In this document: positions 1 through 64,000 of the stretch, piece by piece
Layout of the letters: every line of letters begins with the position of its first letter
How positions within the stretch are numbered: position 1 is the stretch's first letter
From: a virus
Lineage: Duplodnaviria > Caudoviricetes
DNA: 64,000 nt
Virus record (IMG/VR): IMGVR_UViG_3300030372_002234
Coordinates: 1-64,000 of that record
Reading direction: 5' to 3' (one strand)
Program-made: the position numbers and the translations under genes
The notes under the pieces: generated by a model
What the model saw: the letters and a program-made list of their open reading frames with translations, nothing else
The model's database searches: none
What the model was told of the DNA's origin: nothing

Positions 1-39
1 GTTTACGAAAAGCAAGGCGAAGGTGGAAATGTTAAATGA
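1..39 (+). CDS. 3' end of an upstream gene (…VYEKQGEGGNVK*), possibly terminase small subunit
   Basis: Open frame 1 ending TGA at 37-39 and overlapping the TerL ATG (ATGA overlap). Identity is inferred from position only. Confidence 0.3.
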   Translation, partial: VYEKQGEGGNVK

Positions 40-1730
40 ATATACCCCAAGAAATGACTGAAGATTTCAGGAACCACTTGTGGGCCTGCTTCAAGTATCT
101 AGGCTTGGGGGAGCCTACGCCATTACAATACGCTATGGCAGAAAAATTACAGCACGGCCCTGAGGGCTTCCAGCTTCAGGCTGGTCGTGGTGCTGGTAAG
201 TCTGTGTTAACAGCTTGCTTTGCATCGTGGTTGCTGCTTAGAGATCCTAATACAACTGTAATGGTTATGTCAGCTACGGCTAATAAGTCTACGGAGTTTA
301 TCTCTATGACTCGCCGTATTCTGTCCCTTGTTCCGTATTGTCAGCACATGGAACCCGGTCCAAACACTAAGGATAATGCCTTTGGGTTCAACGTCGAAAA
401 CAGAACTTCACACGGTCAGGATATGAGTTGCTTTGCTAAAGGTGTTACCGGACAGATTACCGGGTCACACGCCGATTGGGTTATTCTAGATGACGTTGAG
501 ATTGAGAAAAACTCCGAGACGGCAGAGAGCCGTGAGAGGCTTCTCACGAAGGTCTGGGAGATTGAACAGATCCGTAACCCCGGAGAGGGTGGTGTACGCA
601 TTCTAGGTACGCCTCAGACTTCTGAGTCTATCTACCGTAAGATGGCTGACGGTTATCCAATCCACAAGTTCCCGGCCCTAATGCCGGACCCATCCGTAGA
701 AGGTCAAATTGAAAATTGTGCTGATTACATTAAAGAATTAGACTTAGAACCCGGAGACTCTACTCAGCCTGAACGATTTCCGCTGGATCTCTTAATAGAG
801 CGTAAAGCAAAAGTTGGACCTAAGTTGTTTTCTTTGCACTACCACCTTGATACAACTCTAGCAGATGCTGAAAGGTATCCCCTTAAGTTAGCTGATTTGG
901 TAGTATTAGATCTCGATTATGAAGTAGCTCCTGAAAAAGTCGTGTGGGCTTCTAAACAAGTTAATAAATCAATGCCTTGTTTTGGTTTAAGTGGAGATGT
1001 TATTTATGAACCTATGTGGATTTCTCAAAATTACCAGCCTTATGTCCAAAAAGTCATGCACATTGACCCTAGTGGAAGAGGTGCTGACGAAACAGCCATA
1101 TGCTGTAGTGGCTATCTTAATGGTTATGTTTATATTATGGAGCTTCTTGGCTACGATGGCGGTTACGACGAAGGGACGCTCAAAAAAATCGTCCAAGTCG
1201 CAATCGAAACGGATGTAAAATTAATTCGATTTGAGTCTAACTGGGGTGACGCTATGTTTGGTCAGATCCTGCTACCCGTCATGCAGCGCATGGGGTGTAA
1301 GGCAGGCATCGAAGAGTACCGAGTCACCGGAAATAAGAATAAAAGAATTATTGATACTCTTGAACCAGTCATGAATTCACACCGTTTAATTATAGACCGA
1401 AAGTCTATCCGTCAGGAAAAGACCCAGAGGCAACTTACCCGTATTACAGAAGTACGCGGGAGCCTTGCTCACGATGACCGCGTAGACGCACTAGCAGCCT
1501 CTGTGAGCTATTGGGAAGAAGCAATGGGGGTCAACGTCGATAAGATGATTGAAACGTCTGAGATCGCCCGTCAGGAGGCCGTAGTAAAAGACTGGATGGA
1601 TGACGAAAGGCGTATTATGGCTATTGCTTATGATCGCACTATTGGTAACGTAGAAGTTAACGGTAAGGAATTTCGGATGCAGACTCCTAAACCGTTTAGA
1701 AATAGGTTGTTAAGGAAATTTAAACGATGA
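36..1730 (+). CDS. terL: Terminase large subunit (T7 gp19-like)
   Basis: Walker A QAGRGAGKS, Walker B ILDDVE, motif ILGTPQT, nuclease motifs HIDPSGRGADET and HDDRVDALA; 564 aa. Confidence 0.95.
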   Translation: MNIPQEMTEDFRNHLWACFKYLGLGEPTPLQYAMAEKLQHGPEGFQLQAGRGAGKSVLTACFASWLLLRDPNTTVMVMSATANKSTEFISMTRRILSLVPYCQHMEPGPNTKDNAFGFNVENRTSHGQDMSCFAKGVTGQITGSHADWVILDDVEIEKNSETAESRERLLTKVWEIEQIRNPGEGGVRILGTPQTSESIYRKMADGYPIHKFPALMPDPSVEGQIENCADYIKELDLEPGDSTQPERFPLDLLIERKAKVGPKLFSLHYHLDTTLADAERYPLKLADLVVLDLDYEVAPEKVVWASKQVNKSMPCFGLSGDVIYEPMWISQNYQPYVQKVMHIDPSGRGADETAICCSGYLNGYVYIMELLGYDGGYDEGTLKKIVQVAIETDVKLIRFESNWGDAMFGQILLPVMQRMGCKAGIEEYRVTGNKNKRIIDTLEPVMNSHRLIIDRKSIRQEKTQRQLTRITEVRGSLAHDDRVDALAASVSYWEEAMGVNVDKMIETSEIARQEAVVKDWMDDERRIMAIAYDRTIGNVEVNGKEFRMQTPKPFRNRLLRKFKR

Positions 1731-2218
1731 GAATTGTGACCGGCATAGGACCGAGAGTCGGTTCTTCTTTTGTAATGAAATCCCTTAGGGATGCGGGTCT
1801 TCCTGTAATAGGCAGGAAATTCTGGGAGTTTACGGCCAAGGACGAAAACCCAGACGGTTATTGGGAACCCCATCCTATTGAAACAAAGAAAAACATTTAT
1901 ACCGATAAATGGAAAAATAAAGTTGTAAAAATTTGGCCTAGCGTGTTGCTAAAAACCCCAGTATATAACATAGATCGTATGGTTGTCTTAGAAAGACAAG
2001 ATAGACAACGACAAGAAGAGAGTGTCACTAGGGTTCACAAGAAAGAACAAGAACTAGTAAGTTATGATTCTCCTTTTAATCCTATCACTGACATTATTGA
2101 TTGGTCTAGGTGGTGTCTATCAAGAGCATTAGAAGAAGCTAACTATCCCATACTTAGGGTGTATACTGAGGATCTTTCTAATAATATAAATAAGATAATT
2201 GAATTTATGGAGAAATAA
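1727..2218 (+). CDS. Sulfotransferase-like (P-loop/PAPS-binding-like) protein
   Basis: N-terminal IVTGIGPRVGSSFVMKSL resembles the GxPRSGTS 5'-PSB loop, and DENPDGYWE resembles the NPxGY(F/Y/W)E motif of small bacterial sulfotransferase-family proteins. Confidence 0.6.
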   Translation: MRIVTGIGPRVGSSFVMKSLRDAGLPVIGRKFWEFTAKDENPDGYWEPHPIETKKNIYTDKWKNKVVKIWPSVLLKTPVYNIDRMVVLERQDRQRQEESVTRVHKKEQELVSYDSPFNPITDIIDWSRWCLSRALEEANYPILRVYTEDLSNNINKIIEFMEK

Positions 2219-2219
2219 T

Positions 2220-2966
2220 ATGGGTGTAGGAATTGCTATGGGAGCCGCCGCTATTGGCATGGGAGTTATGGGTGCTATTAGTGCCAATGACGCAGCGTCA
2301 GCAGAAAATGCGGCAAGAACGGCTCAGTATGTACATCAAACTAGTAGAGAAACTTGGCAATACGGTGAAGCTTCATGGGCTACTGCCCAACAAAACGCAA
2401 ATCGATGGATGCAAAATCAAGTTAATATGGAAGCAGCGGCTAGAAATTATGGTTTAAATCAAATAGCTTTAGCTAAAACTACAGAAGCCAGAAGAAAACA
2501 AATTAGTAGAGCACAAAAAACTCAAACAGCTTCTGTTACTTCTTCATTAAATAGTAAAGTAGGTCTTAACTCAGGTACAGCCGAACGCATTCTTAAACAA
2601 ATGGAATTACAGGGTGCTGAAAATTGGTCTAATGAATTTAAAACAAAACTTAATTCACAAAGACAACTCAAACAACAGTATGATAACAACATTAGACAAG
2701 GTAGTGATTTAGGTTATAATGTACTCGGCCCTTATCAGCCCGGACTTCCGCCTCAAATGCAGAATGTTGGTATGGCTACTATGATGGGTGGTATCCAAGG
2801 AGCCGCTCAGGGTATCCAGATGGTTGGTGGTATCATGGGTGCCATGAACAGTTATCAGCAATGGTCTGCTGGAGGTGCCGGTGGTGGCGGTGATTTAGGA
2901 ACACTAGGTAATGCAGCAGCGTCCGATTCTACAGGCGATGCCTATATGGCAGCAATGGGATTCTAA
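2220..2966 (+). CDS. Internal virion protein B-like (T7 gp14 analogue)
   Basis: GGAG then ATG at 2220; Gly/Ala-rich N-terminus (MGVGIAMGAAAIGMG), Gln-rich helical middle, Gly-rich C-terminus; first of three ejectosome-like genes. Confidence 0.6.
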   Translation: MGVGIAMGAAAIGMGVMGAISANDAASAENAARTAQYVHQTSRETWQYGEASWATAQQNANRWMQNQVNMEAAARNYGLNQIALAKTTEARRKQISRAQKTQTASVTSSLNSKVGLNSGTAERILKQMELQGAENWSNEFKTKLNSQRQLKQQYDNNIRQGSDLGYNVLGPYQPGLPPQMQNVGMATMMGGIQGAAQGIQMVGGIMGAMNSYQQWSAGGAGGGGDLGTLGNAAASDSTGDAYMAAMGF

Positions 2967-2977
2967 GGAGATAAACA

Positions 2978-5900
2978 ATGCCAAGAGAAACACGAAGACA
3001 AGAGCAGACTGGGAGAATTAATCCCCAGATGCAGTACGTAGAAGAACAACAGTTTATGTCCCAAGAAATTCCGGGTAAAGTAGCACAGCAGAGTAATCAG
3101 TTTAAAACAATTTTTGGAAAAGACTCGGCTAGTGCCTTTGCTACACAGCCGTCACCAATGCAAAATTTAATGAGTATTGTGGGTGGTATTTATCAAGGAG
3201 TTGACGCAGCGGGAAAAACTTTTCAAACTGCTGTTGATATCGATAAACAAAAAGATGCTAGAATGGCTCGAAACTTAGAAGAACAAATGAAAGTTATCGA
3301 TAGTGATCCTGATCTTACGCCAGAACAAAAACAGTGGGCTAAATTTAAATTACAAGGTGAAGGATTTCAATCCGCTTTAAGACCAGAAACTAAAGACTAT
3401 TATAAATATAGTCAAGATATTACAATGAATAATGTAGAGTTTTTAGACGATACTGAAAACTTTGCTAATACTTTGTTAGCGTTCCAGAAAAAAGCTTTAA
3501 AAATGACTGCTGAGGAACGACTTGAAAAGTTACCGGGAATGTTTAGAACACTTGAAGAATCTTACCCCGGTTTTTCAGATAAAATTAGAGAACAAGCAAG
3601 AGCTTCTGAATTAAAAACACACGAATTAATTTGGAAAGAAAACGCAGGTAAAACAGCAGCAGCTTGGGATATTGCGTTACAAGAAGTATTCAGTACTCCT
3701 TCTCTTCAAGACCCCGCTAAACTTTACTCTATGACACCTGAAGCTATTTACAACATGGCAGCAGGTATTATGGATAAAAATACAGATACTGGCTCTTTAA
3801 TGGAAAACGTTGAAGATGATTCGGCTCTTCGTGATATTCTTATGACTAAAGCAAATGAATCTTTGTTTGCTGGTCAAGCTAACGCACGACATAATCAAAA
3901 AATGGGCAGACTTACTGAAACAGCTAGAATGATCGGTACTGAAGAACGAAGCGGATCTTATGACGGTATATGGGGAGCTTTAGAGTTTGGAGGAATTGGT
4001 GTTATTAGCCAACTTGCTACTAACCCTGCTGTTCAAGCAGAAAGTAATTTAGGAGTATCTTTTGGTAAAAACTTACAAAGTTTTAGAAACATGTTGTATC
4101 GTACACCATCTCCAGATATGTTACTTAAATTCTACGAAGCAGCTAATTACCAAAGATTTAATTTAGAAAACGCTGAAGAACAGTTCGGTGTAGATTCTGA
4201 TCAAGCTAGATTAAAAAATGCTTTTGATTACGCCGATAGATTAAGAGAAAGAAGAAATAACGGTGAAACTATTGGTTGGCTTGATTTAGCTCCTTTAAGA
4301 CTTTCTGCTGGATATATGATTGAAAGCGAACTTCAAGAATCTTATAACATGTCAAAAGGAAGAGAAGATCCAAATAATGAGTTTGCTTTTCAAGCTCTTA
4401 AAAGTTTTACAGACGATCACGGACCTGTGGATGGCATCGGTAAACATTTACAGAAAAAAGAATTTGATGAAGAAAACGAACAATCTGTTTTTGAGTCTGA
4501 TTTAAATTCTGTTGAGTTTTATTTAGGAAGAAGAACTGAAGCTACTAACTGGGAACAAACTAGTAATACTTTACAAGTAGGAACAAGTGCTGTTATTGCT
4601 AATTTAGAAGCTGAAAGAGATTTATTAAATTTAGATATGTTTAATTACTTTAAAGACCCAGCTTACGGACAGTCTAGCCTTGATTCTGCTGACGTTAGTA
4701 CAGATATTCAAACACTGACAAAAGCACGAAACGAATTAATGGGTATTATGGTAATGCCGTCTCCTATGCAGGCACAGCAAAATGACAGAAAAAACGAAAT
4801 AGTCAAAACTATTTTTAGTATTACAAATGCTTATGACCTTACGATTCCTAAACCAGTAAGAACAGATAGTGCTGATATGGAAAGGTTATCTGACCTTAGT
4901 GCTTCTGTAGCAGGCTGGGATACTAAAAAAACGTTTTTAGAAGGAAAACCTATTGTTGTTAACGCATTTCGAGATAAACCAGTACACGAAACAAGAAATT
5001 TGTTTCAAGGTATTAGAGATCTATTAAATGATGGTTTTAATGAAGTCGAAGAGTTTGTTCCTGACATAATCGAAGAAGATATTTTAAAAACTATGGAAGA
5101 TTTTGATAAGTTACTAAACGACCCTAATGCAACAACAGAAGATATTGCTTCTGTTGGCATGGGACTTTTAACAGAATTTGAAATGTTTGCAGAACCCGAC
5201 CAAAAAGATTCAAATGAGTGGAATGCTTGGAGTTATTGGACTGGGCAGTTAGGGACTATTAAAAAAAATATATTAAGTAATATAAAACAGACTGCTAAAC
5301 CCAATGAGTTTTTAGATGTAAAAAACTCAAATGGTGATGTATATGCTATTGGCCCTAATCCTGAAAACGCCGAGCAATGGGGAAGAACTTTTCTTGGTAT
5401 TTTACCCATTGCGGCATCGGGTGGTATTAACTCTGAGATTCAAAACCCTGAGACAAGTAACGCAAGTATTGAGTTTTTAAGCAAAGGTATTCAAGCAATA
5501 GGAGAAAGTTTTGCTACGGGTTATAACTCAGATCCAAATCTTTCTCAACCGGAACGAATTGCAAAAGGTTTTGAAATGTTAACTCCTAATCAAAGAGACA
5601 TTTTAGCTCAGTACCATCAAACTGCTAGGGATCCTCTTACTAGTTATCAAATTCCCGAAAAACTTAAAAGAGATATGCGTGACGCTTTTATTGTTCCTAT
5701 GTTAAACGAACAAACAAGAGGAGAATACGAACGATTAAGAAAACAAGCAAGATCTATGGAAACCGGTGCTATTGCAGCAGAGACTATTACAACAATAGAT
5801 TATTTTATGCCTGTGTTTTCTAACCCAGAAAATCCAGTGGATACCGCTAGAGCAGCACAGGGCTTAAATATTGCTTTATCTAATTTTAATAAACAAGGTA

Positions 5901-7552
5901 GTTATATTGATGGCGTTAGAGATATTACATTTGATAACGCTGACCCAATTTTTGTAGGTTTAAAAGAAGCTTTAAATAGACCAGCATCAGCAGCTTACGT
6001 AAATGATAAAGGTTATTTATCTGTGTTACCCGGAGAAGTTACGTTAAACCAACGATGGGGTTTAATGTTAACAGGTGAAATTACAAACGTAGGCCAAGAA
6101 GAATTACAAAACTTAGCTCCTACTCCTACTTTAGATTTTGAAATGTTAACAGCTTTATATGGAACTAACGATAATTTAAGAACTGCTGCGGCTCAGTTAA
6201 ATCACAGACAGCAAATTCTTCAAGAAACTCTTGGGCCTTTAATGGGAGAATATACAGGTACGTCTCCAGACGCAGATTTACAGCAAAGAGGTCGAATAGT
6301 TCAAGGTTCTCAGTTAGCCGCCGGATTAAACTCAGGAGAACAGATTATATTAGCTATTGAACCTACTTCAATTAATGCAGGTCTTAGTGAGGGAGCGTTA
6401 AGACGAAACGCTTCAGGACAGTGGATTGATAAAAAAGATGCTGTTATTACAGATGCGGCTCAAATTAGAGAGTTATTAGAAAAAGATATGAGTGGTCCTA
6501 ACCCTAATTGGCAAGTAAAAGCACATAAAATTGGAACCCCTAATATACCTGTCGGTTCTACGTCAGAACACCCAGCTAATCTAGCTTCTGTTTCTCCTGT
6601 AGATCCGGCTCAGTTTTATGCAAGTCCTCCAAGTAATGCAATGGTTCCTGAAACAGAACAAAGAAGAACAGCAGCTTTAGCTCAAACTCCCGCACCAAAA
6701 GGTGCTACTAGTGCTATTGTACGGCATATGACTGAAAGCCCTCTTTCTAATTTAAGAAAAGCGGCTGAATTATCAGGACAATCTGAAACTGTTTTTGGTA
6801 TAGGTTTTGTAAACTTTTTACAAGCTTTTGAATCAGATGTAGCTACAAATAATATTCCAAATTCTGAAGGTAAAAACGTTTCTGTAGCTATTGACGGTAA
6901 TGTACAGAGAAATGCAGATAAAGAAGACGGGACTAAAGCTTTTGGTTCAAACCAACGGTACGGAAGAAGTGCCGCTGTTACAGAATCTTTCATGCAGGGC
7001 TATGCTATTCTTAACCATGAAATTGGTTTATTAATTGAAGAAGGTCTTACTGGAGAAGATCTTGCTGAAGCAGTAAATAGAATAACAGGAGAATTAGCAC
7101 AGCAAATTGGAACTGAAAACGGATTACGAACATTTAGACGGGGTGAAGAAACTCTTGATTTTATTGGTAACGATACAAGAAAAGACTATCCTTATCCTCA
7201 CGATCTTATGGATAGCGTACAATCTTCTGCTTATGCTGATCCTAATTACAGAACGCTAATGGGACATACCTTAGATCCCGGTCAGTCTCAGTCAGAAAGA
7301 GCTATAACTAGCAGCCGAAGTAATTATAACTCAAGAATAAATAGAGAACAAATGTCAAAAGAAACTAAAGATAATTTAGGAACACAAGTTACGGCAGTGA
7401 GACAGAGAGGCTCTGTTAGTGCTCCTCATGCTATGGAATTAGGAGGTGCTGGAGGTGGATACGTAGGCTTACAATCTACTGAAACGTATAAATACATGTC
7501 TTGGACTTTACCAGTAACACCTTATCGCGCTTGGCTTTATCGAAATAAATAA
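2978..7552 (+). CDS. Internal virion protein C-like (gp15 analogue), 1524 aa
   Basis: Long ORF with AAGGAG RBS, between gp14-like and gp16-like genes; assignment is from synteny only. Confidence 0.55.
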   Translation: MPRETRRQEQTGRINPQMQYVEEQQFMSQEIPGKVAQQSNQFKTIFGKDSASAFATQPSPMQNLMSIVGGIYQGVDAAGKTFQTAVDIDKQKDARMARNLEEQMKVIDSDPDLTPEQKQWAKFKLQGEGFQSALRPETKDYYKYSQDITMNNVEFLDDTENFANTLLAFQKKALKMTAEERLEKLPGMFRTLEESYPGFSDKIREQARASELKTHELIWKENAGKTAAAWDIALQEVFSTPSLQDPAKLYSMTPEAIYNMAAGIMDKNTDTGSLMENVEDDSALRDILMTKANESLFAGQANARHNQKMGRLTETARMIGTEERSGSYDGIWGALEFGGIGVISQLATNPAVQAESNLGVSFGKNLQSFRNMLYRTPSPDMLLKFYEAANYQRFNLENAEEQFGVDSDQARLKNAFDYADRLRERRNNGETIGWLDLAPLRLSAGYMIESELQESYNMSKGREDPNNEFAFQALKSFTDDHGPVDGIGKHLQKKEFDEENEQSVFESDLNSVEFYLGRRTEATNWEQTSNTLQVGTSAVIANLEAERDLLNLDMFNYFKDPAYGQSSLDSADVSTDIQTLTKARNELMGIMVMPSPMQAQQNDRKNEIVKTIFSITNAYDLTIPKPVRTDSADMERLSDLSASVAGWDTKKTFLEGKPIVVNAFRDKPVHETRNLFQGIRDLLNDGFNEVEEFVPDIIEEDILKTMEDFDKLLNDPNATTEDIASVGMGLLTEFEMFAEPDQKDSNEWNAWSYWTGQLGTIKKNILSNIKQTAKPNEFLDVKNSNGDVYAIGPNPENAEQWGRTFLGILPIAASGGINSEIQNPETSNASIEFLSKGIQAIGESFATGYNSDPNLSQPERIAKGFEMLTPNQRDILAQYHQTARDPLTSYQIPEKLKRDMRDAFIVPMLNEQTRGEYERLRKQARSMETGAIAAETITTIDYFMPVFSNPENPVDTARAAQGLNIALSNFNKQGSYIDGVRDITFDNADPIFVGLKEALNRPASAAYVNDKGYLSVLPGEVTLNQRWGLMLTGEITNVGQEELQNLAPTPTLDFEMLTALYGTNDNLRTAAAQLNHRQQILQETLGPLMGEYTGTSPDADLQQRGRIVQGSQLAAGLNSGEQIILAIEPTSINAGLSEGALRRNASGQWIDKKDAVITDAAQIRELLEKDMSGPNPNWQVKAHKIGTPNIPVGSTSEHPANLASVSPVDPAQFYASPPSNAMVPETEQRRTAALAQTPAPKGATSAIVRHMTESPLSNLRKAAELSGQSETVFGIGFVNFLQAFESDVATNNIPNSEGKNVSVAIDGNVQRNADKEDGTKAFGSNQRYGRSAAVTESFMQGYAILNHEIGLLIEEGLTGEDLAEAVNRITGELAQQIGTENGLRTFRRGEETLDFIGNDTRKDYPYPHDLMDSVQSSAYADPNYRTLMGHTLDPGQSQSERAITSSRSNYNSRINREQMSKETKDNLGTQVTAVRQRGSVSAPHAMELGGAGGGYVGLQSTETYKYMSWTLPVTPYRAWLYRNK

Positions 7553-7604
7553 TTTCACTTATTAACATATTCTGTGAGAACAGAAATACAAAGGAAATAT
7601 ATAC

Positions 7605-10600
7605 ATGTCTAATTTTACTGCGAACTCTCAATGGTTTAAAGATTACGTTCAATCAATTGAAATAGCTGAATTTAATAAAGAACGACCTAAAAGAAATTTT
7701 AAAGATTACAGAAAAGAACAAACAATTGCTAGTCGAGTTGAAAACGAACGATTTATGAATGACTTTTCTTCTTTAGTTTCTTTAGTCCCAGAATATGATT
7801 ATACTGATGAATTGGCTGACTCTAAAGAAAACCTTCTTGGAATGTTTAGATTAAATTTCTCAGAACAAACTGAACGTAATGCAGCAAGAGACGCAAAAAG
7901 AGACGAATTAGCTTCTTTAGTTACTGACGAACAAAGAACTGTTTACGATACTACTCAAACTAGTATTATTACAGATTTAAAAGAAGCGACAAAAAACAAT
8001 ACTCCTTTGTGGCAAGTAATGAACCCAGACGATTTTGTGTGGAAAGATACAGGAGAAGCAACTACTAGGTTGTATGATACTACTAACGGTTATTCTATGT
8101 CTCAGTACACTACTTTTACTACTGCGGACACTTATAAAAGTTGGTTTGGAGCAACAAGACGAGTTAAAATGGGCGGAGCGCAAAGACTTCAGCTTAATGA
8201 ATCTCTTGCTGACAGCTTTAGAAAAATTGCAACTGAAGCAAAAATTAGATGGGATTTTGAAGGACCAATTGCTGAAGCAAATGGCCTCACTATTAAACAA
8301 TACATTGATGAAGCTATTGCCGAAAACCCAGATCAGTGGTGGTTTTTTAGAAACATTGGAGATCTCTTTTATACCACAGAACAAGGAAACCAAATTGACG
8401 GTAGAGTAGCACCGTGGAATTCTTCTATGTTGTCTGAACGTCTTTTATCAATGACTGATGAAAACTGGACTAGCGAAGGCGGAGACAGAGATAAGCTTTT
8501 AGCTATTTTTAAAATGGACGAAAATGAGATTGGACCAACTGGTATTATCGAAGGTGACGTTAGGAAGTTTATTGCAGAAAACCCTACTTTAATTGAAGAC
8601 CTTCAAAACTCTAATAACGGATGGCAGTTTATTTCAGCTTTAAATAAACGAAAATCTGAACGTGTTATTGGTAATTATTTAACTGAAAATAATAACAGTT
8701 ATGGTGCTGCTGGTTTTATGAACTTACTGGGGTATGGATTTACAACCGACCCTGCAATAGCCTTAGACATTGCAGCTACTGTTGGTCTTACAATCGCAAC
8801 TGGTGGTGGTTATGTTGGCGTGAGAGCAGCGGCAGGAGTTTTACAAATTGGGTCAAAACTTAAATTTGGACTGTCTATAGCTAAATCAGCTAAAAAAGCA
8901 AAGCACTTTAAAAGAATGGTAAAACGTGCCCACGATGGTAAAACAGTAGGAAGATACAGAGCGGCATCAGCGGTAGGAAAAACCTTACGTGGTATTGGAG
9001 AAGCTACTATGTTTAGTAGAAGACTCTTGCCAACACAGATTGTGTCTGAGCTTTTCTTCCCTAGTCTTAAATTTTTGCGCCATTCAAGAGCTATGAAAAA
9101 AGGTGATGATGCTGCGGATGCCGCAACTTCATGGTGGAAATACTTAAAGAACGAAAATTACTTAGGCGATAGCGTAGGTAGGAGAATGCTGCATAGATCT
9201 ATTGGTGGAGCTATGGAAGGCGTTGTTTGGGGAAGCATTGAATACGGAGTTATGGAAGACTACCAAGATAGAACCAACTCTCTTATTTTTGGTAACGATG
9301 CAGCAGCAGCCTTAGCTTTAGATCGTGACAGGTCAGGAGCTTACGGTCATATGCTTATGTTTGGTGTTGCATTTGGTGGTTTAGGTGGCCCTCTTATTGG
9401 TGAAACCTTCACGCAAGTAGGTAAAATTCCTCAGGGAATGATGATCGGCGGAATGAAAATGAGCCAGTGGGCTGATCAGGTTCTTTCTCCGGGCGGTCAA
9501 GAAGCTATGGGATATGCTAAAGCACCGTTTGCTAAACGGTTTGGTGCTAGAATTGTACAGGGAACCGGAAATGCAGTTACTTGGCTTGGCGGAGGAAACC
9601 AGTATAGCGTAGAACAGCAGTACTTAATGTATAAAGCATTAAGTAAAATTTCTCAAACAGAATTACTTAAGATGGCAGAAGCTGATGATAACGGTGTTGC
9701 TATGACTAAAGTTCTTCAGGATATTGAAGACAGAATTTCTAAATATCAGTGGGCAGCTTCTGAGGCTGGCTTAGACATTAGAGAAGCTTTTAAAAGCGCA
9801 GAAGATGTTATGGATGGTAAACCAGAAAAGGAACGTACTTCCTCGGCGTTTATTAAACAAGTTGAAGATCACTTAGAAGGACAAGAAATTGCAGCTAGAG
9901 GTAAAGCTGGGTTTAGGTCTAGAGTTAGACAAGCCGTATTAGCCGAGTTCCAAGAAAGAATGAGATCAGGACAAGATGTGGGTATTATGGAAAAGGCAAT
10001 GGAAGAAGCTGACCCAAATAACCCGCCATCTGATCCAGAGGTTTCTAATTTAAATAAAACAGTTACAGATATTCAAGAAGAAAGTGCAAAAGTTAGCAAA
10101 GAACGAGAAGCTGTTGTTCAAGAACAAGCCAGAAGAAAAGAAGGATTAGAACCAGATGAACCAGCACGAACCCCAGAACAAATTGAAGGAGAGTTCGCTG
10201 AACAGGTAAAACTTCGAGACGAAGAAACTATTGCTGCTAAAACAGAAGAAAACAATAAAGCTAAGGCAGAGTTAAAAGAGCTTAATAAATCAAAACGTAA
10301 AGGCGTATCTAAAAAACAGTTTAAAAAAGACAATCCTCGTGTTGAAGAATTAGAAACTACCATTAGAGAAACTGATAAATTTCTTGCAGATGCTGAAGAA
10401 GCTAAAAAAGTTTCTATTGAAGAAGCAGAAGCAAAGAAAAATGCAGAGCTTGAAGAAGCTAAAAAAGATCTTCAAAATCTTTCTGATGATGAGTTAACCG
10501 AAAGATTAAACGACTTAGATGTTATTTTAGGTGAAAGACTTTACGAACTTGAGTCAGAAGCATATGCTTACTGGCAGGCTAACCCTGAAAAGTTTGTTAA

Positions 10601-13600
10601 GTATATTGCTTACTTTAGAAAAAAGGTTTTAGAAGAACGTTTAAACGGAGATACTCCTAATGCTAACGGTATGCCTCCAATGTTTGCAGCTATTGATGGC
10701 TTAGAGGTAGACGGTGCTGTTAACATGATTCAACTTTTTGCTCCCGGTACTTATTTTACGAGAGATGAGTTAATTAGAGTTCGCAGGCAGTTAAAAACAG
10801 AAGACCAAAGATTTATTACTGCTGCTCTTGAAGGAAGTCAAGACGGGGAATTTGATCTTACAAAAGCTGAAGCAAGAGCTTTAACAACTAGAATTAAAGA
10901 TATTTTAGTTGAAGAAGCAGTTAACAAAGATTATACTAGTGAAGAAATGCGTTTTATGAACGCTATTATTAATGAGCCTAGTGCCGAAACAATTGAAAAA
11001 GCGTTTGCTTCAACTCGGGTTGAAACCTATGTTAATAACATGATGATTGACGCGGCTAAAAACAATAAGGTTCTTACGGCTGATGATCTTATGTTATACA
11101 ACCAAGATCCTGAATTAGTTATTGAAACGTTTGTAAAGGCTAAACAAGATTTAGCCAAACTTATGGTTGAAGTAAGAGACGGTAATTATACTACTATTCT
11201 TAGAAGTCAAGGTAAGAATGTCTTAGATACTCTTGGTGAAGGAGTCGAGGGATATAAAAAATCAGGAAAAGGTATTACTAACAAATGGAAAGCTGATTTC
11301 TTGGCTAAATACTTTAGCGAAAACGAAGAGTTTACTGCTACTAAGGCTGAGATGTTAGAAGTATTTGAGGTAAACGATGAGTTTGTAGGACCAACTCTTC
11401 AGCAGCCCGCAAGAACCTCAGAACAAATGGATTTAGTCAAAGCCCGTATTAAAGATTTGCTTGAAGACGTTGTTAACCAGCAAGCAGAAAAAATTAAAAT
11501 GTCTGAAGTTAGGGCACGAAGAAAAAGAGCAGGTTACGCAAAACAAAGAGAAAAAACACAGAATGCTTACGCTAAATGGTATGAGTCTAGTACTAAATTA
11601 AGTAATAAGACAAAAGCTGATCAAGATAAAGTTGTTTTCCAGAGAGCGCGTAATAAACTTAAAGAAATGCGTGACTCTATTAACAAAGCGGTTGACGCTG
11701 AGTGGGAGAACGGTACTATCAAAGCTGATTGGATTGCCCGACAAAGCAAACGATTAGATGTACAGTATAGACCAAACTTTGCTCACGCCCGTCCTCTTGT
11801 TAAAGTACTCTCTATGCTTCAGGCTCATTTGTTAGGCACTGCTCGATGGAAGCGTGATTCTCTTAGTGGGTTCTTTGTTGATACAACTATTACTAGAAAA
11901 GATTTAATTTCTATTTTAGAAACTGCTGAAGAGGGTTATGGGTTTATTGCAAACATCGATGAAATTGCTATTGGAGCAAGAGTAGGCGAAGGTTACGACG
12001 GTGAGAAAGTAATTCAGGCTCTTCTTACTAAACTCAAGTCCACTGATCAAACGTTAGGAAACGTACTTAGTGCTGGTTTTGAAAAGAACTTAGGTATTCA
12101 TTTCGGTAAGAAGCTTCCCTACGCTACTGATGTATTTGGATCTAGAGGCGACTTACGAAACCTTATGACTTCTCTAAAGGGTCAGTTAGAAGGAAAGCAA
12201 GCTTATGCTAGAGGTAAAGCAGGAGCAGGAGAATACGCTGGTAATCGAGGAGATGGGAACATTGACGAGGCTACTTGGAATTCATCCTTTAACGAAGAGT
12301 TTATTACTCGTTTAGGTTACATTGCTACAGAAGGTAGTCAAAGAGCTAGAAATCTTCTTGCTGCTTTAGATGGATTAAGTCCTGAAAAACAAATTGCTAC
12401 AGCACTGAAATTTATTAACGAGTTTATTCCTGAAGGACAAAACAAACTAAAATCATTTAGTCAGTTAGGCGGAGGAACAGAAGCAATTGATTGGGTCGGA
12501 CCAAAGAGAGCAGCACAAGCTGTCTTGTCGGCTCTGTCTACTGAACGACCGTATGCAAATAAGGTTGCTGAGTCTTACGTTGTCAAGGGAGAAAGAAACA
12601 GACCAGAACGCGCTAGAAGATTAAGTAATATCGATGAAGACGGTATCTATATTCAGCACGATTCTGATCCTATCATCCAAAGAAACTACGAACGTGCTAC
12701 GGCTGATCACGCAATGAACTGGCTTCTTAAGAAATTAGATAATCCTGATTTAGATGCAGAAGCTAGAAAAGATATTTATAAAAAACTTCAGGCATGGCTC
12801 GAAAATTTCCCTGAACAAGCAGTACTTAATGATGCTGTAAGAGCGGCCCTTCCACAGCAAGGTCTTTCGTTTGTTCCTCGTTGGATGGTAACTGGTCCTG
12901 ATGCTGATATCATCGGTAAAAACTTTGGTACAGGTATTGAAGGACAAATACAGTATAACTTAGCAATGTCAAAGGTTAATACTCCTGCTCTAATGGCTAC
13001 TATTCACGACGCTATTTTTGTTGGTTTGCCGTCTATGATGACTAAATCAGGAGACGTTGCAGCTTCACCTAGTTGGAACTTTAAGGTAGGAGACGATCAT
13101 GTCTTAAGAGGTATTGGATTTGGTTTCCAAACTTTAATTGCTCGTAAAGGTTCTTTTGAAGATGCCTTAAACCATGTTCATCAGATTATGTATGGATACA
13201 AAGGTTTAGTGGAAGAAGCAAGAGCGTCTTATAACACAATGTCACAAAAAAGAGTAGAAGGTTTAACTGGAAAAACTTTTGATACTAACGATGAGTTTGT
13301 GGGTTGGATGGCCCAAGAGTTTCCTAAATTAGATACCGCAAAAAAAGAAGCCATTATTAAAGAACTTTTCCCAGCATTAGCAAGTTCTTATATGGACGCT
13401 GATTCTTCAGGATCAAACATTATGCTTGCTCTTGTGATGGGGCAAGATACTGATTTTGGTAACTTATGGAAAACTATTAAAGAAGCTGATGAAGGTAATA
13501 AGGATGTCTATAACGAAGCGCACAGTGAAGCTGTTATTAACGCTTACAAGCATGTAGAAAGCTATGTACTGGAGCGAATCGAAAAAAGAGATTTTAACGG

Positions 13601-16600
13601 AAAAGCCGGTTTAGAAGAAGTTTATAACGATCTTGGTAAAGTTTTTACAGTACTTAAAGACGAAGGCTTATCTAAAGAAATCCTTAAAAGCCCAGTTATG
13701 ACTGACTCTTACGGAATCGGTGTAGCAAAAATGAAAGAAAGCATTATTGAATCTTTCGGTAAACCTTCTGTTAAAGAAGAATTAATTAAAAGAGGTTTAT
13801 TTACTGAAGAAGACTACGATGCTAAAATTTACCAGTTATCTGATACTTTAGCTACTTTGTTATCTAAAGGTGTTGACTCTAAGTTAGGCGGTTGGATTAA
13901 ACAAAGCTTATTCGCTAAAGGTGGTTTAGACAACAAAAAATTAGGGGAGATTTTAAATAACTGGAGAAGAACTGAAAGCGGACAAAGAGTTAGAACAGGA
14001 GACGAGCAAAGGTCTGTCGCAGATAGTAATAACTTTATGAGCGATATGACAAGCGGCAGTACTACGGCTAACTTTAAAGCTGGTAACTCTGAAGAAATTT
14101 CTATGTTTGATAACATGTTTGACGAGGTTACACGGCAAATTTCAGTGTTAGCTGAGATTACTGGTGATGTTGAATCAGCTAAAGCTCACGTAAACAACTT
14201 AGTTAATTTAATTACTGATGACCTTAAAGGTGATAAAAACGTTGAAAAATTAATGGCTGAAGGTAAGTTTGCTGAAGCTCAGAGAGAAATTGACATTGCT
14301 TTTAATAAAATGTCAGAAGAAAGTGTTATGGTTAAAGCACTGAACAGCTACATGGCTCAGGGTTATGGGTTTGATGAAACAGCCTTTAGAGGACAGCTTG
14401 AAGCTATCTTAGGTAAAGGCAAAGCAGATACAATAAATCAAATCTTAGGTCGTTTAAATCCTCTTGCTAGACAGGCTATGAAGGGCCAGATGTTTAGGCA
14501 GTTAGCTATTTCGGCTGAAACTCGAAACTTTGTTAAAAACAACTTTGATCAAATCGCTGATAAAATTCTTCGACTGCAAGCAGAAGAATCTCCTCTTGGT
14601 CTTGGTAAGCTTGTTATGGAACCGTTGAGCGAAGAAGACATTAGACAGCGTACTATTCTACAGGCCGTTAAAGAACTATCAGAAATTTACGACTTAGAAA
14701 AATTAGAATTAGAAGTTGGTGGCGAAAGATTTAAAAATCTTACTTGGGAAGATTACTTTAAGCAGTGGGAAAAAGATAGCGGAACTGGTTTAGAAATTAG
14801 AGCAGCAGCTATAGATGCGTTTAAAAATGTTCGTTGGAAAGCAATGTTAGATGAAATCGATCAGCGTCTTGCTGAAAACAAAGAATCTAACGACGCTGAA
14901 GTCATGTCTTTAGAGATGCAGAAAGAAGCTATCGAACAAACAATGAAGATGCTTGCTCGTATTATTGATGCTACTAACGAAGGAAGACCTACGGACGCTG
15001 CTAAGAGATTAGAATTAGTTACTGAAAGCCGTAACGTGGTTAATACGGGTAGTATGCCCGGACTCTTAGGCGCACTTCCTCAGACTACTACTCGTAGATT
15101 TGAAGGCGCACCTATTCCAATTCTTAGAATGGCACAGCTTGAACAAACTGCTGAAGTTAAACAGTTAAGATCGTTAGAAAGAGGCGCACAGCAGGCTGAT
15201 ACAACCAAAGCAGTATTCAGTGATGCTGAGTTATCTCGTCCTCTTAGTCCTGAAGATCTTGCTGACGTTCAGACTTACAAGGGATCTATGTATGATGTCC
15301 CCTTAGCTTCTAAGCCTATTTACGGTTTGCAGGATAGTCCATCACCATTTATTGCAGCAGAGTTATTACAAGCTGAATTAACTAACTTTGCTAATCAGGT
15401 AGGGGGAGTAGCTAAAAAATATCTTAGTGAGGGTAATTTCTTTAAACTCTATAATACACATAGGCATTATGTTGCCGCCCAAGAAGCGATGAAAGCTGAT
15501 ACTGTTTATCGTGATATTGCTAAAAGCTTGTCAGAAAAACGTGAACAGCTTCTAAAGGATCGCCCGACATCTGATGCTTTGGATACGGAGTCTTTTCTTA
15601 ATCAGTCGGAAGACTATGTTAATCTTAAGTTAGAATTAGACAAAGCACAAGATAATGCTCTTATGGTTAGAAACGAAGTTTTAGCTATTGATGGATCATG
15701 GGCTAAAGACGTAGAAGAAAGAGCTTGGTCTATTATGTCTATGTCAGGAGAAACGTTAGAAACTGTATCTAACGGAAGAACTTGGGGAGAAGCCGTTAAT
15801 AAAACGGCATTAGATAACCAACGATCTGGTAACATGATTGCATGGTTAGCCCCTCCTGCTAAAACTCCGGGTGAGGTAATTCTTGATGGTAGTAATACTG
15901 CAAAACTTCGTTATGAAGATAAATCAGAAACAGCTATGTTACCGCGTTCTGCACACTCTGTAGATGCATCGGCTGGTTTGTACATGAGTAACTATATTCA
16001 AGTTACTGGTTGGTTTGAAGGACTTAAAAGCATCCTTAAAAGAGAGCCTACTAGTAGAGAGATTACTGTTTTTGCTCGATGGGCAGACGCTAAAGCACGT
16101 TTTGATGTTGATGAACAGAATAAACTTTTATCTAATTTTGGAAAAGAAATTGCTCCCTATAAAGATTTAACTGAAAAACAATTAACAGATATTATGGGTA
16201 GGGGGCAGGATATTGCTGCTCAAAACTTTAGAGACGCTAACAACGCAATAGCCTATATGGCTAAACCCGTAATTAGAGAACAAGTTAAAGAATCCCTCAA
16301 AGCCCAACTTGGAGATGATTTTGAAGCTAAAGTTGCAGAAAGAACCGGCGGGTTAACTCTTGAAGAATTAATGAATTTTAAACGAAAGTTAACTGACGAG
16401 AACACTACAATCTTTGTAAACCCCTTGGGAGTTGTTATTGCTCCTCACAAGGTAGTTGGAGATGGTATTGTTAATCTGACTATGCAAGAAAGAGTTTTAG
16501 CTTTACAGGGAATTCAAAATCAAACTGTTGTTGATCGCATGAGACTAGCTACAATGTTTGATAGAAAACTTCCTATGAACTCAGAGCTTTCATCTCGAAT

Positions 16601-19600
16601 GGGTGGATACGATCCGTTTACTAAGTTTAATGGAATGACTATTGATAAAGCCAGAAGGAACGCTGCTGTATTAACCGATGCCTTAGAAGTTTTACAGGGA
16701 AGAAGATCTACAGAAAAACTCAGTGTTGCTATTGATAGACGTAACGTTGTTAGAAGAGGTACTTTAACTGAAGCTCCCATGAAGTTTGTTAAATTTTCTA
16801 ATGAAATAAACGAAGAAGGAGCTAAAGACGCTAGGATGTTGTTAGCAGAAAATACTTTAGAAATGCTTCCTTTATCTGAAGACTCATTAAAGAAAATTAA
16901 TGCTCTTAGAAATACTTTTGATCCTTACGACGAAGCTGACTGGGCTAACGGTATTCAAGTTGCTATGATGGTTAGTAAAGACTCCGCTTATAACGTGTTT
17001 AAACAAAGAGTATTAGCTGAAGAAAGACTTTCAGCTAGGTCTAGAGATTCTAACCCAGACGAGTTTAATAAACAGTTTGATGCACGGTGGGAAAAAGTTA
17101 AACCAATTGTTGACGAGTTAAGAAATGAATTAAATATTCTTAATAGAGATAGCGACGTTGTTTCTAATTTCTTAAACAGAAACGATGTCTTCTTTGGTGA
17201 AACAGCTATTGATTCTACTACCCATGAAACTTTTAACAGTCTGTATTCTCAGAAAATTAAGATTGAGCAAGCTGTTCAAATGGAATTATTGAATAGAACT
17301 CTTGTTCCTGATAACACTTCGTTTGACCGAGAAGTTCAGTTTATTAAACCAATGGCTGATCTAAATGGTATTATCCCTAGATCTGACGGTACTCAACTTA
17401 AGCCTAACACTATTGATGCTCGTATTCAGGATTACCCAAAAACAGACGGTCACTTGATGTTAACGCATCGTTTAGATACGTTTGTTAATACTGGTATTTT
17501 AAATAAAGATCAAGCGTCTGTTCTTAAATTAGCTTTTTGGAATTATGATACTGAAGCATTAGGTAAGATTTTTGACCCAATGAAAACAGATAGTCCTTTA
17601 CGATTTGATGTTCTTGATGGTGTCGATTATATGGGTAAATACGAACAACTTAATAAAGCATTTACAGATGGAGTTGTACACAGAATTGGGCTTCTAAGAA
17701 ATATGTCAAGTAAATTTGATGATCCTAGTTCTTTAGGTCCGGCTGCTGTTGTTCTTGAAGAAATTGGACATGCTCTGGGTCATAAATTAGATTCTGATAC
17801 TCAGATTAACTTTATTGAACGTGTTAAGAAAATTGAGATGGCTACAATTGAAGAAGCTGAAAAACTTCTTTATGGCGAAGGTGGTCCAAAGAATAAAAAA
17901 CGTCTTGAACAATTAAGAGAAGATTTTAGACGTATTAAAGATATGGAAATTCCAGAAAACGCTGCCAAACGTACTGAGTTGTTTGGTGCTATGTTTGCTC
18001 TTAGTGGCTTACATAAAGCTAAAAATCAGTGGGATACTATTACTGACGGTGCTGCAACACAGACCGCTTTGTCTGACGCTCACTCTATTATTAAAAGTCT
18101 TGGTAAATTAGCTGATATTTCTGGCGTTGATGCTGATACCTTAAACGGTAAAAGCTTATTTACTGGTGTTGAAGAAACAATAAGATCTTCTATTAACTTA
18201 GACGTTAGATTAAACAAAAGATCTCAGCCAACAGATGAAAACCGTTTAGACGAAAACCACGGGCCTCGACATGTTGATGTTGATGTTGCAAAACGAAACG
18301 AAGACATTAGAAGAGCTAAGGTTGAAAAAGAAACTGACGATCTTATTGAACAAATCAGAGATCCAAGAACAGGTCAAGTTGATATTTCTCTTCTCGGTAA
18401 CGCTGACAAAATGAGTGTTACTGTAAGAGATACGATTATTCTTCGTGTTATGGAAGACCACGTTAAACGATCTACTTCAGGATCAAGAGTTGATACGCCT
18501 TTTTCTTCTTACCTGTCTGCAATGGCCTTTGGTAAATTAACTCCTAATCAAGTAGCTAGATACGGTGAGCTATTGTCTAGCCCGTTTGGTATGAGGCAGT
18601 TTGCTTTTGCTACTGATGGTGAAATTCCGTTAACTGCCGCAGTTGAGCATTTGTTTAACGGTGCTGATTCTCAAAGTTACTTTACTACTGGTGCTTTCCA
18701 AGACGCTATGCCTACAATTCAAGGATTGGGTCTATACTTAAGAGGTGAGTTTGAGAAAGTTATCCCAGCACTTGCTCTTCTTAAAGGACAAAACATGACC
18801 AAAGGACCGCTTGGACCTACCGGAGGAGAAACTACTCCGTGGTCCTTGTACTCTACTTTGTGGCGTGAAATGGTTATGGACTATCAAGGTAAAGATAGAG
18901 CTAAAGAAGTATTAGTAAACAAGCTTAAATCAATGAAAGATAACGATCCTGATTTTGTTAAATTCTTAGGAAACAAAAAGAAATCAGATGAGTTTTTAGA
19001 TATTATGGCTGACACTGCTGATTCTTGGGCTAATCCAAAAGAAGGTTTGTGGGCAAGTATTGTAGATTCTATGGTTCAGGCTGGAATGGTTAAAGAATCT
19101 AAACGAAACGATTTAATTGCTAATGCTGCTTATCCCATTAAGTTTAAGGACAGTATCTTTAAAAATATGACGGATATTGACGGCGATACTCCTAGAAGAG
19201 AACTTAGAAGAGCTATGGTAGACATAGTTAGAGGAAGGATGGAACACTCCGAAGATGTCGATATTGATATTCTTCAAATCGCATTAGCTGACGTATTACC
19301 AAGCCCGTCTGAAAGAAGAGGCAAGAATCTTGAAACGTATATTAACAATCTTCCTAACGAAATTCAAGCTTTATTAAAAACTCCTGAAATTAAAGGTAAC
19401 ATTGATGTGTTACTCGGGAAAATTAGAAGGGGAGACATTACTCTTAAAGATTTAGGAGATGACGTAAGAACTAGGTATATGGATACTCTTAAAAGCGATG
19501 ATTTAGTTGGTAACGAAGATCCTCGTAAAAAAGCAATGCTTCTTGAGTTGTCTGAAGAGTTTAGAAATAAATTAGCTAAATCTCAAAAGACCTCTACTTT

Positions 19601-21764
19601 AGACTTACAGCCTACAACGGCTGCTGAGTTTGTGGCTAATCGTTATATGAATAACATTGGTTCATCCAGTTATTCGTTTGCTGGTGATGCTTTCTTATCC
19701 CCTAAACAACTTTGGGAAGACCCACGTATTGCTAAGTTCTTAGAAGATGATCCTATTTCTCTTTTAGATTCTGTTAAACGAGGTACTGCTGCTCAAGCTT
19801 TCGATAGAGCTACTTACAGTAATTACTTTGGTATTAAAGGTTTTGGAATGAAAGATCTTATTGAGCTTTACAAAAAAGCGGCTAATGGCGAAAACACTCA
19901 CCATGAGTTTAATATGATGTTTATGACTAAAGATATGACTTTAGATGAGCATAAACGAACAATGACTCACGATGAGCGTCAGAAGTTTAAAGCGGGTATT
20001 GATCACATTGACAGCATGTACAAATACTCAGTAGGTACTTTATCTACTCTTGATAACCCTCATGCTGCTCCTTTCTTAAGTATTATTAACGTTATTAGTG
20101 AGTTAGGTACAGCTTTATCTATCGCCCCTCGTCTTGCTATTGCAACGGCTATCGAAGAAACGCCTATGTCTATCGGCAGCGTTCTTAAAGATAACTTGTT
20201 GGGAGCTAAGAGAGAAATGCAAGATGTTCTCGCTATAGCTAAAAGCACTAAAGATATTCATGAAACCTTAGAGGGTTTAGGCCATATTACATCTTCTGTT
20301 ATGCACCAAGCAGCAGCCCTTGCGGCTAAAATGGGTGATGACGGTTCAGGATCATACGGCGTTACAGATAAAAAGAAAATTAAACAAATCTACAAATTCT
20401 TGTCTACTGGTATGAACAAACAGGTTATGGCAGCACGAAGTTTAGGTGCCATGCAGTACGTTCATAGATTAGATAGTATTTTCTCTAATATTGCGGGAGA
20501 TATCTCAATTAAAGCAGAAGATACAGCTAGAGGCAAGAGCATGTCGTTTATGCGTCAAGGCACTGGAGGTTTCCACGTTAACGCAGATGAAATTTACTTA
20601 AGATTACAAGAACAATTTGACGGTGACTTTACTAATATCACTTTAGATGAATTTAAGAAAACAACTAAAGAATTAGGAATTGATGAAGAAATTTCAAGAG
20701 ATATTTTAGAGGCTGTTAAAATGGGCTTGTTTGAAGAAGACAAATACCAGTTCTTTAGAAACATGTGGGTTGAAAATCGTGAGCAAATTTTAAGAACGGG
20801 AGTTCCTTTTGATAAATTACGATTAAAAATTACGGCTGATTACGATCAACACGTAAGAGCAGGTAAAGATGGAGATGCTGTGCGAACTAGAAAACTACAA
20901 GCTTTGAACGCTATTAGAGAGCTTGTGTTTACTGCTTCCACTAAGTTTGCTAAACAGCCCTCATTAAGTACTCAGCCTTTAGGGGCTAGAAACGCTGGTG
21001 TGTTGGCTACCTTCTTTACACGCCTTACAACCTATGCTTCGTCTTCTGCTAATACCTTAAGAAGAGCTATGTTTGTTGGTCCGTCTACGTTTGCTGCTGC
21101 CTTTACTGCTCACATGATTACGGGATGGTTATACTATAAGCTTATTCAGCTTCAGGGTTTCCGTACTATCGAAGAAATGAAGAGAGAATTACAAAAAGAC
21201 CCAATGGGTGAATTAACTGATGCTGTAATGTCTGTTCCGTTCCTTGGAGCTAACCAAATGGTTATCAGTATGCTTCTTCAGATGATGCGCGGAGAACGAC
21301 CTGTGAACTCCAAGCCTTACGATATTGCTGCTCTTAATGCGGCTAACACTCTCTTACAGTTACCCGTAAGAGTTACAAAAGCTGTTCAAGATATTATTAA
21401 CGGTGATTGGGAAAAAGGAACGGCTAACCTTGCCCAAAGAATGCCTGTTCCCCATGCGTGGGCCTTAGCTATTGCTTTAAGAAATGCCGGAGCATTTGAA
21501 AAGGACGTTCAAATTGGTAGGCTTAGTCCTAAGTATAGAGGACAACTTAAACCACAGCCTATCCAACCTCCTGCTAGATCTGAAGTTACTAAGAACCCAA
21601 TTAATACATCTGTATTAGAACCTCAGGTTGAAGTAGGTAAACCTCAGGTAACTCCTGAGCATACCAACCCAGAGACAGGTATGACAACTCCTTCATCTGT
21701 AGAAGAAGACAGAGTTGGAGAACTTTTAAAAGAATTAGAAAGTAAAGGGTTTGAACCAGTGTAA
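7605..21764 (+). CDS. Giant internal virion protein D-like (gp16 analogue), 4719 aa, with an embedded T7-type RNA polymerase-like segment and a zincin-like motif
   Basis: Single ORF with AAAGGA RBS; hydrophobic Gly-rich segments near aa 380-420; motif A-like DADSSG (D1931), motif B-like KSPVMTDSYG (K2028/Y2036); EEIGH motif near nt 17760. Confidence 0.7.
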   Translation: MSNFTANSQWFKDYVQSIEIAEFNKERPKRNFKDYRKEQTIASRVENERFMNDFSSLVSLVPEYDYTDELADSKENLLGMFRLNFSEQTERNAARDAKRDELASLVTDEQRTVYDTTQTSIITDLKEATKNNTPLWQVMNPDDFVWKDTGEATTRLYDTTNGYSMSQYTTFTTADTYKSWFGATRRVKMGGAQRLQLNESLADSFRKIATEAKIRWDFEGPIAEANGLTIKQYIDEAIAENPDQWWFFRNIGDLFYTTEQGNQIDGRVAPWNSSMLSERLLSMTDENWTSEGGDRDKLLAIFKMDENEIGPTGIIEGDVRKFIAENPTLIEDLQNSNNGWQFISALNKRKSERVIGNYLTENNNSYGAAGFMNLLGYGFTTDPAIALDIAATVGLTIATGGGYVGVRAAAGVLQIGSKLKFGLSIAKSAKKAKHFKRMVKRAHDGKTVGRYRAASAVGKTLRGIGEATMFSRRLLPTQIVSELFFPSLKFLRHSRAMKKGDDAADAATSWWKYLKNENYLGDSVGRRMLHRSIGGAMEGVVWGSIEYGVMEDYQDRTNSLIFGNDAAAALALDRDRSGAYGHMLMFGVAFGGLGGPLIGETFTQVGKIPQGMMIGGMKMSQWADQVLSPGGQEAMGYAKAPFAKRFGARIVQGTGNAVTWLGGGNQYSVEQQYLMYKALSKISQTELLKMAEADDNGVAMTKVLQDIEDRISKYQWAASEAGLDIREAFKSAEDVMDGKPEKERTSSAFIKQVEDHLEGQEIAARGKAGFRSRVRQAVLAEFQERMRSGQDVGIMEKAMEEADPNNPPSDPEVSNLNKTVTDIQEESAKVSKEREAVVQEQARRKEGLEPDEPARTPEQIEGEFAEQVKLRDEETIAAKTEENNKAKAELKELNKSKRKGVSKKQFKKDNPRVEELETTIRETDKFLADAEEAKKVSIEEAEAKKNAELEEAKKDLQNLSDDELTERLNDLDVILGERLYELESEAYAYWQANPEKFVKYIAYFRKKVLEERLNGDTPNANGMPPMFAAIDGLEVDGAVNMIQLFAPGTYFTRDELIRVRRQLKTEDQRFITAALEGSQDGEFDLTKAEARALTTRIKDILVEEAVNKDYTSEEMRFMNAIINEPSAETIEKAFASTRVETYVNNMMIDAAKNNKVLTADDLMLYNQDPELVIETFVKAKQDLAKLMVEVRDGNYTTILRSQGKNVLDTLGEGVEGYKKSGKGITNKWKADFLAKYFSENEEFTATKAEMLEVFEVNDEFVGPTLQQPARTSEQMDLVKARIKDLLEDVVNQQAEKIKMSEVRARRKRAGYAKQREKTQNAYAKWYESSTKLSNKTKADQDKVVFQRARNKLKEMRDSINKAVDAEWENGTIKADWIARQSKRLDVQYRPNFAHARPLVKVLSMLQAHLLGTARWKRDSLSGFFVDTTITRKDLISILETAEEGYGFIANIDEIAIGARVGEGYDGEKVIQALLTKLKSTDQTLGNVLSAGFEKNLGIHFGKKLPYATDVFGSRGDLRNLMTSLKGQLEGKQAYARGKAGAGEYAGNRGDGNIDEATWNSSFNEEFITRLGYIATEGSQRARNLLAALDGLSPEKQIATALKFINEFIPEGQNKLKSFSQLGGGTEAIDWVGPKRAAQAVLSALSTERPYANKVAESYVVKGERNRPERARRLSNIDEDGIYIQHDSDPIIQRNYERATADHAMNWLLKKLDNPDLDAEARKDIYKKLQAWLENFPEQAVLNDAVRAALPQQGLSFVPRWMVTGPDADIIGKNFGTGIEGQIQYNLAMSKVNTPALMATIHDAIFVGLPSMMTKSGDVAASPSWNFKVGDDHVLRGIGFGFQTLIARKGSFEDALNHVHQIMYGYKGLVEEARASYNTMSQKRVEGLTGKTFDTNDEFVGWMAQEFPKLDTAKKEAIIKELFPALASSYMDADSSGSNIMLALVMGQDTDFGNLWKTIKEADEGNKDVYNEAHSEAVINAYKHVESYVLERIEKRDFNGKAGLEEVYNDLGKVFTVLKDEGLSKEILKSPVMTDSYGIGVAKMKESIIESFGKPSVKEELIKRGLFTEEDYDAKIYQLSDTLATLLSKGVDSKLGGWIKQSLFAKGGLDNKKLGEILNNWRRTESGQRVRTGDEQRSVADSNNFMSDMTSGSTTANFKAGNSEEISMFDNMFDEVTRQISVLAEITGDVESAKAHVNNLVNLITDDLKGDKNVEKLMAEGKFAEAQREIDIAFNKMSEESVMVKALNSYMAQGYGFDETAFRGQLEAILGKGKADTINQILGRLNPLARQAMKGQMFRQLAISAETRNFVKNNFDQIADKILRLQAEESPLGLGKLVMEPLSEEDIRQRTILQAVKELSEIYDLEKLELEVGGERFKNLTWEDYFKQWEKDSGTGLEIRAAAIDAFKNVRWKAMLDEIDQRLAENKESNDAEVMSLEMQKEAIEQTMKMLARIIDATNEGRPTDAAKRLELVTESRNVVNTGSMPGLLGALPQTTTRRFEGAPIPILRMAQLEQTAEVKQLRSLERGAQQADTTKAVFSDAELSRPLSPEDLADVQTYKGSMYDVPLASKPIYGLQDSPSPFIAAELLQAELTNFANQVGGVAKKYLSEGNFFKLYNTHRHYVAAQEAMKADTVYRDIAKSLSEKREQLLKDRPTSDALDTESFLNQSEDYVNLKLELDKAQDNALMVRNEVLAIDGSWAKDVEERAWSIMSMSGETLETVSNGRTWGEAVNKTALDNQRSGNMIAWLAPPAKTPGEVILDGSNTAKLRYEDKSETAMLPRSAHSVDASAGLYMSNYIQVTGWFEGLKSILKREPTSREITVFARWADAKARFDVDEQNKLLSNFGKEIAPYKDLTEKQLTDIMGRGQDIAAQNFRDANNAIAYMAKPVIREQVKESLKAQLGDDFEAKVAERTGGLTLEELMNFKRKLTDENTTIFVNPLGVVIAPHKVVGDGIVNLTMQERVLALQGIQNQTVVDRMRLATMFDRKLPMNSELSSRMGGYDPFTKFNGMTIDKARRNAAVLTDALEVLQGRRSTEKLSVAIDRRNVVRRGTLTEAPMKFVKFSNEINEEGAKDARMLLAENTLEMLPLSEDSLKKINALRNTFDPYDEADWANGIQVAMMVSKDSAYNVFKQRVLAEERLSARSRDSNPDEFNKQFDARWEKVKPIVDELRNELNILNRDSDVVSNFLNRNDVFFGETAIDSTTHETFNSLYSQKIKIEQAVQMELLNRTLVPDNTSFDREVQFIKPMADLNGIIPRSDGTQLKPNTIDARIQDYPKTDGHLMLTHRLDTFVNTGILNKDQASVLKLAFWNYDTEALGKIFDPMKTDSPLRFDVLDGVDYMGKYEQLNKAFTDGVVHRIGLLRNMSSKFDDPSSLGPAAVVLEEIGHALGHKLDSDTQINFIERVKKIEMATIEEAEKLLYGEGGPKNKKRLEQLREDFRRIKDMEIPENAAKRTELFGAMFALSGLHKAKNQWDTITDGAATQTALSDAHSIIKSLGKLADISGVDADTLNGKSLFTGVEETIRSSINLDVRLNKRSQPTDENRLDENHGPRHVDVDVAKRNEDIRRAKVEKETDDLIEQIRDPRTGQVDISLLGNADKMSVTVRDTIILRVMEDHVKRSTSGSRVDTPFSSYLSAMAFGKLTPNQVARYGELLSSPFGMRQFAFATDGEIPLTAAVEHLFNGADSQSYFTTGAFQDAMPTIQGLGLYLRGEFEKVIPALALLKGQNMTKGPLGPTGGETTPWSLYSTLWREMVMDYQGKDRAKEVLVNKLKSMKDNDPDFVKFLGNKKKSDEFLDIMADTADSWANPKEGLWASIVDSMVQAGMVKESKRNDLIANAAYPIKFKDSIFKNMTDIDGDTPRRELRRAMVDIVRGRMEHSEDVDIDILQIALADVLPSPSERRGKNLETYINNLPNEIQALLKTPEIKGNIDVLLGKIRRGDITLKDLGDDVRTRYMDTLKSDDLVGNEDPRKKAMLLELSEEFRNKLAKSQKTSTLDLQPTTAAEFVANRYMNNIGSSSYSFAGDAFLSPKQLWEDPRIAKFLEDDPISLLDSVKRGTAAQAFDRATYSNYFGIKGFGMKDLIELYKKAANGENTHHEFNMMFMTKDMTLDEHKRTMTHDERQKFKAGIDHIDSMYKYSVGTLSTLDNPHAAPFLSIINVISELGTALSIAPRLAIATAIEETPMSIGSVLKDNLLGAKREMQDVLAIAKSTKDIHETLEGLGHITSSVMHQAAALAAKMGDDGSGSYGVTDKKKIKQIYKFLSTGMNKQVMAARSLGAMQYVHRLDSIFSNIAGDISIKAEDTARGKSMSFMRQGTGGFHVNADEIYLRLQEQFDGDFTNITLDEFKKTTKELGIDEEISRDILEAVKMGLFEEDKYQFFRNMWVENREQILRTGVPFDKLRLKITADYDQHVRAGKDGDAVRTRKLQALNAIRELVFTASTKFAKQPSLSTQPLGARNAGVLATFFTRLTTYASSSANTLRRAMFVGPSTFAAAFTAHMITGWLYYKLIQLQGFRTIEEMKRELQKDPMGELTDAVMSVPFLGANQMVISMLLQMMRGERPVNSKPYDIAALNAANTLLQLPVRVTKAVQDIINGDWEKGTANLAQRMPVPHAWALAIALRNAGAFEKDVQIGRLSPKYRGQLKPQPIQPPARSEVTKNPINTSVLEPQVEVGKPQVTPEHTNPETGMTTPSSVEEDRVGELLKELESKGFEPV

Positions 21765-21826
21765 ATTAAAAACCCAGTGTATTGTAACTAAAGGTTACTC
21801 ACTACATATTTTATTTGTTATTTTAT

Positions 21827-21844
21827 AATTAGGGATCACTATAG
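21827..21844 (+). promoter_or_regulatory. Candidate phage (T7-family) RNAP promoter AATTAGGGATCACTATAG
   Basis: Intergenic; differs at 2 of 18 positions from the K11-type promoter AATTAGGGCACACTATAG as recalled, and shares the CACTATAG core of T7/SP6 promoters. Confidence 0.5.
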
Positions 21845-21862
21845 ATAACCGGGGGGATAACT

Positions 21863-22069
21863 ATGGAAGAGATCATTATTACTATTGCAATCAGTATTGC
21901 TGGACCCGCTCTACTGGGCATCTTTGGGCTGATCTGGCGGTTATCCGCTAAAGTGAGCCTTCATGAAAAAATGATTGAAGCACACGACAGGCGTATCAGG
22001 GATAACCTGAGCCGCCTTCAGAAACTAGACGATAAACAATACTCTATTGTTAAAAATATTAAAATGTAA
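21863..22069 (+). CDS. Small membrane protein (holin-like)
   Basis: One N-terminal hydrophobic helix (IIITIAISIAGPALLGIFGLIW) followed by a charged coiled-coil-like tail. Confidence 0.45.
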   Translation: MEEIIITIAISIAGPALLGIFGLIWRLSAKVSLHEKMIEAHDRRIRDNLSRLQKLDDKQYSIVKNIKM

Positions 22070-22106
22070 TTTTACTGGCCCCTTGGGCCGCTGTCAGGAG
22101 TCTACC

Positions 22107-22643
22107 GTGATTAAGTACCTTGTTCTGGCTACGCTTCCGTTGTTACCTATGGATGATACCGATAACGATAATTCAATAATGGACTATCAAATCTATCAGA
22201 ATGGTCCTCGTACTGTGTACGAAGGGGCTGCTAAACTCAAGTGGGACGAAAACGTAAATGCTTGTGTTGAATACACTTTCGATCTCGTACCGGGGCGGTT
22301 GGCGGGATCTGCTATCTCTTCCGATCCGGGTCAACCGATGCTTCCTTTCGATGAGGTCTTGATCTTTGATGATGAGATCTACGTTAGTTGGGAGCGGAAC
22401 CGCACTGACTTATGGCCTACTCCTACGGAGTGCCATCGGAGATTCCACTTTTTTATTATTAAAACAGAATTTAATGCTGATGACCTCAGTGAACTCTTAA
22501 GTGACTGGGGTCCACCTTATGTGGTTGACGCTCCGTGGCCTGAGGAGGATTACACCTACCTCTCGCCTTGGGATCTTAATCTGGATACTGTGGTGGACGG
22601 GAAAGACTTAGCGATTCTTCTAGCAGGGTGGAAAATCGATTAG
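22107..22643 (+). CDS. Putative exported protein with a C-terminal dockerin/EF-hand-like repeat
   Basis: AGGAG then GTG at 22107; hydrophobic N-terminus; FNADDLSELLSDWG and WDLNLDTVVDGKDLAILLAGW. Confidence 0.6.
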   Translation: MIKYLVLATLPLLPMDDTDNDNSIMDYQIYQNGPRTVYEGAAKLKWDENVNACVEYTFDLVPGRLAGSAISSDPGQPMLPFDEVLIFDDEIYVSWERNRTDLWPTPTECHRRFHFFIIKTEFNADDLSELLSDWGPPYVVDAPWPEEDYTYLSPWDLNLDTVVDGKDLAILLAGWKID

Positions 22644-22728
22644 GGGGTCAGGAATTTACAGAGGGGTAAATATGAACAACTGTGTTCAGTTTCCCCCCTT
22701 ACCCCCCGATTCTGAAAGGAATCAAACA

Positions 22729-23316
22729 ATGTCGTATTCATTTGACTGCTTCTGTACTGCGTTCTCTATGCTTGTTCATGCTATTGCTGGTAATAAATCT
22801 ACCCTTGACGCAAAAGCCGACAAAGAAAAGGCTGCAAAGCTTGCTCTTGAATTCTTTAAGCAAATGGGACTTGATGTTATTACCCCGCTTAATCGAATTC
22901 GCGGTGCGGTCAAGCACGAGTTGCTTGGCGGCACGGCTGATTACCTTGTAATCCACTTCCCTACACAGTGGATTTGCATTAAGGGTTATGTCTATAGGGT
23001 GACTACCATCTGTGAGGTCCATCAGTATAGGATCGAGAAAGCTCAGGACGCAAGAGACTGGGCTTTCGAGGTTGAGAAGCCTTGGCGATTCCAGACTATT
23101 GTTTGGGATGGCGAGACCGGCGAACAAGTTGGCTATGAATTTGAAAGTGACTGCTACGAAGATGTCACTGATATGCAGATGATTACCCAAGCCACCAGTG
23201 ATTTTGTCGAAGCCGAAGTGCAAGAAATTGTAAAGCAAGTCACTGATGAGGTCGTTGAAGAAGTATGTGATGACCTTCGTCGCGCCGGTATTCTTGACGA
23301 TGACCGGATGAACTAA
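22729..23316 (+). CDS. Hypothetical early protein (195 aa)
   Basis: ATG 22729 follows the GAAAGGA hairpin RBS; the upstream ATG at 22672 lacks an RBS. Confidence 0.75.
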   Translation: MSYSFDCFCTAFSMLVHAIAGNKSTLDAKADKEKAAKLALEFFKQMGLDVITPLNRIRGAVKHELLGGTADYLVIHFPTQWICIKGYVYRVTTICEVHQYRIEKAQDARDWAFEVEKPWRFQTIVWDGETGEQVGYEFESDCYEDVTDMQMITQATSDFVEAEVQEIVKQVTDEVVEEVCDDLRRAGILDDDRMN

Positions 23317-23394
23317 ACTCGACTGAGCGAGTATAAACAGCCATTAGGCTCAGTGCGTCGGGCTGTACCCATAACTGGGTACGGCTCGGGTTGG
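23317..23394 (+). ncRNA. Pistol self-cleaving ribozyme, copy 1
   Basis: P1 ACTCG/CGAGT; loop ACTGAG pairs with CTCAGT (pseudoknot); ATAAACAG linker; P2 CCA/TGG; TTAGG; GCG; 12-13 bp P3; predicted cleavage at G23390|T23391. Confidence 0.9.
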
Positions 23395-23400
23395 ATTTTG

Positions 23401-23412
23401 TTTCCACTATCA
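23401..23412 (+). promoter_or_regulatory. Repeated early-region motif TTTCCACTATCA, copy 1
   Basis: Exact repeat at 23746 and 24750, 11-nt match at 25402; ends 23 nt before the ATG at 23436. Confidence 0.6.
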
Positions 23413-23435
23413 CTCGATTCTGAAAGGAATCAACT

Positions 23436-23696
23436 ATGATTGGTCACTACGATGCCGTTCGCGTTATTATCCGTGCTCTGTTGCATAAGGAGGACAGGCC
23501 GTCTGATGTGCTCCTAGAGATCCTCAATATGGCTATGACACGCCTTGCTGAAGAGCGTGAAGTGGTCTGCGAGGAAGGCCCAATTTGGGCACCCGATGGC
23601 ATGGACAGACGCTTGTCTGAAATCGAAGACAAGACATACGCGCTTCTTGACTGCATCGAAAAGCTTAAGCAGCCGTACGTTAACAGGGATTTCTGA
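23436..23696 (+). CDS. Hypothetical early protein (86 aa)
   Basis: ORF with GAAAGGA hairpin RBS. Confidence 0.75.
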   Translation: MIGHYDAVRVIIRALLHKEDRPSDVLLEILNMAMTRLAEEREVVCEEGPIWAPDGMDRRLSEIEDKTYALLDCIEKLKQPYVNRDF

Positions 23697-23745
23697 TCAC
23701 CCACAAGCGTGTCCTCTACCGGGGATGACGGCTTGTTTTGTTTTG

Positions 23746-23757
23746 TTTCCACTATCA
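23746..23757 (+). promoter_or_regulatory. Repeated motif TTTCCACTATCA, copy 2
   Basis: Exact repeat; ends 22 nt before the ATG at 23780. Confidence 0.6.
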
Positions 23758-23779
23758 CCCGTTCTCGAAAGGAGAACAC

Positions 23780-24013
23780 ATGGCTTTGTACAGCAAAAAA
23801 GAATTGGACAAGTTCAGAGAAATCGCTCGATTCTTCAAGGGATTCGATACTAGCATTCGATCTGGCTCATCGTCAGAGGCTATCGATGTTGTTATCGGAA
23901 TGGTCAACCGTGACCGTCCTGTTGTCGAGTCTCTCATTAACCCACGCAATTCATTTGAAATGCAGAGTGACAGTTGCCCTGAGACGGGCATTGTCTACGG
24001 CGATCTTTCCTAA
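23780..24013 (+). CDS. Hypothetical early protein (77 aa, MALYSKKELDKF…)
   Basis: GAAAGGAG hairpin RBS directly upstream of ATG 23780. Confidence 0.7.
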   Translation: MALYSKKELDKFREIARFFKGFDTSIRSGSSSEAIDVVIGMVNRDRPVVESLINPRNSFEMQSDSCPETGIVYGDLS

Positions 24014-24038
24014 CCTCGCTCTTGAAAGGAGCAACAAC

Positions 24039-24515
24039 ATGGGTGTTTCATTCATGCTCTACCGTACTGACACCGAAGGCAAGCACCAGCCTGTCGAAGG
24101 AGAACGCTTCGAGATCCACTGGTCCTACTCCAGTTGGGCCTACTTCAGGGATGGTGTCCTCAACGCCCTGAAGGATGCATACGTTGTGGCCACCAAGGTC
24201 CGCAACGATGCTCGTCGGTCGTGGGAGAACGAAGAGAACAAGTCGGACAAGTTCTGGCTTGACAGCTTCGAGGATGCTGCGGCTAACGTCCAGCGTCTTG
24301 CTGACCTCAAGACCTACTGGGTTGACGGCGACAACCCTGACGAGCAGGTCGATGCGGTCTGGTCCTTCGACAAGGCCAAGGTGATCGAGTGTCTCTTTGA
24401 GGCTCTGGTCATCGACTCTGAGAAGTCGGTGCATCCGTTCGTCGAACGGGACCGTCTCGCGTGGGTGCTGCGTTACCTCACGGTGAACGATGGCGATCAC
24501 CTTGTGGTTGCCTGA
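24039..24515 (+). CDS. Hypothetical early protein (158 aa, MGVSFMLYRT…)
   Basis: GAAAGGAG hairpin RBS upstream of ATG 24039; the 5' part of the called 23709 ORF overlaps another gene and is probably spurious. Confidence 0.75.
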   Translation: MGVSFMLYRTDTEGKHQPVEGERFEIHWSYSSWAYFRDGVLNALKDAYVVATKVRNDARRSWENEENKSDKFWLDSFEDAAANVQRLADLKTYWVDGDNPDEQVDAVWSFDKAKVIECLFEALVIDSEKSVHPFVERDRLAWVLRYLTVNDGDHLVVA

Positions 24516-24521
24516 ACCCAC

Positions 24522-24600
24522 ACTCGTCTGAGCGAGTATAAATAGACGTTAGGCTCAGAGCGGCAGGCCGCACCCTTCACTGGGTGTTGGTCTGCGTCGT
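24522..24600 (+). ncRNA. Pistol self-cleaving ribozyme, copy 2
   Basis: P1 ACTCG/CGAGT; loop TCTGAG pairs with CTCAGA; ATAAATAG linker; P2 ACG/CGT; TTAGG; GCG; P3 GCAGGCC-G-CACCC/GGGTG-TT-GGTCTGC; predicted cleavage at G24596|T24597. Confidence 0.9.
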
Positions 24601-24749
24601 GAAAGGAGATCAAGGATGGTCTCAGCTAAGGAAGGCACTTTCCCTTATTGGATGTTTAACCCAGACGGCCCTTGCGGGGGCCAGCCCCTCACGGGGCAGT
24701 CTGGGGTACGTGACCCTTCGATCCTTGCGGGTAGTTTCCCCGCAGGGAG

Positions 24750-24761
24750 TTTCCACTATCA
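24750..24761 (+). promoter_or_regulatory. Repeated motif TTTCCACTATCA, copy 3
   Basis: Exact repeat; ends 21 nt before the ATG at 24783; preceded by a 9-bp hairpin (24723-24746). Confidence 0.6.
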
Positions 24762-24782
24762 TGCTCTCGAAAGGAGCAACCC

Positions 24783-25301
24783 ATGTCTTATTCTGCATCG
24801 TTCATGTTCGATCACTGTCGCCTCATCTACAACGTTCAGGGTGAGGACGGCTATCTGTTCAACATCAACACCGTGACTGGCAAGCTGGCTGAGTTCTGCT
24901 GGCTGAAGCCCTCCACGGTGGAGTTCGAGGTGAACAACATCAGTGATGATACCGTCGAACTCCAGCGGACCAAGCCGAGAGCCGTGAAGCTCAAGGTCCA
25001 GCCTCTCCGCAAGCTGGAGTACTTCTTCAACTGGTGTACCAACGAGCCGCTGCCCTGCGCTGCCCGTGCCATCCACACGCTGCGGAGCAAGAAGGACAGC
25101 ATTCGCTTCGTTACTGCTGGCCCTGTCGGCGTTCCGGGTGGTCTTCAGGTCTGCTTCCGTCAGTCTCCCGGTCCTGTGACCGAGTGGCAGCCCTTCACGG
25201 CTGGCTACGGTGGCGAGTGGCTCCCAATGAAGCTGGAGCACATGTCTCGCACGTTCAACCTGTGGCAGGACCGCATCCTGAAGGAAGCCTTGGCTGACTA
25301 A
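24783..25301 (+). CDS. Hypothetical early protein (172 aa)
   Basis: ORF with hairpin RBS and C/G-ending codon bias. Confidence 0.75.
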   Translation: MSYSASFMFDHCRLIYNVQGEDGYLFNINTVTGKLAEFCWLKPSTVEFEVNNISDDTVELQRTKPRAVKLKVQPLRKLEYFFNWCTNEPLPCAARAIHTLRSKKDSIRFVTAGPVGVPGGLQVCFRQSPGPVTEWQPFTAGYGGEWLPMKLEHMSRTFNLWQDRILKEALAD

Positions 25302-25319
25302 TCGGTCTTTGCTGCGGTA

Positions 25320-25383
25320 CGAAGACCGAAGAGCCACGACCGAAGGCCCGAAGTCACTCAAACCGAAGACCGAAGGCCCGAAG
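25320..25383. repeat. Array of seven CGAAG units, including a duplicated GACCGAAGGCCCGAAG
   Basis: CGAAG at 25320, 25327, 25341, 25349, 25364, 25371, 25379. Confidence 0.8.
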
Positions 25384-25401
25384 ACCCGTCCTTGCGGGTA
25401 G

Positions 25402-25412
25402 TTCCACTATCA
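25402..25412 (+). promoter_or_regulatory. Repeated motif TTCCACTATCA, copy 4
   Basis: Preceded by TCCTTGCGGGTAG, which is also present at 24722. Confidence 0.5.
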
Positions 25413-25623
25413 CCGGACTCGCATAGAGGCATTCCCCGCGTGTAGTCCCCGCCAGAAGCCGTAGAATCCCGACTGCGGTCCTCGCGTGGACTCGATGAGT
25501 TCCTCCCCGTTTACTTTTACTGTCCGTTAGGCGGCCTCTCCGGCCCTCTCACGGCATTTCCGGGTTCACCTGTTCGTATGGTGGCCCCTGCTTATTTCTC
25601 TCCGTTTCTCGAAAGGAAACAAC

Positions 25624-25911
25624 ATGTCGAAGATTAGATTGGTCGTTCGTTCCACTGCGGAGCTTAACGAAGAAATCGCAAAGAAGAAGGAAGCCCTTCT
25701 CAACGTCCGGGCAGACCTCGAAGCAGCACGGAAGCGTATGGACAGCCTCAGGCGTGATTTCCATGAGGCCCAGATGGATGTCAGGACTTTCACGGATCTC
25801 AAGGACACCTTCGAGGAGCGTCTCGGTGAGCTTCAGTTCTTCCTTGGTCAGAACGACATCTACGAACAGATGGTCGATCAGGGCATCATTGCCGAGCCGG
25901 TTGAAGATTAA
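25624..25911 (+). CDS. Hypothetical coiled-coil early protein (95 aa)
   Basis: Hairpin RBS GAAAGGA; heptad-like charged helix. Confidence 0.75.
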   Translation: MSKIRLVVRSTAELNEEIAKKKEALLNVRADLEAARKRMDSLRRDFHEAQMDVRTFTDLKDTFEERLGELQFFLGQNDIYEQMVDQGIIAEPVED

Positions 25912-25922
25912 ACTAACCCAAC

Positions 25923-25949
25923 ACTGCTGGGCATCAGTATAAACTGCCC
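25923..25949 (+). ncRNA. Minimal H-type pseudoknot resembling the pistol P1/pseudoknot scaffold
   Basis: ACTG/CAGT stem; loop GGGCA pairs with TGCCC; GT-ATAAA linker as in both pistols; lies just after a stop codon. Confidence 0.5.
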
Positions 25950-25973
25950 TTTCATTTTCAGAAAGGCATTCAA

Positions 25974-26234
25974 ATGCTTGAAGAGTTTCGTGTCTTTGTT
26001 TACGATGACTTCGTTAAGGCACGGGCTGGTCATCCAGCTATCCGTGTCTGGAATTTTGAAACCGAAGAAAAGGCTCTTAAGGTAGCCAAGGAGCTATGCG
26101 AAAAGTTTAACGAAGAGAAGGATTACATGAAGAATCTCTGTCGTTATTCTGTTAAGGTGCATCGCTTTCACGGATTTAACCTGAAGTTTAGAACGGAGCA
26201 TCCCTTGTTTAATTCATTAGAGGAGTACAAATGA
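25974..26234 (+). CDS. Hypothetical protein (86 aa)
   Basis: GAAAGG RBS and ORF. Confidence 0.7.
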   Translation: MLEEFRVFVYDDFVKARAGHPAIRVWNFETEEKALKVAKELCEKFNEEKDYMKNLCRYSVKVHRFHGFNLKFRTEHPLFNSLEEYK

Positions 26235-26500
26235 TCGAAGAAGAGTACGACTACCGTGATCACCATGTGGTGGTTGAGATTGAATTGATGGAGGACAACC
26301 AGAAGATCTGGTACTTAGTGACCTGTCCTGACGGGGAAGAAAGGACTGTAGATGTCTCCCCTTACGGTAATCAGAATGAAGTCGTAAAGAAATGGATTGA
26401 TATGTTCTATCAACACGGTGAGTATTTTAGCCGTATTGGTATTGGTCCCTTGACTATGTATGATTTAGAGTTAATTGATATTTCTCAGAAGATTTCCTAA
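26231..26500 (+). CDS. Hypothetical protein (89 aa)
   Basis: GAGGAG RBS; ATGA overlap with the previous gene. Confidence 0.7.
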   Translation: MIEEEYDYRDHHVVVEIELMEDNQKIWYLVTCPDGEERTVDVSPYGNQNEVVKKWIDMFYQHGEYFSRIGIGPLTMYDLELIDISQKIS

Positions 26501-26501
26501 A

Positions 26502-26535
26502 GGGGTCCGCCAAGGTGGCGGGCCTCTGTTTATTT
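26502..26535 (+). terminator. Intrinsic terminator-like hairpin
   Basis: GGGGTCCGCCA-AGG-TGGCGGGCCTC (11 bp including G·U pairs) followed by TGTTTATTT. Confidence 0.55.
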
Positions 26536-26562
26536 CTATGCCATAAAGGCAGAAAGACTATT

Positions 26563-26895
26563 ATGTCTAACTACAACACTAGCGTTTCTTCACCCGTCCG
26601 TGGCCGCATCACCCGCAAGGACGGCAAGCCGTTCACTGCAAAGGTGACCTTCTGGATTAACAAGAAGGAGCAGGGCGAAAAGAAAACTTGGGAAGTGGAC
26701 TTGGAAGGTCTGACTATTCTCGAAATGATTGATCGAGTCAGGCAGATTGAAAAGAACTACAAGGCCAAGTACGGTATCAAGTGTACTGTGTGGCGTGTGA
26801 ACAGTGGCCCTAGCCTGTTCATGGACCGTATCAAGGACATGCAGCAGAGCCGACGCGAGTGGGCTATCGCTCAGGCCGCCGGAGAACAGCGTTGA
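26563..26895 (+). CDS. Hypothetical protein (110 aa, MSNYNTSVSS…)
   Basis: AGAAAG upstream of ATG 26563; basic protein. Confidence 0.7.
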   Translation: MSNYNTSVSSPVRGRITRKDGKPFTAKVTFWINKKEQGEKKTWEVDLEGLTILEMIDRVRQIEKNYKAKYGIKCTVWRVNSGPSLFMDRIKDMQQSRREWAIAQAAGEQR

Positions 26896-27121
26896 GCGGC
26901 TGCTCGACTCAAGAGGTATCCCGAGTCCCCTCTGAGGCATACGTCTCAGAGGGGGTCTCCGGGCCTCACACGGAACCTGTTGACTTGGGGGCTGCCCTCC
27001 TTGTTTTTATATTAGTAGTTTTATTATGCTATAGATTACTCAAGAATACTAAGGATTGATCCGATGATTATGTAGCGTCCAAAAAACCCACGTTATTGGT
27101 ATAGCTACATAAGGAAAAGCT

Positions 27122-27502
27122 ATGAGTAAACTGTATGACCGTGATGGATTCTGCGTGTTCGGTACACAACCTAAAGCTACTACGCTTGTTGTGAACGACC
27201 GTGTGTATCTCATCGTTGACCGTAGGCGTAACCAAGATAACCTGAATGAAGCACAGCAATTGCACATGCAAGGGCTGCTGAATGTCCATGATCCTTATGT
27301 GGACTGGAGGGCTGTCACTGACAAGAAAGGAAAGTCTACCGATAAGGGAATGCTGAATGTATTCCCATCCATTGCACAGCAGTGGAAGAATCAGATGAAA
27401 GGTAAGTACATTAAACCCAAGACTTATATGACTGATAACCCTGATAAGATGGGTGAAGATAAGCATTGGGAAGTTCTTAAGTCTTACCTAGAAAGGAATT
27501 AG
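27122..27502 (+). CDS. Hypothetical protein (126 aa)
   Basis: AAGGA RBS and ORF. Confidence 0.7.
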   Translation: MSKLYDRDGFCVFGTQPKATTLVVNDRVYLIVDRRRNQDNLNEAQQLHMQGLLNVHDPYVDWRAVTDKKGKSTDKGMLNVFPSIAQQWKNQMKGKYIKPKTYMTDNPDKMGEDKHWEVLKSYLERN

Positions 27503-27503
27503 A

Positions 27504-27983
27504 ATGTTTAAACATATACCTGATGTGATTAGCGATGAAGAAGCTGTTTCTTTAATTAATGAAACAAGAAACGGAGAGGTCTTCAGGCTTTTGCGTCACG
27601 GCGGTAACGATATCGTCGAAAGATTAGTCAGTATTGTAAAAGAACACGCGCCTGCTAAAACAACAGGCAAAGCGTACTGGCGTGTAGAATCTAAAGGTGA
27701 CGGACACGATTGGCATTATGATGGGGCATATGAAAATGGTAAGCCCAATCATATGGCATGGTGTCAGTACTCAGCAGTTGTATTGCTATCAGACCCAAGT
27801 ACATTCAATGGCGGTGAATTTGAATACCGTAATTCAGAAGATGAAATAGTTTCTTTGAAAGAAGAACTCCACAAGAATATGATTGTGTATTCTAGTGGGA
27901 TTGATAATGATCCTGTTCTGCATAGAGCTAACCCTCACGGTGAGGGTAGACGCTTTGTGCTTCTCATGTTTTTTGAAGGTTGA
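27504..27983 (+). CDS. 2OG-Fe(II) oxygenase (prolyl-hydroxylase-like)
   Basis: HxD (WHYDG), YSAVVLL, FNGGEFEY, distal His (LHRANP) and the 2OG-binding Arg (GRRFVL). Confidence 0.85.
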   Translation: MFKHIPDVISDEEAVSLINETRNGEVFRLLRHGGNDIVERLVSIVKEHAPAKTTGKAYWRVESKGDGHDWHYDGAYENGKPNHMAWCQYSAVVLLSDPSTFNGGEFEYRNSEDEIVSLKEELHKNMIVYSSGIDNDPVLHRANPHGEGRRFVLLMFFEG

Positions 27984-27986
27984 AAA

Positions 27987-28160
27987 ATGATTTATTCTAT
28001 CGTTCGTGAGCTTGAAGATAACAAGCTTTGGTTCAACGTTGTTTCTGTAGCTGACGGTAAATTCAAAGATGGTTTCGATAACCGAGAGGATGCCGAGCGA
28101 TTCGTAGCTCACCTCGAAGCCGATGATGCCACTGGTGTCCTCGAACAGGAGCGTAAGTAA
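27987..28160 (+). CDS. Hypothetical protein (57 aa, MIYSIVRELEDNK…), below the ORF-track cutoff
   Basis: Read directly; fills the gap between neighbours, with a TAATG overlap to the next gene. Confidence 0.6.
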   Translation: MIYSIVRELEDNKLWFNVVSVADGKFKDGFDNREDAERFVAHLEADDATGVLEQERK

Positions 28161-28402
28161 TGTGTAAGAAACTAAAAACGGAAGACATCATCACTACTAA
28201 GGATCACCTCCAAGACATTGACTACCTTGCAGGTAGGGCACTCATGATATACAATGAGAAGTATGAAGGTGAGGCTGATTCATGGTTGGATGATATCAAG
28301 GACATTCAAAGAAAATGTTCTATTCTATTGACTAGAGATTTCACTAGGCGGGCTGATGCCCGTGCAGCAAGATATGCAAAGCTTACAAGAAAGGAAGAGT
28401 AA
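28160..28402 (+). CDS. Hypothetical protein (80 aa)
   Basis: ORF coupled to both neighbours. Confidence 0.6.
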   Translation: MCKKLKTEDIITTKDHLQDIDYLAGRALMIYNEKYEGEADSWLDDIKDIQRKCSILLTRDFTRRADARAARYAKLTRKEE

Positions 28403-28608
28403 TGTTTATTGCAGAGATTATGTATCGTGGTGACTTGCATGAGACCCTTTATCTCAATGACAGGGAGCCGTCCAATCTGGAAGTTATCAAACAAGAAATT
28501 GATTTGAACTATCCCGGCGAGGAGGATCACGTTCGAGTCACTCTTATTAATCAGGATACAGATGAACAAGAGGATATTACCGGAGAAATAACATGTTCAC
28601 AGAAATGA
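28402..28608 (+). CDS. Hypothetical protein (68 aa)
   Basis: ORF with TAATG coupling. Confidence 0.6.
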   Translation: MFIAEIMYRGDLHETLYLNDREPSNLEVIKQEIDLNYPGEEDHVRVTLINQDTDEQEDITGEITCSQK

Positions 28609-29261
28609 ACGTTGAGATGGTAGATAGTATGGGAGGAGACTTAGATGTAGTTAACGCTGCTCGTGTCTCTTTCTCTAAAGAAAGTAATGAGCTTGGTAAT
28701 AACGATATTAAACTTATTAACTATCTCGCCAAGCATAATCATTGGACTCCCTTTGCTCATTGCTTTGTAAAGTTTAGGGTTAAGGTTCCTATCTTTGTAG
28801 CAAGGCAGTGGTTCAAGCATACTGTTGGCTTTGCTTACAACGAGGTAAGCAGACGCTATGTATCAGGAAACCCTGAGTTGTTTGATGTTAACGTATGGAG
28901 AGGTAAACCTGAAGATAACATTAAGCAAGGATCTAGTAGCAAAGTAATATATGTTACTAAAGAAACTACTGAGCTTATGGAAATAATGGTAGCTCACTAC
29001 AATATTCTTATCAAGCAAGGTATTGCACCGGAGATGGCACGTATGGTGTTGCCTCAGGCTACAATGACTGAGTACATCGTAAGTGGTAGCCTTGCGGCAT
29101 GGGCTAGGTTCTACAACCTCAGGGCAGACGATCACGCGCAGCATGAAATTCGCTGGTGTGCTGAACAGATCGGTGAGAAGATGGTAAAGTATTACCCCAA
29201 TAGTTGGGCTGCTCTTTGTAACAACTGTAAGGAATGGAACTTTGGCGAAGAAGAACATTAA
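28593..29261 (+). CDS. thyX: Flavin-dependent thymidylate synthase
   Basis: VVNAARVSF, HWTPFAH, RQWFKH…YNEVSRRY ThyX motif, ARMVLPQ, LRADDHAQHEIR. Confidence 0.95.
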   Translation: MFTEMNVEMVDSMGGDLDVVNAARVSFSKESNELGNNDIKLINYLAKHNHWTPFAHCFVKFRVKVPIFVARQWFKHTVGFAYNEVSRRYVSGNPELFDVNVWRGKPEDNIKQGSSSKVIYVTKETTELMEIMVAHYNILIKQGIAPEMARMVLPQATMTEYIVSGSLAAWARFYNLRADDHAQHEIRWCAEQIGEKMVKYYPNSWAALCNNCKEWNFGEEEH

Positions 29262-29355
29262 GTTTAAAGAGTTTAGAGGTCGCACTGCTGGTAAGCCAAG
29301 GCGATCTAAAAAGAATAAGTACGGCCTACGAAAAAGTGGGAGAAAGAATTGACGT

Positions 29356-29559
29356 ATGAGTCCGAAGGATCATAACGATTGGCGTAAGACTGATCGTGCT
29401 AAAGATAAGATTAAAGAACAAAAGAAAAAGAATAATAAGCATCAGAAGAAACATTGGTCCGAGTGGGCTGGTGACAACCTTTCTCATCCAGATGACTCAG
29501 TAGATATGAGTCAACAAGAATGGGAAAATTTCCTTGAAGGAAACTCAGATGATAAATGA
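29356..29559 (+). CDS. Hypothetical basic protein (67 aa)
   Basis: ORF only. Confidence 0.55.
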   Translation: MSPKDHNDWRKTDRAKDKIKEQKKKNNKHQKKHWSEWAGDNLSHPDDSVDMSQQEWENFLEGNSDDK

Positions 29560-29887
29560 ACGAGATTGTATTCGTTATAGTATTCACCTTCCTGAAATTA
29601 TTAGTAAAACAGATAGCATTAAAAGAGATGAACTAAAGAAATTAATTCTTGATGTTTCTCCCTTTACCGTCATACGAGAAACAGATCTAACGTGTATGAT
29701 TAAAGAAGGCGAAGTATCTTTTGTTAAGTGGACAGTTTCTGTTTCTTTGAGCGATGCTGAAAAACTATTTAACTTAATGACTTGGTGGGCTGATGAATAT
29801 ACTACTGACAGACTAAACACCGAAGGTAAAATGATGAATGACATTATGATAGAAAAGGAATTTATAAGAAGAATTTATATGGGATAA
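29549..29887 (+). CDS. Hypothetical protein (112 aa)
   Basis: GAAGG RBS upstream of ATG 29549. Confidence 0.6.
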   Translation: MINERDCIRYSIHLPEIISKTDSIKRDELKKLILDVSPFTVIRETDLTCMIKEGEVSFVKWTVSVSLSDAEKLFNLMTWWADEYTTDRLNTEGKMMNDIMIEKEFIRRIYMG

Positions 29888-29891
29888 TTAA

Positions 29892-30011
29892 ATGAATGGA
29901 GCAGATGGATTTTTATTGTATCAGTTAGGTTGTTTTGATTACTTTTTGTTTCTTGTTTTAATTGGTATTCTTATTGGCTTTATTGGTAAAGCCTTTGATT
30001 TATTTGACTAA
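29892..30011 (+). CDS. Small membrane protein (39 aa, MNGADGFLLYQLGCFDYFLFLVLIGILIGFIGKAFDLFD)
   Basis: Read directly; single hydrophobic helix filling the gap. Confidence 0.45.
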   Translation: MNGADGFLLYQLGCFDYFLFLVLIGILIGFIGKAFDLFD

Positions 30012-30026
30012 GAAAGGTCAACTACT

Positions 30027-31007
30027 ATGTCTCACGAAATTACTGCTACCGACTCCGCCGTCTTTCAGGGAACCAAGGCTTGGCACGGGCTGGGCTACGT
30101 TGTTGAGGATGATATGAGTCCCCTTGCTGCTGTTGAAACGGCTGGTCTTGATTGGTACGTCCACAAGACTGATGGTGTGTTCGGTTATACAGATAAGGGT
30201 TCAACTGTCATGGATCATAAGCGATGTATGACATACCGTGAAGATACCAAAGAAGTTCTTGGTTACGTGTCTGGTGATTACAATGTCTTCCAGAATGTGG
30301 AACTTGCCAAGCTTGCAATGTCTGTTTCAGAGAAAGCTAATGTTGAATCTGCTTTCTCTATGATGGGCGGTAAGCGTATCGTGCTGCTACTCAAGGGCGG
30401 CAGCATTGAGGTTGGTAACATGAACGATGTGCTTGATGATTACTTCTGTCTTGTTAATGGTCACGATGGTAAGTTCTCTCTTCGTGCATTCGGTACGTCA
30501 GTGCGAGTGGTGTGTAACAACACGCTTCAGATGGCACTGTCACAGGCCAGAGGACAGACTTACTCAATTAGTCACAACGGTGACTTTGAGACTAAGCTCG
30601 ATGACATGCGTCGAGCGTTGGGTCAGTACACTAAGTCACGCGACTGGTTTGCTACTACTGTTAACGAACTTGCAAAGAAAGAAGTTAATACCAGTATGCT
30701 TGAAACGTTCTGGATGGAATCATTCGCAATGACTGTGGGTGATGATGTCCTTAAGGATCGCGACCGTTCAATCAAGGAATCCATCAAGTTCCTTGAGAAC
30801 GTCAAGGTTACTTTTGAACAAGAACGTGACGCACTCAAGGTGCCTGCTTCCATGTGGCTTGCTGCTAACGCAGTGACCAACTACGTGCAGCACAAGACTG
30901 GTGACCGTGGGCGCAAGCCTTCGTATGAAAGTCGGGCTGGCGACGTTCTTATGGGCAAGAGGGCTGACCTCTCCCGTAAGGTGATGAAGCACGCCATGAC
31001 CGTGTAA
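30027..31007 (+). CDS. DUF932-family phage/plasmid protein
   Basis: AWHGLG, AGLDW, LGYVSGDYNVFQN, LVNGHDG, TSVRVVCNNTLQMAL. Confidence 0.85.
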   Translation: MSHEITATDSAVFQGTKAWHGLGYVVEDDMSPLAAVETAGLDWYVHKTDGVFGYTDKGSTVMDHKRCMTYREDTKEVLGYVSGDYNVFQNVELAKLAMSVSEKANVESAFSMMGGKRIVLLLKGGSIEVGNMNDVLDDYFCLVNGHDGKFSLRAFGTSVRVVCNNTLQMALSQARGQTYSISHNGDFETKLDDMRRALGQYTKSRDWFATTVNELAKKEVNTSMLETFWMESFAMTVGDDVLKDRDRSIKESIKFLENVKVTFEQERDALKVPASMWLAANAVTNYVQHKTGDRGRKPSYESRAGDVLMGKRADLSRKVMKHAMTV

Positions 31008-31014
31008 TCCCCCC

Positions 31015-31030
31015 GCCCCCTTCGGGGGGC
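31015..31030 (+). other. GC-rich UUCG tetraloop hairpin just upstream of tRNA-Lys
   Basis: GCCCCC-TTCG-GGGGGC with no U-tract. Confidence 0.6.
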
Positions 31031-31035
31031 AACCC

Positions 31036-31108
31036 GCCCTCATAGCTCAGTTGGTAGAGCATTCGGCTTTTAACCGATCGGTCGCAGGTTCGAGTCCTGC
31101 TGAGGGTA
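31036..31108 (+). tRNA. tRNA-Lys(UUU)
   Basis: Acceptor GCCCTCA/TGAGGGT, D-arm GCTC/GAGC, anticodon loop CTTTTAA, T-loop TTCGAGT; CCA not encoded. Confidence 0.95.
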
Positions 31109-31123
31109 TTAAGGAGATTTATT

Positions 31124-31219
31124 ATGATTGTTATTACTAACCCTGATTGTCCCGTTTGTAAGGGTACTGGAACAGATACCCGTGGACCCATTGCCGAGGA
31201 GTGCCCTAAGTGTGAATAA
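31124..31219 (+). CDS. 31-aa zinc-finger microprotein (MIVITNPDCPVCKGTGTDTRGPIAEECPKCE)
   Basis: AAGGAG RBS; CxxCxGxG…CxxC. Confidence 0.6.
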   Translation: MIVITNPDCPVCKGTGTDTRGPIAEECPKCE

Positions 31220-31223
31220 ATTA

Positions 31224-31742
31224 ATGGATGAAATGTATACGTTTCATAATGAAATTGCTTTAAGAGAAAATGCTTCGGCTGCTTCGGTAGCCTCGCTGGC
31301 AGCAGTCGGGAAGGATTACTTTACGTCCATAGCGGGAGGACTTCTCACCCTCGGTGAAATCCACGCTCCACTATCACAGACCCATAAGTTTATCAGCCGT
31401 TGCTCCGAGCTTAACTATGAAAACGAAATCAAAACTCACTTGCTTAATCACTACAAGATCCCCGGATGGGGTTCATCTTTTGTCAAGGGTAATCCAGACT
31501 CGGTGTTCTTTGCAGTTGACTGTATGCTTGAAGGAAGTAAAACACAAGAAAGTCAAAAGAGGGTAACTGAATTTCTACACGAAAAAGGATTAATGTTATA
31601 TCCAAACGCTTCCTACTATACTGTAGCATGTTGCATTGAATCGGGAATCCCTATCGAAAAAGCAGCGTTCCATCTTGTTAATGCTAGGCTCCCTGCTTGG
31701 ACAGAATTGTGGATGTTGACTAAAGAAAAGAAACTTCGGTAG
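31224..31742 (+). CDS. Citrate synthase/citryl-CoA lyase-like protein (degenerate, 172 aa)
   Basis: ENAS…SIAGGLLTLGEIH, KIPGWGS…KGNPD, LYPNASYY…GIP and ARLPAW parallel the citrate synthase C-terminal motifs (NAS…LxGxLHG, IxGFGH…KxxDPR, LYPNVDFY…LGIP, ARxxGW). Confidence 0.65.
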   Translation: MDEMYTFHNEIALRENASAASVASLAAVGKDYFTSIAGGLLTLGEIHAPLSQTHKFISRCSELNYENEIKTHLLNHYKIPGWGSSFVKGNPDSVFFAVDCMLEGSKTQESQKRVTEFLHEKGLMLYPNASYYTVACCIESGIPIEKAAFHLVNARLPAWTELWMLTKEKKLR

Positions 31743-31806
31743 CTCAGTTGGATAGAGCAGTTGACTTCTAATCAACAGGTCGAAGGTTCGAGTCCTTCCC
31801 GAAGTG
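31733..31806 (+). tRNA. tRNA-Arg(UCU)
   Basis: Acceptor ACTTCGG/CCGAAGT, anticodon stem GTTGA/TCAAC with loop CTTCTAA, T-loop TTCGAGT. Confidence 0.95.
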
Positions 31807-31810
31807 TAAT

Positions 31811-31895
31811 GGCTCTGTGGCGGAATTGGCAGACGCAACGGACTTAAAATCCGTCGAGGGTAAACCTCATGGGGGTTCGAGTCCCCCCGGAGCTA
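31811..31895 (+). tRNA. tRNA-Leu(UAA)
   Basis: Acceptor GGCTCTG/CGGAGCT, anticodon loop CTTAAAA, long variable arm, T-arm GGGGG-TTCGAGT-CCCCC. Confidence 0.93.
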
Positions 31896-31911
31896 TTAGA
31901 AAGGAGTATTT

Positions 31912-32106
31912 ATGTACGGTAAAGGCGATAAATACAGAGACGTTGATAAGAAAAAGTACGATGAACAGTATGAAAAGATTTTTGGAAAGAAAAAATTTAA
32001 CATCATGAGTGACAAGGAGTCCAATGACAGTATGGGAAACGTACACAAAAGAAGAAAAGACAAGGCTAACAAATCTTCAGTTAGCAAACGAAGACAAAGC
32101 CGCTAA
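31912..32106 (+). CDS. Small basic hypothetical protein (GKGDKYR…YEKIFG type)
   Basis: AGAAAGGAG RBS; the C-terminal part overlaps the RNAP gene start. Confidence 0.55.
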   Translation: MYGKGDKYRDVDKKKYDEQYEKIFGKKKFNIMSDKESNDSMGNVHKRRKDKANKSSVSKRRQSR

Positions 32107-34588
32107 ACAGTCTATTGCAAAGTATCTTAACAATGTTAACATGTCCCCTAGTGCTTCTCCAAGAGAAAAGGAATTTGTATTTGACTATACAGAATACCTT
32201 AGTGATTACATTAAGTGGACAGAAGAGCAGTACGAAAAAGTAAAGAAGAAGCCTTATTGGCTTACTATTGCTCATTTGTTAGGTGCTGAACGTTGTGCTG
32301 CTATTGTTGTTAAAGCTTTACTTGATAGTTGCTTATCGTCTCGTTTGATACAAGCATCAGACGGCATTAAATACGATAACTATAACTTAGGAGACTTAAG
32401 ATCCCAGACTAAACAAAATATACTTGGAGTTATATCAAGAGAACTGTGGCTTGCTATTGGCATACGCTTGGCTAAAGAAAACTACGGCGAAGAGTTTGCC
32501 CGACAGTCTCATTACTTCAAGAACTGGAACAAAAAGAGAATGAAAGCGTTTGCACGTAAGTGTCAAACGTTGCCTACATGGGATAACCAAAAAAGAAATG
32601 TGGTTGCCTTATCGTTTTATACTTTAATGGTAGGAAACAAAGAAAGCGTTATGCCCTTTGTTGAGAATCCTATTACTATTGTAAAGAACGGTCAGATTAA
32701 AAGACATACTATTATCTCCTTGCGAGAAGAGTTTACGAAAAACTTTGAGGCATTTCATAATTTCTACCAATACTATAAGTGGTTGTATTACCCGATGGTG
32801 TGCCCACCTATTCCTCACAACTATCCTAACAGGACAGCAGAGGACTGGGGTGGTGCTTTACATCTAGAGTACAGGAAGTCATCTGTTCATAACACAAGAG
32901 CAGGTAATTACTACAAGAACAATAGTGAGCATAGCCAGCAGTCAATCAATGCGCTTAATGCATTGCAAGGTACTGAATGGAGCATCAACAAAAGAGTTCT
33001 TGAAGTAATGACAAACCTGTACAAGTCTAATCGACAGGTGTGTAACCTACCTCCTTATGAGCACGATGAGTTTGTGTTTAGCAAACCTTTCCCTGAAGGG
33101 GAAGAAAAAGAAGTAATAGCTAAATGGAAAAACGAACGGGCGGAAGCTTGGGGTCTATGGGAAAAGACTAAGCAAAAGAGAATGCAAATGGAAATGCGTT
33201 TGCTTATTGCTGATGATCTTAAAGACCTGACGTTTTGGCACGGCTATTCTTCTGACTTCAGAGGCAGATGCTATACGCAGTCATCGTTTCTATCTCCTCA
33301 GAGTGGTGACTTTGACTGCGGCATAATCCAGTTTGCTGAAGGTGCTAAACTAGAAGCAAATGAAGTTAAAGAAAAATGTGATTACTTTTGGTTAAAGGTT
33401 CACTTAGCTAATAGGTGGGACTTTGATAAAGCTTCTTTTGAAGAACGTGCTCAATGGGTAGATGATAATATTGATATGCTTCGTCAAGTGTACGAAGACC
33501 CTGAAGGTACTGTAGACCTCTGGAAAGATGACAAAGCTAAAAAGAATGTGTCATTCAGACGGCTGGCTGATACTATTGATTTCTTTGTTGCTTTAGAAAC
33601 AGGTTACTCGTATGTTCCTAAGAATCTCGATGGAACATGCAACGGTATTCAACATTGGGTTGGTACGACAAAAGCTGAAAACTTAGCTGAACTTGTCAAT
33701 GTTATTAAAACTCTTAAACCGGGTGACATGTATAAGTTTATTGCTCATAACGCTACTGCAAAAATGGAAGCAGAGCGTGATGCCAATCAATACTTTGATA
33801 TGTTTTTAACCCATTGGGAGCATACAGAAAAAGACAAGAAGATGCCAAGGGGGCTACCTAAAAGAACTGTAATGTGCGACCCCTACGGGGTTACGTTCTA
33901 CAGCGCAAGGCAGTACATTCGATCTGAAGGACATCTTGACTGGTGCAGACCATTGCTCGAAGAGCGTGGCCTAAGCTGGCAGGGAGCCATCATGGAATGT
34001 ACGTCAGTAATTTGGGAAGCACTGCAAGAAGCATTGATCTTACCTAATGAAGCTAAAGAATACATTAAAGATTGTGTTGAAGTTTGTTACAACAGTGATG
34101 ACCGGAAGAAAAAGCCACTCCAATGGACAACTCCTTCTGGATTTAAAGTCAGGCAATATTATACAGAACATATAGAATATATTACTGATATTGCTTTACT
34201 GCTAAAGAATGATGTACGCATCAGATCTACGGCAGAAATGTGGCAGTTTACTGACAACATGGACGTTAGGAAAATGGCTACTGCTATTCCTCCTAATTGG
34301 GTTCATTCAATTGATGCTGCTCATATGGTATTTGTGGTACTCGCTTTGCTAGTTATGGGTTGCAGAAACTTCTGTATGATCCATGACAGCTTCGGCGTAC
34401 CCGTCACTTACCTAAAGTATTTACCACGTATATCAAGGGAAACATTTTATGAAATTCACAAAGAAAGCCAACTCGAACTATTTAAACAAGACCTCGAAAA
34501 CTTTTCCGGTCACGAACTCCCAGACATTCCTGAACAAGGTGGCCTCATTCCAGAAGAAATTCTCGAATCTGAATATCTCTTCTGCTGA
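32024..34588 (+). CDS. T7-type single-subunit DNA-dependent RNA polymerase
   Basis: SDFRGRCY (DxxGR), motif A LDGTCNGIQH, motif B RGLPKRTVMCDPYG, PPNWVHSIDAAH, motif C MIHDSFG; AAGGAG RBS before ATG 32024. Confidence 0.97.
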   Translation: MTVWETYTKEEKTRLTNLQLANEDKAAKQSIAKYLNNVNMSPSASPREKEFVFDYTEYLSDYIKWTEEQYEKVKKKPYWLTIAHLLGAERCAAIVVKALLDSCLSSRLIQASDGIKYDNYNLGDLRSQTKQNILGVISRELWLAIGIRLAKENYGEEFARQSHYFKNWNKKRMKAFARKCQTLPTWDNQKRNVVALSFYTLMVGNKESVMPFVENPITIVKNGQIKRHTIISLREEFTKNFEAFHNFYQYYKWLYYPMVCPPIPHNYPNRTAEDWGGALHLEYRKSSVHNTRAGNYYKNNSEHSQQSINALNALQGTEWSINKRVLEVMTNLYKSNRQVCNLPPYEHDEFVFSKPFPEGEEKEVIAKWKNERAEAWGLWEKTKQKRMQMEMRLLIADDLKDLTFWHGYSSDFRGRCYTQSSFLSPQSGDFDCGIIQFAEGAKLEANEVKEKCDYFWLKVHLANRWDFDKASFEERAQWVDDNIDMLRQVYEDPEGTVDLWKDDKAKKNVSFRRLADTIDFFVALETGYSYVPKNLDGTCNGIQHWVGTTKAENLAELVNVIKTLKPGDMYKFIAHNATAKMEAERDANQYFDMFLTHWEHTEKDKKMPRGLPKRTVMCDPYGVTFYSARQYIRSEGHLDWCRPLLEERGLSWQGAIMECTSVIWEALQEALILPNEAKEYIKDCVEVCYNSDDRKKKPLQWTTPSGFKVRQYYTEHIEYITDIALLLKNDVRIRSTAEMWQFTDNMDVRKMATAIPPNWVHSIDAAHMVFVVLALLVMGCRNFCMIHDSFGVPVTYLKYLPRISRETFYEIHKESQLELFKQDLENFSGHELPDIPEQGGLIPEEILESEYLFC

Positions 34589-34622
34589 GTGGTTGAAATC
34601 TATCCTTAAAGAAGGTAGAATC

Positions 34623-34925
34623 ATGAGAGTAAGGTGGAAGGACGCTCAATCAACGGGCGGACCCGGATGGGAGGATGCTGAAGATATGCAAGAAGCGGCC
34701 TCTGCTGAGATTTGTATTGTAAACACTATTGGTTATGTTATTAATTTTACTGAAGACAGAATTGTTCTGACGGATACCATCCAACATGACGGGCAAGCGG
34801 GAGGCGCAGTGCATCTCATTCCTATCGAAATGGTACAAGAAATTCACTACCTCAAGGAGGATAGTTTTGATGTTCAAACACACAACGACGATCAACTCGG
34901 AACACACAATGGAGGAACTACTTGA
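34623..34925 (+). CDS. Hypothetical phage protein (100 aa, MRVRWKDAQS…)
   Basis: GAAGG RBS; the longer called ORF overlaps the RNAP gene. Confidence 0.65.
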   Translation: MRVRWKDAQSTGGPGWEDAEDMQEAASAEICIVNTIGYVINFTEDRIVLTDTIQHDGQAGGAVHLIPIEMVQEIHYLKEDSFDVQTHNDDQLGTHNGGTT

Positions 34926-35145
34926 TACTATTGAGTTTAACATTTTAGAAGGAGAAAACGCAACGTATCAAATTATTCTCCCATCTATTAAATGGGTAAA
35001 CATTATTCTTGACAACGTGCAGACTATTGGCGATAAACATTTGTCAGAAGAAAAGGATGTTTCAACCGACCTTGTTAACATTGAGTTTGTAGTAGATAGT
35101 AACGACGATAACTTTCCAGAAGAGGATTACTTTAATGCAGAATAA
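34870..35145 (+). CDS. Hypothetical acidic protein (91 aa)
   Basis: AAGGAGG upstream of ATG 34870. Confidence 0.55.
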   Translation: MFKHTTTINSEHTMEELLDTIEFNILEGENATYQIILPSIKWVNIILDNVQTIGDKHLSEEKDVSTDLVNIEFVVDSNDDNFPEEDYFNAE

Positions 35146-35710
35146 GTTTAGAAATTACGAAACAGATCCTATTGACATAAACAATCATGAAGATCTTATC
35201 GAGTTGATTAACAACATTGTTGGCATGAAGATTAACCAAGGTTATTTCAAACGTTGGACTAGAGATGCTTTGTTGAGCGAAGGATGGATTCAAATCCAGT
35301 CGCTTATTGATACTTTTGACGCAAGCAAGGGCGTTGCGTTTAATAAATATTGCTTCTTGTATCTTCCTGCCAGAATTTCTGACGGAATGCAAGGCTTTGA
35401 AGAAGGAATGGCTAAAAACAAACCCGGATCTGAGTTTCGTTTTACTCACAGAGCTTGGCAATTTGATGAGTACGAAGATTCTCACACTAACCCAGCAAAC
35501 GGTGCTTCATGTGAAGACACTTTTGCACAGCACAAAGAAACAATAGTAGACAGGATTTTGAAGCACCCAAGTCTTACTGAGGCTGAACGTACTGTTGTTG
35601 ATATGATCGGCAGAGGAACAACAATGAAAGCCATTGGCGCGGCTATGGGCGTAACTGAGTCCCGTATTTCGCAGCGATGCAAACTGATTAGGAGCAAGAT
35701 TAATGAGTAG
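35135..35710 (+). CDS. Sigma-70-family factor (FliA/WhiG-like regions 2 and 4)
   Basis: Region 2-like DALLSEGWIQIQSLIDTFDASKGVAFNKY…RI; region 4 HTH LTEAERTVV…TMKAIGAAMGVTESRISQ. Confidence 0.8.
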   Translation: MQNKFRNYETDPIDINNHEDLIELINNIVGMKINQGYFKRWTRDALLSEGWIQIQSLIDTFDASKGVAFNKYCFLYLPARISDGMQGFEEGMAKNKPGSEFRFTHRAWQFDEYEDSHTNPANGASCEDTFAQHKETIVDRILKHPSLTEAERTVVDMIGRGTTMKAIGAAMGVTESRISQRCKLIRSKINE

Positions 35711-36362
35711 AGTATTAGTAATTGGGGATCTACATGCCCCCGCTGTTAGAGAAGACTACTTTGATTTCGTTAGAAGTATACGAAGAAAGTACAGAACCGA
35801 TCAAACAGTATTTATTGGTGACGTTATAGATCACCATGTTATTTCGTACCACAAAGCAAACCCTGAATCGCCCGACGCGATCAGGGAATACAACCTTGCT
35901 TTTGAAACTGTTAAGCGTTGGTACAAGGCGTACCCAAACGCTACTGTAACTATTGGTAACCACGATAGTCGAGTGCATAGACTTGCAGCAGATGCTGGCA
36001 TTCCTTCTATGTACCTTAAAGAATACAATGAACTTTATAAGACAAAGAATTGGGAGTGGAAGCATAATGTTGAGTTGGATGGGGTTTATTATTATCATGG
36101 TACCGGTGCTGCTTCTGCTTACCCGGCATTTAATGCAGCTAGAACACGCAATCAGTCAGTGGTCATGGGTCACCATCATACAAAGGCAGCTATTAATTGG
36201 ATGTGTGGGGCTAACAATCATCGTATTTTTGGTATGTCTGTGGGGTGTGGAGTAGATAACGACCACCTTGCTATGCTGTACGCAGAACATTATCTTATTA
36301 AACCAATTCATGCATGCGGGGTAGTGGTCAATGGGCACCCCTATCTCGAACTCATGCCATAA
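35703..36362 (+). CDS. Calcineurin-like metallophosphoesterase
   Basis: GDLH, GDVID, GNHD, YHG, GHHH motifs. Confidence 0.9.
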   Translation: MSRVLVIGDLHAPAVREDYFDFVRSIRRKYRTDQTVFIGDVIDHHVISYHKANPESPDAIREYNLAFETVKRWYKAYPNATVTIGNHDSRVHRLAADAGIPSMYLKEYNELYKTKNWEWKHNVELDGVYYYHGTGAASAYPAFNAARTRNQSVVMGHHHTKAAINWMCGANNHRIFGMSVGCGVDNDHLAMLYAEHYLIKPIHACGVVVNGHPYLELMP

Positions 36363-36409
36363 AACCCATGCTATTACAATAGGCACCTACTGTGCCAGAA
36401 AGGATAACT

Positions 36410-36613
36410 ATGAGTGAAGAAACTGTAGTTGAAGAAACCATTAAAGAAGAGGTGTCTGGACAGCCGATTGGTGTACAGGCACAAGTAGTTCTTTCCTACT
36501 TGGAAGAACTCTATGGGGCAATTACTATGCTTAGTAGTAACCTCAGTAACCAAATTAAGTCCCTCTCAGATGTCATTGATAACGCCAACAAGGAGAACGA
36601 AACTAATGACTGA
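36410..36613 (+). CDS. Hypothetical protein (67 aa)
   Basis: AGAAAGGA RBS before ATG 36410. Confidence 0.6.
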   Translation: MSEETVVEETIKEEVSGQPIGVQAQVVLSYLEELYGAITMLSSNLSNQIKSLSDVIDNANKENETND

Positions 36614-37133
36614 TCGACCCACTGCTACCATTAAGACCGGCGACCTGACTGTGAAGTACTCTCATGTCTCCGTACCTGACACCAAGTTCAATGCTGAAGG
36701 TGAGTATAAGATCACCGTGATGCACGACGAGGAACTCGAAGCCAAGCTCCAGAAGCTTGCTGACGAGTGGAAGGTTGACCAGCCTTTTGTCAAGACCGTC
36801 AAGGATGGTTCTAAGGTTATTACCTTCAAGTCAAAGTATGCACCTAAGATGTATACTGCTGATGACGTTGAAGCACGACCCAAGGGATTCTGCTGGTCCG
36901 GTGATACCGTTAACATTAACTCTGTTTGCTACCCTGTTGAGGTCATGGGTAAGACCTACCTCTCAATGAAGTTTAACGCTGTACTCCTGAAGAGTGTGAA
37001 TGAATCAGAGCAGCGTGAAGCTAGTAACCCGTTCGGAACTGGTAGCGCAGTGTCGGCCAGTGATGTGAGTGAGACTGATGGTGAACAGCCTGATGCTCCT
37101 ACTGTCATCACTGATGAAATCCCGTTTGATTAA
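36606..37133 (+). CDS. ssb: Single-stranded DNA-binding protein (T7 gp2.5-like)
   Basis: YSHVSVPDTKF…GEYK N-terminus, acidic C-tail ending DEIPFD; located before the resolvase and primase genes. Confidence 0.8.
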   Translation: MTDRPTATIKTGDLTVKYSHVSVPDTKFNAEGEYKITVMHDEELEAKLQKLADEWKVDQPFVKTVKDGSKVITFKSKYAPKMYTADDVEARPKGFCWSGDTVNINSVCYPVEVMGKTYLSMKFNAVLLKSVNESEQREASNPFGTGSAVSASDVSETDGEQPDAPTVITDEIPFD

Positions 37134-37142
37134 GGAGACCGT

Positions 37143-37532
37143 ATGAATGCTGGTGAATGGACTTTTAATATAAATCCAGTTGCAGCCAGCCGTCCTCGGG
37201 TATCCAAACATGGACATGCGTACTTTACTGGTGCGTATAAACAATTTCGTAAAGATATGATCGATGTGGCCGAAGCGGTCCTTGGAGACTTTGAACCTCT
37301 CCAAGGGCCGTTATCGGTTGATCTGGAGCTATATGTCTGCAAACCTAAGACTACTAAGTTGTCTTCACCTAGAGGTGACATTGATAACTTTACTAAGGCG
37401 GTTTTTGATTCCCTCAATGGTATACTATGGGAAGATGATAGGCAAATAGAAAAGCTTTATGTTGTAAAGTGTTGGACCAAGAGTCCTGAACAAGACGGTT
37501 GGTTTAGAATTGGAGTAAACCAAATTGATTGA
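37143..37532 (+). CDS. rusA: RusA-like Holliday junction resolvase
   Basis: PVAASRPR, GDIDNFTKAVFDSLNGILWEDDRQI. Confidence 0.9.
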   Translation: MNAGEWTFNINPVAASRPRVSKHGHAYFTGAYKQFRKDMIDVAEAVLGDFEPLQGPLSVDLELYVCKPKTTKLSSPRGDIDNFTKAVFDSLNGILWEDDRQIEKLYVVKCWTKSPEQDGWFRIGVNQID

Positions 37533-37677
37533 CGTATTTAAAAAGATTCTTACTGAATTAGTAGACGATGCCGTAATGGTTGAGTCCGATGGCGATGTCG
37601 CTGGTTACTATTGGGAAATCAATATGACTGACGAGAAAATGGAAAACATTGTTAGAAAGCTTAACTCAGATGATTGA
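37525..37677 (+). CDS. Hypothetical acidic protein (50 aa, TTG start)
   Basis: Read directly; GGAG upstream; fills the gap between rusA and the primase gene. Confidence 0.4.
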   Translation: MIDVFKKILTELVDDAVMVESDGDVAGYYWEINMTDEKMENIVRKLNSDD

Positions 37678-39433
37678 AGAAGATAGCTACGTCGTTGACA
37701 GAGAACAATGTCCTAAGTGTGCCGAACAAGGGTTCGACCGCTCAGGAGATAATCTAGTTGTCTACTCAGATGACCACAAGTATTGTTTTCGTTGTGAATA
37801 TTACGTTCCCTCAAACAACAGCAACAAGGAGAAGATTGCTATGGAACCCATTACACTTGACTTTAAGAAGTACAACGGATCTTGTGTTGATATTTCTGAT
37901 CGAAAGATTGACCACAAAACTTGCCGTAAGTACGGTTATCAAGTGGCGAATGTTGGTGGTAAGGAGATGCACATCGCACCTTACTATCGTAATGGAGAAC
38001 TTGTGGCGCAACATCTGCGCGGACCTGACAAGCAATTCAAGTGGTCTGGTTCACCAAGTAACTGCGAACTGTTCGGCCAAAATCTCTTTAAGAGTAATGG
38101 CGGTAAAAGACTGGTGATTACTGAAGGTGAACTGGACTGCTTGACTGTCAGTCAGTTGCTGGGTACGTGGCCTGTTGTGTCCGTACCCAACGGTGCTTCA
38201 TCCGCAATGAAGTACATCAAGGGTAACCTTGAATTTGTTAATAGCTATGAAGAAATTGTTCTTATGTTTGACATGGATGATGCTGGTCAAGAGGCTGCCC
38301 GTAAGGTGGCTGAGATCCTTCCTCCCGGTCGAGCCAAGATCGCCAAGCTTCCGTACAAGGACGCAAGCGACTGCTACATGAAGGGCAACTCGAAGGCTGT
38401 GGTAAATGCTGTGTGGGAAGCTCAGGCGTACAGCCCTGACGAGATTCTCCATGTCAGTGACGTTGAAGATTCTTCAAACGATCTGGTTGATGCCAAGGTA
38501 TGGCCTTGCCCGTGGGACAAGATGTCTGAGTTCTGCCTTGGTCAGCGATCAGGTGAGATTACTCTGTACTGCTCAGGCACTGGCTCAGGTAAGTCCACGA
38601 TCCTTCGTGAGATCATGCACCATCACCTGAGCGAAGGTCGTTCTGTTGGTGCGATCATGCTCGAAGAATCTCCCAAAGAAACTATTGATGACATGATTAG
38701 TCTTCAATTGAACAAGCCTGTACGTGCTATCCGCGCATCACGAATGATGAACGAATTGCGTACAAAGATGGGAAAAGATCCGATTGATATTGAGATTGTT
38801 GATGATTTGACCGATGATGAGTATGCTGCGGCTCGTAAGCAGCTTGCTCAAACTTCTTTCTACGTTTACGATCACCTTGGTAATAATGCAATGGCTAATC
38901 TGCTGGCACGAATGGAATTCATGGCAATCTCTCTCGGGGTCGAGGTTATTGTTCTGGATCACATCACTGCCGCAGCGGCTGGCCTGATGGGCATGAACAG
39001 CAAGGACGTTGACGGTGGTAGCTCAGAGAGAATTATTATCGATAGTATTATGAAGGAACTCCGTGCCCTGTGTGTTCGCACTGGTGTTCACATCGATATT
39101 GTTTCTCAGCTTAAGAAGACGGACAAGGCTTATGAGGAAGGTAACCGTATTACCTTGCAGGATCTCCGTGGCTCTGGTGCTCTGGCATCTGTGCCCAACA
39201 CGGTTATTGCTCTCGAACGTAACCGTCAAGACCCCGATCCTGTTATCAGTAACACTACTATTGTTCGTGTGCTTAAGAACAGACTTACTGGTCGCTGTGG
39301 CATTGCATCCGCATTGTTCTACGACCGCACTACTTCAAGACTTACAGAAAAGGACTTTGCGTTTGGAGATGATGGTGAAGTACTGTTTGAGGCCAACCCC
39401 TTTGGGGAAGGCAAGTCCATTAATGAGGATTAA
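37670..39433 (+). CDS. Primase-helicase (T7 gp4-like)
   Basis: Zn ribbon CPKC…CFRC, TOPRIM ITEGELD and FDMDDAG, Walker A SGTGSGKST, LDHIT, DLRGSG, KNRLTG. Confidence 0.95.
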   Translation: MIEEDSYVVDREQCPKCAEQGFDRSGDNLVVYSDDHKYCFRCEYYVPSNNSNKEKIAMEPITLDFKKYNGSCVDISDRKIDHKTCRKYGYQVANVGGKEMHIAPYYRNGELVAQHLRGPDKQFKWSGSPSNCELFGQNLFKSNGGKRLVITEGELDCLTVSQLLGTWPVVSVPNGASSAMKYIKGNLEFVNSYEEIVLMFDMDDAGQEAARKVAEILPPGRAKIAKLPYKDASDCYMKGNSKAVVNAVWEAQAYSPDEILHVSDVEDSSNDLVDAKVWPCPWDKMSEFCLGQRSGEITLYCSGTGSGKSTILREIMHHHLSEGRSVGAIMLEESPKETIDDMISLQLNKPVRAIRASRMMNELRTKMGKDPIDIEIVDDLTDDEYAAARKQLAQTSFYVYDHLGNNAMANLLARMEFMAISLGVEVIVLDHITAAAAGLMGMNSKDVDGGSSERIIIDSIMKELRALCVRTGVHIDIVSQLKKTDKAYEEGNRITLQDLRGSGALASVPNTVIALERNRQDPDPVISNTTIVRVLKNRLTGRCGIASALFYDRTTSRLTEKDFAFGDDGEVLFEANPFGEGKSINED

Positions 39434-39438
39434 ATGAC

Positions 39439-41151
39439 ATGGAAATCATATGGGACATCGAAGCCAACGGCCTCGCATATCCGTCCGTCGATAAAAAGGG
39501 GAACACAATACCCCGTGCGGACACCGTACACTGCATCGTCGCAAGAGAGGCAGGAACAGATCGAGTCTTCACGTACCGTCCACACGAAATCGAGCGGGGT
39601 ATTGAGTTTCTTAGCCGCGCTACTCTTTGGATTGGTCATAATCTTATCGGGTACGACATCCCCGTTCTTTCTCGACTTGGCCTTGTTCGTAGCTGCCCTG
39701 TACTTGATACTCTCATTGTTTCTAGATTGATGTATCCTGATAAGCAGGATGTCAAGTTCCCTTTGCACGACAAGAAAGGGCGGCATAGCCACTCATTGGA
39801 AGCATGGGGTCGGAAGCTTGAGGATAACAAGCAAGACTACGACGGCGGATGGGAGCACTACTCTGAGGAAATGCTGGAGTACTGTATCCAAGACGTTGCG
39901 GTAAATGAAAAGATCTATAACTATCAAAAGGAATGGATCGAGGAGAACCGTAAGGTAGTGCAGTTCGAGCATCTTGTCGGGCATGTGTGTGCCGACATGA
40001 CAAAGAACGGTTTTCGGTTTGATTGTGAATCAGCTAGTGAATTGCAACGAGAATTGCTTGGCACTAAGGCTGACATCGAAGATAGCCTTCAACAAACATT
40101 TCCTACTATTGTAGAGGAACGCTGGTCAGAAAAGACTGGTAAACGATTGAAGGATAAAGTTACGGTGTTTAACCCTGCTTCAACCAAACAGATTGCTGAA
40201 CGGTTTAAAGTAAAGTATAGTTGGAAAGCCCCTGTCAGTGAGAAGGGGAATCCAAACTGTGACACTAAAGTATTAAAGTCATTGAAATTCCCAGAAGCCC
40301 GCTCTATCCTTGAGTACCGTGATGCCCAGAAGTTGCTGGGTATGGTGGACGATTGGATGTTGCGGGCCTGTGTGTCTGGTGCTGGTACGATTCATGGTCA
40401 GTTCAACCACCAAGGTGCTGCGACTGGCCGTGCTACGCACTCGCAACCAAACATTGCACAAGTTGATAAGAACCCCAAGTCACGCAGGCTTTGGAAGCCT
40501 CACGATGGTCATGTCCAAGTTGGCTCTGACCTGAGTGGCCTTGAGCTACGTATGTTGGCTCATCAGATGGCCGAGTTTGACGGTGGTGCTTACGCTAAGG
40601 AAATTCTTGAAGGCGATATTCATACTACTAACATGAATGCCGCAGGCTTGAGCGATAGGGACCAAGCAAAAACATTTATTTACGGCTTCCTATATGGTGC
40701 CGGATCAGAAAAGATTGGTCAGATTGTTGGTGGCAATGCGCGTGACGGTCAACAACTTAAAGATAAATTCCTAAGGCGATTGCCTGCACTTAAGAAAGTT
40801 ATTCAGAATGTCCAATTCCAATCGGCTAAGTATGGCAGTGTTGTTCTCTTGGATGGTCGCCGTGTTCCTGTACGGAGTGATCACGCAGCTCTTAACACTT
40901 TATTACAGGGAAATGGTGCAGTTGTTTCTAAACTCTGGATCGTACTGGCCCACCGGTCCCTTTCCCCCAAGGGGGTAAAGATGATGGGGTGGATTCATGA
41001 CGAGATCCAAACGTCCTGTCCTCCAGACATTGCTGAAGAGACTGGTAAAGAACTGGTTCGCTGCGCCCAAGAAGCAGGAAGAAAACTTGGCATTAGAATG
41101 CCGGTGGACGCAGAGTATGTGATTGGAGAATCATGGGCAGATACCCATTAG
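39439..41151 (+). CDS. Family A DNA polymerase (T7 gp5-like)
   Basis: ExoI DIEANGL, ExoII GHNLIGYDIP, ExoIII YCIQDV, motif A DLSGLELR, motif B RDQAKTFIYGFLYG, motif C IHDEIQ. Confidence 0.96.
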   Translation: MEIIWDIEANGLAYPSVDKKGNTIPRADTVHCIVAREAGTDRVFTYRPHEIERGIEFLSRATLWIGHNLIGYDIPVLSRLGLVRSCPVLDTLIVSRLMYPDKQDVKFPLHDKKGRHSHSLEAWGRKLEDNKQDYDGGWEHYSEEMLEYCIQDVAVNEKIYNYQKEWIEENRKVVQFEHLVGHVCADMTKNGFRFDCESASELQRELLGTKADIEDSLQQTFPTIVEERWSEKTGKRLKDKVTVFNPASTKQIAERFKVKYSWKAPVSEKGNPNCDTKVLKSLKFPEARSILEYRDAQKLLGMVDDWMLRACVSGAGTIHGQFNHQGAATGRATHSQPNIAQVDKNPKSRRLWKPHDGHVQVGSDLSGLELRMLAHQMAEFDGGAYAKEILEGDIHTTNMNAAGLSDRDQAKTFIYGFLYGAGSEKIGQIVGGNARDGQQLKDKFLRRLPALKKVIQNVQFQSAKYGSVVLLDGRRVPVRSDHAALNTLLQGNGAVVSKLWIVLAHRSLSPKGVKMMGWIHDEIQTSCPPDIAEETGKELVRCAQEAGRKLGIRMPVDAEYVIGESWADTH

Positions 41152-41666
41152 TTGTATATTTGTATAGTAATTTAGATCACCCAAACAAGTGGCAAAATAT
41201 TATACACCGGCTTTTAATTAGCCCTGCAAAATGGACTCATATAGGTATTTCTGTGGGCCAAGCGCATTTCTTTTTTACGCATACTCAGGGATCGGTAGTT
41301 ACTACTAATAAAGCAGTATTCAAATTAATGAAGCCTCATACGTTATTGTTTCTTCCTAGCGTTGAAATAACACTAGAAAAATTAAAAGAAATTATGCCTA
41401 AATATCCTTCTTATTCTAGATGGGATATGTTTTATTACGGATTGGCTAGATTTATTCCGATTAAATATGTAGGATGGACACGACCTAAAGCATGTGGAGA
41501 CGGTGCGTGTGAAGTGTTAAATAGATTAGGTATCCCAGTTCCGGCATTTGATGGCTATAACATAGAAAACATTAGGAGATGGTTACATGAAAATAATTTC
41601 GTTCTCTGGGAGAGCAGGTATCGGCAAAACAACAATAGTAAGGGAACTGATGGGTCATCTGTATGA
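41133..41666 (+). CDS. Putative permuted papain-like (NlpC/P60 YiiX-type) protein
   Basis: His motif KWTHIGI precedes Y…W and a Cys motif ACGDGACEVLNRLG (His before Cys). Confidence 0.5.
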   Translation: MGRYPLVVYLYSNLDHPNKWQNIIHRLLISPAKWTHIGISVGQAHFFFTHTQGSVVTTNKAVFKLMKPHTLLFLPSVEITLEKLKEIMPKYPSYSRWDMFYYGLARFIPIKYVGWTRPKACGDGACEVLNRLGIPVPAFDGYNIENIRRWLHENNFVLWESRYRQNNNSKGTDGSSV

Positions 41667-42324
41667 AGATGGTTTCTTTCCGGTCTACCTTCCCTTTGCT
41701 GCCGCTCTTAAAGAAGAAGCAGATAAAGCTGGTTACGGCAAAGAAGAAGATCCAGTAGGATACAGAAAGTATTGCCAAAACTGGGGCGCAAAGATGCGCG
41801 AACAAAATCAAGACTATTGGATTGATAAGTGGGTGGAGCAATATGAAAAACATTTGTTTAAGGAAACGTCTGGAGAACGAGAGTCAGAAACAGTTATTCT
41901 CGTTGACGATTGTAGATATGTTAATGAAACAGAAGCAATTAAACTTAGAGGAGGCAAAACGGTTTTTGTTGCAGGAGGAAAACGAACTCTTGCAAATGAA
42001 AATGTCCCTTGGAGAAAACATGAATCCGAAGCTCTTGCAAACCTTATTGAAAAAACTCTTAAGCACCGTCCAGAAGCTTTAACTCCTTTTTGTCATTTGT
42101 TTTGGAATAATAAAAGCCTAGAAGAACTAGAAGAAAATTTATTTGTTGCTTATGAAGACTGGCTTGAAGACGAACCATGTGATTGCGAGTTGTGTCTTGC
42201 TCGTAGAGAAGGAAGAGAACCTGATATGGGTACAGTTTTTGAAGAGATAAAAGAAATCTTGTTGTCAGAAAATATTGATCCTTCGGAGATTTTTGATGCA
42301 GATGCCAACAACAGCGATCCTTGA
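41587..42324 (+). CDS. Deoxynucleoside monophosphate kinase
   Basis: P-loop SGRAGIGKT, PFAAALKE, MREQNQDYWI, LVDDCRYVNE. Confidence 0.85.
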   Translation: MKIISFSGRAGIGKTTIVRELMGHLYEDGFFPVYLPFAAALKEEADKAGYGKEEDPVGYRKYCQNWGAKMREQNQDYWIDKWVEQYEKHLFKETSGERESETVILVDDCRYVNETEAIKLRGGKTVFVAGGKRTLANENVPWRKHESEALANLIEKTLKHRPEALTPFCHLFWNNKSLEELEENLFVAYEDWLEDEPCDCELCLARREGREPDMGTVFEEIKEILLSENIDPSEIFDADANNSDP

Positions 42325-42994
42325 TGGAGATATCATTGCGTATAAATTAGCGTGTAAAGTAGATGTGTACGGCGATGAGTATCTTCTCCAGAATATTAGA
42401 GAGTATGTAGCCAGTTGGACTCCTTATGAATGTGAGGACGTTGTACTAGCGTTTAGCTGTAGCCGAGAAGATAACTACCGTAGGAAGTATTGGCCTGATT
42501 ATAAAGCCCACCGAAGTAGTGTCTCTAAGCCCGACTCAATGATTGATGTCATTAACTCAATAAAGGCGTTGTATAAAATTGCTTATACTCCTCACCTAGA
42601 GGCAGACGATCTAATGGGCATGGAAGCATCTGGCGAACGAGCTATTGCTGTAACCATTGACAAAGACCTAAGGTGTACTCCGGGCTGGCACTGGAACCCT
42701 GACAAGGAATGGGAGCCTCGCTACCTTACAGTAGAGCAGGCTGATCGTTTCTTTTACAAGCAATGGCTTATGGGGGACAGTACAGATAAGATACCGGGCA
42801 TTCCTAAGGTAGGCCCAGTTAAAGCAGATAGAATACTAGAACAAAATAGCCCCGCTAATTGGGAAGCTATTGTTATGGTAGAGTATGAAAAAAGGGGCTT
42901 GACAGAGGAATATGCTCTAAGTCAGGCAACTTCAGTTAGAATTTTAAGAGATAAAGAAGAACCATGTTTATGGCAAACAAGCTGGATGGGTTAA
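42296..42994 (+). CDS. 5'-3' exonuclease (T7 gp6-like)
   Basis: LDGDII, NYRR…YKAHR, LEADDLMG, IDKDL, GDSTDKIPGIPKVG. Confidence 0.92.
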   Translation: MQMPTTAILDGDIIAYKLACKVDVYGDEYLLQNIREYVASWTPYECEDVVLAFSCSREDNYRRKYWPDYKAHRSSVSKPDSMIDVINSIKALYKIAYTPHLEADDLMGMEASGERAIAVTIDKDLRCTPGWHWNPDKEWEPRYLTVEQADRFFYKQWLMGDSTDKIPGIPKVGPVKADRILEQNSPANWEAIVMVEYEKRGLTEEYALSQATSVRILRDKEEPCLWQTSWMG

Positions 42995-43029
42995 AAAACC
43001 CAGATATTAGCTACGAAGGGATACGAACA

Positions 43030-44919
43030 ATGAATTTTTTTGGTGATTTCATCCATCAGTCTCGCTACGCAAAGTGGCGTAATGACCTCTCAAGACGAGA
43101 AACTTGGACCGAAACAGTTGATCGATACTGGAATTGGATGTGTGGTAAATTCCCCATCCTTAAAACTAGAGAGGACATTAGAGAGGCAATTCTAAAAAAG
43201 AATATTATGCCTAGTATGAGAGCAATGATGACCGCTGGTCCCGCTGCTGATAGGGATAATACCTGTACTTATAACTGTTCTTATATTGCACTAGATAGCC
43301 CTAAGGCAATGCAAGAACTTTGTTATATTCTGATGAATGGCACCGGAGTAGGATTTTCTGTTGAAGAAAGTGTAATCGATCAGTGGCCTATGGTCCCTGA
43401 GTCTATTGAAAGAATTGATGAAGTTATCGAAGTAGAGGACTCCAAAGAAGGATGGTCTATTGCTGTATATGAACTTATGATGCACCTGTACGAGGGGTGC
43501 CACCCTACGTGGGATGTCTCTAAGGTGCGGCCATCTGGGGCTAGGCTCAAGACATTTGGAGGACGAGCTTCTGGACCCGGACCTCTTGAAGATGTGTTTA
43601 GATTTATTACTAACATGTTCTATAACAAAAGAGGCAAGAAGCTTAAGCCTGTAGATGTTCACGACATTGCTTGCTCTATTGGTAATGCTATTGTTGTTGG
43701 AGGAGTGCGTAGGTCTGCTATGATCTCACTGTCGGATTTGACCGATTACGACATGGCTAAGTGTAAGTCAGGTAACTGGTGGGAGCAGGAGAGCCAGCGT
43801 TCTCTTGCTAACAACTCTGCTATTTATAATTCTAAGCCTTCAATGTCTGAGTTTCTTCAGGAGTGGGCACACCTGTACGAGTCACGTTCGGGTGAGCGTG
43901 GTATCTTTAATCGATACGGAACTCAAAAGTGTATGGAAAACACTCAAAGAGATAACAATTACAAGTTTGGTACTAACCCGTGCGGGGAGATTACTCTCCG
44001 AAGCAAGCAGTTCTGTAACCTTACAGAAGTAGTTATTAGATCAGAAGATTGTAGCATTGATATTGAAGAAAAGATTGAACAGGCTACTATCCTTGGCACA
44101 CTCCAGTCATCCCTTACGCATTTCCCTTTCTTGTCCGAAGAATGGAAAAAGAATAGCGAAGAAGAAAGATTGCTTGGAGTTTCACTAACTGGTATTTGGG
44201 ACAACCCAATTACTTATGGAAAGATTTCTATGGGACAGCTTAGGGGGCGACTTAAAAGATGGAGAGAGTTGACCCACGAGATTAACGCTGACTGGGCGCA
44301 CCGGATCGGTATTAATCCAAGTGCTGCAATTACAACGGTCAAACCCTCAGGAACCGTGTCCTGCCTTGTGGACTCTGCTTCAGGGATTCATCCGCGTTAC
44401 GCGCAGCAGTACATTAGAAGAGTTAGAATGGATATCAAAGACCCCCTAAGCACCCTCATGCTTGACCAAGGTGTCCCGCACGAACGCTGCATGAACAACC
44501 CGGACTCCACTATCATCTTCGAGTTCCCGCTTGCTGCTCCGGCCAATGCCATGACTCGCAACGAAGTCTCAGCTATGAGACACCTTGAGTTGTGGATGAC
44601 GTACAAAAAGTATTGGACTGATCACAACCCATCAGTCACAATCGAATATACAGATGATGAATACATGGAGATTGGTGATTGGGTTTATCGTAACTTCGAT
44701 GACATCCAAGGAATTTCTTTCCTACCAAAAACAGAACATGTTTACAAGCAAGCTCCTTTTGAGCCAATTGATAATGTTGCCTATCTAGTAAGATGCGATA
44801 AAATGCCCATGATTAAATGGTCAAAGCTTTCTGAATACGAGCTTGAAGATACTACCAAAGCAAGTCAAACACTTGCCTGTACAGGCGGTGCTTGCGAACT
44901 TGTAGACTTAACCGATTAG
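43030..44919 (+). CDS. nrdJ: Class II (adenosylcobalamin-dependent) ribonucleotide reductase
   Basis: RRETW…DRY, PSMRAMMTAG, YNCSY, GTGVGFS, GGVRRSA, TNPCGEI, CNLTE, KPSGTVS, C-terminal CTGGAC; no small subunit gene present. Confidence 0.92.
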   Translation: MNFFGDFIHQSRYAKWRNDLSRRETWTETVDRYWNWMCGKFPILKTREDIREAILKKNIMPSMRAMMTAGPAADRDNTCTYNCSYIALDSPKAMQELCYILMNGTGVGFSVEESVIDQWPMVPESIERIDEVIEVEDSKEGWSIAVYELMMHLYEGCHPTWDVSKVRPSGARLKTFGGRASGPGPLEDVFRFITNMFYNKRGKKLKPVDVHDIACSIGNAIVVGGVRRSAMISLSDLTDYDMAKCKSGNWWEQESQRSLANNSAIYNSKPSMSEFLQEWAHLYESRSGERGIFNRYGTQKCMENTQRDNNYKFGTNPCGEITLRSKQFCNLTEVVIRSEDCSIDIEEKIEQATILGTLQSSLTHFPFLSEEWKKNSEEERLLGVSLTGIWDNPITYGKISMGQLRGRLKRWRELTHEINADWAHRIGINPSAAITTVKPSGTVSCLVDSASGIHPRYAQQYIRRVRMDIKDPLSTLMLDQGVPHERCMNNPDSTIIFEFPLAAPANAMTRNEVSAMRHLELWMTYKKYWTDHNPSVTIEYTDDEYMEIGDWVYRNFDDIQGISFLPKTEHVYKQAPFEPIDNVAYLVRCDKMPMIKWSKLSEYELEDTTKASQTLACTGGACELVDLTD

Positions 44920-44927
44920 GAGAACGA

Positions 44928-45179
44928 ATGCATAATATTGAACAAGTAATTAGAAGACTCAGATTAAGCGGGAGTGGCATCTCAGCTACACCCGGCGAAA
45001 TTAGAATGCTTTTTATTTATTTACTTAAAAAAGTAGAGGACTTAGAAAATGAAATTTCCTTATATAGATCCGAAACTTGTGGAACAACTGGAGAAGTTGT
45101 TTCCCCCACTGGACCTAAACTTAGAGGACGCGGAAGACCCAAAACTGAATCTAAAGGTAGCTCATCGAGCGGGAGCTAG
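44928..45179 (+). CDS. Small protein with an AT-hook-like motif
   Basis: AGGAG RBS; KLRGRGRPK near the C-terminus. Confidence 0.55.
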   Translation: MHNIEQVIRRLRLSGSGISATPGEIRMLFIYLLKKVEDLENEISLYRSETCGTTGEVVSPTGPKLRGRGRPKTESKGSSSSGS

Positions 45180-45234
45180 GGAATTAATTTTAAAACTTAA
45201 AGGAATTTCTGAACAGCAGAACAGGAGGCAGTAA
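45049..45234 (+). CDS. Small conserved podovirus protein (gp6.5-like position)
   Basis: P…LVEQLEKLFP…GARELI pattern and position before the head genes. Confidence 0.55.
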   Translation: MKFPYIDPKLVEQLEKLFPPLDLNLEDAEDPKLNLKVAHRAGARELILKLKGISEQQNRRQ

Positions 45235-46488
45235 ATGTTGACATTTACAGGAGGTTATTTAGACGATTTGGGCGATCCTGAGCAAGTAGAAAGTATGCAA
45301 GCTCAAGGAGTTGCAGACTACCAATTTGAAAACGTCTTAGAACGATACGCAAGTCAAGCATGGGCTGGCGGTGAAGGCGAAGGACTACCAGATTGGCTAG
45401 GAAGTTCTAATAATAACGCAACTAATGCCTTTGCTGCTGTCAATGCTGCTTTTGGTAATTGGACAGGTAGAATGACCGGGGCTACGGAAAACATTAACAC
45501 ACAGTTTTACAATCAATTAGGCGGTCTTAAAATTGATGACGGTGGTTATTTAGAAGCTTCTTCGGCAGCTTTAGAAAAAATGACTCAAAATGTTGATGAA
45601 GCTACTCGCTTGCTTGGACAAAAACAAAATACAATTAGAACTATTGGTGATTTGCATAAAGTCTATAAAAAAGATAAGCAAAAAAGAGAACGAGCTATTA
45701 AAGCCCTTGAAATGGAAACGCCTGAAACAGGGCAAACAATCTCTTATCGAGATCCTCTTACAGGAAAACGAGTAACTCATAATGTTGGAGGAGAATTCTC
45801 GGCTGAAAATAGAATGGGTGTTCGGAATACAGATGCTTATGGTCAAGCTAGAGAATGGATTGCAAATAGAATTAACCAACAGCAAGAAGCATACCACGAT
45901 ATGGTTTTAACAGAAGACTGGATTCGTGATAATCAAATGAGTGATTGGCAAAGTCGAGAATGGGGTGGACAAACCCAATATCTTTTAAATACAAACCCCA
46001 CTACTGATCAAGAAACATGGGGCACTTACGAGGAGATGTTAAACCTACAGACAAGCCGAAATTCAAATACCGACCAATGGTCCCATATTGCTCTTAACGA
46101 ATTTTTTGGTGGTAATGACATTACCTTAAAATTCTTTAGAAACCAAAACGACGAAATGGATGTTTCAAGCCAAGCGTGGTCAACTACTCAAAATTTATAT
46201 GATGCTTTTGCTTCAATTGCTAGCTCTACTTACGGTAATTTATATGACGCTGGGTTTAATACAGTCGGGCAATCTATGTTAGCTTCAGAGTTAACAGGTA
46301 AAAGTGTTCAAGACGCAGAAGAAACTATGACAGCCCAATCTTTTAAAGCGCAAGATCAACAAAAAGCTTTGCGTAAATCGCTTAAACAAGCTAATGAATT
46401 ATTCCAAAAAACAAAAGGTAAACTCCGTAAAAACGACAAACAACCTAAAGCTAGGTTCGGAGGATTTAGAAAGGATACCCCAGCATGA
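45235..46488 (+). CDS. Hypothetical (probably virion) protein, 417 aa
   Basis: ORF with GGAGG RBS upstream of the portal cluster. Confidence 0.65.
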   Translation: MLTFTGGYLDDLGDPEQVESMQAQGVADYQFENVLERYASQAWAGGEGEGLPDWLGSSNNNATNAFAAVNAAFGNWTGRMTGATENINTQFYNQLGGLKIDDGGYLEASSAALEKMTQNVDEATRLLGQKQNTIRTIGDLHKVYKKDKQKRERAIKALEMETPETGQTISYRDPLTGKRVTHNVGGEFSAENRMGVRNTDAYGQAREWIANRINQQQEAYHDMVLTEDWIRDNQMSDWQSREWGGQTQYLLNTNPTTDQETWGTYEEMLNLQTSRNSNTDQWSHIALNEFFGGNDITLKFFRNQNDEMDVSSQAWSTTQNLYDAFASIASSTYGNLYDAGFNTVGQSMLASELTGKSVQDAEETMTAQSFKAQDQQKALRKSLKQANELFQKTKGKLRKNDKQPKARFGGFRKDTPA

Positions 46489-46964
46489 TGATTCCACCCG
46501 GAAAACTCAACGGGTCTTTACCCGGACCTTATTATTTCGGCGGCGGTAGTTATACAGCCCCACAAATTGATATGGATGCCCAGCTTCGTAACGCTCAGGC
46601 TTCAGCAGGATTTGCTAGAGAACAGTCAGAACTTGCTCACGCCCAAGCTTTAGAAATGGAAGCTACTCGTAACGCTTACGCTAGTGCTATTTCTGAACGA
46701 GAGCAGCAAAACGAAGCCCAGTTGGCAGCACAGCAGCAGTCTATGGAAGATATGCTTAGTGATGTTCAGGCTGGAGTAGAAGAAGAGGAAGAAGAAGGCA
46801 TTACTAGTGTTAACTTCTTTACATCATTAATGAATGCCATGCAGGGCGGTACAGGCACCGCTATGCCCGGTATGGGTGGGCCTATGGCTGGTGACGATGG
46901 TTCCGGTCCAACTATGACCGCTGACACAGGTGCCCAGCCTTATAGCGGCGCGAGGCCCGTTTAA
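46485..46964 (+). CDS. Hypothetical virion/assembly protein (gp7.3-like position)
   Basis: Ala/Gln/Gly-rich, immediately before the portal gene with TAATG coupling. Confidence 0.55.
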   Translation: MMIPPGKLNGSLPGPYYFGGGSYTAPQIDMDAQLRNAQASAGFAREQSELAHAQALEMEATRNAYASAISEREQQNEAQLAAQQQSMEDMLSDVQAGVEEEEEEGITSVNFFTSLMNAMQGGTGTAMPGMGGPMAGDDGSGPTMTADTGAQPYSGARPV

Positions 46965-48526
46965 TGAGTATTCCTCCCGAAGGAAGTATTTACGAGCGTT
47001 TTAGATTATTAGATACAAATAGAACAAGTAAATTAGACAGAGCGCGTGATTGCTCTATGCTTACTATTCCGTCTGTATTACCTCCAGAAGAATGGACAGA
47101 GCAAGATGCTTTAGTCCAACCCAGTTCTTCAATGCCTGCAAGAGGGGTGACTAATCTTGCCTCCCGTATGCTTTCAGCTTTAATTCCTTTAAATGATTTA
47201 CCGTTCTTCCAGTTTGAAGTTAAAACTGGCGAAGAGCTTGACCCTAAAGTTGGTGCTTTTTTAGATGTTATTGCTAATCAAGTTTACACTAAAATTATTG
47301 GCGGCAACTTTAGAGAAACTGTTTTTACAGCTTTGCAGCATCTCATTATTACAGGTGATGTTATGGTTGTAATGGAAGATGATTTTGATTTTAGAATTAT
47401 TCGACAAGATCACTACGTAATCCGTCGAGATATTGTTGGAAATCCTGTTGAAATTATTCATTTAGAATTTGTTGCCGATGATTCTAACGAACCGGCTTTA
47501 GATCAATACGATAGTTCTAATGTCTATGGACGCAAAGGCTATAAAACCCAGTTTGTTAGATTAACCTATAACGAAACAGATAATAATTGGAACGTCAGAA
47601 GAGAAGACACTAACGGTACTGTACTTGATGATGGTACTTATACCGTATTACCTTATTCATGTTTAAGATGGACTGCTATCCCCGGAGAAAATTACGGTCG
47701 ATCTCATTGTGAAGAGATTTACGGTGACATTCAAACTTTAGAATCTTATACTCAGGCTATGCTTGAGGGTATGGCAGCTTCTAGTGCATTCTGGATTGGA
47801 GTTAATCCAGCAGGTGTAACTAATATTGAAGATGTCGCAGGTCGAGATAACGGTTCGTATATTTCAGCTAGACGAGAAGATATTTTTACTATTTCACCTT
47901 CTGATACCCTTAATCCTCAAATTCAATCTGTATCAGCGGCTGTTGAAACTATGCGTAGAGAAGTGTCTACGTCATTTTTAATGTCAGCAGGAGCTATTCC
48001 TTCTGGTGATCGTGTTACCGCTACGGCTGTTCGTATGATTGGCTCTGAATTAGAGACAGTTCTCGGAGGAGCTTTCTCTTCTATTGCTAGAGACATGATG
48101 CAGCCTATTGTTGAAAGAGCAGTATTTTTAATGATTGATCAACGATTAATTGATCCTAGATTAGCACAGCAATTCTCAGATGAAGGCGTGCTTTCTGTTG
48201 AAATTATTACAGGTCTTCAGGCTCTTTCTAGAGATTCTGATTTAACTAAACTTATTCAAATGGGTGAAATGGTGCGTAACCTTCCGCCCGAATCGTTGGC
48301 AACCTTTAAATGGGATGCTTATACAACAGCACTTATTACTGCTCTTGGTCTTGATCCAGCTAACTGGGTGAAGTCTGAACAGGAAGTGCAGCAAGAACAG
48401 CAGGCTGCTATGGCACAGCAAATGGCTATGCAGTCAGAACAGCAAGCTGCCCAGATGGGTATGCAAGCTGCTACAGGTCTTGCAGAACAGGCTATTGGTG
48501 GCATGATGTCGCCGGGAACCGCATAA
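46964..48526 (+). CDS. Portal (head-tail connector, T7 gp8-like)
   Basis: GARGVTNL-like PARGVTNLASRM, GENYGRS, RVTATAVR…ELETVLGG, Gln-rich tail. Confidence 0.95.
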   Translation: MSIPPEGSIYERFRLLDTNRTSKLDRARDCSMLTIPSVLPPEEWTEQDALVQPSSSMPARGVTNLASRMLSALIPLNDLPFFQFEVKTGEELDPKVGAFLDVIANQVYTKIIGGNFRETVFTALQHLIITGDVMVVMEDDFDFRIIRQDHYVIRRDIVGNPVEIIHLEFVADDSNEPALDQYDSSNVYGRKGYKTQFVRLTYNETDNNWNVRREDTNGTVLDDGTYTVLPYSCLRWTAIPGENYGRSHCEEIYGDIQTLESYTQAMLEGMAASSAFWIGVNPAGVTNIEDVAGRDNGSYISARREDIFTISPSDTLNPQIQSVSAAVETMRREVSTSFLMSAGAIPSGDRVTATAVRMIGSELETVLGGAFSSIARDMMQPIVERAVFLMIDQRLIDPRLAQQFSDEGVLSVEIITGLQALSRDSDLTKLIQMGEMVRNLPPESLATFKWDAYTTALITALGLDPANWVKSEQEVQQEQQAAMAQQMAMQSEQQAAQMGMQAATGLAEQAIGGMMSPGTA

Positions 48527-48544
48527 CATGGAGAACGAATTAAT

Positions 48545-49429
48545 ATGTCCGAAGAAATTACCACTCAACCCGTAGATAACTCTACGCCTACTACTGAAAC
48601 CCCCGCTCCGGCGGAGGTAACGTTACAGCCCGGTACTCCCGAATACGATGCAGCTATGGCTGCTCGGGGTACGGCGGAGCAAGCTGTTCAAACGACGGCT
48701 GTTCCCGAAAAGTTCCAACGAGAAGATGGAACGGTAGATATGGAAGCTCTTGCTAAAAGCTATGCAGAACTTGAAAAACAGTTCCATGCTCCCAAAGAAG
48801 AAGCTCCTCCTATTCCTACCGAAGAAGCTCCTAAGGAGTTTCGTATTCCATCTCCTCAGGACGAAGTAGAAAGCGAAGAGCCTGCGGTTAAAAGTGAGCT
48901 AACTCAAGAAGATTACAATAATTGGGGTAATGAGTTAGCATCTAAAGGTGAGTTTTCAGAAGCTACTATTGCTGAGATTAAGAGTAAAACCAATTTTACA
49001 GATCAAATGATTAACGATTGGACTCTCGGTCAGAAAGCAAAACAGAAAGAAGCTTTTGTTCAAGCCTCCCAATTAGTAGGGGGAGAAGAAAGACTAGGTG
49101 CCATGTTTAATTGGGCAGCAAATAACCTTCCAAGAGATCAACAGGAAATTGTTAATCAAAGGCTTGCTGGTCCCGATTACGAGGTCACTTTATACGGTCT
49201 TGCTTCTATGTACGATAAAGCGATGGCTGCTGCACCTAAGGCGCAGGAGCCGGTTCCTCCGCAGAATCGTGCCCCCAACCCGGCTGGGCGTTCCACCGTG
49301 GAAGGTTTTACTTCCTACGGTGAGTTCACTCAGGCAAGATCAGATCCCCGATACATGCAAGATGCTAATTATCGGAATGCTGTAGAGGAACGTATGGTGA
49401 AGACTGATTGGCAGAGTCTTCCACGTTGA
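48545..49429 (+). CDS. Capsid scaffolding protein (gp9-like)
   Basis: VPEKF…LAKSYAELEK, VGGEE…WAANNL, DPRY…YRNAVEER. Confidence 0.9.
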   Translation: MSEEITTQPVDNSTPTTETPAPAEVTLQPGTPEYDAAMAARGTAEQAVQTTAVPEKFQREDGTVDMEALAKSYAELEKQFHAPKEEAPPIPTEEAPKEFRIPSPQDEVESEEPAVKSELTQEDYNNWGNELASKGEFSEATIAEIKSKTNFTDQMINDWTLGQKAKQKEAFVQASQLVGGEERLGAMFNWAANNLPRDQQEIVNQRLAGPDYEVTLYGLASMYDKAMAAAPKAQEPVPPQNRAPNPAGRSTVEGFTSYGEFTQARSDPRYMQDANYRNAVEERMVKTDWQSLPR

Positions 49430-49579
49430 GAAAGCGGTTTAACTAAACAGAGATGTTTATAATAACCGTGGGATTAACAAGCTAATGTTGAACCCGAAAG
49501 GATAATTCAACCATTGACTATTGCTGTAATTAAATTTTTTTATTATTAAACAATTACTCAATTCTCAAGGAGAATTATT

Positions 49580-50947
49580 ATGTCTTATATTGCAAATACT
49601 CCCGCTTTTGGCGGTACTGGATCACCTAATGTGACTCCGGCTAATAACACCCTTACTTCGCAGCCCTTCCGTACCCAGATGGCTGCTGCTACTTCCGGCG
49701 GTGCAGCCGGTGCTAACAAACTTTGGCTTCCTATTTGGTCTGGCGAAGTGATGTATGCTTACGATCAGTACCGCATGTTTGAACCCCTTGTCGAATCTCG
49801 TACTATTAGTTCGGGTCGGTCGATGGAGTTCCCAATCATGGGTGCTGCTGCTCTTAAACCTGCATGGTTTGCTGGTGAAGAGTTAATTGGTAACAGCAAC
49901 GATCACGCAAGCACGACCTTTGCGATTAGCCTTGACGCTCGTCCCATTGCATCGTACTTTGAAGTTGATAACATCGACCTCATGATTACGCAGTGGCAGT
50001 ATCGTCAGGAACTGGCCCGTCAGGTTGGTCAGACTCTGGCTAACGCCCGTGACCTTCAGATCGCAGCTTACCTTGTTCGTGCAGGTGCTGAGTCTCTGAT
50101 TGGTACTGACCCCCGTCTTGAAGACGGTAATGACTGGACCAAGAGTCTTAAAGGGTCGCCCCGTTACTACGGTAAATTTAGTACTAAGTTTGAGTACCTT
50201 GATTCTGATACCGCTAGCGAAGCTAATCGTGCCGATGGTGCGCTTGCTCTGCTTGCTGCTATCGAAGACTTTATGGTCCACCTTCAGGAAATCAACGCTG
50301 ACACCAGCATGGTTTTCTGCGCTGTGACCCCGCAGACCTTCCACGACATCCGTGCCCTCGGCGTTGCCCGAGACACTGGTGACCTTGGTGGTGGTGCTGG
50401 CCGTCCGTTCTTCGGTGGTGTTGCTGACGCTGGTGGTCTTGGTACTGGTCTTAGTAACGCTATGGCTGGACTCTCGGACTCTCTTGAGTACATGAGTTGC
50501 CGTATCGTTAAGACTAACCATCTTCCTAACTGGGATGCTAGGGACACTACGCCTTCTGACGGAGGGTCGCCCGCTGCTCCTACTTATCCTTACCAGAAGC
50601 AGGTTATCGGTGAAGGTCGTTATAACCTTGACTTTGCTATGGGTCAGGGTGTGGTTGCTCGCAATGATTCCACCGATGGCGTGATTGGTATTAAGGCTAT
50701 TATCTGGCAGAACAAGTCCGTGGCTGCTCTGTCGCTTCAGGGTATGAAGGTTGATTCGGTGGAAGATGTCCGTCGTAACACCAACTTTACTGTTGCTTCG
50801 ATGATGGCTGGCACCGGCGTTCTGCGTCCTGAGTGTGCTTCCATTGTCTTCGGCGGTGGTAAGACCGATGGTACGGCAACGCTTAGTGACACTGAAATTC
50901 GTACCGCTCTGGGTATGACTGCGGAGTACGTTGTTACTCCGGGCTAA
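49580..50947 (+). CDS. Major capsid protein (gp10-like)
   Basis: LWLPIWSGEV, RTISSGRSMEFP, YRQELARQVGQTLANARD, GTGVLRPECA. Confidence 0.93.
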   Translation: MSYIANTPAFGGTGSPNVTPANNTLTSQPFRTQMAAATSGGAAGANKLWLPIWSGEVMYAYDQYRMFEPLVESRTISSGRSMEFPIMGAAALKPAWFAGEELIGNSNDHASTTFAISLDARPIASYFEVDNIDLMITQWQYRQELARQVGQTLANARDLQIAAYLVRAGAESLIGTDPRLEDGNDWTKSLKGSPRYYGKFSTKFEYLDSDTASEANRADGALALLAAIEDFMVHLQEINADTSMVFCAVTPQTFHDIRALGVARDTGDLGGGAGRPFFGGVADAGGLGTGLSNAMAGLSDSLEYMSCRIVKTNHLPNWDARDTTPSDGGSPAAPTYPYQKQVIGEGRYNLDFAMGQGVVARNDSTDGVIGIKAIIWQNKSVAALSLQGMKVDSVEDVRRNTNFTVASMMAGTGVLRPECASIVFGGGKTDGTATLSDTEIRTALGMTAEYVVTPG

Positions 50948-51050
50948 TTAAAATAGGATCTTTTGGAGGATATTTTTATGTCTTACAAACTCTTTTGAAA
51001 GAGGTGATCCTATCTCGGCAGCAGGAGTTGTCGTTACCTGCAAAACTATC

Positions 51051-51089
51051 GCCGTGGCCCCCGAAGGGGGGCTGCGGTGTTTTTTCTTT
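51051..51089 (+). terminator. Intrinsic terminator after the capsid gene (T-phi analogue)
   Basis: GCCGTGGCCCCC-GAAG-GGGGGCTGCGGT stem followed by GTTTTTTCTTT. Confidence 0.85.
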
Positions 51090-51103
51090 GAGAGGAGATT
51101 ATT

Positions 51104-51751
51104 ATGGGTTATATGACCAGACTTGATGCTGTAAATCAAATGTTGATTTCAGCCGGAGAAGGAATTGTTAGTGACTTAGAAAACAAAAGTGGTGTTGATA
51201 CCTCTGTTTGTGAATTTATGTTAGAACAAAAAATTGTTGATTATCAGATGCGTGGGTTAGCTAATAACCAACAGCAGCAGACTTATGAAACATCAGATAA
51301 AGATAAAACAATTGAACTTCCTAATAATGTTTTAAGTGGCTGGCTTATTTCAACCCATACAAACTCAAAAGGCGATCAGATTCGCGGTACTGTAAGAGGA
51401 GCTAACCCGCCATATCTTTATAACTTGACTGATAATACAAAAGAATGGGAAAATAACGTAGAGTACAAAGTTTATTTAGTACTTAAATTTGACTGGGAAG
51501 ACATGGATACAAATGTTCAAAAAGCTATTGTTATGCAAGCAGCTAGAGAATATCAAATGTTATCTCAGGGTGACGGAGATGTAGATAGTTATTTAGCTCA
51601 ATTATCGATGTATTACGACAGTCAGGCAAAAGGTTCTGACAACTCTCAAAAACGATATAATATTTTTTCGGGTCCAGAATCGTCTGTTACAGGAGCCGTT
51701 AACAGAAATAGAACTTGGAACTATAACCGATATAGATACCCCACTACTTAA
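51104..51751 (+). CDS. Tail tubular protein A (gp11-like)
   Basis: TRLDAVNQMLISAGE N-terminus, YLYNLTDNT, AIVMQAAREYQ. Confidence 0.9.
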   Translation: MGYMTRLDAVNQMLISAGEGIVSDLENKSGVDTSVCEFMLEQKIVDYQMRGLANNQQQQTYETSDKDKTIELPNNVLSGWLISTHTNSKGDQIRGTVRGANPPYLYNLTDNTKEWENNVEYKVYLVLKFDWEDMDTNVQKAIVMQAAREYQMLSQGDGDVDSYLAQLSMYYDSQAKGSDNSQKRYNIFSGPESSVTGAVNRNRTWNYNRYRYPTT

Positions 51752-51762
51752 GGAGTTATTAA

Positions 51763-54700
51763 ATGCCGCCATATGATAGACGAGCAAGACAACGCGGGTT
51801 TAACACTAGACTTCCTATTTATACTTTTAGCGGAGGAGTAGGAAGACAAGCCCCGTCTAAAAGAATGCCTAGTGAAGCACAAGTATTAGACAACGCTACT
51901 CCTACGTTAGAACGATCAATTGAAAAAAGATCTGGGTCCGAACAATTATCTTGTTATACAGATATTGCATCTGATACGTTTACTAGATGGGGCGGTTTAA
52001 CTTTACCTAACGGAAGTGGGGGAATTGGTACAATAGAACCTTTAACTGCTTCTGGGGCAGCAGGAAGTAGTGTACTTAATTTTAGTTCTTCGGGTGAAAT
52101 TGAAAGTACTTTAAGATTAACCTCTACCGATGGAACTAGCGTTGATTATTTAATGGATAAATTTTCTAACTCAGGTTATTTAACCGAGAGTGTAGCATCT
52201 ATGGAATTTGTAGCTACTCCTAAACCGGGTAGTACTATTACTCTGACTTCGTATGACGGTACGGCTAAAACTTATATTGCTAAAGCTAACGGTACTGTTA
52301 CTAACGGAACCTTAGACGGCGACGGAAATGTCCAGTTTAATAACGGGTTAGAAAAAAGCCCATCTAAGTCTTTACATAACGCTGCAAAAAACTTACAAGA
52401 AGCTATTTATTCAGCGCAAGGACATAACAATAACGCAAGCGGTTCTTTAACTTTTACATCTACGGCTCAAGTAGATGAAACAATTACGTTAACGTCTACT
52501 GACGGTACTGAAATTACTTACATTGGCAAAAGCTCTGGTACTGACGGCGATTTGTCAGGATCAAACGTTATTTTTAATGTTGGATCAGATGGAATGAATT
52601 CTGCTGCTCATTTATCTGCTGCTATTAATTCTGGAAACGGTCATAACGCTGTTAACGCTGTAGCTACTGCTACGTGGACTTTTAGTGCTGGCCCCGCTGT
52701 TGGAAATACTATTCAATTATTAGGTACGACTAATTTAGGAACAACTGTTTCTAAAACGTTTAAAGCAGCCAACTCTGGCTCTAACGGAGATCTTGATGGA
52801 TCAGACGTTACATTTTTATCTGTAACTAACGCAACTATTACTGCTGAGAACCTTGCACAAGCCATTAATAATAAAAATGGGTTTGGTTCTTCAGGTTGGA
52901 TGGTTGCTACAGCTAATGCTTCAGCCGCAATAGCAACGGCTGTGTTTCGTTTTAGTGCGACTGCTACTGAAAATGCTTCGGTTAGTATTACAGATTTTAA
53001 AGGCGTTACAAAAAATTATAAAGCAGTAAGCACTGCTTCTGGGACCGCTACAGATTTTGTGCGTGGTAGTGATCGAGTTGCTTCAGCCCAAGCTTTTGCA
53101 GATTGCATTAATGCAAATCAAAGTGCAACTTTAGTAGCATACGCTAACTGGCAAGGAGCTGTAGTAGTAAAAGCACTTGCTGGAGGTACTGCTGGTAATA
53201 CTACCATTACTCCTAGTTTATCTCCCAGTTGGACAGCCGCGTGTGTAACTCCTGCTGCATTTACTGGAGGTGTTAACGGTGGTGATGTCACAGTTACTCA
53301 AGGTTTTGGAGGAACATATGGTAATACTACTATTACTGATTCCGCAGGTTTTGCTAGTGCTTGTTCTGTTGCGCCACCAGCGACGTTTACTGGAGGCACT
53401 AACACAGGCGTTAACGGAACTAAATTTACTACTAGTTTAGCGGGATCAAAAATTACTATTGCTCAGGTCGAAGAAGGATTTGGAGCAACTTCTAGAATAG
53501 TATTGTCATCTAAGTTTACTGATTCAGTTGTAGGAGCAGCTAATAGACCACCCGCTAGATTGGGTAAACTGCATGTTCCTATTACAGGTAAAACTTCTCG
53601 AATAAGATTTGAACAATGCGAAGGCGGGGACACGGGTAATAAAACAATTACGTCAAGCAGGTATTTTCCTCTTTCTGTAAAAGTAATGCCCACTGTATTT
53701 TCTAGGTCTTCTTTTACTTACTGTAATACAGGAACAAATGGAACAGATGCGGCAGAACATTTAAAAACTGCTGTAACTAGTGACTACGGCCATAACGGAA
53801 AAATTACTGGAGCAGTGTCAACAAGTCAGATTACTTTAACGCAAAACGTTGCAGGTAGTTCTGGTAATACTGCTGTTAAATACAATAAGAATTTTTCTAG
53901 TGTCTTATCAGCAAAACCCACATCTTTTTCTGGCGGAGAAGAATACAATTCTATTTTAAATAGCGAACAAATTATTCTAACTGATGCGTCAGGTAAAAGT
54001 ACTGTACTTAGTTTTGATTCTGGTATTAATAAACGAGATTCTGAATCCAATATAATTGGCACTAAAGACGTAACAACTACAGCTTTGGCTGCTGAATCTA
54101 TTGCTAACGCAATTAATCTTACTGATATAGGTATTACAGCTACTTATGAAGACTCTATTGTTACATTAACTATGGATAAATCTGGCGGTAACGGGACAAG
54201 AATCATTGCTGATGAAACCTTATTTAAAACTAAAGATTTTAGAGGGTCAATGCCAACTAGTGATCTTTTTTATTACTGGTTTTCAATTAGCGATTCTTTA
54301 AGATATTTGTTAGTAGTTAATTATAGTGCTACTGCCAGCGAAACTTTGTTTTATGTTTATAAAATTAATACAGATACTGGAAAAATTGAGGATCAGACTC
54401 CAAGAGGATCTGCTGATACAACTACGGATGAAGTATATAATTACATTACTTACATGAACGAAACAAAAACTGCTAGAGAAGCTTTAGAAGCTATTACAGT
54501 TGGAACTAATATTTATATCATTAATAAATTTGTTAAAGCTGGATATAGTTCTAATGAAGAAGGTTATTTGTTTGGCTTAGATGGTGTTGCTACTAATGAA
54601 ATTGATTACAAAGGCAAAGAAATTATCTATTATACGTCCTCTCTTGTAGATCCCGAGGGTGTTGCTTCATTGTATATTCCTAATAAAGCTTATTCGGCTG

Positions 54701-57177
54701 GTACAGAAGTGTACACGGCTACTGGTGTTTGGAAAGCTATTACTGATATTAGAGCAGAAACCTCTAATATTTTTTCAGCTACGGATAGTTCAGAAACGGT
54801 CACTCCCGCAGATCCGGGTCCGCCGGATTATTTATTCGGTAATAAAGACAGCCAAGCTGGGAGCGGTGATGCTCCTTATATTTGGTATCCTTACGCTATG
54901 GACGCAGCCGGAACTTCAGGAGTTAAGGGTACTCCCGATACAACAGGACCGGGGCGATGGTATTTCGGAGGTACAGGCGCACCCGGCACACTAGACCCGG
55001 CTACGATGACACCTTCGGTTCCAACCTCTTCTGACGAAAATCTTTTTACATGGAAAGAAACAGTTAAAACCGCGTCTGGTATTGAAGAAGTTGAGGGTGA
55101 TATTGTTTACGATCCGAATCATTCACGACGAACGTGTAAACCCCTTGCCGAAGCCTGCGGCGACACAGATGAACCAACTTGCCCAGAGTGTGGGAGTGTA
55201 GCGGATTCTAATCCGGGGGTTAGTTTTTACACCGCCTTATGGCAGTACATGCGTCCAGTCGAACAGATCCCTGTTCAGGACAACCGTTACGTTAACAGAG
55301 TCAAGCAGTATCTTGGGCAGTCATTAAGTGACTTCTCAAATGTTAAGTTACCTCCTCACCCATCAGATCCTACTGATATTATTGATAAAATCTCAGAAAT
55401 TGATAGGTACGCAGCACCTGATGGCAATAGAACAGGTGACGCTGCTAGAACCATTGGTATTCTTTATGAAGATAAATCTCCTAGTGATTATGAGCCGGGC
55501 ACTGACGGTACAAGAGGAAACAATACTACGCATGAGTTTGGGTTAGGTAAAATTCTGTTTATTGAAAACAGTTATGCTGGATTAAACCCCGGCTATTACC
55601 GTATTCGTTCAGCTACTGATAAACCTTATATTACTAAGGTCAGAACACCGTTTAAATACAGTCGTTTTGATGAACGTAGAATGCCACATAAAATAACATT
55701 TGTTCCTCCTACTGAAACAGAAAACGCTAAATGGCAAATTGTTCCAGAAGAATGGCTTATGCGTGTAAGCGGAGACGCTGAAACAAACCCCGGTCCTAAA
55801 ATCTTTGAAGACGGAAAACAAGCCGAAATTAAAGCTATGGGATTCTTTAGAAATAGACTTTGGATGGCAGGAGAAGACAAAGTATTTTCATCTAAATTAA
55901 ACGAAATTAATAATTTGTGGATTGATGATCCTACGTCGTTAACAGATGAAGATCCTATTGATATTACTTGTTCATTTAATAAGTATACAGAAGTTGTTTC
56001 GTTAACTCCGTTTGAAGAATATTTATTTGTAAACACTGGTTCAGATGTTCAGTTTACCTTAAAAGGATCTGACAATCAGATTACTCCTTTTACGGCTGAA
56101 ATTTCTCCTACGTCTTTTTATTCAACGGCACCATTAGTAAACCCTGTTTTATTAGGATCTCAAATTTATTTCTTTGATACTAGTAGATTATATGTTTACT
56201 TTAATGACAAAACTGTTTCTATTAATAACGCCATTGAAGTTAGTTATCATTGTCCTGATTATCTTCCTAAAGATGTAACTAGTACTACTGTTGTATCTCC
56301 TTATGATACTCTTCTTTTTATCGATAACGAAGATAAAAGAAACATGTATTGCTATACCAATAGGTATTCAGGAGAACAAGTAATTCAAAATGCTTTCTTT
56401 AGATACGTATTTGATAAAGAAATTGAGTCAGTTAAAAACTGGGATAACGATATCTATTCTGTTTTTACACGTAATGATAAAAACGGAAATCTTTTATATC
56501 ATATTAGCAAACAACCATTTAGAGAACAAGATCTTTCTATGCCTTTAATGGATCATAAAAAATATCTTGAAATCGATAAAGAAAATACGTCTTTTGACCC
56601 GGATAAAGATGAAACTACGTTTACGTTTTATGGTTATTATAATGATTCTATTGACACCGTTGTTATTCTAGATTCAAGTAATGTTCCTTTTGCTGTTGCA
56701 GGAGAAACAATTGAAATTCAAAGAACTACATCAGATGCTGCTAAAAGCACTGTCGTAGTCAACGGAAACTATTTAAAATACCCTAAAGCAAAAGTATACG
56801 TAGGAACAAAATATAAAACTACAATTGAGCTATCGCCTCAGTACTATAGAGACGAAGCTAACAATGTTGTAGACGGTATTTTATCACTACGGACTATGCA
56901 CATTAGACATCATAACACAGGAAACTATCGTGTTGAGGTAGAGAATAGAGGAAGAACTACTACTCCTATTGAATTCTCTTGTAAAGAAATCTCATCGCGT
57001 ACTGATTTATTACCTCTAGATTCTTATATTACTAACGGAGAAACGGTATCTAAGATTCTAGGCTTTGGAGACGAAGTAAAAATATCTTTAATATCGGATT
57101 ACATTTCTCCAATGAATATTACAAACATTGAATTAAAAGGACGATTTAACGCTACCTATAGCTCTTGGGTACGCTAA
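51763..57177 (+). CDS. Tail tubular protein B/nozzle (gp12-like), enlarged to 1804 aa by insertions
   Basis: GGVGRQA N-terminus; C-terminal GFFRNRLW, DEDPIDI, PFEEYLFV; about 700-aa repeat insertion near the N-terminus. Confidence 0.85.
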   Translation: MPPYDRRARQRGFNTRLPIYTFSGGVGRQAPSKRMPSEAQVLDNATPTLERSIEKRSGSEQLSCYTDIASDTFTRWGGLTLPNGSGGIGTIEPLTASGAAGSSVLNFSSSGEIESTLRLTSTDGTSVDYLMDKFSNSGYLTESVASMEFVATPKPGSTITLTSYDGTAKTYIAKANGTVTNGTLDGDGNVQFNNGLEKSPSKSLHNAAKNLQEAIYSAQGHNNNASGSLTFTSTAQVDETITLTSTDGTEITYIGKSSGTDGDLSGSNVIFNVGSDGMNSAAHLSAAINSGNGHNAVNAVATATWTFSAGPAVGNTIQLLGTTNLGTTVSKTFKAANSGSNGDLDGSDVTFLSVTNATITAENLAQAINNKNGFGSSGWMVATANASAAIATAVFRFSATATENASVSITDFKGVTKNYKAVSTASGTATDFVRGSDRVASAQAFADCINANQSATLVAYANWQGAVVVKALAGGTAGNTTITPSLSPSWTAACVTPAAFTGGVNGGDVTVTQGFGGTYGNTTITDSAGFASACSVAPPATFTGGTNTGVNGTKFTTSLAGSKITIAQVEEGFGATSRIVLSSKFTDSVVGAANRPPARLGKLHVPITGKTSRIRFEQCEGGDTGNKTITSSRYFPLSVKVMPTVFSRSSFTYCNTGTNGTDAAEHLKTAVTSDYGHNGKITGAVSTSQITLTQNVAGSSGNTAVKYNKNFSSVLSAKPTSFSGGEEYNSILNSEQIILTDASGKSTVLSFDSGINKRDSESNIIGTKDVTTTALAAESIANAINLTDIGITATYEDSIVTLTMDKSGGNGTRIIADETLFKTKDFRGSMPTSDLFYYWFSISDSLRYLLVVNYSATASETLFYVYKINTDTGKIEDQTPRGSADTTTDEVYNYITYMNETKTAREALEAITVGTNIYIINKFVKAGYSSNEEGYLFGLDGVATNEIDYKGKEIIYYTSSLVDPEGVASLYIPNKAYSAGTEVYTATGVWKAITDIRAETSNIFSATDSSETVTPADPGPPDYLFGNKDSQAGSGDAPYIWYPYAMDAAGTSGVKGTPDTTGPGRWYFGGTGAPGTLDPATMTPSVPTSSDENLFTWKETVKTASGIEEVEGDIVYDPNHSRRTCKPLAEACGDTDEPTCPECGSVADSNPGVSFYTALWQYMRPVEQIPVQDNRYVNRVKQYLGQSLSDFSNVKLPPHPSDPTDIIDKISEIDRYAAPDGNRTGDAARTIGILYEDKSPSDYEPGTDGTRGNNTTHEFGLGKILFIENSYAGLNPGYYRIRSATDKPYITKVRTPFKYSRFDERRMPHKITFVPPTETENAKWQIVPEEWLMRVSGDAETNPGPKIFEDGKQAEIKAMGFFRNRLWMAGEDKVFSSKLNEINNLWIDDPTSLTDEDPIDITCSFNKYTEVVSLTPFEEYLFVNTGSDVQFTLKGSDNQITPFTAEISPTSFYSTAPLVNPVLLGSQIYFFDTSRLYVYFNDKTVSINNAIEVSYHCPDYLPKDVTSTTVVSPYDTLLFIDNEDKRNMYCYTNRYSGEQVIQNAFFRYVFDKEIESVKNWDNDIYSVFTRNDKNGNLLYHISKQPFREQDLSMPLMDHKKYLEIDKENTSFDPDKDETTFTFYGYYNDSIDTVVILDSSNVPFAVAGETIEIQRTTSDAAKSTVVVNGNYLKYPKAKVYVGTKYKTTIELSPQYYRDEANNVVDGILSLRTMHIRHHNTGNYRVEVENRGRTTTPIEFSCKEISSRTDLLPLDSYITNGETVSKILGFGDEVKISLISDYISPMNITNIELKGRFNATYSSWVR

Positions 57178-57241
57178 TCGTTCTCCGGGCTGGTGTAGCC
57201 GTAAAAAGCTACATCAGTCTTATACCATTAGGGAGACATAC

Positions 57242-59539
57242 ATGGCTTTTGATAACTTACAATTTAGATCGTGTTCTTTTAACTACAATCACAACGGTAT
57301 CATCGATACCCCTGTTAACCATGTAACAACTGAAACCAAAGATATTGGTAACGGAAGTAACGCATGTTTAAAATTTGATCTTACTCCTCTTCAAACTATT
57401 TGGAATGAGGATGTTACTGTTTCTGCTCAGGTAGAATTTTATTTTCAAGCACTTGTAGTAGGAGACGCGAGTGGTAATACTACCGCTGATTCACCTTCGT
57501 GGTTAAGTAAAGTGCCTGTAGAACAACGCCAAGGTTTATTTCGTCTCCCTCGTTACTACGACTCTGGTTCAGGTATTACTAACACGGTCTATAAAGTTGA
57601 AAAATCTGAGAATGATAGATATTATTTATTCTTAGATACTACAATTGTCAAGGGCTTACATAAAACAACCCGAACAGACGGCTCCGCTATCTTAGGTTAT
57701 CCTCCTACGGGTTCAACAGAAGGCGTTGCTGTAACAGATTTATATTATCCTGAGCCTACAGTTAATGATGAATTTACAATTAAAAGATTAACACACTCTA
57801 TTACAGATTTTGTTACTTATCAAGCAGGAGGTCAGTTAACATCTAACCTATTGAACTTCCAAAAAGATCAAGAAATGTTTCTTATTCAAGAGCTTCTCTG
57901 GACTATTGAGATGGATATGCTTACGTTTTCTGATCTTTCTGGGTTTGGTTCTATTGTTACCGCTGGTAATGACGGTACTATTGATCCAACTCAGATTCGT
58001 TTATCGTTATACGAGCTTACAGATACTCAAGATCTTGAAGGCACTGCAAGTAATGTTGTTCTTTATAAAACCACTTCTCCCAATGGTACTTGGAACGAAA
58101 TTGCAAAAACAGATCTTCTTCAAATTGGGGATCTTTCTAATGTTACAGTTGATTCTAATACTTTAGCAGGAGGGCACGTTGTATTTTATGATGCTGTGTC
58201 TGGTGGATGGAAAAACGGAACAGTTAGCGATGCAACAAATTCTTGTTCTGAAAAATCTGCTAGTGTTCTTAAAATGTGTGCTGACAGTGTTGCGGCTAAC
58301 CAAGACATAGGTCTTACCGGTATTGTTACAAACAACAATACAAACTGGACTAATGTTTTAGCGGTTGACGAAGAAAAACTTCTTATGACTGCTCAAGGTA
58401 TTTCTTTGGTGCCTATTGAAGGTCTAAACAATGTTACTATTACAGGTCCATCAACTAACCAAGTTCTGTATTATGCTGCTGACGGTATTTGGAAAAACAT
58501 TAATTTAGCTAGTCTTACTACGGGCATCCTTGGTCCTGCTGGTGGAGACACGTTTAAGTTTAATTTAGATTATAACGATGCTACTGATCCTGTTAGCGGA
58601 GAATTGATTTTGTTACAATCTAACGGAACTTCAGCAGCTACTACGTGGGCTTCTACGTCGTTTATTAGAGTTAGTACCACAGATGCAAACAGTGCTGCTA
58701 TCAGTGACTGGTTAGATACATTAGGTACTGGCGACAGTGCAGTTAAAAGTCATGTTAAGTTGTTTAAAGAAGGTACTCCTGCTCAGTACGCTATTTTTAA
58801 TGTTACTGCTGTTACAAATAGCGGAGCATTTAGAACTCTTACTGTTACGCCTGTATCGTCTAACGTAAACCCAAGCGAAGATGCGGTTTTTTATCTTACT
58901 GCTTCTTACGTTGGAGATAAAGGAGAAAGAGGAGAAAACGGAACTAACGGAAGTAACGGTAGTCAAGGAATTCAAGGCGTTCAAGGTATTTCTATTGATG
59001 CTATTAGTTGCACTCTTGCTGACAGCGACACAGATTTAAAGTTTACTTTTGAAAGAGATAACCCAGCAAACGTATCTCCTGCGCCAGCGGATATTGTAGT
59101 TACTTGCGCTGATTTTAATGGAGCATCTAATGTTCAAATTTTATATATTCATCAGTATCAGATTAATTCTACTGGTTACGGTATGTATAATTACGTCTTA
59201 ACTCCAAATGCAGATGGGACTGGAACTCCTGTTAATGCTATTAATTATTCAGAAATGCTTAATACGGAAACAGGGTCGGGAGCTAACAGAATTTTTGGTG
59301 GTGTGACTTACACTCAAGTGGTAGGAGATACTACAAGAGTTGACGGTATTCACCCAGTTACAACGGATACAATTCAATTGCTTCCTATCGGTAACGGTCT
59401 GGTTACTGGAACAGGTTTAATAACAGCTACATATAAAGTTCCTGTTTTCTGTAAATCAGTAACTGGAACTCATAATGGGTTTAGTTATACTAAAGTATTT
59501 AGTGTTCCAAATATTCACTATACGAAACAATGCGGTTAA
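57242..59539 (+). CDS. Tail fibre protein (gp17-like anchor) with a short collagen-like stretch
   Basis: IKRLT…VTYQAGGQLTSNLLN…QEMFLIQE resembles the T7 fibre N-terminal domain; GDKGERGENGTNGSNGSQGIQGVQG. Confidence 0.75.
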   Translation: MAFDNLQFRSCSFNYNHNGIIDTPVNHVTTETKDIGNGSNACLKFDLTPLQTIWNEDVTVSAQVEFYFQALVVGDASGNTTADSPSWLSKVPVEQRQGLFRLPRYYDSGSGITNTVYKVEKSENDRYYLFLDTTIVKGLHKTTRTDGSAILGYPPTGSTEGVAVTDLYYPEPTVNDEFTIKRLTHSITDFVTYQAGGQLTSNLLNFQKDQEMFLIQELLWTIEMDMLTFSDLSGFGSIVTAGNDGTIDPTQIRLSLYELTDTQDLEGTASNVVLYKTTSPNGTWNEIAKTDLLQIGDLSNVTVDSNTLAGGHVVFYDAVSGGWKNGTVSDATNSCSEKSASVLKMCADSVAANQDIGLTGIVTNNNTNWTNVLAVDEEKLLMTAQGISLVPIEGLNNVTITGPSTNQVLYYAADGIWKNINLASLTTGILGPAGGDTFKFNLDYNDATDPVSGELILLQSNGTSAATTWASTSFIRVSTTDANSAAISDWLDTLGTGDSAVKSHVKLFKEGTPAQYAIFNVTAVTNSGAFRTLTVTPVSSNVNPSEDAVFYLTASYVGDKGERGENGTNGSNGSQGIQGVQGISIDAISCTLADSDTDLKFTFERDNPANVSPAPADIVVTCADFNGASNVQILYIHQYQINSTGYGMYNYVLTPNADGTGTPVNAINYSEMLNTETGSGANRIFGGVTYTQVVGDTTRVDGIHPVTTDTIQLLPIGNGLVTGTGLITATYKVPVFCKSVTGTHNGFSYTKVFSVPNIHYTKQCG

Positions 59540-59553
59540 AGGAGAACTAACCT

Positions 59554-62500
59554 ATGTCGATTTCTAATTGTAACTGCGGTGATTGTCGTGGTAGAGGTGC
59601 TTGTTGCATTAAATATATTGAAGGCGGTTTTAACGATGAAGCTTATTTTAAAATAACGCAAACTTTAGATTCCAACACTAGTTGGTTTTTAGATACAGCT
59701 ACTAATAATGCTGACGAAGTAGCACTAGAAGGAAAATCCGGTCTTCCCCCTGTTTTGTTTGATAACATGAGTCAAGGAATAACTGACGTACAAATAGATG
59801 TAGAAAAAAACGTAAACTCGGATCTTAGAACTATAAGAATTCGTTTTGCTAGTAACGACGATAGAGCGCAGTTTCAAACTAATTTAAACTCAAATTACCC
59901 TGACGAAATGTTTGCTTTAAATGTTAAAGTAAATGAATTATTTACTGATTCTGTTGAACCAACGCACGCATTTTATAGGTTAACAGATGGAGACAATAAC
60001 AAAATTGTTACAAACACTAACGTAGGCGACGTATTAACTTTTATGTGGCGAGTATCAGACATAGCGACAACCACTTTTAATACCCGAAATATAAGTTTAA
60101 ATGTAAATACAAACAGCGATGCCGTTCCTTTAATTGCCTCTTCTGCTCCGTTTACACACAGAGGTTGCGTTAATGCTAGTAATACAGAGTGTCGTAATTT
60201 ACAGACTTGTACTTTTGGTAAAGACCCTGATATTGCTTTTTATTTAGCAGGAGTTCCAACAGGAACAGCTAGTGATGATTTTATTACTAGAGAAACACAA
60301 GGAGGTTGTGTTCCTGATCCTCAAGGTAACTGTACTTCATTCCCGTGTTCGCTTCAGCGGTGTTGTGGGCCATCATCTGTAGCATGGTGTGTTGATAATG
60401 CTGAATTTTTAGAACCAGATGGTAATTGCTGCTGTTGTAAGTATCTTGCCAATTTAGCGGATACTAGTAATTGTGCAGATACTTGTAATTATGGATGTGC
60501 ATGCAATTGTTGTGAAGGTATTGGTGGTCAGGCGGATGACTGTAGCGGCGATCAGGTTTGTGATGATATAGTAGTCGGGTGTCTTAACGGACCCGGCCTT
60601 GATGTAACCTGTGATGATAATTTTCCTACTACTTGTAATTGCACTTGTCAAGGGCAAGCATGCCGTCCGGGTAGACCTTTTTGTGTCGATGGTTTTTATG
60701 ACATTCCGGGTTGCGCTTTTTGTCAAGACAGAGCAGATGAAACCGATAATTATATCTGTGTTCAAGCATCCGCTGAATGGTGTTTAGCTCAAAACAATTT
60801 ACTTAATGTAGAATGGAGTTGTTTTAACGGAGCAAAAGAGTGTGTTAATCCTGATGCTCCTGACGGCGGTAATTCGGTTTGTCCTTGTTTAGATGATATC
60901 GCATCTCCTGTTACTACTGGCATATGCGGGTGTGCTGTAGATGCGGATGGCACTTTTGTTCCAAGCTGTAGCGGCGTAGCAGGAGCTTGTCTTGCAAACT
61001 GGGCAGACGGAACACAATCAGATTGTACTTCTAATCAAAACTTCTCAGTTCAGTTTACTAATTCTGATAATGAAATTTCGGATCAATTAATTTTAGAAAC
61101 TAAAGTTCCTTATTATAATCAAATTAAGCCTACTGCATGTGGATGCGAAGGGTCTTGCTCAGAAGCAGCTACGACACCTAGAATTGGTCATTTAGATCCT
61201 TGTTTTTCTTACGGTCCTGATGATTCTGATTTAAGTTGTTGCCCTAATTGGTGTGATGGTATTTGTCCCGTATACAATAATATTACTTTTAAACGAATTA
61301 ATCATTGTAATATAACTAGTAATGTATTTTCTTGTTCTAATTGCTCAGGAGATACCCCTCCTACTCACATGGAAGGATCTCTTTTAAAATTAACGTTAGA
61401 TTTTAACGCGACTTCTGGCATTGAATTACAAAGAACTAAAAACTGGAATTCTTATGTTGCTAATACTCCTGATAATTCAACTGTAATTGTAACAGAAAAC
61501 AATGATTACACTGTTCCAAGCGATGCAATCAGCTTAGAATGGAATAATGTTTTAGGAATAAACGGATCTTTATTTGATTCTAACCAAGCTTTAATTCCTA
61601 GTCTTGTGTTTAAAACTACCACTGATAGAAATTTAGTCATGAACGATTTTTCTAACTTAAGTTCTGACTGGAAAATGCAATCTTATTGTTATTGGGATCT
61701 TAGAGAATCGTCGTATCCTGATTGGCCTTGGGGAGGAGATCAAGAAAACCCTGCTTTAGCTGATGCTAGAGATGTGTACTCTTTAATTGAAGGTTTAACG
61801 TGGGCACATAACGGTAATCATTCTATTCAAAGCGGTAAACAACTTTGGATGCGTGTTTATACTCCTAATTTAAGGGGTTTATATAAAACTCCTGTTGCGT
61901 TTAATAATTGTGATGGTTCTGCTAGTCAATATAAATACCAAATAGATCACGTATATTCAGGTAACTCTCAGTATGAACGAGGCTATACTAATACAGACTG
62001 TATTACAAAAGACGGATTAGATTGTACTAGTGATAATACCTGCAAATATGGTAATCCTTGGGAAACTATTAATGATGTGCTTAACCAAGTAGCTGGTGGC
62101 CTCAATAACACTAGTTACATTGATGCAGGAGGATCTCACATTGATCCGTCGCCCGGTGATTTCCAATTCCCCATTAAACCACATACGCATATGTTTGAAT
62201 TGTGGTTTGTAGGAGAAGCAGTTTCTGGCTGCGAACAAAATGCTAATAACGATTATACGCCTGAATTTAAATTAGCAGCAATTGTTAGAGAAGTAGCAGA
62301 CTGCTCTTCTATTAATATTGACAGATTAAACGATAACGAAAATCAATATAGACTTTATAATGATACTTGTGGTTCTTACTATTGGCAGTGTAAAGAACGA
62401 TCTACTAAGTTAAGTGTTTATACTTTAACTGATGACGGTTCTAACGAACCTTGGAATCAAGCTTTAAATACTTCTTATGTAAACGATGAAGAGGAAACTA

Positions 62501-64000
62501 TTTATACAGACCCTGCTATTAACGGAAGATCAGCCCCAAGAAAAATTACGTTAACTCCTAAATCAAGCGGTATTTTTAGAACAGGAACTGGCGATGATGT
62601 CCAAGATAGCGTAACTACTTTAACTCCTACTTCTTCTGTAGCATGGAACGAAGATTTATGGTATCATTCAGATCCTAAACACTCTTTTGATTCAGTAGGT
62701 AAATCTATTCCTCAGGTTGCTGCGCGTTGGACAGAACTTCCTTTTAGAAACTACGCTAAAGATTTCTTAGATGAAAGTAAAACATTAAAAGGTTTTTATT
62801 TAACTGTATCGGCGTTTCATTCAGACGGTATTGCCTCTGTTGCTTATTATTTAGATGGTGCTAAATCTGGTCTTGGTACTGCTAATGTAGTAAGCCCTTC
62901 TGAGCATCCTTTAGAAGATACTAAAGCACAGATCGCAAAAAACGATTCTGGTGATTTGTTAACGGGATTAGAGGAATACACTGTAGCTGTAAACACTACG
63001 TCACTGTCTACAGGAGTTCACGAAGTCCGAGCTAAAATTAATCCTAACGTGCATCGATACGGTGGAACTAGAGGAACGGCTAGGTATTTATATGGAGAAC
63101 CTCCTACCGGAGACGCTTCTGTTAATACATCCGATTTAACTAATGTATTAAAAGGTAGTACTAGTTATCAAGTTATTAGCGGACAAGATTTCCCGTTTAG
63201 TAAAGCTCAGTGGCCTAATGATATTCCTGATGGTCCTCCTATTAATAATCAAGAAACATTAAGTAATTTTTCTAATCGTATGTTAGGAGTAGATACTTCA
63301 GAAAATAACCTCAATCCTATGTGGGGAGCGTCTAATTTCTGGAATCTTCATAATGAAGGTTTTAATTATTATGCTGACGGCAGCGATGCTAGTAGTAAAA
63401 CTCAGACTAAATACAACAGTAATAACTTTATCTTTAGCGGAACTCCGCAGCAAGAGTTGCTGTTAAATGGATACGAAAGTTTTTGGTTTAACTTTAACCC
63501 CACGCCCCTTACAGTGTACGTAGGACAGGCCGGAGATTCTGTACCGGAAGATAGCTCCTATTTTGCTACAAGCCTTTACGAGGCGTTCCAGTGGCTTGAG
63601 AGCAACTATACGGCAGACAATGCATCTCTTCACGACGCTGAGATTGTTCTTATTCCGGGTACGTCTGCGTCTCCTAGAAAATACAGTTGGCCTAATGCAT
63701 TCTCTAACGAGTCTTTGCCTGCTAGTGTTTCTTGGTGCCAGAACGCACTACAAAAGAAAAGTTTTGTTATTAGATCAAAAAACCCAGATGATAAGGATGC
63801 CACTATCCTGTGGTTCCCTCCGTCGTTAGATAGAGTAGAAATGCCTTGGAATAACTTTGCATTACATGTTAGAGATCTTACGGTATTTACTTCTACGCAG
63901 AGAGGAGAAACAGGTAAAACTTGCTTGCACTCCTCAGGAACAAATTGCCGTCTTCTTGTAGAAAACGTCATTTTCTCGTCTGCTTGCTCTACAGGAATCA
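59554..64000 (+). CDS. Partial large tail/receptor-binding protein with a Cys-rich segment and an Ig-like domain (runs off the window)
   Basis: AAAGGAG RBS then ATG 59554; no stop in the stretches translated by hand, and absence from the ORF track fits an ORF without a stop; Ig-like VSAFHSDGIASVAYYLDG…TGVHEVRAKI near 62800-63040. Confidence 0.75.
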   Translation, partial: MSISNCNCGDCRGRGACCIKYIEGGFNDEAYFKITQTLDSNTSWFLDTATNNADEVALEGKSGLPPVLFDNMSQGITDVQIDVEKNVNSDLRTIRIRFASNDDRAQFQTNLNSNYPDEMFALNVKVNELFTDSVEPTHAFYRLTDGDNNKIVTNTNVGDVLTFMWRVSDIATTTFNTRNISLNVNTNSDAVPLIASSAPFTHRGCVNASNTECRNLQTCTFGKDPDIAFYLAGVPTGTASDDFITRETQGGCVPDPQGNCTSFPCSLQRCCGPSSVAWCVDNAEFLEPDGNCCCCKYLANLADTSNCADTCNYGCACNCCEGIGGQADDCSGDQVCDDIVVGCLNGPGLDVTCDDNFPTTCNCTCQGQACRPGRPFCVDGFYDIPGCAFCQDRADETDNYICVQASAEWCLAQNNLLNVEWSCFNGAKECVNPDAPDGGNSVCPCLDDIASPVTTGICGCAVDADGTFVPSCSGVAGACLANWADGTQSDCTSNQNFSVQFTNSDNEISDQLILETKVPYYNQIKPTACGCEGSCSEAATTPRIGHLDPCFSYGPDDSDLSCCPNWCDGICPVYNNITFKRINHCNITSNVFSCSNCSGDTPPTHMEGSLLKLTLDFNATSGIELQRTKNWNSYVANTPDNSTVIVTENNDYTVPSDAISLEWNNVLGINGSLFDSNQALIPSLVFKTTTDRNLVMNDFSNLSSDWKMQSYCYWDLRESSYPDWPWGGDQENPALADARDVYSLIEGLTWAHNGNHSIQSGKQLWMRVYTPNLRGLYKTPVAFNNCDGSASQYKYQIDHVYSGNSQYERGYTNTDCITKDGLDCTSDNTCKYGNPWETINDVLNQVAGGLNNTSYIDAGGSHIDPSPGDFQFPIKPHTHMFELWFVGEAVSGCEQNANNDYTPEFKLAAIVREVADCSSINIDRLNDNENQYRLYNDTCGSYYWQCKERSTKLSVYTLTDDGSNEPWNQALNTSYVNDEEETIYTDPAINGRSAPRKITLTPKSSGIFRTGTGDDVQDSVTTLTPTSSVAWNEDLWYHSDPKHSFDSVGKSIPQVAARWTELPFRNYAKDFLDESKTLKGFYLTVSAFHSDGIASVAYYLDGAKSGLGTANVVSPSEHPLEDTKAQIAKNDSGDLLTGLEEYTVAVNTTSLSTGVHEVRAKINPNVHRYGGTRGTARYLYGEPPTGDASVNTSDLTNVLKGSTSYQVISGQDFPFSKAQWPNDIPDGPPINNQETLSNFSNRMLGVDTSENNLNPMWGASNFWNLHNEGFNYYADGSDASSKTQTKYNSNNFIFSGTPQQELLLNGYESFWFNFNPTPLTVYVGQAGDSVPEDSSYFATSLYEAFQWLESNYTADNASLHDAEIVLIPGTSASPRKYSWPNAFSNESLPASVSWCQNALQKKSFVIRSKNPDDKDATILWFPPSLDRVEMPWNNFALHVRDLTVFTSTQRGETGKTCLHSSGTNCRLLVENVIFSSACSTGI

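What the first reader, a model, noticed from the sequence alone, without database searches (positions are those of the whole stretch)
13380..13720. Second, T7-type RNA polymerase core inside the giant ejection protein (candidate virion RNAP)
Seen: YMDADSSGSNIMLAL (D1931), then NKDVYNEA, then SKEILKSPVMTDSYGIG (K2028-x7-Y2036-G). Known: T7 RNAP has motif A DGSCSGIQH (D537), then QDIY, then motif B K631-RSVMTLA-Y639-G; the A-to-B spacing is 94 aa in T7 and 97 aa here. This phage's own RNAP has KRTVMCDPYG, sharing the unusual VMxDxYG pattern, which hints at duplication from the same lineage. Known: N4-like phages inject a ~3500-aa virion RNAP. I am not aware of this in T7-like phages that also keep a complete stand-alone RNAP. 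Inference: an injected polymerase could transcribe the early cluster and pull in DNA before the stand-alone RNAP gene, about 10 kb downstream, is expressed. Caveat: no clear DxxGR motif or correctly placed motif C was found, so it may be a catalytically dead scaffold.
Basis: partly seen in the sequence, partly recalled or inferred. Interest (0 to 1): 0.9.

Follow-up and report, generated by a model that had tools for sequence, protein, structure and literature searches.

The report
RNA-polymerase-like module in giant ejection protein
A 4,719-residue, cysteine-free protein of an uncultured marine T7-type phage carries a very diverged but real T7/N4-type RNA polymerase module, so this phage probably injects its own polymerase as phage N4 does while also encoding a normal T7-type polymerase; whether the module is active is not shown.

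Summary
The ORF at 7605-21764 (4,719 aa) contains YMDADSSGSN (D1931, D1933) and K2024-x3-K2028-SPVMTDS-Y2036-G at the stated coordinates. These residues are invariant in 11-20 homologues, down to about 21% identity.

The motif A-to-B stretch is homologous to single-subunit RNA polymerases:
- Profile-profile E 2.4e-6 (89%) against T7-like RNAPs, and 1.4e-3 against N4-like vRNAPs, in the correct register.
- Pfam RNA_pol gives a sub-threshold hit on the own genome (17.9 bits).

The conserved equivalent of T7 DIY571 is NAY1981.

No canonical motif C or T/DxxGR was found. The only motif-C-like element is an invariant "TIHDA" (D1802), 129 residues upstream of motif A. The palm did not fold with confidence.

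The protein and all 12 homologues checked have no cysteine, like N4 vRNAP and T7 gp15/gp16. It lies in a gp14/15/16-like cluster, which supports ejection.

My best reading is an N4-style injected polymerase module. Activity is unproven, and a catalytically dead scaffold remains a serious rival. Duplication from the phage's own RNAP is not supported. I class it as a new variant of a known kind.

The scan had also flagged this same stretch from an overlapping window, as a possibly permuted polymerase core.

The parts
7605..21764 (+). Giant ORF, 4,719 aa (P0001), cysteine-free; candidate gp16-type ejection protein carrying the polymerase-like module
   Evidence: Open frame. 0 Cys in it and in 12 homologues of 1,636-4,714 aa. 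Homologues lie at the same position after TerL in all related contigs.
11742..15164 (+). Conserved central domain, aa 1380-2520, the polymerase-like module (size and position comparable to N4 mini-vRNAP)
   Evidence: Block of conservation bounded by a poorly conserved Lys/Glu-rich linker. A profile search of 1.8 billion representatives finds only 14 proteins. The language-model search's nearest clusters are PF00940 and N4 vRNAP families, score 0.90.
12984..13016 (+). 'PALMATIHDAI' element, aa 1794-1804; H1801 and D1802 invariant; the only motif-C-like site (hydrophobic run, then H/F-D-A/S)
   Evidence: Invariant in 11-20 sequences. It is the only recurrent match to a motif-C-type pattern in the full-length proteins. 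A local hhalign hit 'sTIHD/smIHD' to T7-like motif C was equalled by 1 of 60 column shuffles. The fragment P0016 has VFDSV here.
13107..13145 (+). 'RGIGFGFQTLIAR' element, aa 1835-1847 (G1836, G1840, A1846 invariant); role unknown
13389..13430 (+). Motif A, aa 1929-1942, YMDADSSGSNIMLA. D1931 aligns to T7 D537 in the T7-like profile alignment. D1933 aligns to N4 D559 in the N4-like alignment. Both are invariant.
   Evidence: hhalign; invariance.
13539..13547 (+). N-A-Y1981, the equivalent of T7 D-I-Y571 and N4 D-L-Y612
   Evidence: Aligned by hhalign and hmmsearch. Y1981 is invariant.
13674..13721 (+). Motif B / O-helix, aa 2024-2039, K-EIL-K-SPVMTDS-Y-G. K2024 corresponds to T7 R627, K2028 to K631, and Y2036 to Y639.
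   Evidence: hhalign. phrog_414 E 0.011. Pfam PF00940 17.9 bits, E 2.8e-5, on nt 13521-13796 in the own-genome search. VIA-align top hits are T7 RNAP residues 569-690 and human mitochondrial RNAP residues 954-1044.
14547..14573 (+). 'DQIADKILR', aa 2315-2323. [D/E]2319 and invariant R2323 have the D-x3-R spacing of T/DxxGR, but lie downstream of motif B. This is only a speculative candidate.
   Evidence: Conservation table. No alignment support.
15165..21761 (+). C-terminal 2,200 aa. No detectable similarity to the N4 gp50 C-terminal domain. Contains hydrophobic segments and an invariant EE-x-GH (aa 3385-3389) plus E3458.
   Evidence: hhalign grid. Invariant list. The language-model search's nearest clusters are phage hypothetical proteins, some with LPD38/LPD39 polyvalent-protein domains.
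1727..7552 (+). Three upstream genes (163, 255 and 1,524 aa) that with the giant gene form a gp13/14/15/16-like series. The 255-aa and 1,524-aa proteins are cysteine-free.
   Evidence: T7 gp15 and gp16 are also cysteine-free. No Pfam or PHROG hits.
32009..34588 (+). Complete stand-alone T7-type RNAP (859 aa) with DFRGR, motif A, motif B and HD motif C
   Evidence: PF00940 E 6.5e-64 and phrog_414 E 2.4e-142. Invariant motifs in alignment A5.

Best explanation
The 4,719-aa protein is the largest internal virion (ejection) protein of an uncultured marine T7-supergroup podophage. A strongly diverged single-subunit (T7/N4-type) RNA polymerase module is embedded at aa ~1380-2520.

Proposed mechanism, by analogy with phage N4 gp50:
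1. The cysteine-free protein is packaged in the capsid.
2. It is threaded unfolded through the tail and periplasm at infection.
3. It refolds in the cytoplasm.
4. Its polymerase module transcribes the early cluster that starts about 100 nt downstream of its own gene, up to the stand-alone RNAP gene 10 kb further on. This helps draw the DNA in and makes early expression independent of host RNAP.
5. The stand-alone T7-type RNAP then takes over.

Shown here: homology of the motif A-to-motif B part to single-subunit RNAPs, invariance of the NTP-binding and metal-binding residues, absence of cysteine, synteny, and co-occurrence with a full RNAP.

Inferred, not shown: packaging and ejection, catalytic activity, and the choice of template.

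The second catalytic carboxylate is not at the canonical place. The best candidates are invariant D1802 (upstream 'IHDA') and invariant D1933.
For: Homology of the A-B region:
- hhalign gives 89% and E 2.4e-6 over 113 columns against T7-like RNAPs, with A, DIY and B in register.
- Against N4-like vRNAPs it gives E 1.4e-3 over 144 columns, covering D559 to Y678.
- The positive control, N4-like versus T7-like, gives 91.7% and E 8e-7.
- An HMM of the slice scores dozens of real single-subunit RNAPs at 11-24 bits, against at most 4.7 bits for reversed sequences.
- Pfam RNA_pol hits nt 13521-13796 at E 2.8e-5 in the own-genome search. phrog_414 gives E 0.011.
- The family profile reaches P0016, a fragment with a borderline PF00940 hit, at E 7.6e-4 across 1.8 billion proteins.

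Fold:
- In two independent AlphaFold runs, the best two of 48,161 PDB chains are human mitochondrial RNAP and T7 RNAP fingers.

Language-model search: the nearest clusters are PF00940 and N4 vRNAP families.

Conservation: D1802, D1931, D1933, G1936, Y1981, K2028, M2032 and Y2036 are invariant, and position 2024 is K or R in 8 of the 9 central-domain sequences.

Ejection protein:
- 0 Cys in more than 50,000 residues across 13 homologues.
- The phage's cytoplasmic enzymes carry 1.6-2.5% Cys.
- Six N4-like vRNAPs and T7 gp15/gp16 are also Cys-free.
- The gene order TerL-163-255-1524-giant is fixed in the relatives whose contigs cover it; the most distant subgroup keeps it with one small gene instead of two.

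A stand-alone RNAP is present here, in a 99%-complete relative, and in L004.
Against: - No canonical motif C (HD or FD downstream of motif B) and no T/DxxGR was found by alignment or pattern search.
- Outside the A-B stretch, nothing aligns to T7-like or N4-like polymerases.
- Pfam-A and PHROGs give no above-threshold hit to the protein. HMM searches of PDB sequences find nothing.
- The palm region was predicted with pLDDT below 50, and as helix rather than hairpin, so the active-site geometry is untested.
- Foldseek found nothing significant.
- The N- and C-terminal parts show no similarity to N4 gp50.
- There is no virion proteomics, and no promoter class for such an enzyme was identified. 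The repeated early-region elements I first took for promoters are pistol ribozymes.
Confidence: 0.5

Rival explanations
1. Polymerase-derived but catalytically dead. The module descends from a single-subunit RNAP, has lost motif C and T/DxxGR, and now serves the ejection protein as a DNA- or nucleotide-binding clamp or as a structural scaffold, for example holding or ratcheting the leading DNA end as T7 gp16 is proposed to do.
For: No canonical motif C or T/DxxGR. The position that would follow a pre-motif-C helix carries GFGF without an acid. Only about 115-145 residues are alignable. The phage has a complete RNAP of its own, and also a protein with a sigma-70 region 4.
Against: The residues that only matter for catalysis and NTP binding are invariant across lineages that share about 21% identity: the two motif A aspartates, K2028, Y2036 and a basic residue at -4. 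So is a third aspartate in a motif-C-like context. Pseudo-enzymes usually lose such residues.
Confidence: 0.3
2. An active polymerase module in a giant protein that is not packaged or injected. It would act in the cytoplasm late in infection, for example as a replication or transcription factory component.
For: There is no direct evidence for virion location. No sequence similarity to T7 gp16 or to the N4 gp50 terminal domains was detected.
Against: Complete absence of cysteine in all homologues, shared with N4 vRNAPs and T7 gp15/gp16 but not with the phage's cytoplasmic enzymes. The gene lies at the end of the structural/packaging operon, next to two other cysteine-free proteins.
Confidence: 0.1
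3. Chance resemblance. The motifs are short and the protein is huge, so the region may have nothing to do with polymerases.
For: Standard searches (Pfam on the protein, PHROGs, PDB HMM, Foldseek) give no significant hit.
Against: Several measures that are partly independent of one another agree on the same register: profile-profile E 2.4e-6; real-versus-reversed HMM scores; a Pfam own-genome hit; top-two structural matches in two models; language-model neighbours; and invariance of exactly the catalytic positions.
Confidence: 0.05

Closest known systems
Phage N4 gp50 virion RNA polymerase (Schitoviridae; mini-vRNAP, Kazmierczak et al. 2002; full-length cryo-EM, PMC13492108)
   Same: Both are giant (3,500 vs 4,719 aa) cysteine-free proteins with a roughly 1,100-aa polymerase module in the middle. 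Both have an acidic pair in motif A (N4 E557-A-D559, here D1931-A-D1933) and motif B K-x-P-x-x-x-x-x-Y-G. In both, the phage also encodes a second T7-type RNAP (N4 RNAP II).
   Different: Only the DLY-to-motif-B or A-to-B stretch aligns (E 1.4e-3 to 8e-3). No TxxGR and no motif C lie at the N4 positions. The N4 hallmark ExDGxxxG (PMC10654107) is not matched. The N- and C-terminal domains show no similarity. The genome is T7-like, with all genes on one strand and a full-length single-chain RNAP, not N4-like.
T7 RNA polymerase family (Pfam PF00940), including this phage's own 859-aa RNAP
   Same: Motif A D-x4-G-x-[QN], the DIY-type tyrosine, and motif B [RK]-x3-K-x2-VMT-x2-YG align in register. 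The fingers fold matches T7 residues 569-690.
   Different: Below the Pfam threshold (17.9 vs 22 bits). DxxGR and downstream HD are absent. The module is embedded in a 4,719-aa protein. Identity is about 16% over 113 columns.
T7 gp16 / IVP-D-type internal virion (ejection) proteins, which can host cytoplasm-directed domains (Hardies et al. 2016, PMC4819975)
   Same: It is the largest of a series of adjacent genes of rising size. It is mostly helical and cysteine-free, like T7 gp15/gp16. The principle of an IVP carrying an enzyme domain is the one described for N4 gp50 and H66 gp60.
   Different: No sequence similarity to any IVP family was detected. The cluster lies after the terminase gene rather than between the tail tube and the fibre. 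It is 3.6 times the size of gp16.
Polyvalent proteins of phages and conjugative elements (Iyer et al. 2017, PMC5512222)
   Same: A very large multidomain protein, delivered with the DNA, that carries an enzymatic module. N4-RNAP-like modules are one listed type. For the C-terminal part, the language-model search returned as secondary neighbours, listed only after 30 closer clusters with no Pfam family, two clusters in which a share of members carry LPD38 (63%) or LPD39 (28%).
   Different: No LPD, MuF, ART or peptidase domain reaches significance in Pfam. Membership is only a lead.
Permuted (C-A-B) palm of birnavirus/permutotetravirus RNA-dependent RNA polymerases (Gorbalenya et al. 2002; recalled from my own knowledge, not checked here)
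   Same: A motif-C-like element sits upstream of motif A.
   Different: That is a different polymerase superfamily. The assignment here rests on a 5-residue match and on conservation only.

Membership tests
Single-subunit T7-like RNAP (PF00940) | Motif A catalytic Asp in D-G-S-x-x-G-x-Q context | tested here: met
   D1931..G1936..N1938 aligns to the T7-like D..G..Q. It is invariant.
Single-subunit T7-like RNAP (PF00940) | Motif B [RK]-x3-K-x7-Y-G on the O-helix | tested here: met
Single-subunit T7-like RNAP (PF00940) | Motif C (H-D) downstream of motif B | tested here: not met
   No acidic residue is invariant in the central domain downstream of motif B (to aa 2520); the next one, D2702, is not in a motif-C-like context. 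No motif-C-type pattern occurs downstream. The only motif-C-like site is D1802, upstream of motif A.
Single-subunit T7-like RNAP (PF00940) | T/DxxGR motif about 115-135 residues upstream of motif A | tested here: not met
   That position holds 'TIHDA'. hhalign of this region against the DxxGR/TxxGR slices scores at or below the shuffle mean.
Single-subunit T7-like RNAP (PF00940) | Pfam gathering score (22 bits) | tested here: not met
   No hit at E<=1 for the whole protein. 17.9 bits in the six-frame own-genome search.
Single-subunit T7-like RNAP (PF00940) | Right-hand palm fold with the carboxylates facing the O-helix | tested here: inconclusive
   The palm segments have pLDDT below 50 in both models.
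N4-like virion RNAP (Schitoviridae gp50) | Hallmark motif ExDGxxxG | tested here: not met
   The sequence is DADSSGSN. The acidic pair is kept, the glycines are not (motif from PMC10654107).
N4-like virion RNAP (Schitoviridae gp50) | Homologous N-terminal (injection) and C-terminal (encapsidation) domains | tested here: inconclusive
   An 18-cell hhalign grid gives E>=0.043 everywhere except pol versus pol, which gives 0.0066. Such domains diverge quickly.
N4-like virion RNAP (Schitoviridae gp50) | Cysteine-free giant polypeptide | tested here: met
   0 Cys in 13 homologues and in 6 N4-like vRNAPs.
N4-like virion RNAP (Schitoviridae gp50) | Packaged in the virion and injected; transcribes early genes from hairpin promoters | not testable with these tools
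   No isolate and no proteome. No hairpin-promoter family was found. The repeated early elements are pistol ribozymes.
T7 gp16-type internal virion protein | Member of the gp13-16 gene series; large, helical, cysteine-free | tested here: met
   Gene series of 163, 255, 1,524 and 4,719 aa. Cys counts parallel T7 gp14/15/16. The models are mostly helical.
T7 gp16-type internal virion protein | Sequence similarity to the IVP-D family | tested here: inconclusive
   No PHROG or Pfam hit. No dedicated IVP-D profile comparison was made.

The most novel reading that the evidence does not exclude
This is a second lineage of injected virion RNA polymerases, distinct from Schitoviridae, living in T7-type phages. 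Its active site is rearranged: the motif-C-type aspartate (D1802, 'IHDA') lies upstream of motif A (order C-A-B). That would be the first permuted palm in the T7 RNAP / Pol I-like polymerase superfamily.
Probability: 0.2. Interest if true: 0.85.

Novelty: new variant of a known kind. Interest (0 to 1): 0.72.

Why it matters
Injected virion RNA polymerases are so far the defining oddity of N4-like phages. Finding a polymerase module in the ejection protein of a T7-type phage, which also has the classical stand-alone RNAP, has three consequences.
- Host-independent early transcription by an injected enzyme would have arisen, or been kept, more than once among podophages.
- It links the T7 'gp16 pulls the DNA in' model and the N4 'vRNAP pulls the DNA in' model within one genome architecture.
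- It offers a very diverged single-subunit polymerase, with unusual motif order, for enzymology and for tool development.

The family occurs in Tara Oceans and other ocean metagenomes. No cultured representative was found in a search of 50,697 deposited phage genomes.

Tried and rejected
- **Early-region repeats as vRNAP promoters.** I first read the conserved repeats at 23317-23380, 24522-24585 and ~25936, which recur almost unchanged (the core differs by at most one base) in related phages, as candidate vRNAP promoters. Rfam shows the first two are pistol ribozymes (RF02679, 65.4 and 49.2 bits). Idea rejected.
- **T7/SP6-like promoter string.** TAGGGATCACTATAGATA at 21830-21847 is single-copy in the window. 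No promoter family could be defined.
- **Standard database searches.** Pfam and PHROGs on the whole protein and on pieces gave no significant hit except phrog_414 at E 0.011. phmmer and hmmsearch against PDB sequences found nothing.
- **Searches for relatives.** tblastn of the domain against 50,697 phage genomes gave no match. A word-based search for fragments of 598-2,058 aa found none.
- **AlphaFold.** With 4 sequences the mean pLDDT was 38. With 20 sequences it was 52. The palm was not resolved.
- **Foldseek.** The PDB and BFVD libraries gave no match at E<=0.001.
- **Downstream motif C candidates.**
  - 'PRSAHSVDAS' (aa 2780-2789) resembles T7 PNFVHSQDGS. Only a D-S pair survives family-wide, and with a one-column slip.
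  - 'VFARWAD2828' is conserved only among the four close homologues.
  - 'AIDGS' (aa 2694-2698) is conserved only among the four close homologues.
  - All three rejected.
- **hhalign of the N- and C-terminal parts against N4 gp50.** No signal.
- **Same-lineage duplication from the phage's own RNAP.** Not supported.

Full report
**What is there.** The window is positions 1-64,000 of a 72,875-bp virus record that CheckV rates 100% complete. All large genes are on the + strand. The gene order, is:
- TerL (36-1730)
- three proteins of 163, 255 and 1,524 aa
- a 4,719-aa ORF (7605-21764)
- a cluster of small early genes with ThyX, DUF932 and three tRNAs
- a complete 859-aa T7-type RNAP (32009-34588)
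- a 191-aa protein with a sigma-70 region 4 hit
- primase/helicase, DNA polymerase, ribonucleotide reductase
- portal, scaffold, capsid, tail tube A, a 1,804-aa nozzle, and fibre-like proteins

The portal and RNAP are only 25-35% identical to those of cultured autographivirids, mainly Ralstonia phages. This is a deep, uncultured marine branch of the T7 supergroup. The homologues come from Tara Oceans and other ocean metagenomes.

The giant protein has few relatives. Only 4 turned up in a word-based search of 5.8 billion proteins. An exhaustive profile search of 1.8 billion cluster representatives found 14, and 4 + 8 contig loci were found in IMG/VR and JGI metagenomes.

In alignments of the central domains of 9, 13 and 20 homologues, and of 11 full-length proteins, identity falls to about 21%. 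Only 87 of 4,719 positions are invariant. They include H1801, D1802, G1836, G1840, D1931, A1932, D1933, G1936, Y1981, K2028, M2032 and Y2036. Position 2024 is K or R in 8 of the 9 central-domain sequences. So the putative catalytic and NTP-binding residues are exactly those that selection has kept.

The tyrosine that aligns with T7 Y571 and N4 Y612 is Y1981, in 'INAYKHV'.

**Is it a polymerase core?** Simple searches fail:
- Pfam and PHROGs on the protein gave nothing.
- HMM searches of PDB sequences gave nothing.
- BLASTP against the phage's own RNAP gave only a 30-residue motif B match at E 0.085.

More sensitive tests agree with one another:
- *Profile-profile, T7-like.* The 13-sequence domain profile against a 31-sequence T7-like RNAP profile gives 61.6% and E 7.7e-5 over 113 columns. 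These run from motif A through the DIY tyrosine to motif B, in register. Restricting the query to aa ~1909-2099 gives 89% and E 2.4e-6.
- *Profile-profile, N4-like.* Against a 9-sequence N4-like mini-vRNAP profile the same slice gives E 1.4e-3 over 144 columns, D559 through Y678.
- *Positive control.* N4-like against T7-like gives 91.7% and E 8e-7. The new family is therefore somewhat further from both than they are from each other.
- *HMM of the A-B slice.* It scores real single-subunit RNAPs at 11-24 bits, and an N4-like vRNAP at 13.4 bits. Reversed sequences reach at most 4.7 bits.
- *Pfam on the own genome.* The RNA_pol model hits nt 13521-13796 at 17.9 bits, E 2.8e-5. That is the only match besides the stand-alone RNAP.
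- *P0016.* The family profile reaches this 402-aa fragment from a 1.2-kb contig, which has a borderline PF00940 hit. It shows the same order of elements (VFDSV ... TFGFG ... IDANGSG ... KNPVMTIPY), so it is a further, more distant member.
- *Language-model search.* The nearest clusters are PF00940 families and N4 vRNAP families at 0.89-0.90. This is a lead, not proof.
- *Structure.* Both AlphaFold models are poor overall (pLDDT 38 and 52). The motif B region reaches pLDDT 70-79.
  - In both models an exhaustive alignment to 48,161 PDB chains ranks human mitochondrial RNAP and T7 RNAP first and second.
  - T7 residues 569-690 lie on aa 1978-2099, the same register as the sequence alignments.

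I conclude with about 85-90% confidence that aa ~1920-2100 descend from a single-subunit RNAP.

**What is missing or odd.** In the central domain no acidic residue is invariant downstream of motif B (to aa 2520); the next one, D2702, is not in a motif-C-like context. No motif-C-type pattern recurs downstream, and T/DxxGR is absent from its expected place.

About 129 residues upstream of motif A, where T7 and N4 have T/DxxGR, the family has an invariant 'P-A-x-M-x-T-[IV]-H-D-A'. This is a hydrophobic run followed by HD, which is the look of motif C (T7 LIHDSF, N4 KIFDGM); P0016 has VFDSV at that point.
- A targeted hhalign of this segment against the C-terminal palm of T7-like RNAPs picks 'sTIHD/smIHD'. 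The score was equalled by 1 of 60 column shuffles.
- Against the DxxGR/TxxGR slices it scores at or below the shuffle mean.
- That is suggestive only. It is a 5-residue match, and both models draw the segment as a low-confidence helix.

Motif A also carries a second invariant Asp, D1933. The T7-like alignment puts D1931 on T7 D537. The N4-like alignment puts D1931 on E557 and D1933 on D559. The acidic pair resembles the N4 'E-x-D'.

A downstream 'D-K-x-L-R' (aa 2319-2323; R invariant) has the D-x3-R spacing of DxxGR but no alignment support.

The active site may therefore be complete but rearranged, or it may be incomplete.

**Is the protein injected?** There is no direct evidence, but three indirect lines point the same way.
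- *Cysteine.* It has no cysteine in 4,719 residues. Neither do any of the 12 homologues examined, more than 50,000 residues in all.
  - The phage's cytoplasmic enzymes have 1.6-2.5% Cys, and its fibre-like protein has 4.7%.
  - N4 vRNAP and five other Schitoviridae vRNAPs are likewise cysteine-free, a property noted in the literature as needed for passage (PMC3821669).
  - In T7 the two large ejection proteins gp15 and gp16 have 0 Cys, while gp13 has 3 and gp14 has 1.
  - In the window the 255-aa and 1,524-aa neighbours are also cysteine-free.
- *Gene series.* The series of 163, 255, 1,524 and 4,719 aa mirrors T7 gp13-16. It is conserved in the relatives whose contigs cover it, always after TerL; the most distant subgroup has one small gene instead of two.
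- *Precedent.* N4 gp50 is an IVP-D homologue carrying a polymerase (Hardies et al., PMC4819975). Polyvalent proteins with N4-RNAP-like modules have been catalogued (PMC5512222).

Against orthology with gp50: the N- and C-terminal parts show no similarity to those of N4-like vRNAPs.

**Mechanism proposed.** The protein is packaged and ejected through the tail, and refolds in the cytoplasm. Its polymerase module then transcribes the early cluster, which begins about 100 nt after its own stop codon and runs 10 kb to the stand-alone RNAP gene. That RNAP, and possibly the sigma-like protein, then take over.

The early transcript appears to be processed by two pistol ribozymes, so it is made as a long RNA. 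In the more distant subgroup, 0.7-1.1 kb with no called gene follows the giant gene. This fits a genome end or promoter region there, but the termini were not mapped.

None of these steps is shown. I put about 0.5 on an active injected polymerase and 0.3 on a polymerase-derived inactive module. About 0.1 goes to a protein that is not injected, and about 0.05 to chance.

**Comparison and novelty.**
- It works, on this reading, like N4 vRNAP. It is not a member of that family by the tests applied: ExDGxxxG is not met and no terminal-domain homology was detected.
- It is related to PF00940 polymerases but fails the Pfam threshold, and two of the four signature motifs are not at their places.
- Five literature searches found no description of a virion-type polymerase module in a T7-type phage with a full stand-alone RNAP.
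- N4 itself shows that a phage can combine a vRNAP with a T7-like RNAP II.

I therefore class it as a new variant of a known kind. If the C-A-B arrangement proves real, it has a distinctly novel active-site topology.

Noticed in passing
window 23317-23395 and 24522-24572 (a related element near 25920-25960): Two pistol ribozymes (Rfam RF02679, 65.4 and 49.2 bits; gathering score 34.5) sit right after early-gene stop codons. Over the ~45-nt core, copies in related phages L001 and L002 are identical or differ by one base, although the giant protein of L001 is only 44-46% identical to the window's. A third similar element is not called by Rfam.
   Followed up: partly
window 31036-31108, 31733-31806, 31811-31895: Three tRNA genes lie just upstream of the stand-alone RNAP gene (Rfam 72.0, 72.4 and 56.2 bits).
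   Followed up: no
window 35135-35710: A 191-aa protein 550 nt downstream of the T7-type RNAP has a sigma-70 region 4 hit (PF04545, E 6.8e-6, above threshold). It may be a third transcription component.
   Followed up: partly
window 17751-17783 (aa 3383-3393) and aa 3458: An invariant E3385-E3386-x-G3388-H3389 ('VLEEIGHALGH') plus an invariant E3458 lie in the C-terminal part of the giant protein. They look like a variant zincin/metallopeptidase site, as predicted for N4-RNAP-like polyvalent proteins. There is no Pfam hit.
   Followed up: no
window 21830-21847: TAGGGATCACTATAGATA closely resembles SP6/K11-type phage promoters. It lies between the giant gene and a 68-aa hydrophobic ORF (21863-22069). 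It is single-copy in the window, and 'ACTATAG' is conserved in three of the four relatives aligned (L002, L003, L004; not L001).
   Followed up: partly
window 59554-63999: An open-ended protein of more than 1,482 aa after the fibre-like gene has 4.7% cysteine (70 Cys), the opposite extreme from the cysteine-free ejection proteins.
   Followed up: no
window 51763-57177: The nozzle (tail tube B) protein is 1,804 aa. Only its last ~500 residues match the nozzle family (PF25675, phrog_457), and internal DNA repeats occur at 53181-53880. This suggests a large repetitive N-terminal extension.
   Followed up: no
window 24001-28000 vs 4001-20000: The early region has 50% GC, against 36-39% in the giant gene and its neighbour.
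   Followed up: no
L037 (1,208-bp contig, protein P0016): This fragment of a still more distant member of the giant-protein family has FD instead of HD, and 'IDANGSG' as motif A. It bridges the family to PF00940 (22.1 bits).
   Followed up: partly

Follow-up and report, generated by a model that had tools for sequence, protein, structure and literature searches.

The question raised by this locus is whether the RNA that starts at position 23317, directly behind the stop codon of a small phage gene, is a self-cleaving pistol ribozyme, and if so what such an element might be doing there. The window analysed here is a stretch of 64,000 nucleotides (positions 1 to 64,000 of IMG/VR record IMGVR_UViG_3300030372_002234), and all positions below refer to it unless a contig is named. 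An Rfam cmscan of the entire window, on both strands and against 4227 families, returns a match to Pistol (RF02679) at 23317-23395 with 65.4 bits against a gathering score of 34.5 and an E value of 1.2e-9, and the alignment spans model positions 1-68 of 68 with zero non-canonical pairs flagged. A chance match is excluded because of this score, this E value and the complete coverage of the model. The original prediction had read a pistol at 23317-23394, and it is borne out: the bases are as it wrote them, and the elements that it claimed, including the GCG and the G that precedes the pseudoknot strand, are all in place in the Rfam alignment and in our parse. The one adjustment concerns the P3 hairpin (23358-23389, + strand), given there as 12 bp plus flanking bases and recounted here as 14 pairs, a number that, by fold and parse, takes in a closing U-G and an A-U pair at the top; this is bookkeeping only. 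The cleavage site proposed earlier, between G23390 and U23391, coincides with the conserved G-U junction between P3 and P2 and is retained as the predicted site, and the distance of 45 nt from U23391 to the ATG at 23436 is correct. We regard the interpretation of 23317-23394 as a genuine canonical pistol ribozyme as supported, and self-cleavage would be expected of an RNA with this sequence and fold.

The window holds a second copy of the element, and we refer to the two as pistols A and B (Table 1). In both copies P1 (5 of 5 pairs) and the pseudoknot (6 of 6) form, UUAGG and GCG are found, and the P3 and P2 elements are joined on the 3' side by a two-nucleotide G-U junction (G23390-U23391 and G24596-U24597), which is the length that the family rule gives (PMC4604425). 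All upper-case positions of the Rfam consensus agree, except where the pseudoknot of copy A covaries and at the first base of P3 in copy B (U42 to G). The UUAGG of pistol A contains the active-site purine, followed by a G, and the first G of its GCG is the equivalent of the proposed general base; these residue roles come from published work on the pistol core, according to which the active-site position tolerates a purine, either A or G (PMC6154101). The cleavage site is defined as in earlier studies (PMC4604425, PMC6154101). The P2 of pistol A has 3 bp and a G-A mismatch, a form common in our family sample, where an outer G-A or G-G mismatch of P2 is typical.

Table 1. Features of the pistol region and the phage RNA polymerase gene, with predicted elements as assigned from the Rfam alignment, the parse and the fold.
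Feature	Position	Strand	Details
g1	22107-22643
g2	22729-23316	+	195 aa, no known family; stop TAA 23314-23316 adjoins pistol A
Pistol A, P1 hairpin	23317-23332	+	5 bp ACUCG/CGAGU, 23317-23321 with 23328-23332; Rfam alignment, parse
Pistol A, P1 loop ACUGAG (pseudoknot 5' strand)	23322-23327	+	exact complement of CUCAGU 23349-23354; six Watson-Crick pairs
Pistol A, linker AUAAACAG	23333-23340	+	fits Rfam consensus AUAAAuA, then G
Pistol A, P2 5' strand CCA	23341-23343	+	pairs with UGG 23392-23394
Pistol A, core UUAGG, CUCAGU and GCG	23344-23357	+	UUAGG 23344-23348, CUCAGU 23349-23354, GCG 23355-23357; Rfam consensus
Pistol A, P3 hairpin	23358-23389	+	14 bp, loop UAAC; fold
Pistol A, predicted scissile G/U junction	23390-23391	+	two-nucleotide P3/P2 junction; Rfam alignment
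Pistol A, P2 3' strand UGG and A	23392-23395	+	A makes the G-A outer mismatch
g3 leader	23396-23435	+	U-rich run, box TTTCCACTATCAC at 23402-23413, hairpin GAUUC-UGAAAG-GAAUC bearing the SD; repeat families D2, D4
g3	23436-23696	+	86 aa; first gene past the predicted pistol A cut; GAAAGGA Shine-Dalgarno (SD)
g4	23780-24013	+	77 aa; SD-based start
g5	24039-24515	+	158 aa, a length confirmed by homologs of 155-167 aa
Pistol B	24522-24600	+	Rfam, parse, fold
Pistol B, P1	24522-24526 with 24533-24537	+
Pistol B, pseudoknot	24527-24532 with 24554-24559	+
Pistol B, P2 ACG/CGU	24546-24548 with 24598-24600	+
Pistol B, GCG	24560-24562	+
Pistol B, P3	24563-24595	+	7 bp + 5 bp around a bulge
Pistol B, predicted cut	G24596/U24597	+	19 nt before the g6 ATG
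SD GAAAGGAG and g6	24601-24876	+	ATG at 24616; 86 aa here, 57 aa in L124
g7	24783-25301
Single-subunit RNA polymerase gene	32009-34588	+

The second Pistol match in the same cmscan lies at 24522-24572 (49.2 bits, cut-off 34.5, E 6e-6), with the 3' half misaligned, P3 truncated and four bad pairs flagged. The match stops at 24572 because the long and bulged P3 of this copy is truncated, and parsing by the family rules yields a complete pistol at 24522-24600, beginning 6 nt past the g5 stop codon and ending its P2 1 nt before the SD. The differences between the two copies are compensatory: the first pseudoknot pair is A-U in A and U-A in B, and P2 is CCA/UGG in A and ACG/CGU in B; the closing pair of P3 is U-G in one copy and G-C in the other. 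By Rfam these are the only two pistols in the complete 72.9-kb phage record, and a permissive Rfam scan of the whole window (E up to 5) finds no further ribozyme of any class. The two pistols lie on the same strand and bracket g3-g5 in the window, and g4-g5 in the related contigs L122 and L124-L127.

The source record is a 72,875-bp IMG/VR virus, rated 100% complete, with its large genes all on the + strand. It carries genes for a large terminase, a primase-helicase, a DNA polymerase, a ribonucleotide reductase, and portal, capsid and tail proteins, encodes two very large proteins of 1,524 and 4,719 aa, and at 21.8-31 kb contains small ORFan genes in a row. Because the phage RNA polymerase is about 25% identical at most to that of any cultured phage, and near-identical DNA is present in Tara Oceans and other marine assemblies, we place the carrier, judging by its gene content, in an uncultured marine phage lineage with T7-like modules. 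The original prediction also spoke of early genes, and we rate this setting as plausible given that the small ORFan run lies between the virion-protein block and the RNA polymerase gene (from 32009); by analogy with T7-like gene order, then, the pistols would sit in a presumed early region. Gene starts within it were chosen by ribosome-binding site and homolog lengths. Orthologs of g4 and g5 are found in L122, L124 and L128, and searches of Pfam, PHROGs and the ESM Atlas give no known family or function for g1-g10, while a megablast of 22000-26000 against cultured phages gives no match. Paralogy of the two 86-aa ORFs downstream of the pistols was considered and rejected on comparison.

Several other features of this part of the genome may be recorded here. 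Genes for tRNA-Lys(UUU) at 31036-31108, tRNA-Arg(UCU) at 31733-31806 and tRNA-Leu(UAA) at 31810-31896 lie just upstream of the RNA polymerase gene and are kept in relatives. A strong terminator-like hairpin of 12 pairs (8 of them G-C) with a U-rich tail occupies 26501-26527, beginning at the first base past the stop of ORF 26231-26500. Some 300 nt of non-coding DNA at 25320-25627 are 88-94% identical to L122, L124 and L183, a conservation above that of the neighbouring genes, and contain a 16-nt direct repeat, GACCGAAGGCCCGAAG, present twice (at 25338 and 25368), together with an CCACTATCAC box. The 4,719-aa protein, encoded by ORF 7605-21764, has no Pfam or PHROG family and just 10 homolog clusters among 1.84 billion representatives, all of them giant proteins. 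Its residues 1701-2500 give a sub-threshold Pfam match to RNA_pol (PF00940, E 0.0037), and motifs of the form D-x-D, K...Y..G and H-D are invariant in its family (H1801-D1802, D1931/D1933, K2028, Y2036, G2039). Phmmer and profile searches of PDB sequences give no match, BLASTP against the phage's own polymerase gives a motif-B-like match of 9/30 residues alone (E 0.095), and the AlphaFold model of residues 1701-2500 is poor (mean pLDDT 50.5). An RNA polymerase module in this protein is unproven.

The same two ribozymes are borne by marine relatives among Tara, ENA and JGI contigs, which were reached solely through homologs of g5 and a metagenome pattern scan. The ortholog set consists of L122, L124-L128, L143, L145, L152, L165 and L183: both copies are present in L122 (a 69.8-kb contig), L124 (71.4 kb) and L125-L127, copy A in L145 and L152, copy B in L128 and L183 (and also in L123), and a diverged copy B in L143 and L165. 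Two ortholog-specific patterns have zero matches in IMG/VR. Relatives found via the RNA polymerase (L003-L011 and G001-G005) have no pistol, and these include the complete genomes G001, with a polymerase 96% identical to that of the window phage, and G002 (70%); L128 is 99% identical to the window over 23698-25583 and yet is without copy A. Since close relatives such as these do without the pistol, or without copy A, the element is dispensable.

Where the pistols are present, their pairing is preserved. All 28 pairs of copy A are kept in every ortholog, with 2 double changes, one at the inner pair of P2 (A-U to G-C, in L124-L127) and one at a P3 pair that is either C-G or U-A. The orthologs of copy B likewise preserve every one of its 27 pairs and show 6 double changes (2 in P2 and 4 in P3); this result is equalled by only 1 of 500 column shuffles, and controls with slid partners are 32-49% paired. 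Between the window and L122 or L124, copy B is 97.5-98.7% identical, compared with 59-90% for g4, g5 and g6. The pairing, the compensatory changes and an identity above that of the flanking genes together look like selection on the RNA fold.

The position of pistol A relative to g2 was a further point of the original prediction, and the ORF list agrees that the ribozyme begins at the base after the upstream stop codon. We considered whether this abutment is a special design of this copy and rejected the idea, as it is one of three frame-dependent outcomes and is common across the family. The 5' part of the pistol contains TGA at positions 8-10 and TAA at 18-20, and therefore two frames are closed by the ribozyme and the third is open. 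The g2 of the window reads in this open frame and has its own TAA directly before ribozyme base 1; an unrelated upstream gene stops at the ribozyme TGA in L124, and the upstream gene of L122 and that of L165 stop at the ribozyme TAA. In a set of 103 other phage pistols that have sufficient sequence on their 5' side, 18 have the end of the upstream ORF at +10, 14 at +1, 3 at 0 and 2 at +20. Stop-codon abutment is thus one of the forms that a generally tight packing takes. The upstream genes of the window, L122 and L124 (195, 181 and 113 aa) are mutually unrelated, and homology of the window to L122 and L124 begins at 23316, where the g2 stop ends and one base short of the ribozyme. In place of the block g2-pistol A-g3, L128 and G001 have a single small unrelated gene, and g3 is missing from its position in L122. 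In L124 a gene at 3302-3643 is 34% identical to g3 (23436-23696 in the window) and lies upstream of pistol A there, whereas g3 lies downstream here, and genes have therefore been shuffled around a fixed ribozyme.

Comparison of the junctions themselves shows a second kind of element. Before g4 there is pistol A in L122 and L124-L127, and a hairpin with a U-run in the window, L128 and G001. This hairpin has the form CAAGC...GCUUG followed by UUUUGUUUU, at 23703-23745 in the window, 425-465 in L008 and 1694-1730 in L006, with compensatory changes inside it, and at 23703-23745 it looks like a terminator or processing hairpin. Both kinds of junction precede the same box, (U-rich)CCACTATCAY, and then a small hairpin that carries the ribosome-binding site, and from this shared arrangement the pistol and the plain hairpin look exchangeable. 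Only early regions of this phage clade have the box, in most cases about 32 nt upstream of an ATG; it occurs at 23402-23413, 23747-23758, 24751-24762 and 25402-25413, and also at 31366-31377, and in L006 within 1733-2876 and L008 within 468-1949. The repeated box (TTTCCACTATCAC / CCACTATCA) could be a promoter, in which case g3 may not depend on the cut, and the transcripts that contain pistol A would change. A scan of the early region for sigma-70 promoters finds no more of them than in shuffled sequence. We also observe that the CACTAT core of the box resembles positions -7 to -2 of T7-type promoters. As a separate observation, six early genes have their SD partly buried in a small hairpin whose loop and 3' arm contain GAAAGG, at 22708-22723, 23416-23431, 23761-23777, 24018-24032, 24763-24777 and 25604-25620, and the stems vary with the pairing kept.

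The explanation that best accounts for these observations jointly, and one that we hold to be probable, is that the pair of pistols in the early region self-cleaves and so separates neighbouring early cistrons. In this model the transcribed RNA would fold into the P1 hairpin, the 6-bp pseudoknot that joins the P1 loop to the P2-P3 junction, the short P2 and the long P3, and would then cut itself at the G-U junction, G23390/U23391 in A and G24596/U24597 in B. The upstream message would end in the compact body of the ribozyme with a 2',3'-cyclic phosphate, and the downstream message would carry a 5'-OH at its start, which lies 45 nt upstream of the next start codon in A and 19 nt in B; the two cuts together would release a 1,206-nt g3-g4-g5 RNA. 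The role that we envisage is a protein-independent separation of cistrons that needs no host nuclease, presumably the same job as that of the hairpin and U-run junctions of the sister phages, and its likely consequences would include effects on the stability of mRNA ends and on access to the downstream ribosome-binding site.

A different emphasis, to which we assign a minor but appreciable probability, is that the ribozyme serves mainly as a 5'-UTR device, with a short 5'-OH leader that switches on or stabilises the translation of g3 and g6, and with separation from the upstream message secondary. Each copy keeps its downstream neighbours (the leader box for A, the SD and ATG for B) as the upstream genes are swapped, the predicted cut of pistol B is 19 nt from the ATG with the end of P2 1 nt before the SD, and self-cleavage that enables downstream translation has been shown in eukaryotic RNA viruses (PMC13725137). 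However, bacterial ribosomes initiate internally on polycistronic RNA and do not need a free 5' end, g4 has a pistol in some phages and a plain hairpin in others and is served equally by either, and what L165 shares past the pistol is limited to the first few codons. The swapping of upstream genes also bears on the idea, which we think unlikely as a full account, that the element is a joint at the DNA level, where an ultra-conserved 41-nt core acts as a target for recombination, the built-in stops close incoming ORFs and cleavage adds little to fitness. The breakpoint of homology at 23316, one base before the 5' edge of the ribozyme, is what such a joint would leave, as are three unrelated upstream genes that end at the TAA just before it, at TGA 8-10 or at TAA 18-20, the similar ORF ends (+10, +1 and 0 in 18, 14 and 3 cases) among the 103 other phage pistols, and a core that is at least 90% identical in unrelated phages. 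A role in DNA only would leave the compensatory changes in P2 and P3 and the conservation of the 3' half without explanation, and the recombination joint is compatible with self-cleavage between cistrons rather than exclusive of it.

A broader proposal, which we consider distinctly improbable as a whole, concerns this marine phage clade: the pistol would be a swappable punctuation cassette, functionally equivalent to a terminator-like hairpin, that provides polymerase-independent 3' ends and insulation among early genes, each of which may be driven from a CCACTATCA box, perhaps by an RNA polymerase module hidden within the virion protein of 4,719 aa, and its invariant 5' core would double as a recombination joint with stops in two frames. 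It is very unlikely that the P3 hairpin and the U-rich run are simply an intrinsic terminator or 3'-end stabiliser to which the ribozyme chemistry is incidental. A terminator scan does flag 23358-23389 with the tail GUUGGAUUUU, and in L006, L008 and the window (23703-23745) the sister junctions have a hairpin with compensatory changes that precedes UUUUGUUUU and the same box, but the U-run of pistol A begins 7 nt past the stem, which is poor for intrinsic termination, and pistol B is without a U-run; the strict conservation of P1, the pseudoknot, the linker, the GCG and P2, and the compensatory changes in P2, would go unexplained. That the elements are inactive relics or chance look-alikes of a pistol we find scarcely credible: the life of close relatives without a pistol would accord with a relic, but E values of 1e-9 and 6e-6 in a search of the whole window with all of Rfam, core positions that are all intact, and purifying selection with compensatory changes across relatives argue against it.

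In the wider pistol family, a pattern for the 5' core is found in 108 other IMG/VR contigs, which share just this core of about 41 nt with the window. A core that is 88-90% identical is present in 46 cultured phages (Bacillus, Gordonia, Curtobacterium, Microbacterium and Microcystis phages), and again nothing beyond the core is shared. Over 84 unique phage copies the pseudoknot covaries, with three to six pair types at each of pairs 1-5, GCG is present in 82, and the linker variants are all AUAAANA; the GU junction is present in 65 of 82 parsed copies, the two of the window counted. A large set of marine metagenome contigs (L133, L134, L139, L141, L151, L153-L155, L173-L175, L178, L181, L182, L185 and L186) has the same 5' core and a variable P3, with a common downstream leader, GGAAATTCGGAGAGG or GAAAATTTGGAAGGG, which suggests another phage group in which the pistol travels with its leader. 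In about a hundred phage copies the ribozyme is packed against the upstream stop and often itself provides that stop.

Pistols are already known to be associated with phages (PMC4604425, PMC6154101) and to cleave at this junction (PMC4604425), and the biological purpose of pistols, and of most self-cleaving ribozymes of bacteria and phages, is unsettled (PMC6765202). The pair in the window belongs to the class RF02679 (Weinberg et al. 2015; Harris et al. 2015, PMC4604425; structures 5K7C and 5KTJ, reviewed in PMC6154101) by a full-length match to its covariance model and shares with it P1, the 6-bp pseudoknot, the AUAAA linker, the purine-G, GCG, P3, the G-U junction and P2, as well as an intergenic location in phages. 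It differs structurally by the long P3 alone (14 bp in A, 7+5 bp with a bulge in B). Both pistols in phages and phage genes flanked by ribozymes have been published, and there is no new chemistry here; the novelty is the carrier, since the known range of pistols now takes in an uncultured lineage of marine phages that has T7-like genes. These near-identical marine phages also amount to a natural experiment, in which the same slot holds a pistol, a hairpin with a U-run, or neither, and the downstream genes are the same. Comparing RNA ends, half-lives and expression across these variants of the slot could reveal what benefit self-cleavage brings to the phage.

In T7 the long early transcript is cut at RNase III sites upstream of the RNA polymerase gene, as established by Dunn and Studier, and this cutting gives shorter messages with a hairpin at each 3' end. 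The pistols resemble these sites as structured intergenic elements of an early region, a likeness that is one of analogy alone and not of membership; in contrast to the T7 sites, a pistol would be cut by the RNA itself and not by a host protein, and would leave a 2',3'-cyclic phosphate and a 5'-OH. Ribozymes in the UTRs of eukaryotic RNA viruses, whose self-cleavage enables translation, are also situated a few nucleotides upstream of an ORF start and coupled to the expression of that ORF, although that system concerns cap-independent translation in eukaryotes, RNA genomes and mainly hammerheads, unlike the pistols of the window (PMC13725137). A similar arrangement is that of the clusters of hammerhead ribozymes in prophages (Perreault et al. 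2011, PMC3088659), which lie on either side of single genes or short gene blocks and in vitro process long transcripts. Here as there, two motifs on the same strand bracket a short block of small phage genes of varying identity, and transcript processing is the hypothesis in both cases, whereas the ribozymes described here are of the pistol class, number just two, and belong to a lytic-type, T7-like genome rather than to prophages.

Follow-up and report, generated by a model that had tools for sequence, protein, structure and literature searches.

In phage T7, every early gap carries an RNase III site, and the host enzyme is needed to process the early mRNA. In T4-type phages, promoter-early stem-loop (PeSL) cassettes were reportedly described by Arbiol et al. 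in 2010 in hyperplastic regions of the genome. Several self-cleaving ribozymes have also been linked to phage genes, such as the hammerheads flanking prophage genes, for which a transcript-processing idea was put forward and cleavage of ~2-kb phage transcripts was observed in vitro (Perreault et al., 2011, PMC3088659); ribozyme-flanked phage genes were reviewed in 2019 (PMC6765202). The pistol class (RF02679) was reported by Weinberg et al. (2015) and Harris et al. (2015, PMC4604425), and its rate constant is ~10 per min (PMC4604425).

Here, we examined the early region of an uncultured marine T7-like phage, a podovirus with a T7-type RNA polymerase gene and a genome of 72.9 kb, 64,000 nucleotides of which form the stretch analyzed (hereafter the window). 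With Rfam models, we identified exactly two pistol matches in the whole genome, both on the gene strand and at the positions (23317 and 24522) where a previous sequence-only reading had placed them. They and the genes next to them are:

22729-23316, + strand: early gene of 195 aa from ATG 22729, whose stop codon directly adjoins pistol 1
23317-23395, + strand: pistol ribozyme 1 (RF02679, 65.4 bits), predicted cleavage between G23390 and U23391
23780-24515, + strand: two genes between box 2 (see below) and pistol 2, of 77 aa (23780-24013) and 158 aa (24039-24515)
24522-24600, + strand: pistol ribozyme 2 (RF02679, 49.2 bits), predicted cleavage between G24596 and U24597

Both scores lie above the RF02679 gathering score of 34.5 bits. 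Pistol 1, which begins 0 nt after a stop codon, contains P1, a 6-bp pseudoknot, P2, a 14-bp P3 and the GU junction. In pistol 2, which begins 6 nt after a stop codon, the long P3 was shortcut by cmscan, and manual parsing gave a complete P3, the GU junction and P2. The P1 pairs are intact, and the pseudoknot between the P1 loop and the P2-P3 junction has 6-7 bp, one of which is A-U in one copy and U-A in the other. All upper-case positions of the Rfam consensus (the AUAAA linker, UUAGGC and the GCG with the catalytic G) were matched but one, namely the A before GCG; pistol 1 has a U at this position, which forms a pseudoknot pair with A6.

The diverged relative G061 has both pistols at the same sites, and the two-nucleotide P3/P2 junction is GU in all four copies. 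Compared with its G061 orthologue, pistol 2 shows two compensatory pairs in P2 and four in P3 with all pairing kept, whereas pistol 1 differs at only two positions over 80 nt (98% identity, versus ~83% in the wider alignment including pistol 1). These paired changes were counted by script; a MAFFT alignment of 12 pistols misaligned P3 and was not used for a covariance model. The presence of the G061 copies at the same sites with compensatory P2 and P3 changes therefore places the fold under selection. Judged by sequence, both are genuine sense-strand ribozymes that lie between early genes and are under purifying selection.

Four gaps of the early cluster contain a short repeated element, the TTCCACTATCA box, which together with the first Shine-Dalgarno (SD) hairpin is located as follows:

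23400-23413, + strand: box copy 1, GTTTCCACTATCA, a candidate promoter
23416-23431, + strand: GAAAG-loop hairpin with the SD of an 86-aa gene (23436-23696)
23745-23758, + strand: box copy 2
24749-24762, + strand: box copy 3, followed by an SD hairpin and a 172-aa gene (24783-25301)
25400-25413, + strand: box copy 4, AGTTCCACTATCA

The four copies are exact (at 23402, 23747, 24751 and 25402), intergenic and all on the + strand, and no other exact copy is present in the window. Promoters of T7-type, single-subunit polymerases are conserved boxes of ~17-23 bp that recur before phage-transcribed genes, middle and late ones included. Here, conservation extends over only 11-13 nt; the box is kept in four relatives and restricted to the early cluster, with no copy ahead of middle or late genes. 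Most genes of the cluster are preceded by an SD hairpin, which has a GAAAG loop and a covarying stem. The sequence-only reading was right about both the repeat that follows structured elements and the hairpins at the SD. A role of the box in starting transcription is favoured because it also heads a noncoding unit (25414-25620), and it is probably a promoter; it has CACTAT in common with T7/SP6-type promoters. No repeated T7-like promoter was found elsewhere in the genome, TTAGGGATCACTATAGATAAC occurs once, and CACTATA is at chance frequency by our own estimate from genome length. A scan for sigma-70 promoters gave no more sites than shuffled sequences. N4-type hairpin promoters were also considered for the combination of hairpin and box, as was a tRNA-like NCCA end, and both were rejected on the same ground: the hairpin-box distance varies from 0 to ~12 nt and the loops are not 3 nt.

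The remaining elements of the gaps are:

23703-23745, + strand: intrinsic-terminator-like hairpin (23703-23736, z -2.4) and U-tract
24660-24748, + strand: two GC-rich hairpins (24660-24705 and 24722-24748; z -3.75), no Rfam match
25305-25399, + strand: CCGAAG repeat array (z -1.8, not significant), then a short hairpin at 25384-25399
25414-25620, + strand: conserved noncoding unit of ~200 nt ending in a terminator-like hairpin, a candidate small RNA
25915-25949, + strand: pistol-like stub read from the sequence, with a P1-like stem, AGUAUAAAC and a possible 5-bp pseudoknot
26501-26536, + strand: strong terminator-like hairpin (26501-26527, z -5.0) and U-rich tail
26927-27009, + strand: hairpin cluster and terminator closing the GC-rich block

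The sequence-only reading had seen a structured element in nearly every gap. Ribozymes are present in two of ~10 gaps; when 21700-27200 was searched with Rfam at E<=10, no family other than the pistols reached E<=1, and the other listed elements are not ribozymes. Among the structures it had listed, the hairpin at 23704-23736 is indeed strong and followed by the U-tract; it is also kept in L008, L006 and L097, and two of its pairs show compensatory changes. The multibranch element at 26879 also proved to be a strong structure (26876-27010, z -3.8), with 90% conservation in L008 from 26913 onward. The three-way junction at 24660 held up as a structured region, though as two hairpins of no known RNA family. 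On the other hand, the CGAAG array could not be sustained as a structured element; similar CAAGACC arrays are found at the same place in L006 and L098. The proposed pseudoknot at 25923 folds no better than shuffles (z -1.35). It belongs to the stub, which lacks P2, P3, GCG and a cleavage site, has no Rfam match and is 95% identical in L008. Although the genes next to it differ, the noncoding unit headed by box 4 has 84% identity in L008 and is kept in part in L006, L097 and L098.

A search for pistols at syntenic positions, which had been suggested along with these claims, was positive for G061 and negative for three of the five related genomes covering the region (G004, G006 and G060), whose early-region architecture is otherwise the same. 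In L006 and L097, the conserved hairpin sequence found after pistol 2 is instead preceded by a plain hairpin and a U-rich tail, which occupy the pistol 2 slot. With three of five relatives free of pistols and a plain hairpin at the pistol 2 slot in two of these, the pistols therefore appear as exchangeable end-of-unit modules of a hypervariable cassette region and not as a lineage-wide substitute for RNase III. Any benefit they confer is dispensable, because three of the five related genomes manage without one. It had been proposed that this phage processes its early RNA autonomously instead of with RNase III, by means of ribozymes and other structured elements present in nearly all gaps, and that this may be coupled to an injected RNA polymerase. 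The two genuine ribozymes of the cluster, structure in most gaps and the recurrence of the box and the SD hairpins agree with such a replacement, but the small number of ribozyme-containing gaps and the pistol-free relatives do not, and we regard it as very improbable. The other gaps hold ordinary hairpins, which are possible terminators or RNase III sites. With respect to an injected polymerase, the giant virion-type ORF (4719 aa) had no sequence match in Pfam, PHROGs or PDB, and no polymerase signal was found in any of them.

The block that carries the pistols is a GC island (up to 59% versus ~38% genome-wide), and its six genes around the pistols have no homologs in L006 or L008. The 195-aa gene lacks a homolog there and shows ~83% nucleotide identity in G061, and the 77-aa gene is present in G061 as well. 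A DNA search of 22000-27100 against cultured phages gave no match, and PHROGs provided nothing informative on ten early proteins. Among public sequencing runs, the stretch is well represented only in marine DNA runs. The single RNA library that contains part of it, available as contigs only, has just one contig of 272 nt, which covers the 77-aa gene with different flanks. A contig joint from 22713 to 23698 was also met among the public runs.

The pistols might be passengers that arrived on GC-rich cassettes through horizontal transfer, or selfish elements associated with the exchange of cassettes, without a role in the expression programme of the phage. The GC island, the block without L006 and L008 homologs, the patchy presence among close relatives and the homology to L097, which begins exactly at the nucleotide 3' of the predicted pistol 2 cut, are all in line with this idea. 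However, from the compensatory changes and the almost complete conservation between G000 and G061 it follows that selection keeps the fold active, and the position at the end of a unit is consistent in both genomes; we think a passenger role unlikely.

Another possibility concerns the RNA downstream of pistol 2:

24606-24623, + strand: conserved 7-bp hairpin with AUG 24616, read from the sequences, starting 9 nt 3' of the pistol 2 cut

Pairing in this hairpin is kept by G-U wobble changes in the copies of G000, L008, L006 and L098, and 24597-24642 matches L097 at 96%. What lies downstream of pistol 2 may not be a gene but noncoding sequence: the AUG of the apparent ORF is buried in the conserved hairpin, and the ORF crosses the GC-rich hairpins and box 3 and diverges in relatives past the hairpin. 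Pistols might then mature the 5' ends of noncoding RNAs instead of separating mRNAs, and pistol 2 would free a structured RNA of ~150 nt (24597-24748). Six further IMG/VR phages that combine a pistol with a T7-type RNA polymerase fit this picture. In each, the single pistol lies 6-9 kb upstream of the polymerase gene, and the next 200-470 nt lack an ORF and open with an apparent long inverted repeat. However, after pistol 1 come a box, an SD hairpin and then a clear gene of 86 aa, and many pistols in other phages have a start codon within 13-30 nt downstream. Maturation of noncoding RNAs as the role of the pistols seems unlikely.

In other phages, arrays of two to five pistols occur between small same-strand ORFs, and in 41 of 79 non-redundant contexts the end of a same-strand ORF falls inside the pistol or no more than 10 nt upstream of it; both observations speak for cleavage between genes, as discussed below. 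BLAST look-alikes among cultured phages are mostly from Bacillus, Gordonia and Curtobacterium phages. In 15 of the 79 contexts, the upstream stop codon has its last base at pistol nucleotide 0 or 1, and in 14 it lies inside the pistol; in G061, the TAA that terminates each of the two upstream ORFs is part of the conserved AUAAA. Such stop positions would be expected if pistols were translation-coupled switches, in which a ribosome terminating at an abutting or internal stop unfolds the ribozyme and cleavage reports upstream translation. At a pistol rate of ~10 per min, cleavage could be co-transcriptional. Close packing is a common feature of phage genomes that does not require a regulatory explanation. 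Together with the rate constant measured for the class (PMC4604425), this leaves the switch as a very remote prospect.

Intercistronic cleavage is the most economical function for the two pistols. It is fairly probable, in our opinion, that the locus, located upstream of the RNA polymerase gene, is a GC-rich and hypervariable portion of the early gene cluster, built of small cassettes with modular punctuation between them, and that the pistols serve within it as terminator surrogates or insulators uncoupling neighbouring cassettes. Pistol 1 lies just before box 1 and pistol 2 closes the unit of box 2, while other units close with terminator-like hairpins. Each cassette boundary would thus consist of a 3'-end structure, in four gaps then the TTCCACTATCA box, and then an SD-presenting hairpin, with a complete pistol taking the place of the terminator hairpin at two boundaries. 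When the polymerase reads through, the pistols would cut the transcript in cis between 23390 and 23391 and between 24596 and 24597. We infer that such cleavage occurs in vivo and leaves the upstream message with a compact ribozyme fold and a 2',3'-cyclic phosphate at its end, whereas the downstream RNA would start with a 5'-OH and reach a stable hairpin 9 nt after the pistol 2 cut or 25 nt after the pistol 1 cut. These ends might affect RNA stability. The earlier claim of stabilisation through the 5'-OH does not hold generally, being host-dependent and not valid for every host; in Bacillus, RNase J1 specifically degrades the RNA with a 5'-OH that the glmS ribozyme produces.

A broader and quite tentative proposal is that the early region is a cassette system whose boundaries (3'-end fold, TTCCACTATCA box and SD hairpin) are both expression punctuation and recombination joints, with pistols, terminator hairpins and perhaps the pistol-like stub as interchangeable 3'-end modules at the same slots. 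If this were true, self-cleaving ribozymes would be polymerase-independent terminators for phage transcripts that ordinary terminators cannot stop. With regard to the role of self-cleaving ribozymes in bacteria and phages, this locus offers a compact natural comparison of a pistol and a plain hairpin at the same slot before the same conserved sequence; the terminator surrogate or insulator idea is directly testable here with few constructs. Our data also extend pistols to marine podoviruses with a T7-type RNA polymerase, in which pistols are found repeatedly in the early region, ahead of the polymerase gene.

Compared with the pistol class as described, the two ribozymes share P1, the 6-bp pseudoknot, P2, P3, the two-nucleotide GU junction, the conserved core and the frequent association with phage genes; structurally they differ only in their long P3 stems of 13-14 bp, and their carrier is a marine phage with a T7-type RNA polymerase. 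As in PeSLs, repeated short modules (stem-loop and putative promoter) bound non-homologous small early genes, and homology between relatives is confined to the modules; however, the box is not a sigma-70 consensus and is only a candidate promoter, and ribozymes are not part of PeSLs. As in T7 RNase III processing, intercistronic cuts, here predicted, in an early polycistronic transcript leave structured ends, whereas ribozymes are found here in two gaps only and some relatives have none. The closest precedent is provided by the hammerheads of Perreault et al. (2011), in which several sense-strand self-cleaving ribozymes flank genes or short blocks and are proposed to cut transcripts into gene-length mRNAs. 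Their arrangement of at least two gene-strand ribozymes flanking a gene or block is found here as well, with pistols 1.2 kb apart flanking three small genes; the differences are the pistol class, the presence of two copies only, the early region of a lytic-type podovirus and the mixture with terminator hairpins and a repeated box. The sequence-only reading was not aware of such a system in T7-like phages; phage genes bordered by ribozymes, and the proposal that these process transcripts, appeared in 2011 (PMC3088659) and were later covered by a review (PMC6765202). Rather than a new RNA-processing system, this locus is a clean new example of a phage arrangement known since 2011.

All large genes of the window are located on the + strand, including those encoding an 859-aa T7-type RNA polymerase (32009-34588; PF00940, E 6.5e-64), a T7-like primase-helicase, a family-A DNA polymerase, a ribonucleotide reductase and a portal protein, and the major-capsid ORF beside the portal gene had a weak Gp10A-like match under the Pfam cut-off. 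The phage's DNA is present in marine metagenomes, and its RNA polymerase shares only ~25% identity with those of cultured phages. The small genes studied here precede the polymerase gene by 5-9 kb and are therefore called early by position. At the gathering threshold, the Rfam hits in the window were three tRNAs and two pistol ribozymes, and a search of the whole 72,875-bp genome revealed no third pistol. The two ends of the record (1-1161 and 71715-72875) repeat each other inexactly at ~90% identity (1046/1161 positions); this could reflect a terminal repeat that has diverged, or two variants joined by the assembly over a circular junction.

Structured and conserved elements of the early region (z scores are against shuffled sequences)
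23317-23395, + strand: pistol 1, Rfam 65.4 bits
23698-23782: terminator hairpin and box, conserved across genomes
23703-23736: hairpin followed by UUUUGUUUUG, terminator shape, z -2.4
24522-24600, + strand: pistol 2, Rfam 49.2 bits
24660-24748: two GC-rich hairpins, z -3.75
25453-25624: noncoding stretch, conserved across genomes
25923-25966: stub and Shine-Dalgarno (SD) hairpin, conserved across genomes
26501-26527: strong terminator-like hairpin, z -5.0
26876-27010: hairpin cluster closing with a terminator, z -3.8

The stop codon at 23314-23316 directly abuts the first base of pistol 1, and pistol 2 starts 6 nt past the stop ending at 24515. The score of pistol 2 is due to cmscan passing over the long P3; manual and scripted parsing recovered the full P3 (13 pairs with one bulge), the GU junction, a 3-bp P2 and an end at 24600. 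The scissile bonds are predicted to lie between G23390 and U23391 in pistol 1 and between G24596 and U24597 in pistol 2. The presumed catalytic G, within the conserved GCG, is G23355 in pistol 1 and G24560 in pistol 2. One pair of the pseudoknot is A-U in one of these two copies and U-A in the other.

The sequence-only reading had placed a structured element in nearly every gap of the early cluster. The two pistols and the hairpins are real, including the terminator-shaped one at 23704-23736, but none of the other listed elements is a ribozyme: relaxing the Rfam search to E values of up to 10 over 21700-27200 gave, beyond the pistols, nothing but chance-level matches with E above 1, so this region lacks hammerhead, twister, hatchet, twister-sister and HDV-like ribozymes. 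The proposed three-way junction at 24660 and multibranch element at 26879 are structured, but as hairpins rather than ribozymes. Neither the CGAAG array (z -1.8) nor the 'pseudoknot' region (25912-25973; z -1.35) folded better than shuffles. The strong hairpin at 26501-26527 had been missing from that list.

The related contig G061 (a 49.6-kb fragment) aligns to 21819-23416 with 83% identity and has both pistols at equivalent positions. Pistol 1 and its orthologue agree at all but 2 of 80 positions; pistol 2 differs at many, with all pairing kept: in P2 a G-C pair is replaced by A-U and an A-U by C-G, and in P3 four pairs are altered on both sides, while the core and GU junction are unchanged in both pistols. 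These double changes, the invariant core and junction and the A-U/U-A swap within our genome provide good evidence from sequence comparison that selection keeps the fold active. In G061 (locus L098, 1861-1940 and 1014-1093, minus strand), both upstream ORFs run through pistol P1 and end at a TAA formed by a U-to-A change inside the conserved AUAAA; coding sequence and ribozyme therefore overlap by ~20 nt.

A short intergenic motif, TTCCACTATCA (the box), occurs in four exact copies within 2 kb, all on the + strand; looser matches elsewhere were at chance level. It recurs in the early regions of the compared genomes G004, G006, G060 and G061, and most copies have a hairpin before them and an SD hairpin after them, with a fixed 21-24 nt to the ATG. 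The box also heads a unit with neither ORF nor SD, which argues for a role in starting transcription rather than translation, and we consider it a candidate transcription-start element. It has CACTAT in common with T7/SP6-type promoters. The box is short and none precedes the middle and late genes; the motif does not fit a sigma-70 promoter. Phage or host promoters may also lie at two further sequences: TTAGGGATCACTATAGATAAC, which closely resembles SP6/K11-type promoters and is found once (21829-21849) just before the first early gene, and CTATAGAT (27029-27036), which appears again past the terminator at 27000 and has been kept in the related locus L008.

If the box marks unit starts, the region would read as a series of units: a 195-aa gene and then pistol 1; box 1, an 86-aa gene and a terminator; box 2, 77-aa and 158-aa genes and pistol 2; a hairpin RNA closed by a hairpin; box 3, a 172-aa gene, a repeat array and a hairpin; box 4, a conserved noncoding RNA (~190 nt) and a terminator-like hairpin; and then further genes closed by terminators. 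Each pistol occupies a position where other units carry a terminator-type hairpin. In the simplest mechanism, we infer, the pistols would be makers of 3' ends on read-through transcripts, giving these a defined, structured end without stopping the polymerase, and the downstream RNA would begin with a 5'-OH. A stable hairpin starts 25 nt past the pistol 1 cut and 9 nt past that of pistol 2.

Of the sequence-only reading, the observation is confirmed in part and the interpretation supported in part. Replacement of RNase III fits poorly with two ribozymes in ~10 gaps and with pistol-less relatives. Stabilisation of mRNAs by 5'-OH ends is unsupported and would depend on the host RNases; Bacillus RNase J1 degrades the 5'-OH glmS product. 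An injected RNA polymerase found no support either. An ORF of 4719 aa (7605-21764), presumably encoding a very large protein of the virion interior or the tail, is preceded by one of 1524 aa; neither matched Pfam or PHROGs, and the larger had no sequence match in PDB.

Related phages were searched for syntenic pistols. Both were found in G061, but none in G060 or in nine contigs retrieved through the polymerase, including the near-complete G006 (96% polymerase identity) and G004 (70%). The early region is a mosaic among relatives, in which the punctuation, not the genes, is conserved. No homologs of the six genes between 22729 and 25911 are present in the related loci L006 or L008, and these genes sit in a GC island (up to 59% vs ~38% elsewhere). 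Its 24000-25600 part (55-59%) coincides with cassettes without homologs among the closest relatives, suggesting that they were acquired recently. In L006 and another relative, L097, the pistol 2 slot is occupied by a simple hairpin and its U-rich tail, followed downstream by the shared GAAAGGAGATCAAGGATG hairpin sequence; L008 has neither. Homology between the window and L097 begins at 24597, the first nucleotide 3' of the pistol 2 cut. In a seawater metatranscriptome library (run X20), a 272-nt contig carries the 77-aa gene (window 23780-24023) with other flanks, which diverge at the SD-hairpin boundaries; it fits cassette exchange there and is no proof of transcription.

A 7-bp hairpin at 24606-24623 (GAGAUCA/UGGUCUC, loop AGGA) encloses the AUG at 24616 and is kept in the relatives, and in those copies that were read directly G-U wobble changes preserve pairing; the 86-aa 'ORF' from this AUG is probably not a gene. 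The noncoding unit at 25414-25620 (~190-200 nt), with box 4 at its head and a hairpin with a U-rich tail at its end, is conserved in four relatives (77-84% identity; L008 1958-2184, L006 2885-3090, L097 and L098) with different flanking genes, and is a candidate phage small RNA. In at least three genomes, CCGAAG/CAAGACC repeats, which may form a protein-binding array, lie directly upstream of its box (window 25305-25385; L006 ~2815-2870; L098 ~170-235, minus strand).

A strict pistol-core pattern matched 79 IMG/VR contigs. Among 50 of these, G019 carries an array of five pistols, G045 one of three and six others arrays of two; in the arrays inspected (G019, G045 and G031), pistols lay between small same-strand ORFs, and their first base was often the final base of the stop codon. 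In 41 of 79 non-redundant contexts, a same-strand ORF ended either inside the pistol or no more than 10 nt upstream of it. Of 47 other pistol-bearing records checked, six also encode a T7-type polymerase, and each of the six has its pistol on the strand of the polymerase gene, 6-9 kb upstream of that gene. These records (loci L101-L106 from G038, G010, G035, G056, G041 and G058; 42-69 kb) have one pistol each, followed not by a gene but by a long conserved noncoding stretch with an apparent long inverted repeat at its start, which suggests that this pistol matures the 5' end of a noncoding RNA.

Pistols have often been found near phage genes (Harris et al. 2015, PMC4604425). Multiple hammerheads flank prophage genes, and it was proposed that long phage transcripts are processed to single-gene mRNAs, with cleavage of ~2-kb transcripts shown in vitro (Perreault et al. 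2011, PMC3088659); a 2019 review restated the idea as an open question (PMC6765202). Both ribozymes flanking phage genes and the processing idea are thus already known. Our phage likewise has genes flanked by ribozymes, here of the pistol class instead of the hammerheads of prophages (PMC3088659). What it adds is that pistol and hairpin can be compared at one slot among close relatives, and that phages with a T7-type polymerase repeatedly carry pistols in their early regions.

Follow-up and report, generated by a model that had tools for sequence, protein, structure and literature searches.

Pistol ribozymes are known near phage genes and in phage genomes (PMC4604425). In these RNAs, helices P2 and P3 are joined on their 3′ side by exactly two nucleotides, usually GU, which hold the scissile bond (PMC4604425), and it has been established that Mg2+-dependent cleavage at this junction produces a 2′,3′-cyclic phosphate and a 5′-OH (PMC4604425, PMC6765202). 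While this chemistry is well understood, the biological role of pistols is still open; the processing of polycistronic transcripts by bacterial and phage ribozymes has been proposed but not demonstrated (PMC6765202). Clustered ribozymes have been described in other phages, with hammerhead, twister and pistol motifs near phage genes and theta HDV-like ribozymes in tRNA arrays (PMC10879173). Our search of the literature returned no report of pistols in T7-type phages, nor of pistols adjacent to stop codons.

The locus described here lies in a window of 64,000 nucleotides, positions 1 to 64,000 of IMG/VR record IMGVR_UViG_3300030372_002234. This record represents an uncultured podophage, complete according to CheckV (100%), with 72,875 bases (72.9 kb) and all of its genes on the + strand. 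It encodes the T7-type functions terminase, single-subunit RNA polymerase, primase-helicase, family A DNA polymerase, portal, capsid and nozzle, the RNA polymerase being approximately 25% identical to the nearest enzymes of cultured phages (Ralstonia RSB2 and others). Megablast of positions 22000-27000 against GenBank phages found nothing, and homologues of gene D, which precedes the ribozyme under study, were found in marine assemblies, among them Tara Oceans. The phage is a member of a deep-branching uncultured marine lineage. It also carries giant open reading frames of 1524 and 4719 aa; the latter (7605-21764) had no Pfam match, and relatives encode proteins of 4670-4714 aa in the equivalent position, immediately before the early region. 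Three tRNA genes (31036-31108, 31733-31806 and 31811-31895) are found just upstream of the RNA polymerase gene.

The stretch from 24522 to 24600 is a complete pistol-class self-cleaving ribozyme motif on the + strand, hereafter pistol 2, and a paralogous copy, pistol 1, precedes it (Table 1). Both lie in a region of small genes upstream of the RNA polymerase gene, with three genes between them. The Rfam Pistol model (RF02679) gave the same two matches whether the window or the full record of 72,875 bases was searched, at 23317-23395 (65.4 bits) and at 24522-24572 (49.2 bits, E 6e-6 in the window search), the latter above the curated gathering threshold of 34.5 bits, and covariance-model searches with other ribozyme families gave no match at E up to 1. 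An independent covariance model, R1, was built from 24 other phage pistols, which were retrieved by a pattern search of IMG/VR contigs followed by a structural-descriptor parse, the copies of the window being left out. With filters off, R1 aligned to pistol 2 from 24522 to 24600 over model positions 1-69 of 69 (69.6 bits, E 9e-16) and to pistol 1 from 23317 to 23394, also over all 69 positions (70.5 bits). Neither alignment contained a non-standard pair, and the next best match had an E-value of 0.55. The Rfam alignment of pistol 2 fails after GCG because P3 is far longer than the model expects, and its 3′ end at 24572 is an artefact, the filter-off R1 alignment reaching 24600. The same holds for a default-filter R1 alignment ending at 24590, which scores lower than the one to 24600. 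Since R1 covers all 69 positions without any non-standard pair, the end at 24600 and the predicted cleavage site are taken to be right.

These results bear on the initial annotation, which had described a second pistol with the architecture of the first, located 6 nt after the stop codon at 24515, ending at 24600 and with G24596/U24597 as the expected cut site. Reading of the sequence confirmed the architecture and the spacing (stop TGA 24513-24515, first base of pistol 2 at 24522), while the pistol identity was reproduced by Rfam, by the independent covariance model and by explicit pair counts. The filter-off R1 alignment agreed with the end at 24600, against the wrong Rfam end at 24572, and also recovered the cut site, which it places at the GU junction. 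Pistol 2 is thus a further member of a known, Rfam-detectable family already linked with phages. A third match to AGTATAAAC, at 25936, was rejected as a pistol, as it is devoid of UUAGG, GCG and pseudoknot and no model matched there.

Table 1. Features of the two-pistol locus and its surroundings, with pistol arrays of other IMG/VR phage records (last lines).
Feature	Position	Strand	Details
Gene A	ends 23316	+	upstream of pistol 1
Pistol ribozyme 1, paralogous copy	23317-23394	+	Rfam 65.4 bits, R1 70.5 bits
Candidate phage promoter motif TTTCCACTATCA	23401-23412	+	7 nt after pistol 1
Gene B	23436-23696	+	
Terminator-like hairpin and U-tract	23703-23745	+	fills the intergenic gap without pistol; -15.3 kcal/mol, z -2.4; conserved in G001 and G002
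Gene C	23780-24013	+	77 aa, in a frame other than that of gene D
Gene D	24039-24515	+	158 aa, no known family; stop TGA 24513-24515
Pistol ribozyme 2, whole motif	24522-24600	+	Rfam RF02679, R1, descriptor parse
P1 hairpin	24522-24537	+	ACUCG (24522-24526) with CGAGU (24533-24537), 5 bp
P1 loop, 5′ strand of pseudoknot	24527-24532	+	UCUGAG, 6 nt
Linker, P2 5′ strand and UUAGG	24538-24553	+	linker AUAAAUAG, ACG (24546-24548), UUAGG (24549-24553)
Pseudoknot 3′ strand and invariant GCG	24554-24562	+	CUCAGA (24554-24559), GCG (24560-24562)
P3 hairpin	24563-24595	+	33 nt; 13 pairs, one bulged U, loop UUCACU, closing pair G-C
G/U junction, predicted scissile bond	24596-24597	+	2 nt, G24596/U24597; aligns to the R1 GU junction
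P2 3′ strand	24598-24600	+	CGU, pairs with ACG
Conserved SD-ATG block	24601-24645	+	SD AAGGAG (24603-24608), ATG (24616-24618); kept in relatives with and without pistol
Gene E	24783-25301	+	
Single-subunit T7-type RNA polymerase	32009-34588	+	
Pistol array, G006	20646-21648		
Pistol array, G007	2063-3614		
Pistol array, G008	13516-15910		
Pistol arrays, G009	74399-75216 and 359-2041		

Examination of the individual parts showed that pistol 2 agrees with the upper-case Rfam consensus at positions 1-41 and carries the dominant base in every conserved core column (AUAAA linker, UUAGG and GCG), a column being called conserved when one base occurs in at least 66 of 73 phage pistols. The segment from the linker to UUAGG fits the conserved consensus positions of both Rfam and the 73 phage pistols, and GCG is found in 72-73 of the 73 aligned sequences. 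By homology with solved pistols, the first G of this triplet would be the expected general base (PMC6765202). All six pairs of the pseudoknot UCUGAG/CUCAGA can form, and P3 has a predicted folding energy of -22.6 kcal/mol (z -5.1). P2 is made of only three pairs beside a G.G mismatch, short P2 helices being common in the family. Among the 73 phage pistols, the junction columns hold G in 66 sequences and U in 63. Pistol 2 is very likely to self-cleave at the predicted bond between G24596 and U24597.

Comparison of the two copies provides information on the fold. Among the 29 pairs compared, 17 are identical, six are changed on both sides and four are switched between G-C and G.U, with no internal pair broken. 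From copy 1 to copy 2, the double changes are A-U to U-A in the first pair of the pseudoknot, A-U to G-C and C-G to A-U in P2 (CCA/UGG becoming ACG/CGU), and, in P3, U.G to G-C at the closing pair as well as G-C to A-U and U-A to C-G. The two remaining positions are unpaired in at least one copy, namely the apical A-U of P3, which belongs to the loop in copy 2, and the mismatch below P2 (G.A or G.G), which is unpaired in both. Of the 21 shared unpaired positions, three differ (linker position 22, C or U, and P3-loop positions 57 and 59), and pistol 2 has one extra bulged U in P3. The unpaired core is thus the same in both copies except at linker position 22, which also varies family-wide. In the 5′ half, 38 of 41 bases are common to the two copies, which form direct repeats 1205 nt apart. 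A search for paralogy between the flanking genes of the two pistols found none; the copies therefore do not derive from duplication of a gene-plus-ribozyme cassette.

The same pattern extends to the family. In an alignment of 68 distinct phage pistols, pairing is retained in 96.7% of cells, and both partners vary in 18 of the 19 pairs; this level was attained by none of 500 shuffles, and slid partners gave at most 43%. The pseudoknot is 98% paired family-wide (98-100% across alignments), although it is absent from the model behind the alignment. For the local clade, the proportion of paired cells rises to 99.4%, versus at most 40.5% with slid partners.

Homologues of gene D were used to delimit the surrounding genes and to identify related loci. 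They are 155-167 aa long and span exactly 24039-24515, with 76% identity to P0003. A listed 268-aa frame (23709-24515) proved to be an over-extension, as homologues and SD modules show two genes, C and D; searches with gene D in a wrong frame (241 aa) returned no relatives, the true gene being 24039-24515. The neighbouring small genes had no Pfam match, and PHROGs returned a single marginal one, to a family of unknown function, for 22672-23316 only (E 0.0096). In four related phages (loci L153, L155, L159 and L160), gene D is present and a pistol starts 6-7 nt past its stop codon; in the three loci that reach that far, a pistol-1 orthologue is located approximately 870 nt upstream, both pistols being in the same order. 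Pistol 2 is 97.5-100% identical among these phages, compared with 82.5-89.7% for gene D DNA and 77-82.5% for the next 120 nt downstream, so that constraint is stronger on the ribozyme than on the adjoining coding sequence. Its orthologues differ in the P3 loop only, plus one G.U to A-U switch, while the pistol-1 orthologues add A-U to G-C in P2 and U-A to C-G in P3. The core (AUAAA, UUAGG, GCG and the GU junction) is nearly invariant across orthologues.

The initial annotation had read the differences between the copies as compensatory, around an invariant core, and had taken them as evidence of selection on the fold. The changes it named, in the pseudoknot, P2 and the closing pair of P3, were all three verified pair by pair, and the invariance of the core was borne out, with linker position 22 as sole difference. 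Selection on the fold gained further strength from the orthologues in four related phages, in which the ribozyme outconserves the flanking coding DNA. Pistol 2 is almost certainly a genuine pistol motif under selection.

The closest complete genomes according to the RNA polymerase, G001 (96% aa identity) and G002 (70%), were also searched and contained neither pistols nor gene D. The pistol is therefore dispensable for this type of phage. In the loci compared, pistol 2 is linked to gene D, being present with it and absent without it. The early regions of G001 and G002 are mosaic relative to the window and share with it only short islands such as the terminator-promoter block and the SD-ATG block. 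In G002, a terminator-like hairpin with a U-run precedes the SD-ATG block, at the place where the window has pistol 2. An equivalent situation is found within the window: pistol 1, which begins at the first base after the stop TAA (23314-23316), lies 7 nt before a promoter-like motif, and in the next intergenic gap this place is taken by a hairpin and a U-tract.

This motif, (T)TCCACTATCA, occurs at 23401-23412, 23746-23757, 24750-24761, 25401-25412, 31365-31376 and 44504-44515. The 10-mer TCCACTATCA has exactly these six occurrences in the window, all on the + strand. In each of three related complete genomes (G000, G001 and G002), the 9-mer version likewise has six occurrences, all confined to the coding strand. 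An SD-ATG usually follows the motif at 20-25 nt. T7-group promoters have a CACTAT core, and the motif is read as a phage promoter on account of its resemblance to this core; CCACTATCA would probably be recognised as a promoter by the T7-type RNA polymerase that the phage itself encodes. Repeated GACCGAAGGCCCGAAG units are also present in 25320-25400, and an exact 15-nt repeat, TCCTTGCGGGTAGTT, is found at 24722-24736 and 25389-25403, just before two of the promoter motifs.

Downstream of the predicted cut, the 3′ product would start with UCGUGAAAGGAG. The initial annotation had placed an SD right at this new 5′ end; it is located 6 nt away, with the SD-led ATG 16 nt past the ribozyme, and this SD-ATG block is conserved in relatives. 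The block, GAAAGGAGATCAAGGATG(G/A)TCTCA, was observed at 24601-24645 in the window, at 2112-2160 in L125 and, on the reverse strand, at ~1310-1360 in L131. The small ORF that it opens (M-V/I-S...) comprises 86 aa in the window, 57 aa in L155 and 25 aa in G002; given this variation in length among relatives, it may not be a gene. The block could encode a short leader peptide or represent only an RNA hairpin over the SD and the start codon. Such a hairpin is predicted in the window, but is no more stable than shuffled sequence (z -0.43) and is therefore not relied on. A structured stretch also lies between this block and the promoter motif at 24750.

A survey of IMG/VR loci L003-L152 and the window revealed a recurrent position with respect to stop codons. 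An open frame of 60 codons or more terminates between -10 and +12 nt from the first base of the ribozyme in 40 of the 69 distinct phage pistols covered. The upstream stop codon often overlaps the pistol, either as TA/A-CUCG, the last A belonging to P1, or as a UGA inside the P1 loop. In L153 (1587-2189), L155 (1802-2210) and L159 (1615-2194), the gene called upstream of pistol 1 enters the ribozyme by 10-20 nt and stops at the P1-loop UGA or at the UAA of the AUAAA linker, while the corresponding stop in the window is just before P1. On the other side, none of the 69 phage pistols has an SD-led start less than 15 nt from its 3′ end. Stop-codon adjacency would fit a minimal structured 3′ UTR, and would leave room for gating by the terminating ribosome. 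Other IMG/VR phage records contain arrays of 3-5 pistols within 2-3 kb, approximately 370-900 nt apart and one per small gene (Table 1). A T7-type RNA polymerase (PF00940) was found in none of five multi-pistol records checked; pistol clusters are therefore not specific to T7-type phages.

Altogether, pistol 2 is probably a functional ribozyme that would separate the cistrons of a polycistronic RNA. The position of the pistols, which occupy the places of hairpins in the next gap and in G002, supports such a role. A polycistronic RNA initiated at the promoter motif at 23746, or further upstream, would extend through genes C and D and pistol 2 and would fold into P1, the 6-bp pseudoknot, P2 and P3. 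The RNA would then be cut between G24596 and U24597 by 2′-O-transesterification, with a 2′,3′-cyclic phosphate and a 5′-OH as ends. The upstream C-D mRNA would terminate, just past its stop codon, in the compact 75-nt fold of the ribozyme, and the downstream RNA would begin with 5′-OH-UCGUG, 6 nt before the SD. In this manner, mRNA ends would be set and cistrons parted independently of the polymerase, and neither a host RNase nor an efficient terminator would be needed. As judged from position, it is about as likely as not that parting cistrons and forming mRNA ends is the main role of pistol 2. More tentatively, phage pistols might in general be host-independent 3′-end formers and cistron separators abutting stop codons, possibly ribosome-gated, and in this marine T7-type lineage they might replace the terminator-like hairpins of sister phages.

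Several other explanations have to be considered. The ribosome that ends translation of the upstream gene could cover P1 and its loop and block formation of the pseudoknot, so that the level of upstream translation would govern cleavage and, with it, what becomes of the downstream RNA. The location of pistol 2 only 6 nt past a stop codon, the 40 of 69 phage pistols with an upstream ORF terminating between -10 and +12 nt from their first base, and the ORFs of L153, L155 and L159, which run 10-20 nt into pistol 1, are all consistent with such gating. However, these arguments concern position alone, and equally tight packing is expected of a minimal 3′ UTR. In addition, T7 polymerase outruns ribosomes, and with a polymerase of this type folding and cutting are probably completed before the ribosome arrives. 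Translational gating is considered improbable.

The ribozyme sequence could otherwise persist at module junctions mainly as a patch of homology, its conserved 5′ half supporting cassette exchange and its catalysis being incidental. Among relatives, the early region is indeed a mosaic in which short stretches of conserved non-coding sequence separate unrelated genes; pistol 2 is present or absent together with gene D, and it forms a direct repeat with pistol 1 (spacing 1205 nt). Yet a recombination patch needs no fold, whereas the changes in the pseudoknot, P2 and P3 are compensatory and the catalytic core is invariant; moreover, the mosaic breakpoints fall at the promoter and SD blocks (23698-23782 and 24601-24645) and not inside the pistols. 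We regard this explanation as very unlikely. The same conservation weighs against an element that has lost catalysis and whose fold acts only as a 3′ stabiliser or transcription barrier, as a mere hairpin needs none of AUAAA, UUAGG, GCG and the GU junction, all of which are kept. The long (33 nt), GC-rich P3 would suit such an element, and P3 of pistol 1 together with its U-rich run scores as terminator-like, but no U-tract follows P3 of pistol 2, and a non-cleaving structure is the least likely of these alternatives.

As an annotation alone, pistol 2 would be a routine match at the Rfam level. Its further value lies in the clean natural comparison that the locus offers for a family whose chemistry is better understood than its function: the conservation of both pistols as a module, their absence from sister phages and the rule on their position make a role in phage operons testable.

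With respect to known systems, the locus shares with the pistol family (RF02679; Weinberg et al., 2015; Harris et al., 2015, PMC4604425) a P1 with a 6-nt loop, a 6-bp pseudoknot to the P2/P3 junction, the AUAAA linker, the UUAGG and GCG core, P2 and P3 flanking a 2-nt GU junction, and the phage context. It differs from the Rfam model by a P3 longer than expected (33 nt and a bulge). Its host is a deep-branching marine T7-type podophage, while blastn-similar pistols in GenBank come from Bacillus, Gordonia, Curtobacterium and Microbacterium phages. As in the clustered ribozymes of other phages, several copies are found within a few kb, on the coding strand and between short genes; here, however, there are only two copies, separated by three genes, and there is no link to tRNAs, the tRNA genes being 6.4 kb downstream.

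Another parallel is provided by the RNase III processing sites of phage T7 early mRNA, reportedly described by Dunn and Studier. Like pistol 2, these sites are intergenic, among small genes transcribed as one RNA. In both cases, cutting would give the upstream message a structured 3′ end and create a 5′ end in front of the ribosome-binding site that follows. The analogy is functional only, the T7 sites having no sequence or structural homology with pistol 2, which has a pistol fold and not the irregular double-stranded hairpin on which host RNase III acts. While the T7 sites are cut by a host enzyme, with 3′-OH and 5′-phosphate ends, pistol 2 is predicted to be cut by the RNA itself, leaving the cyclic phosphate and 5′-OH typical of pistols.
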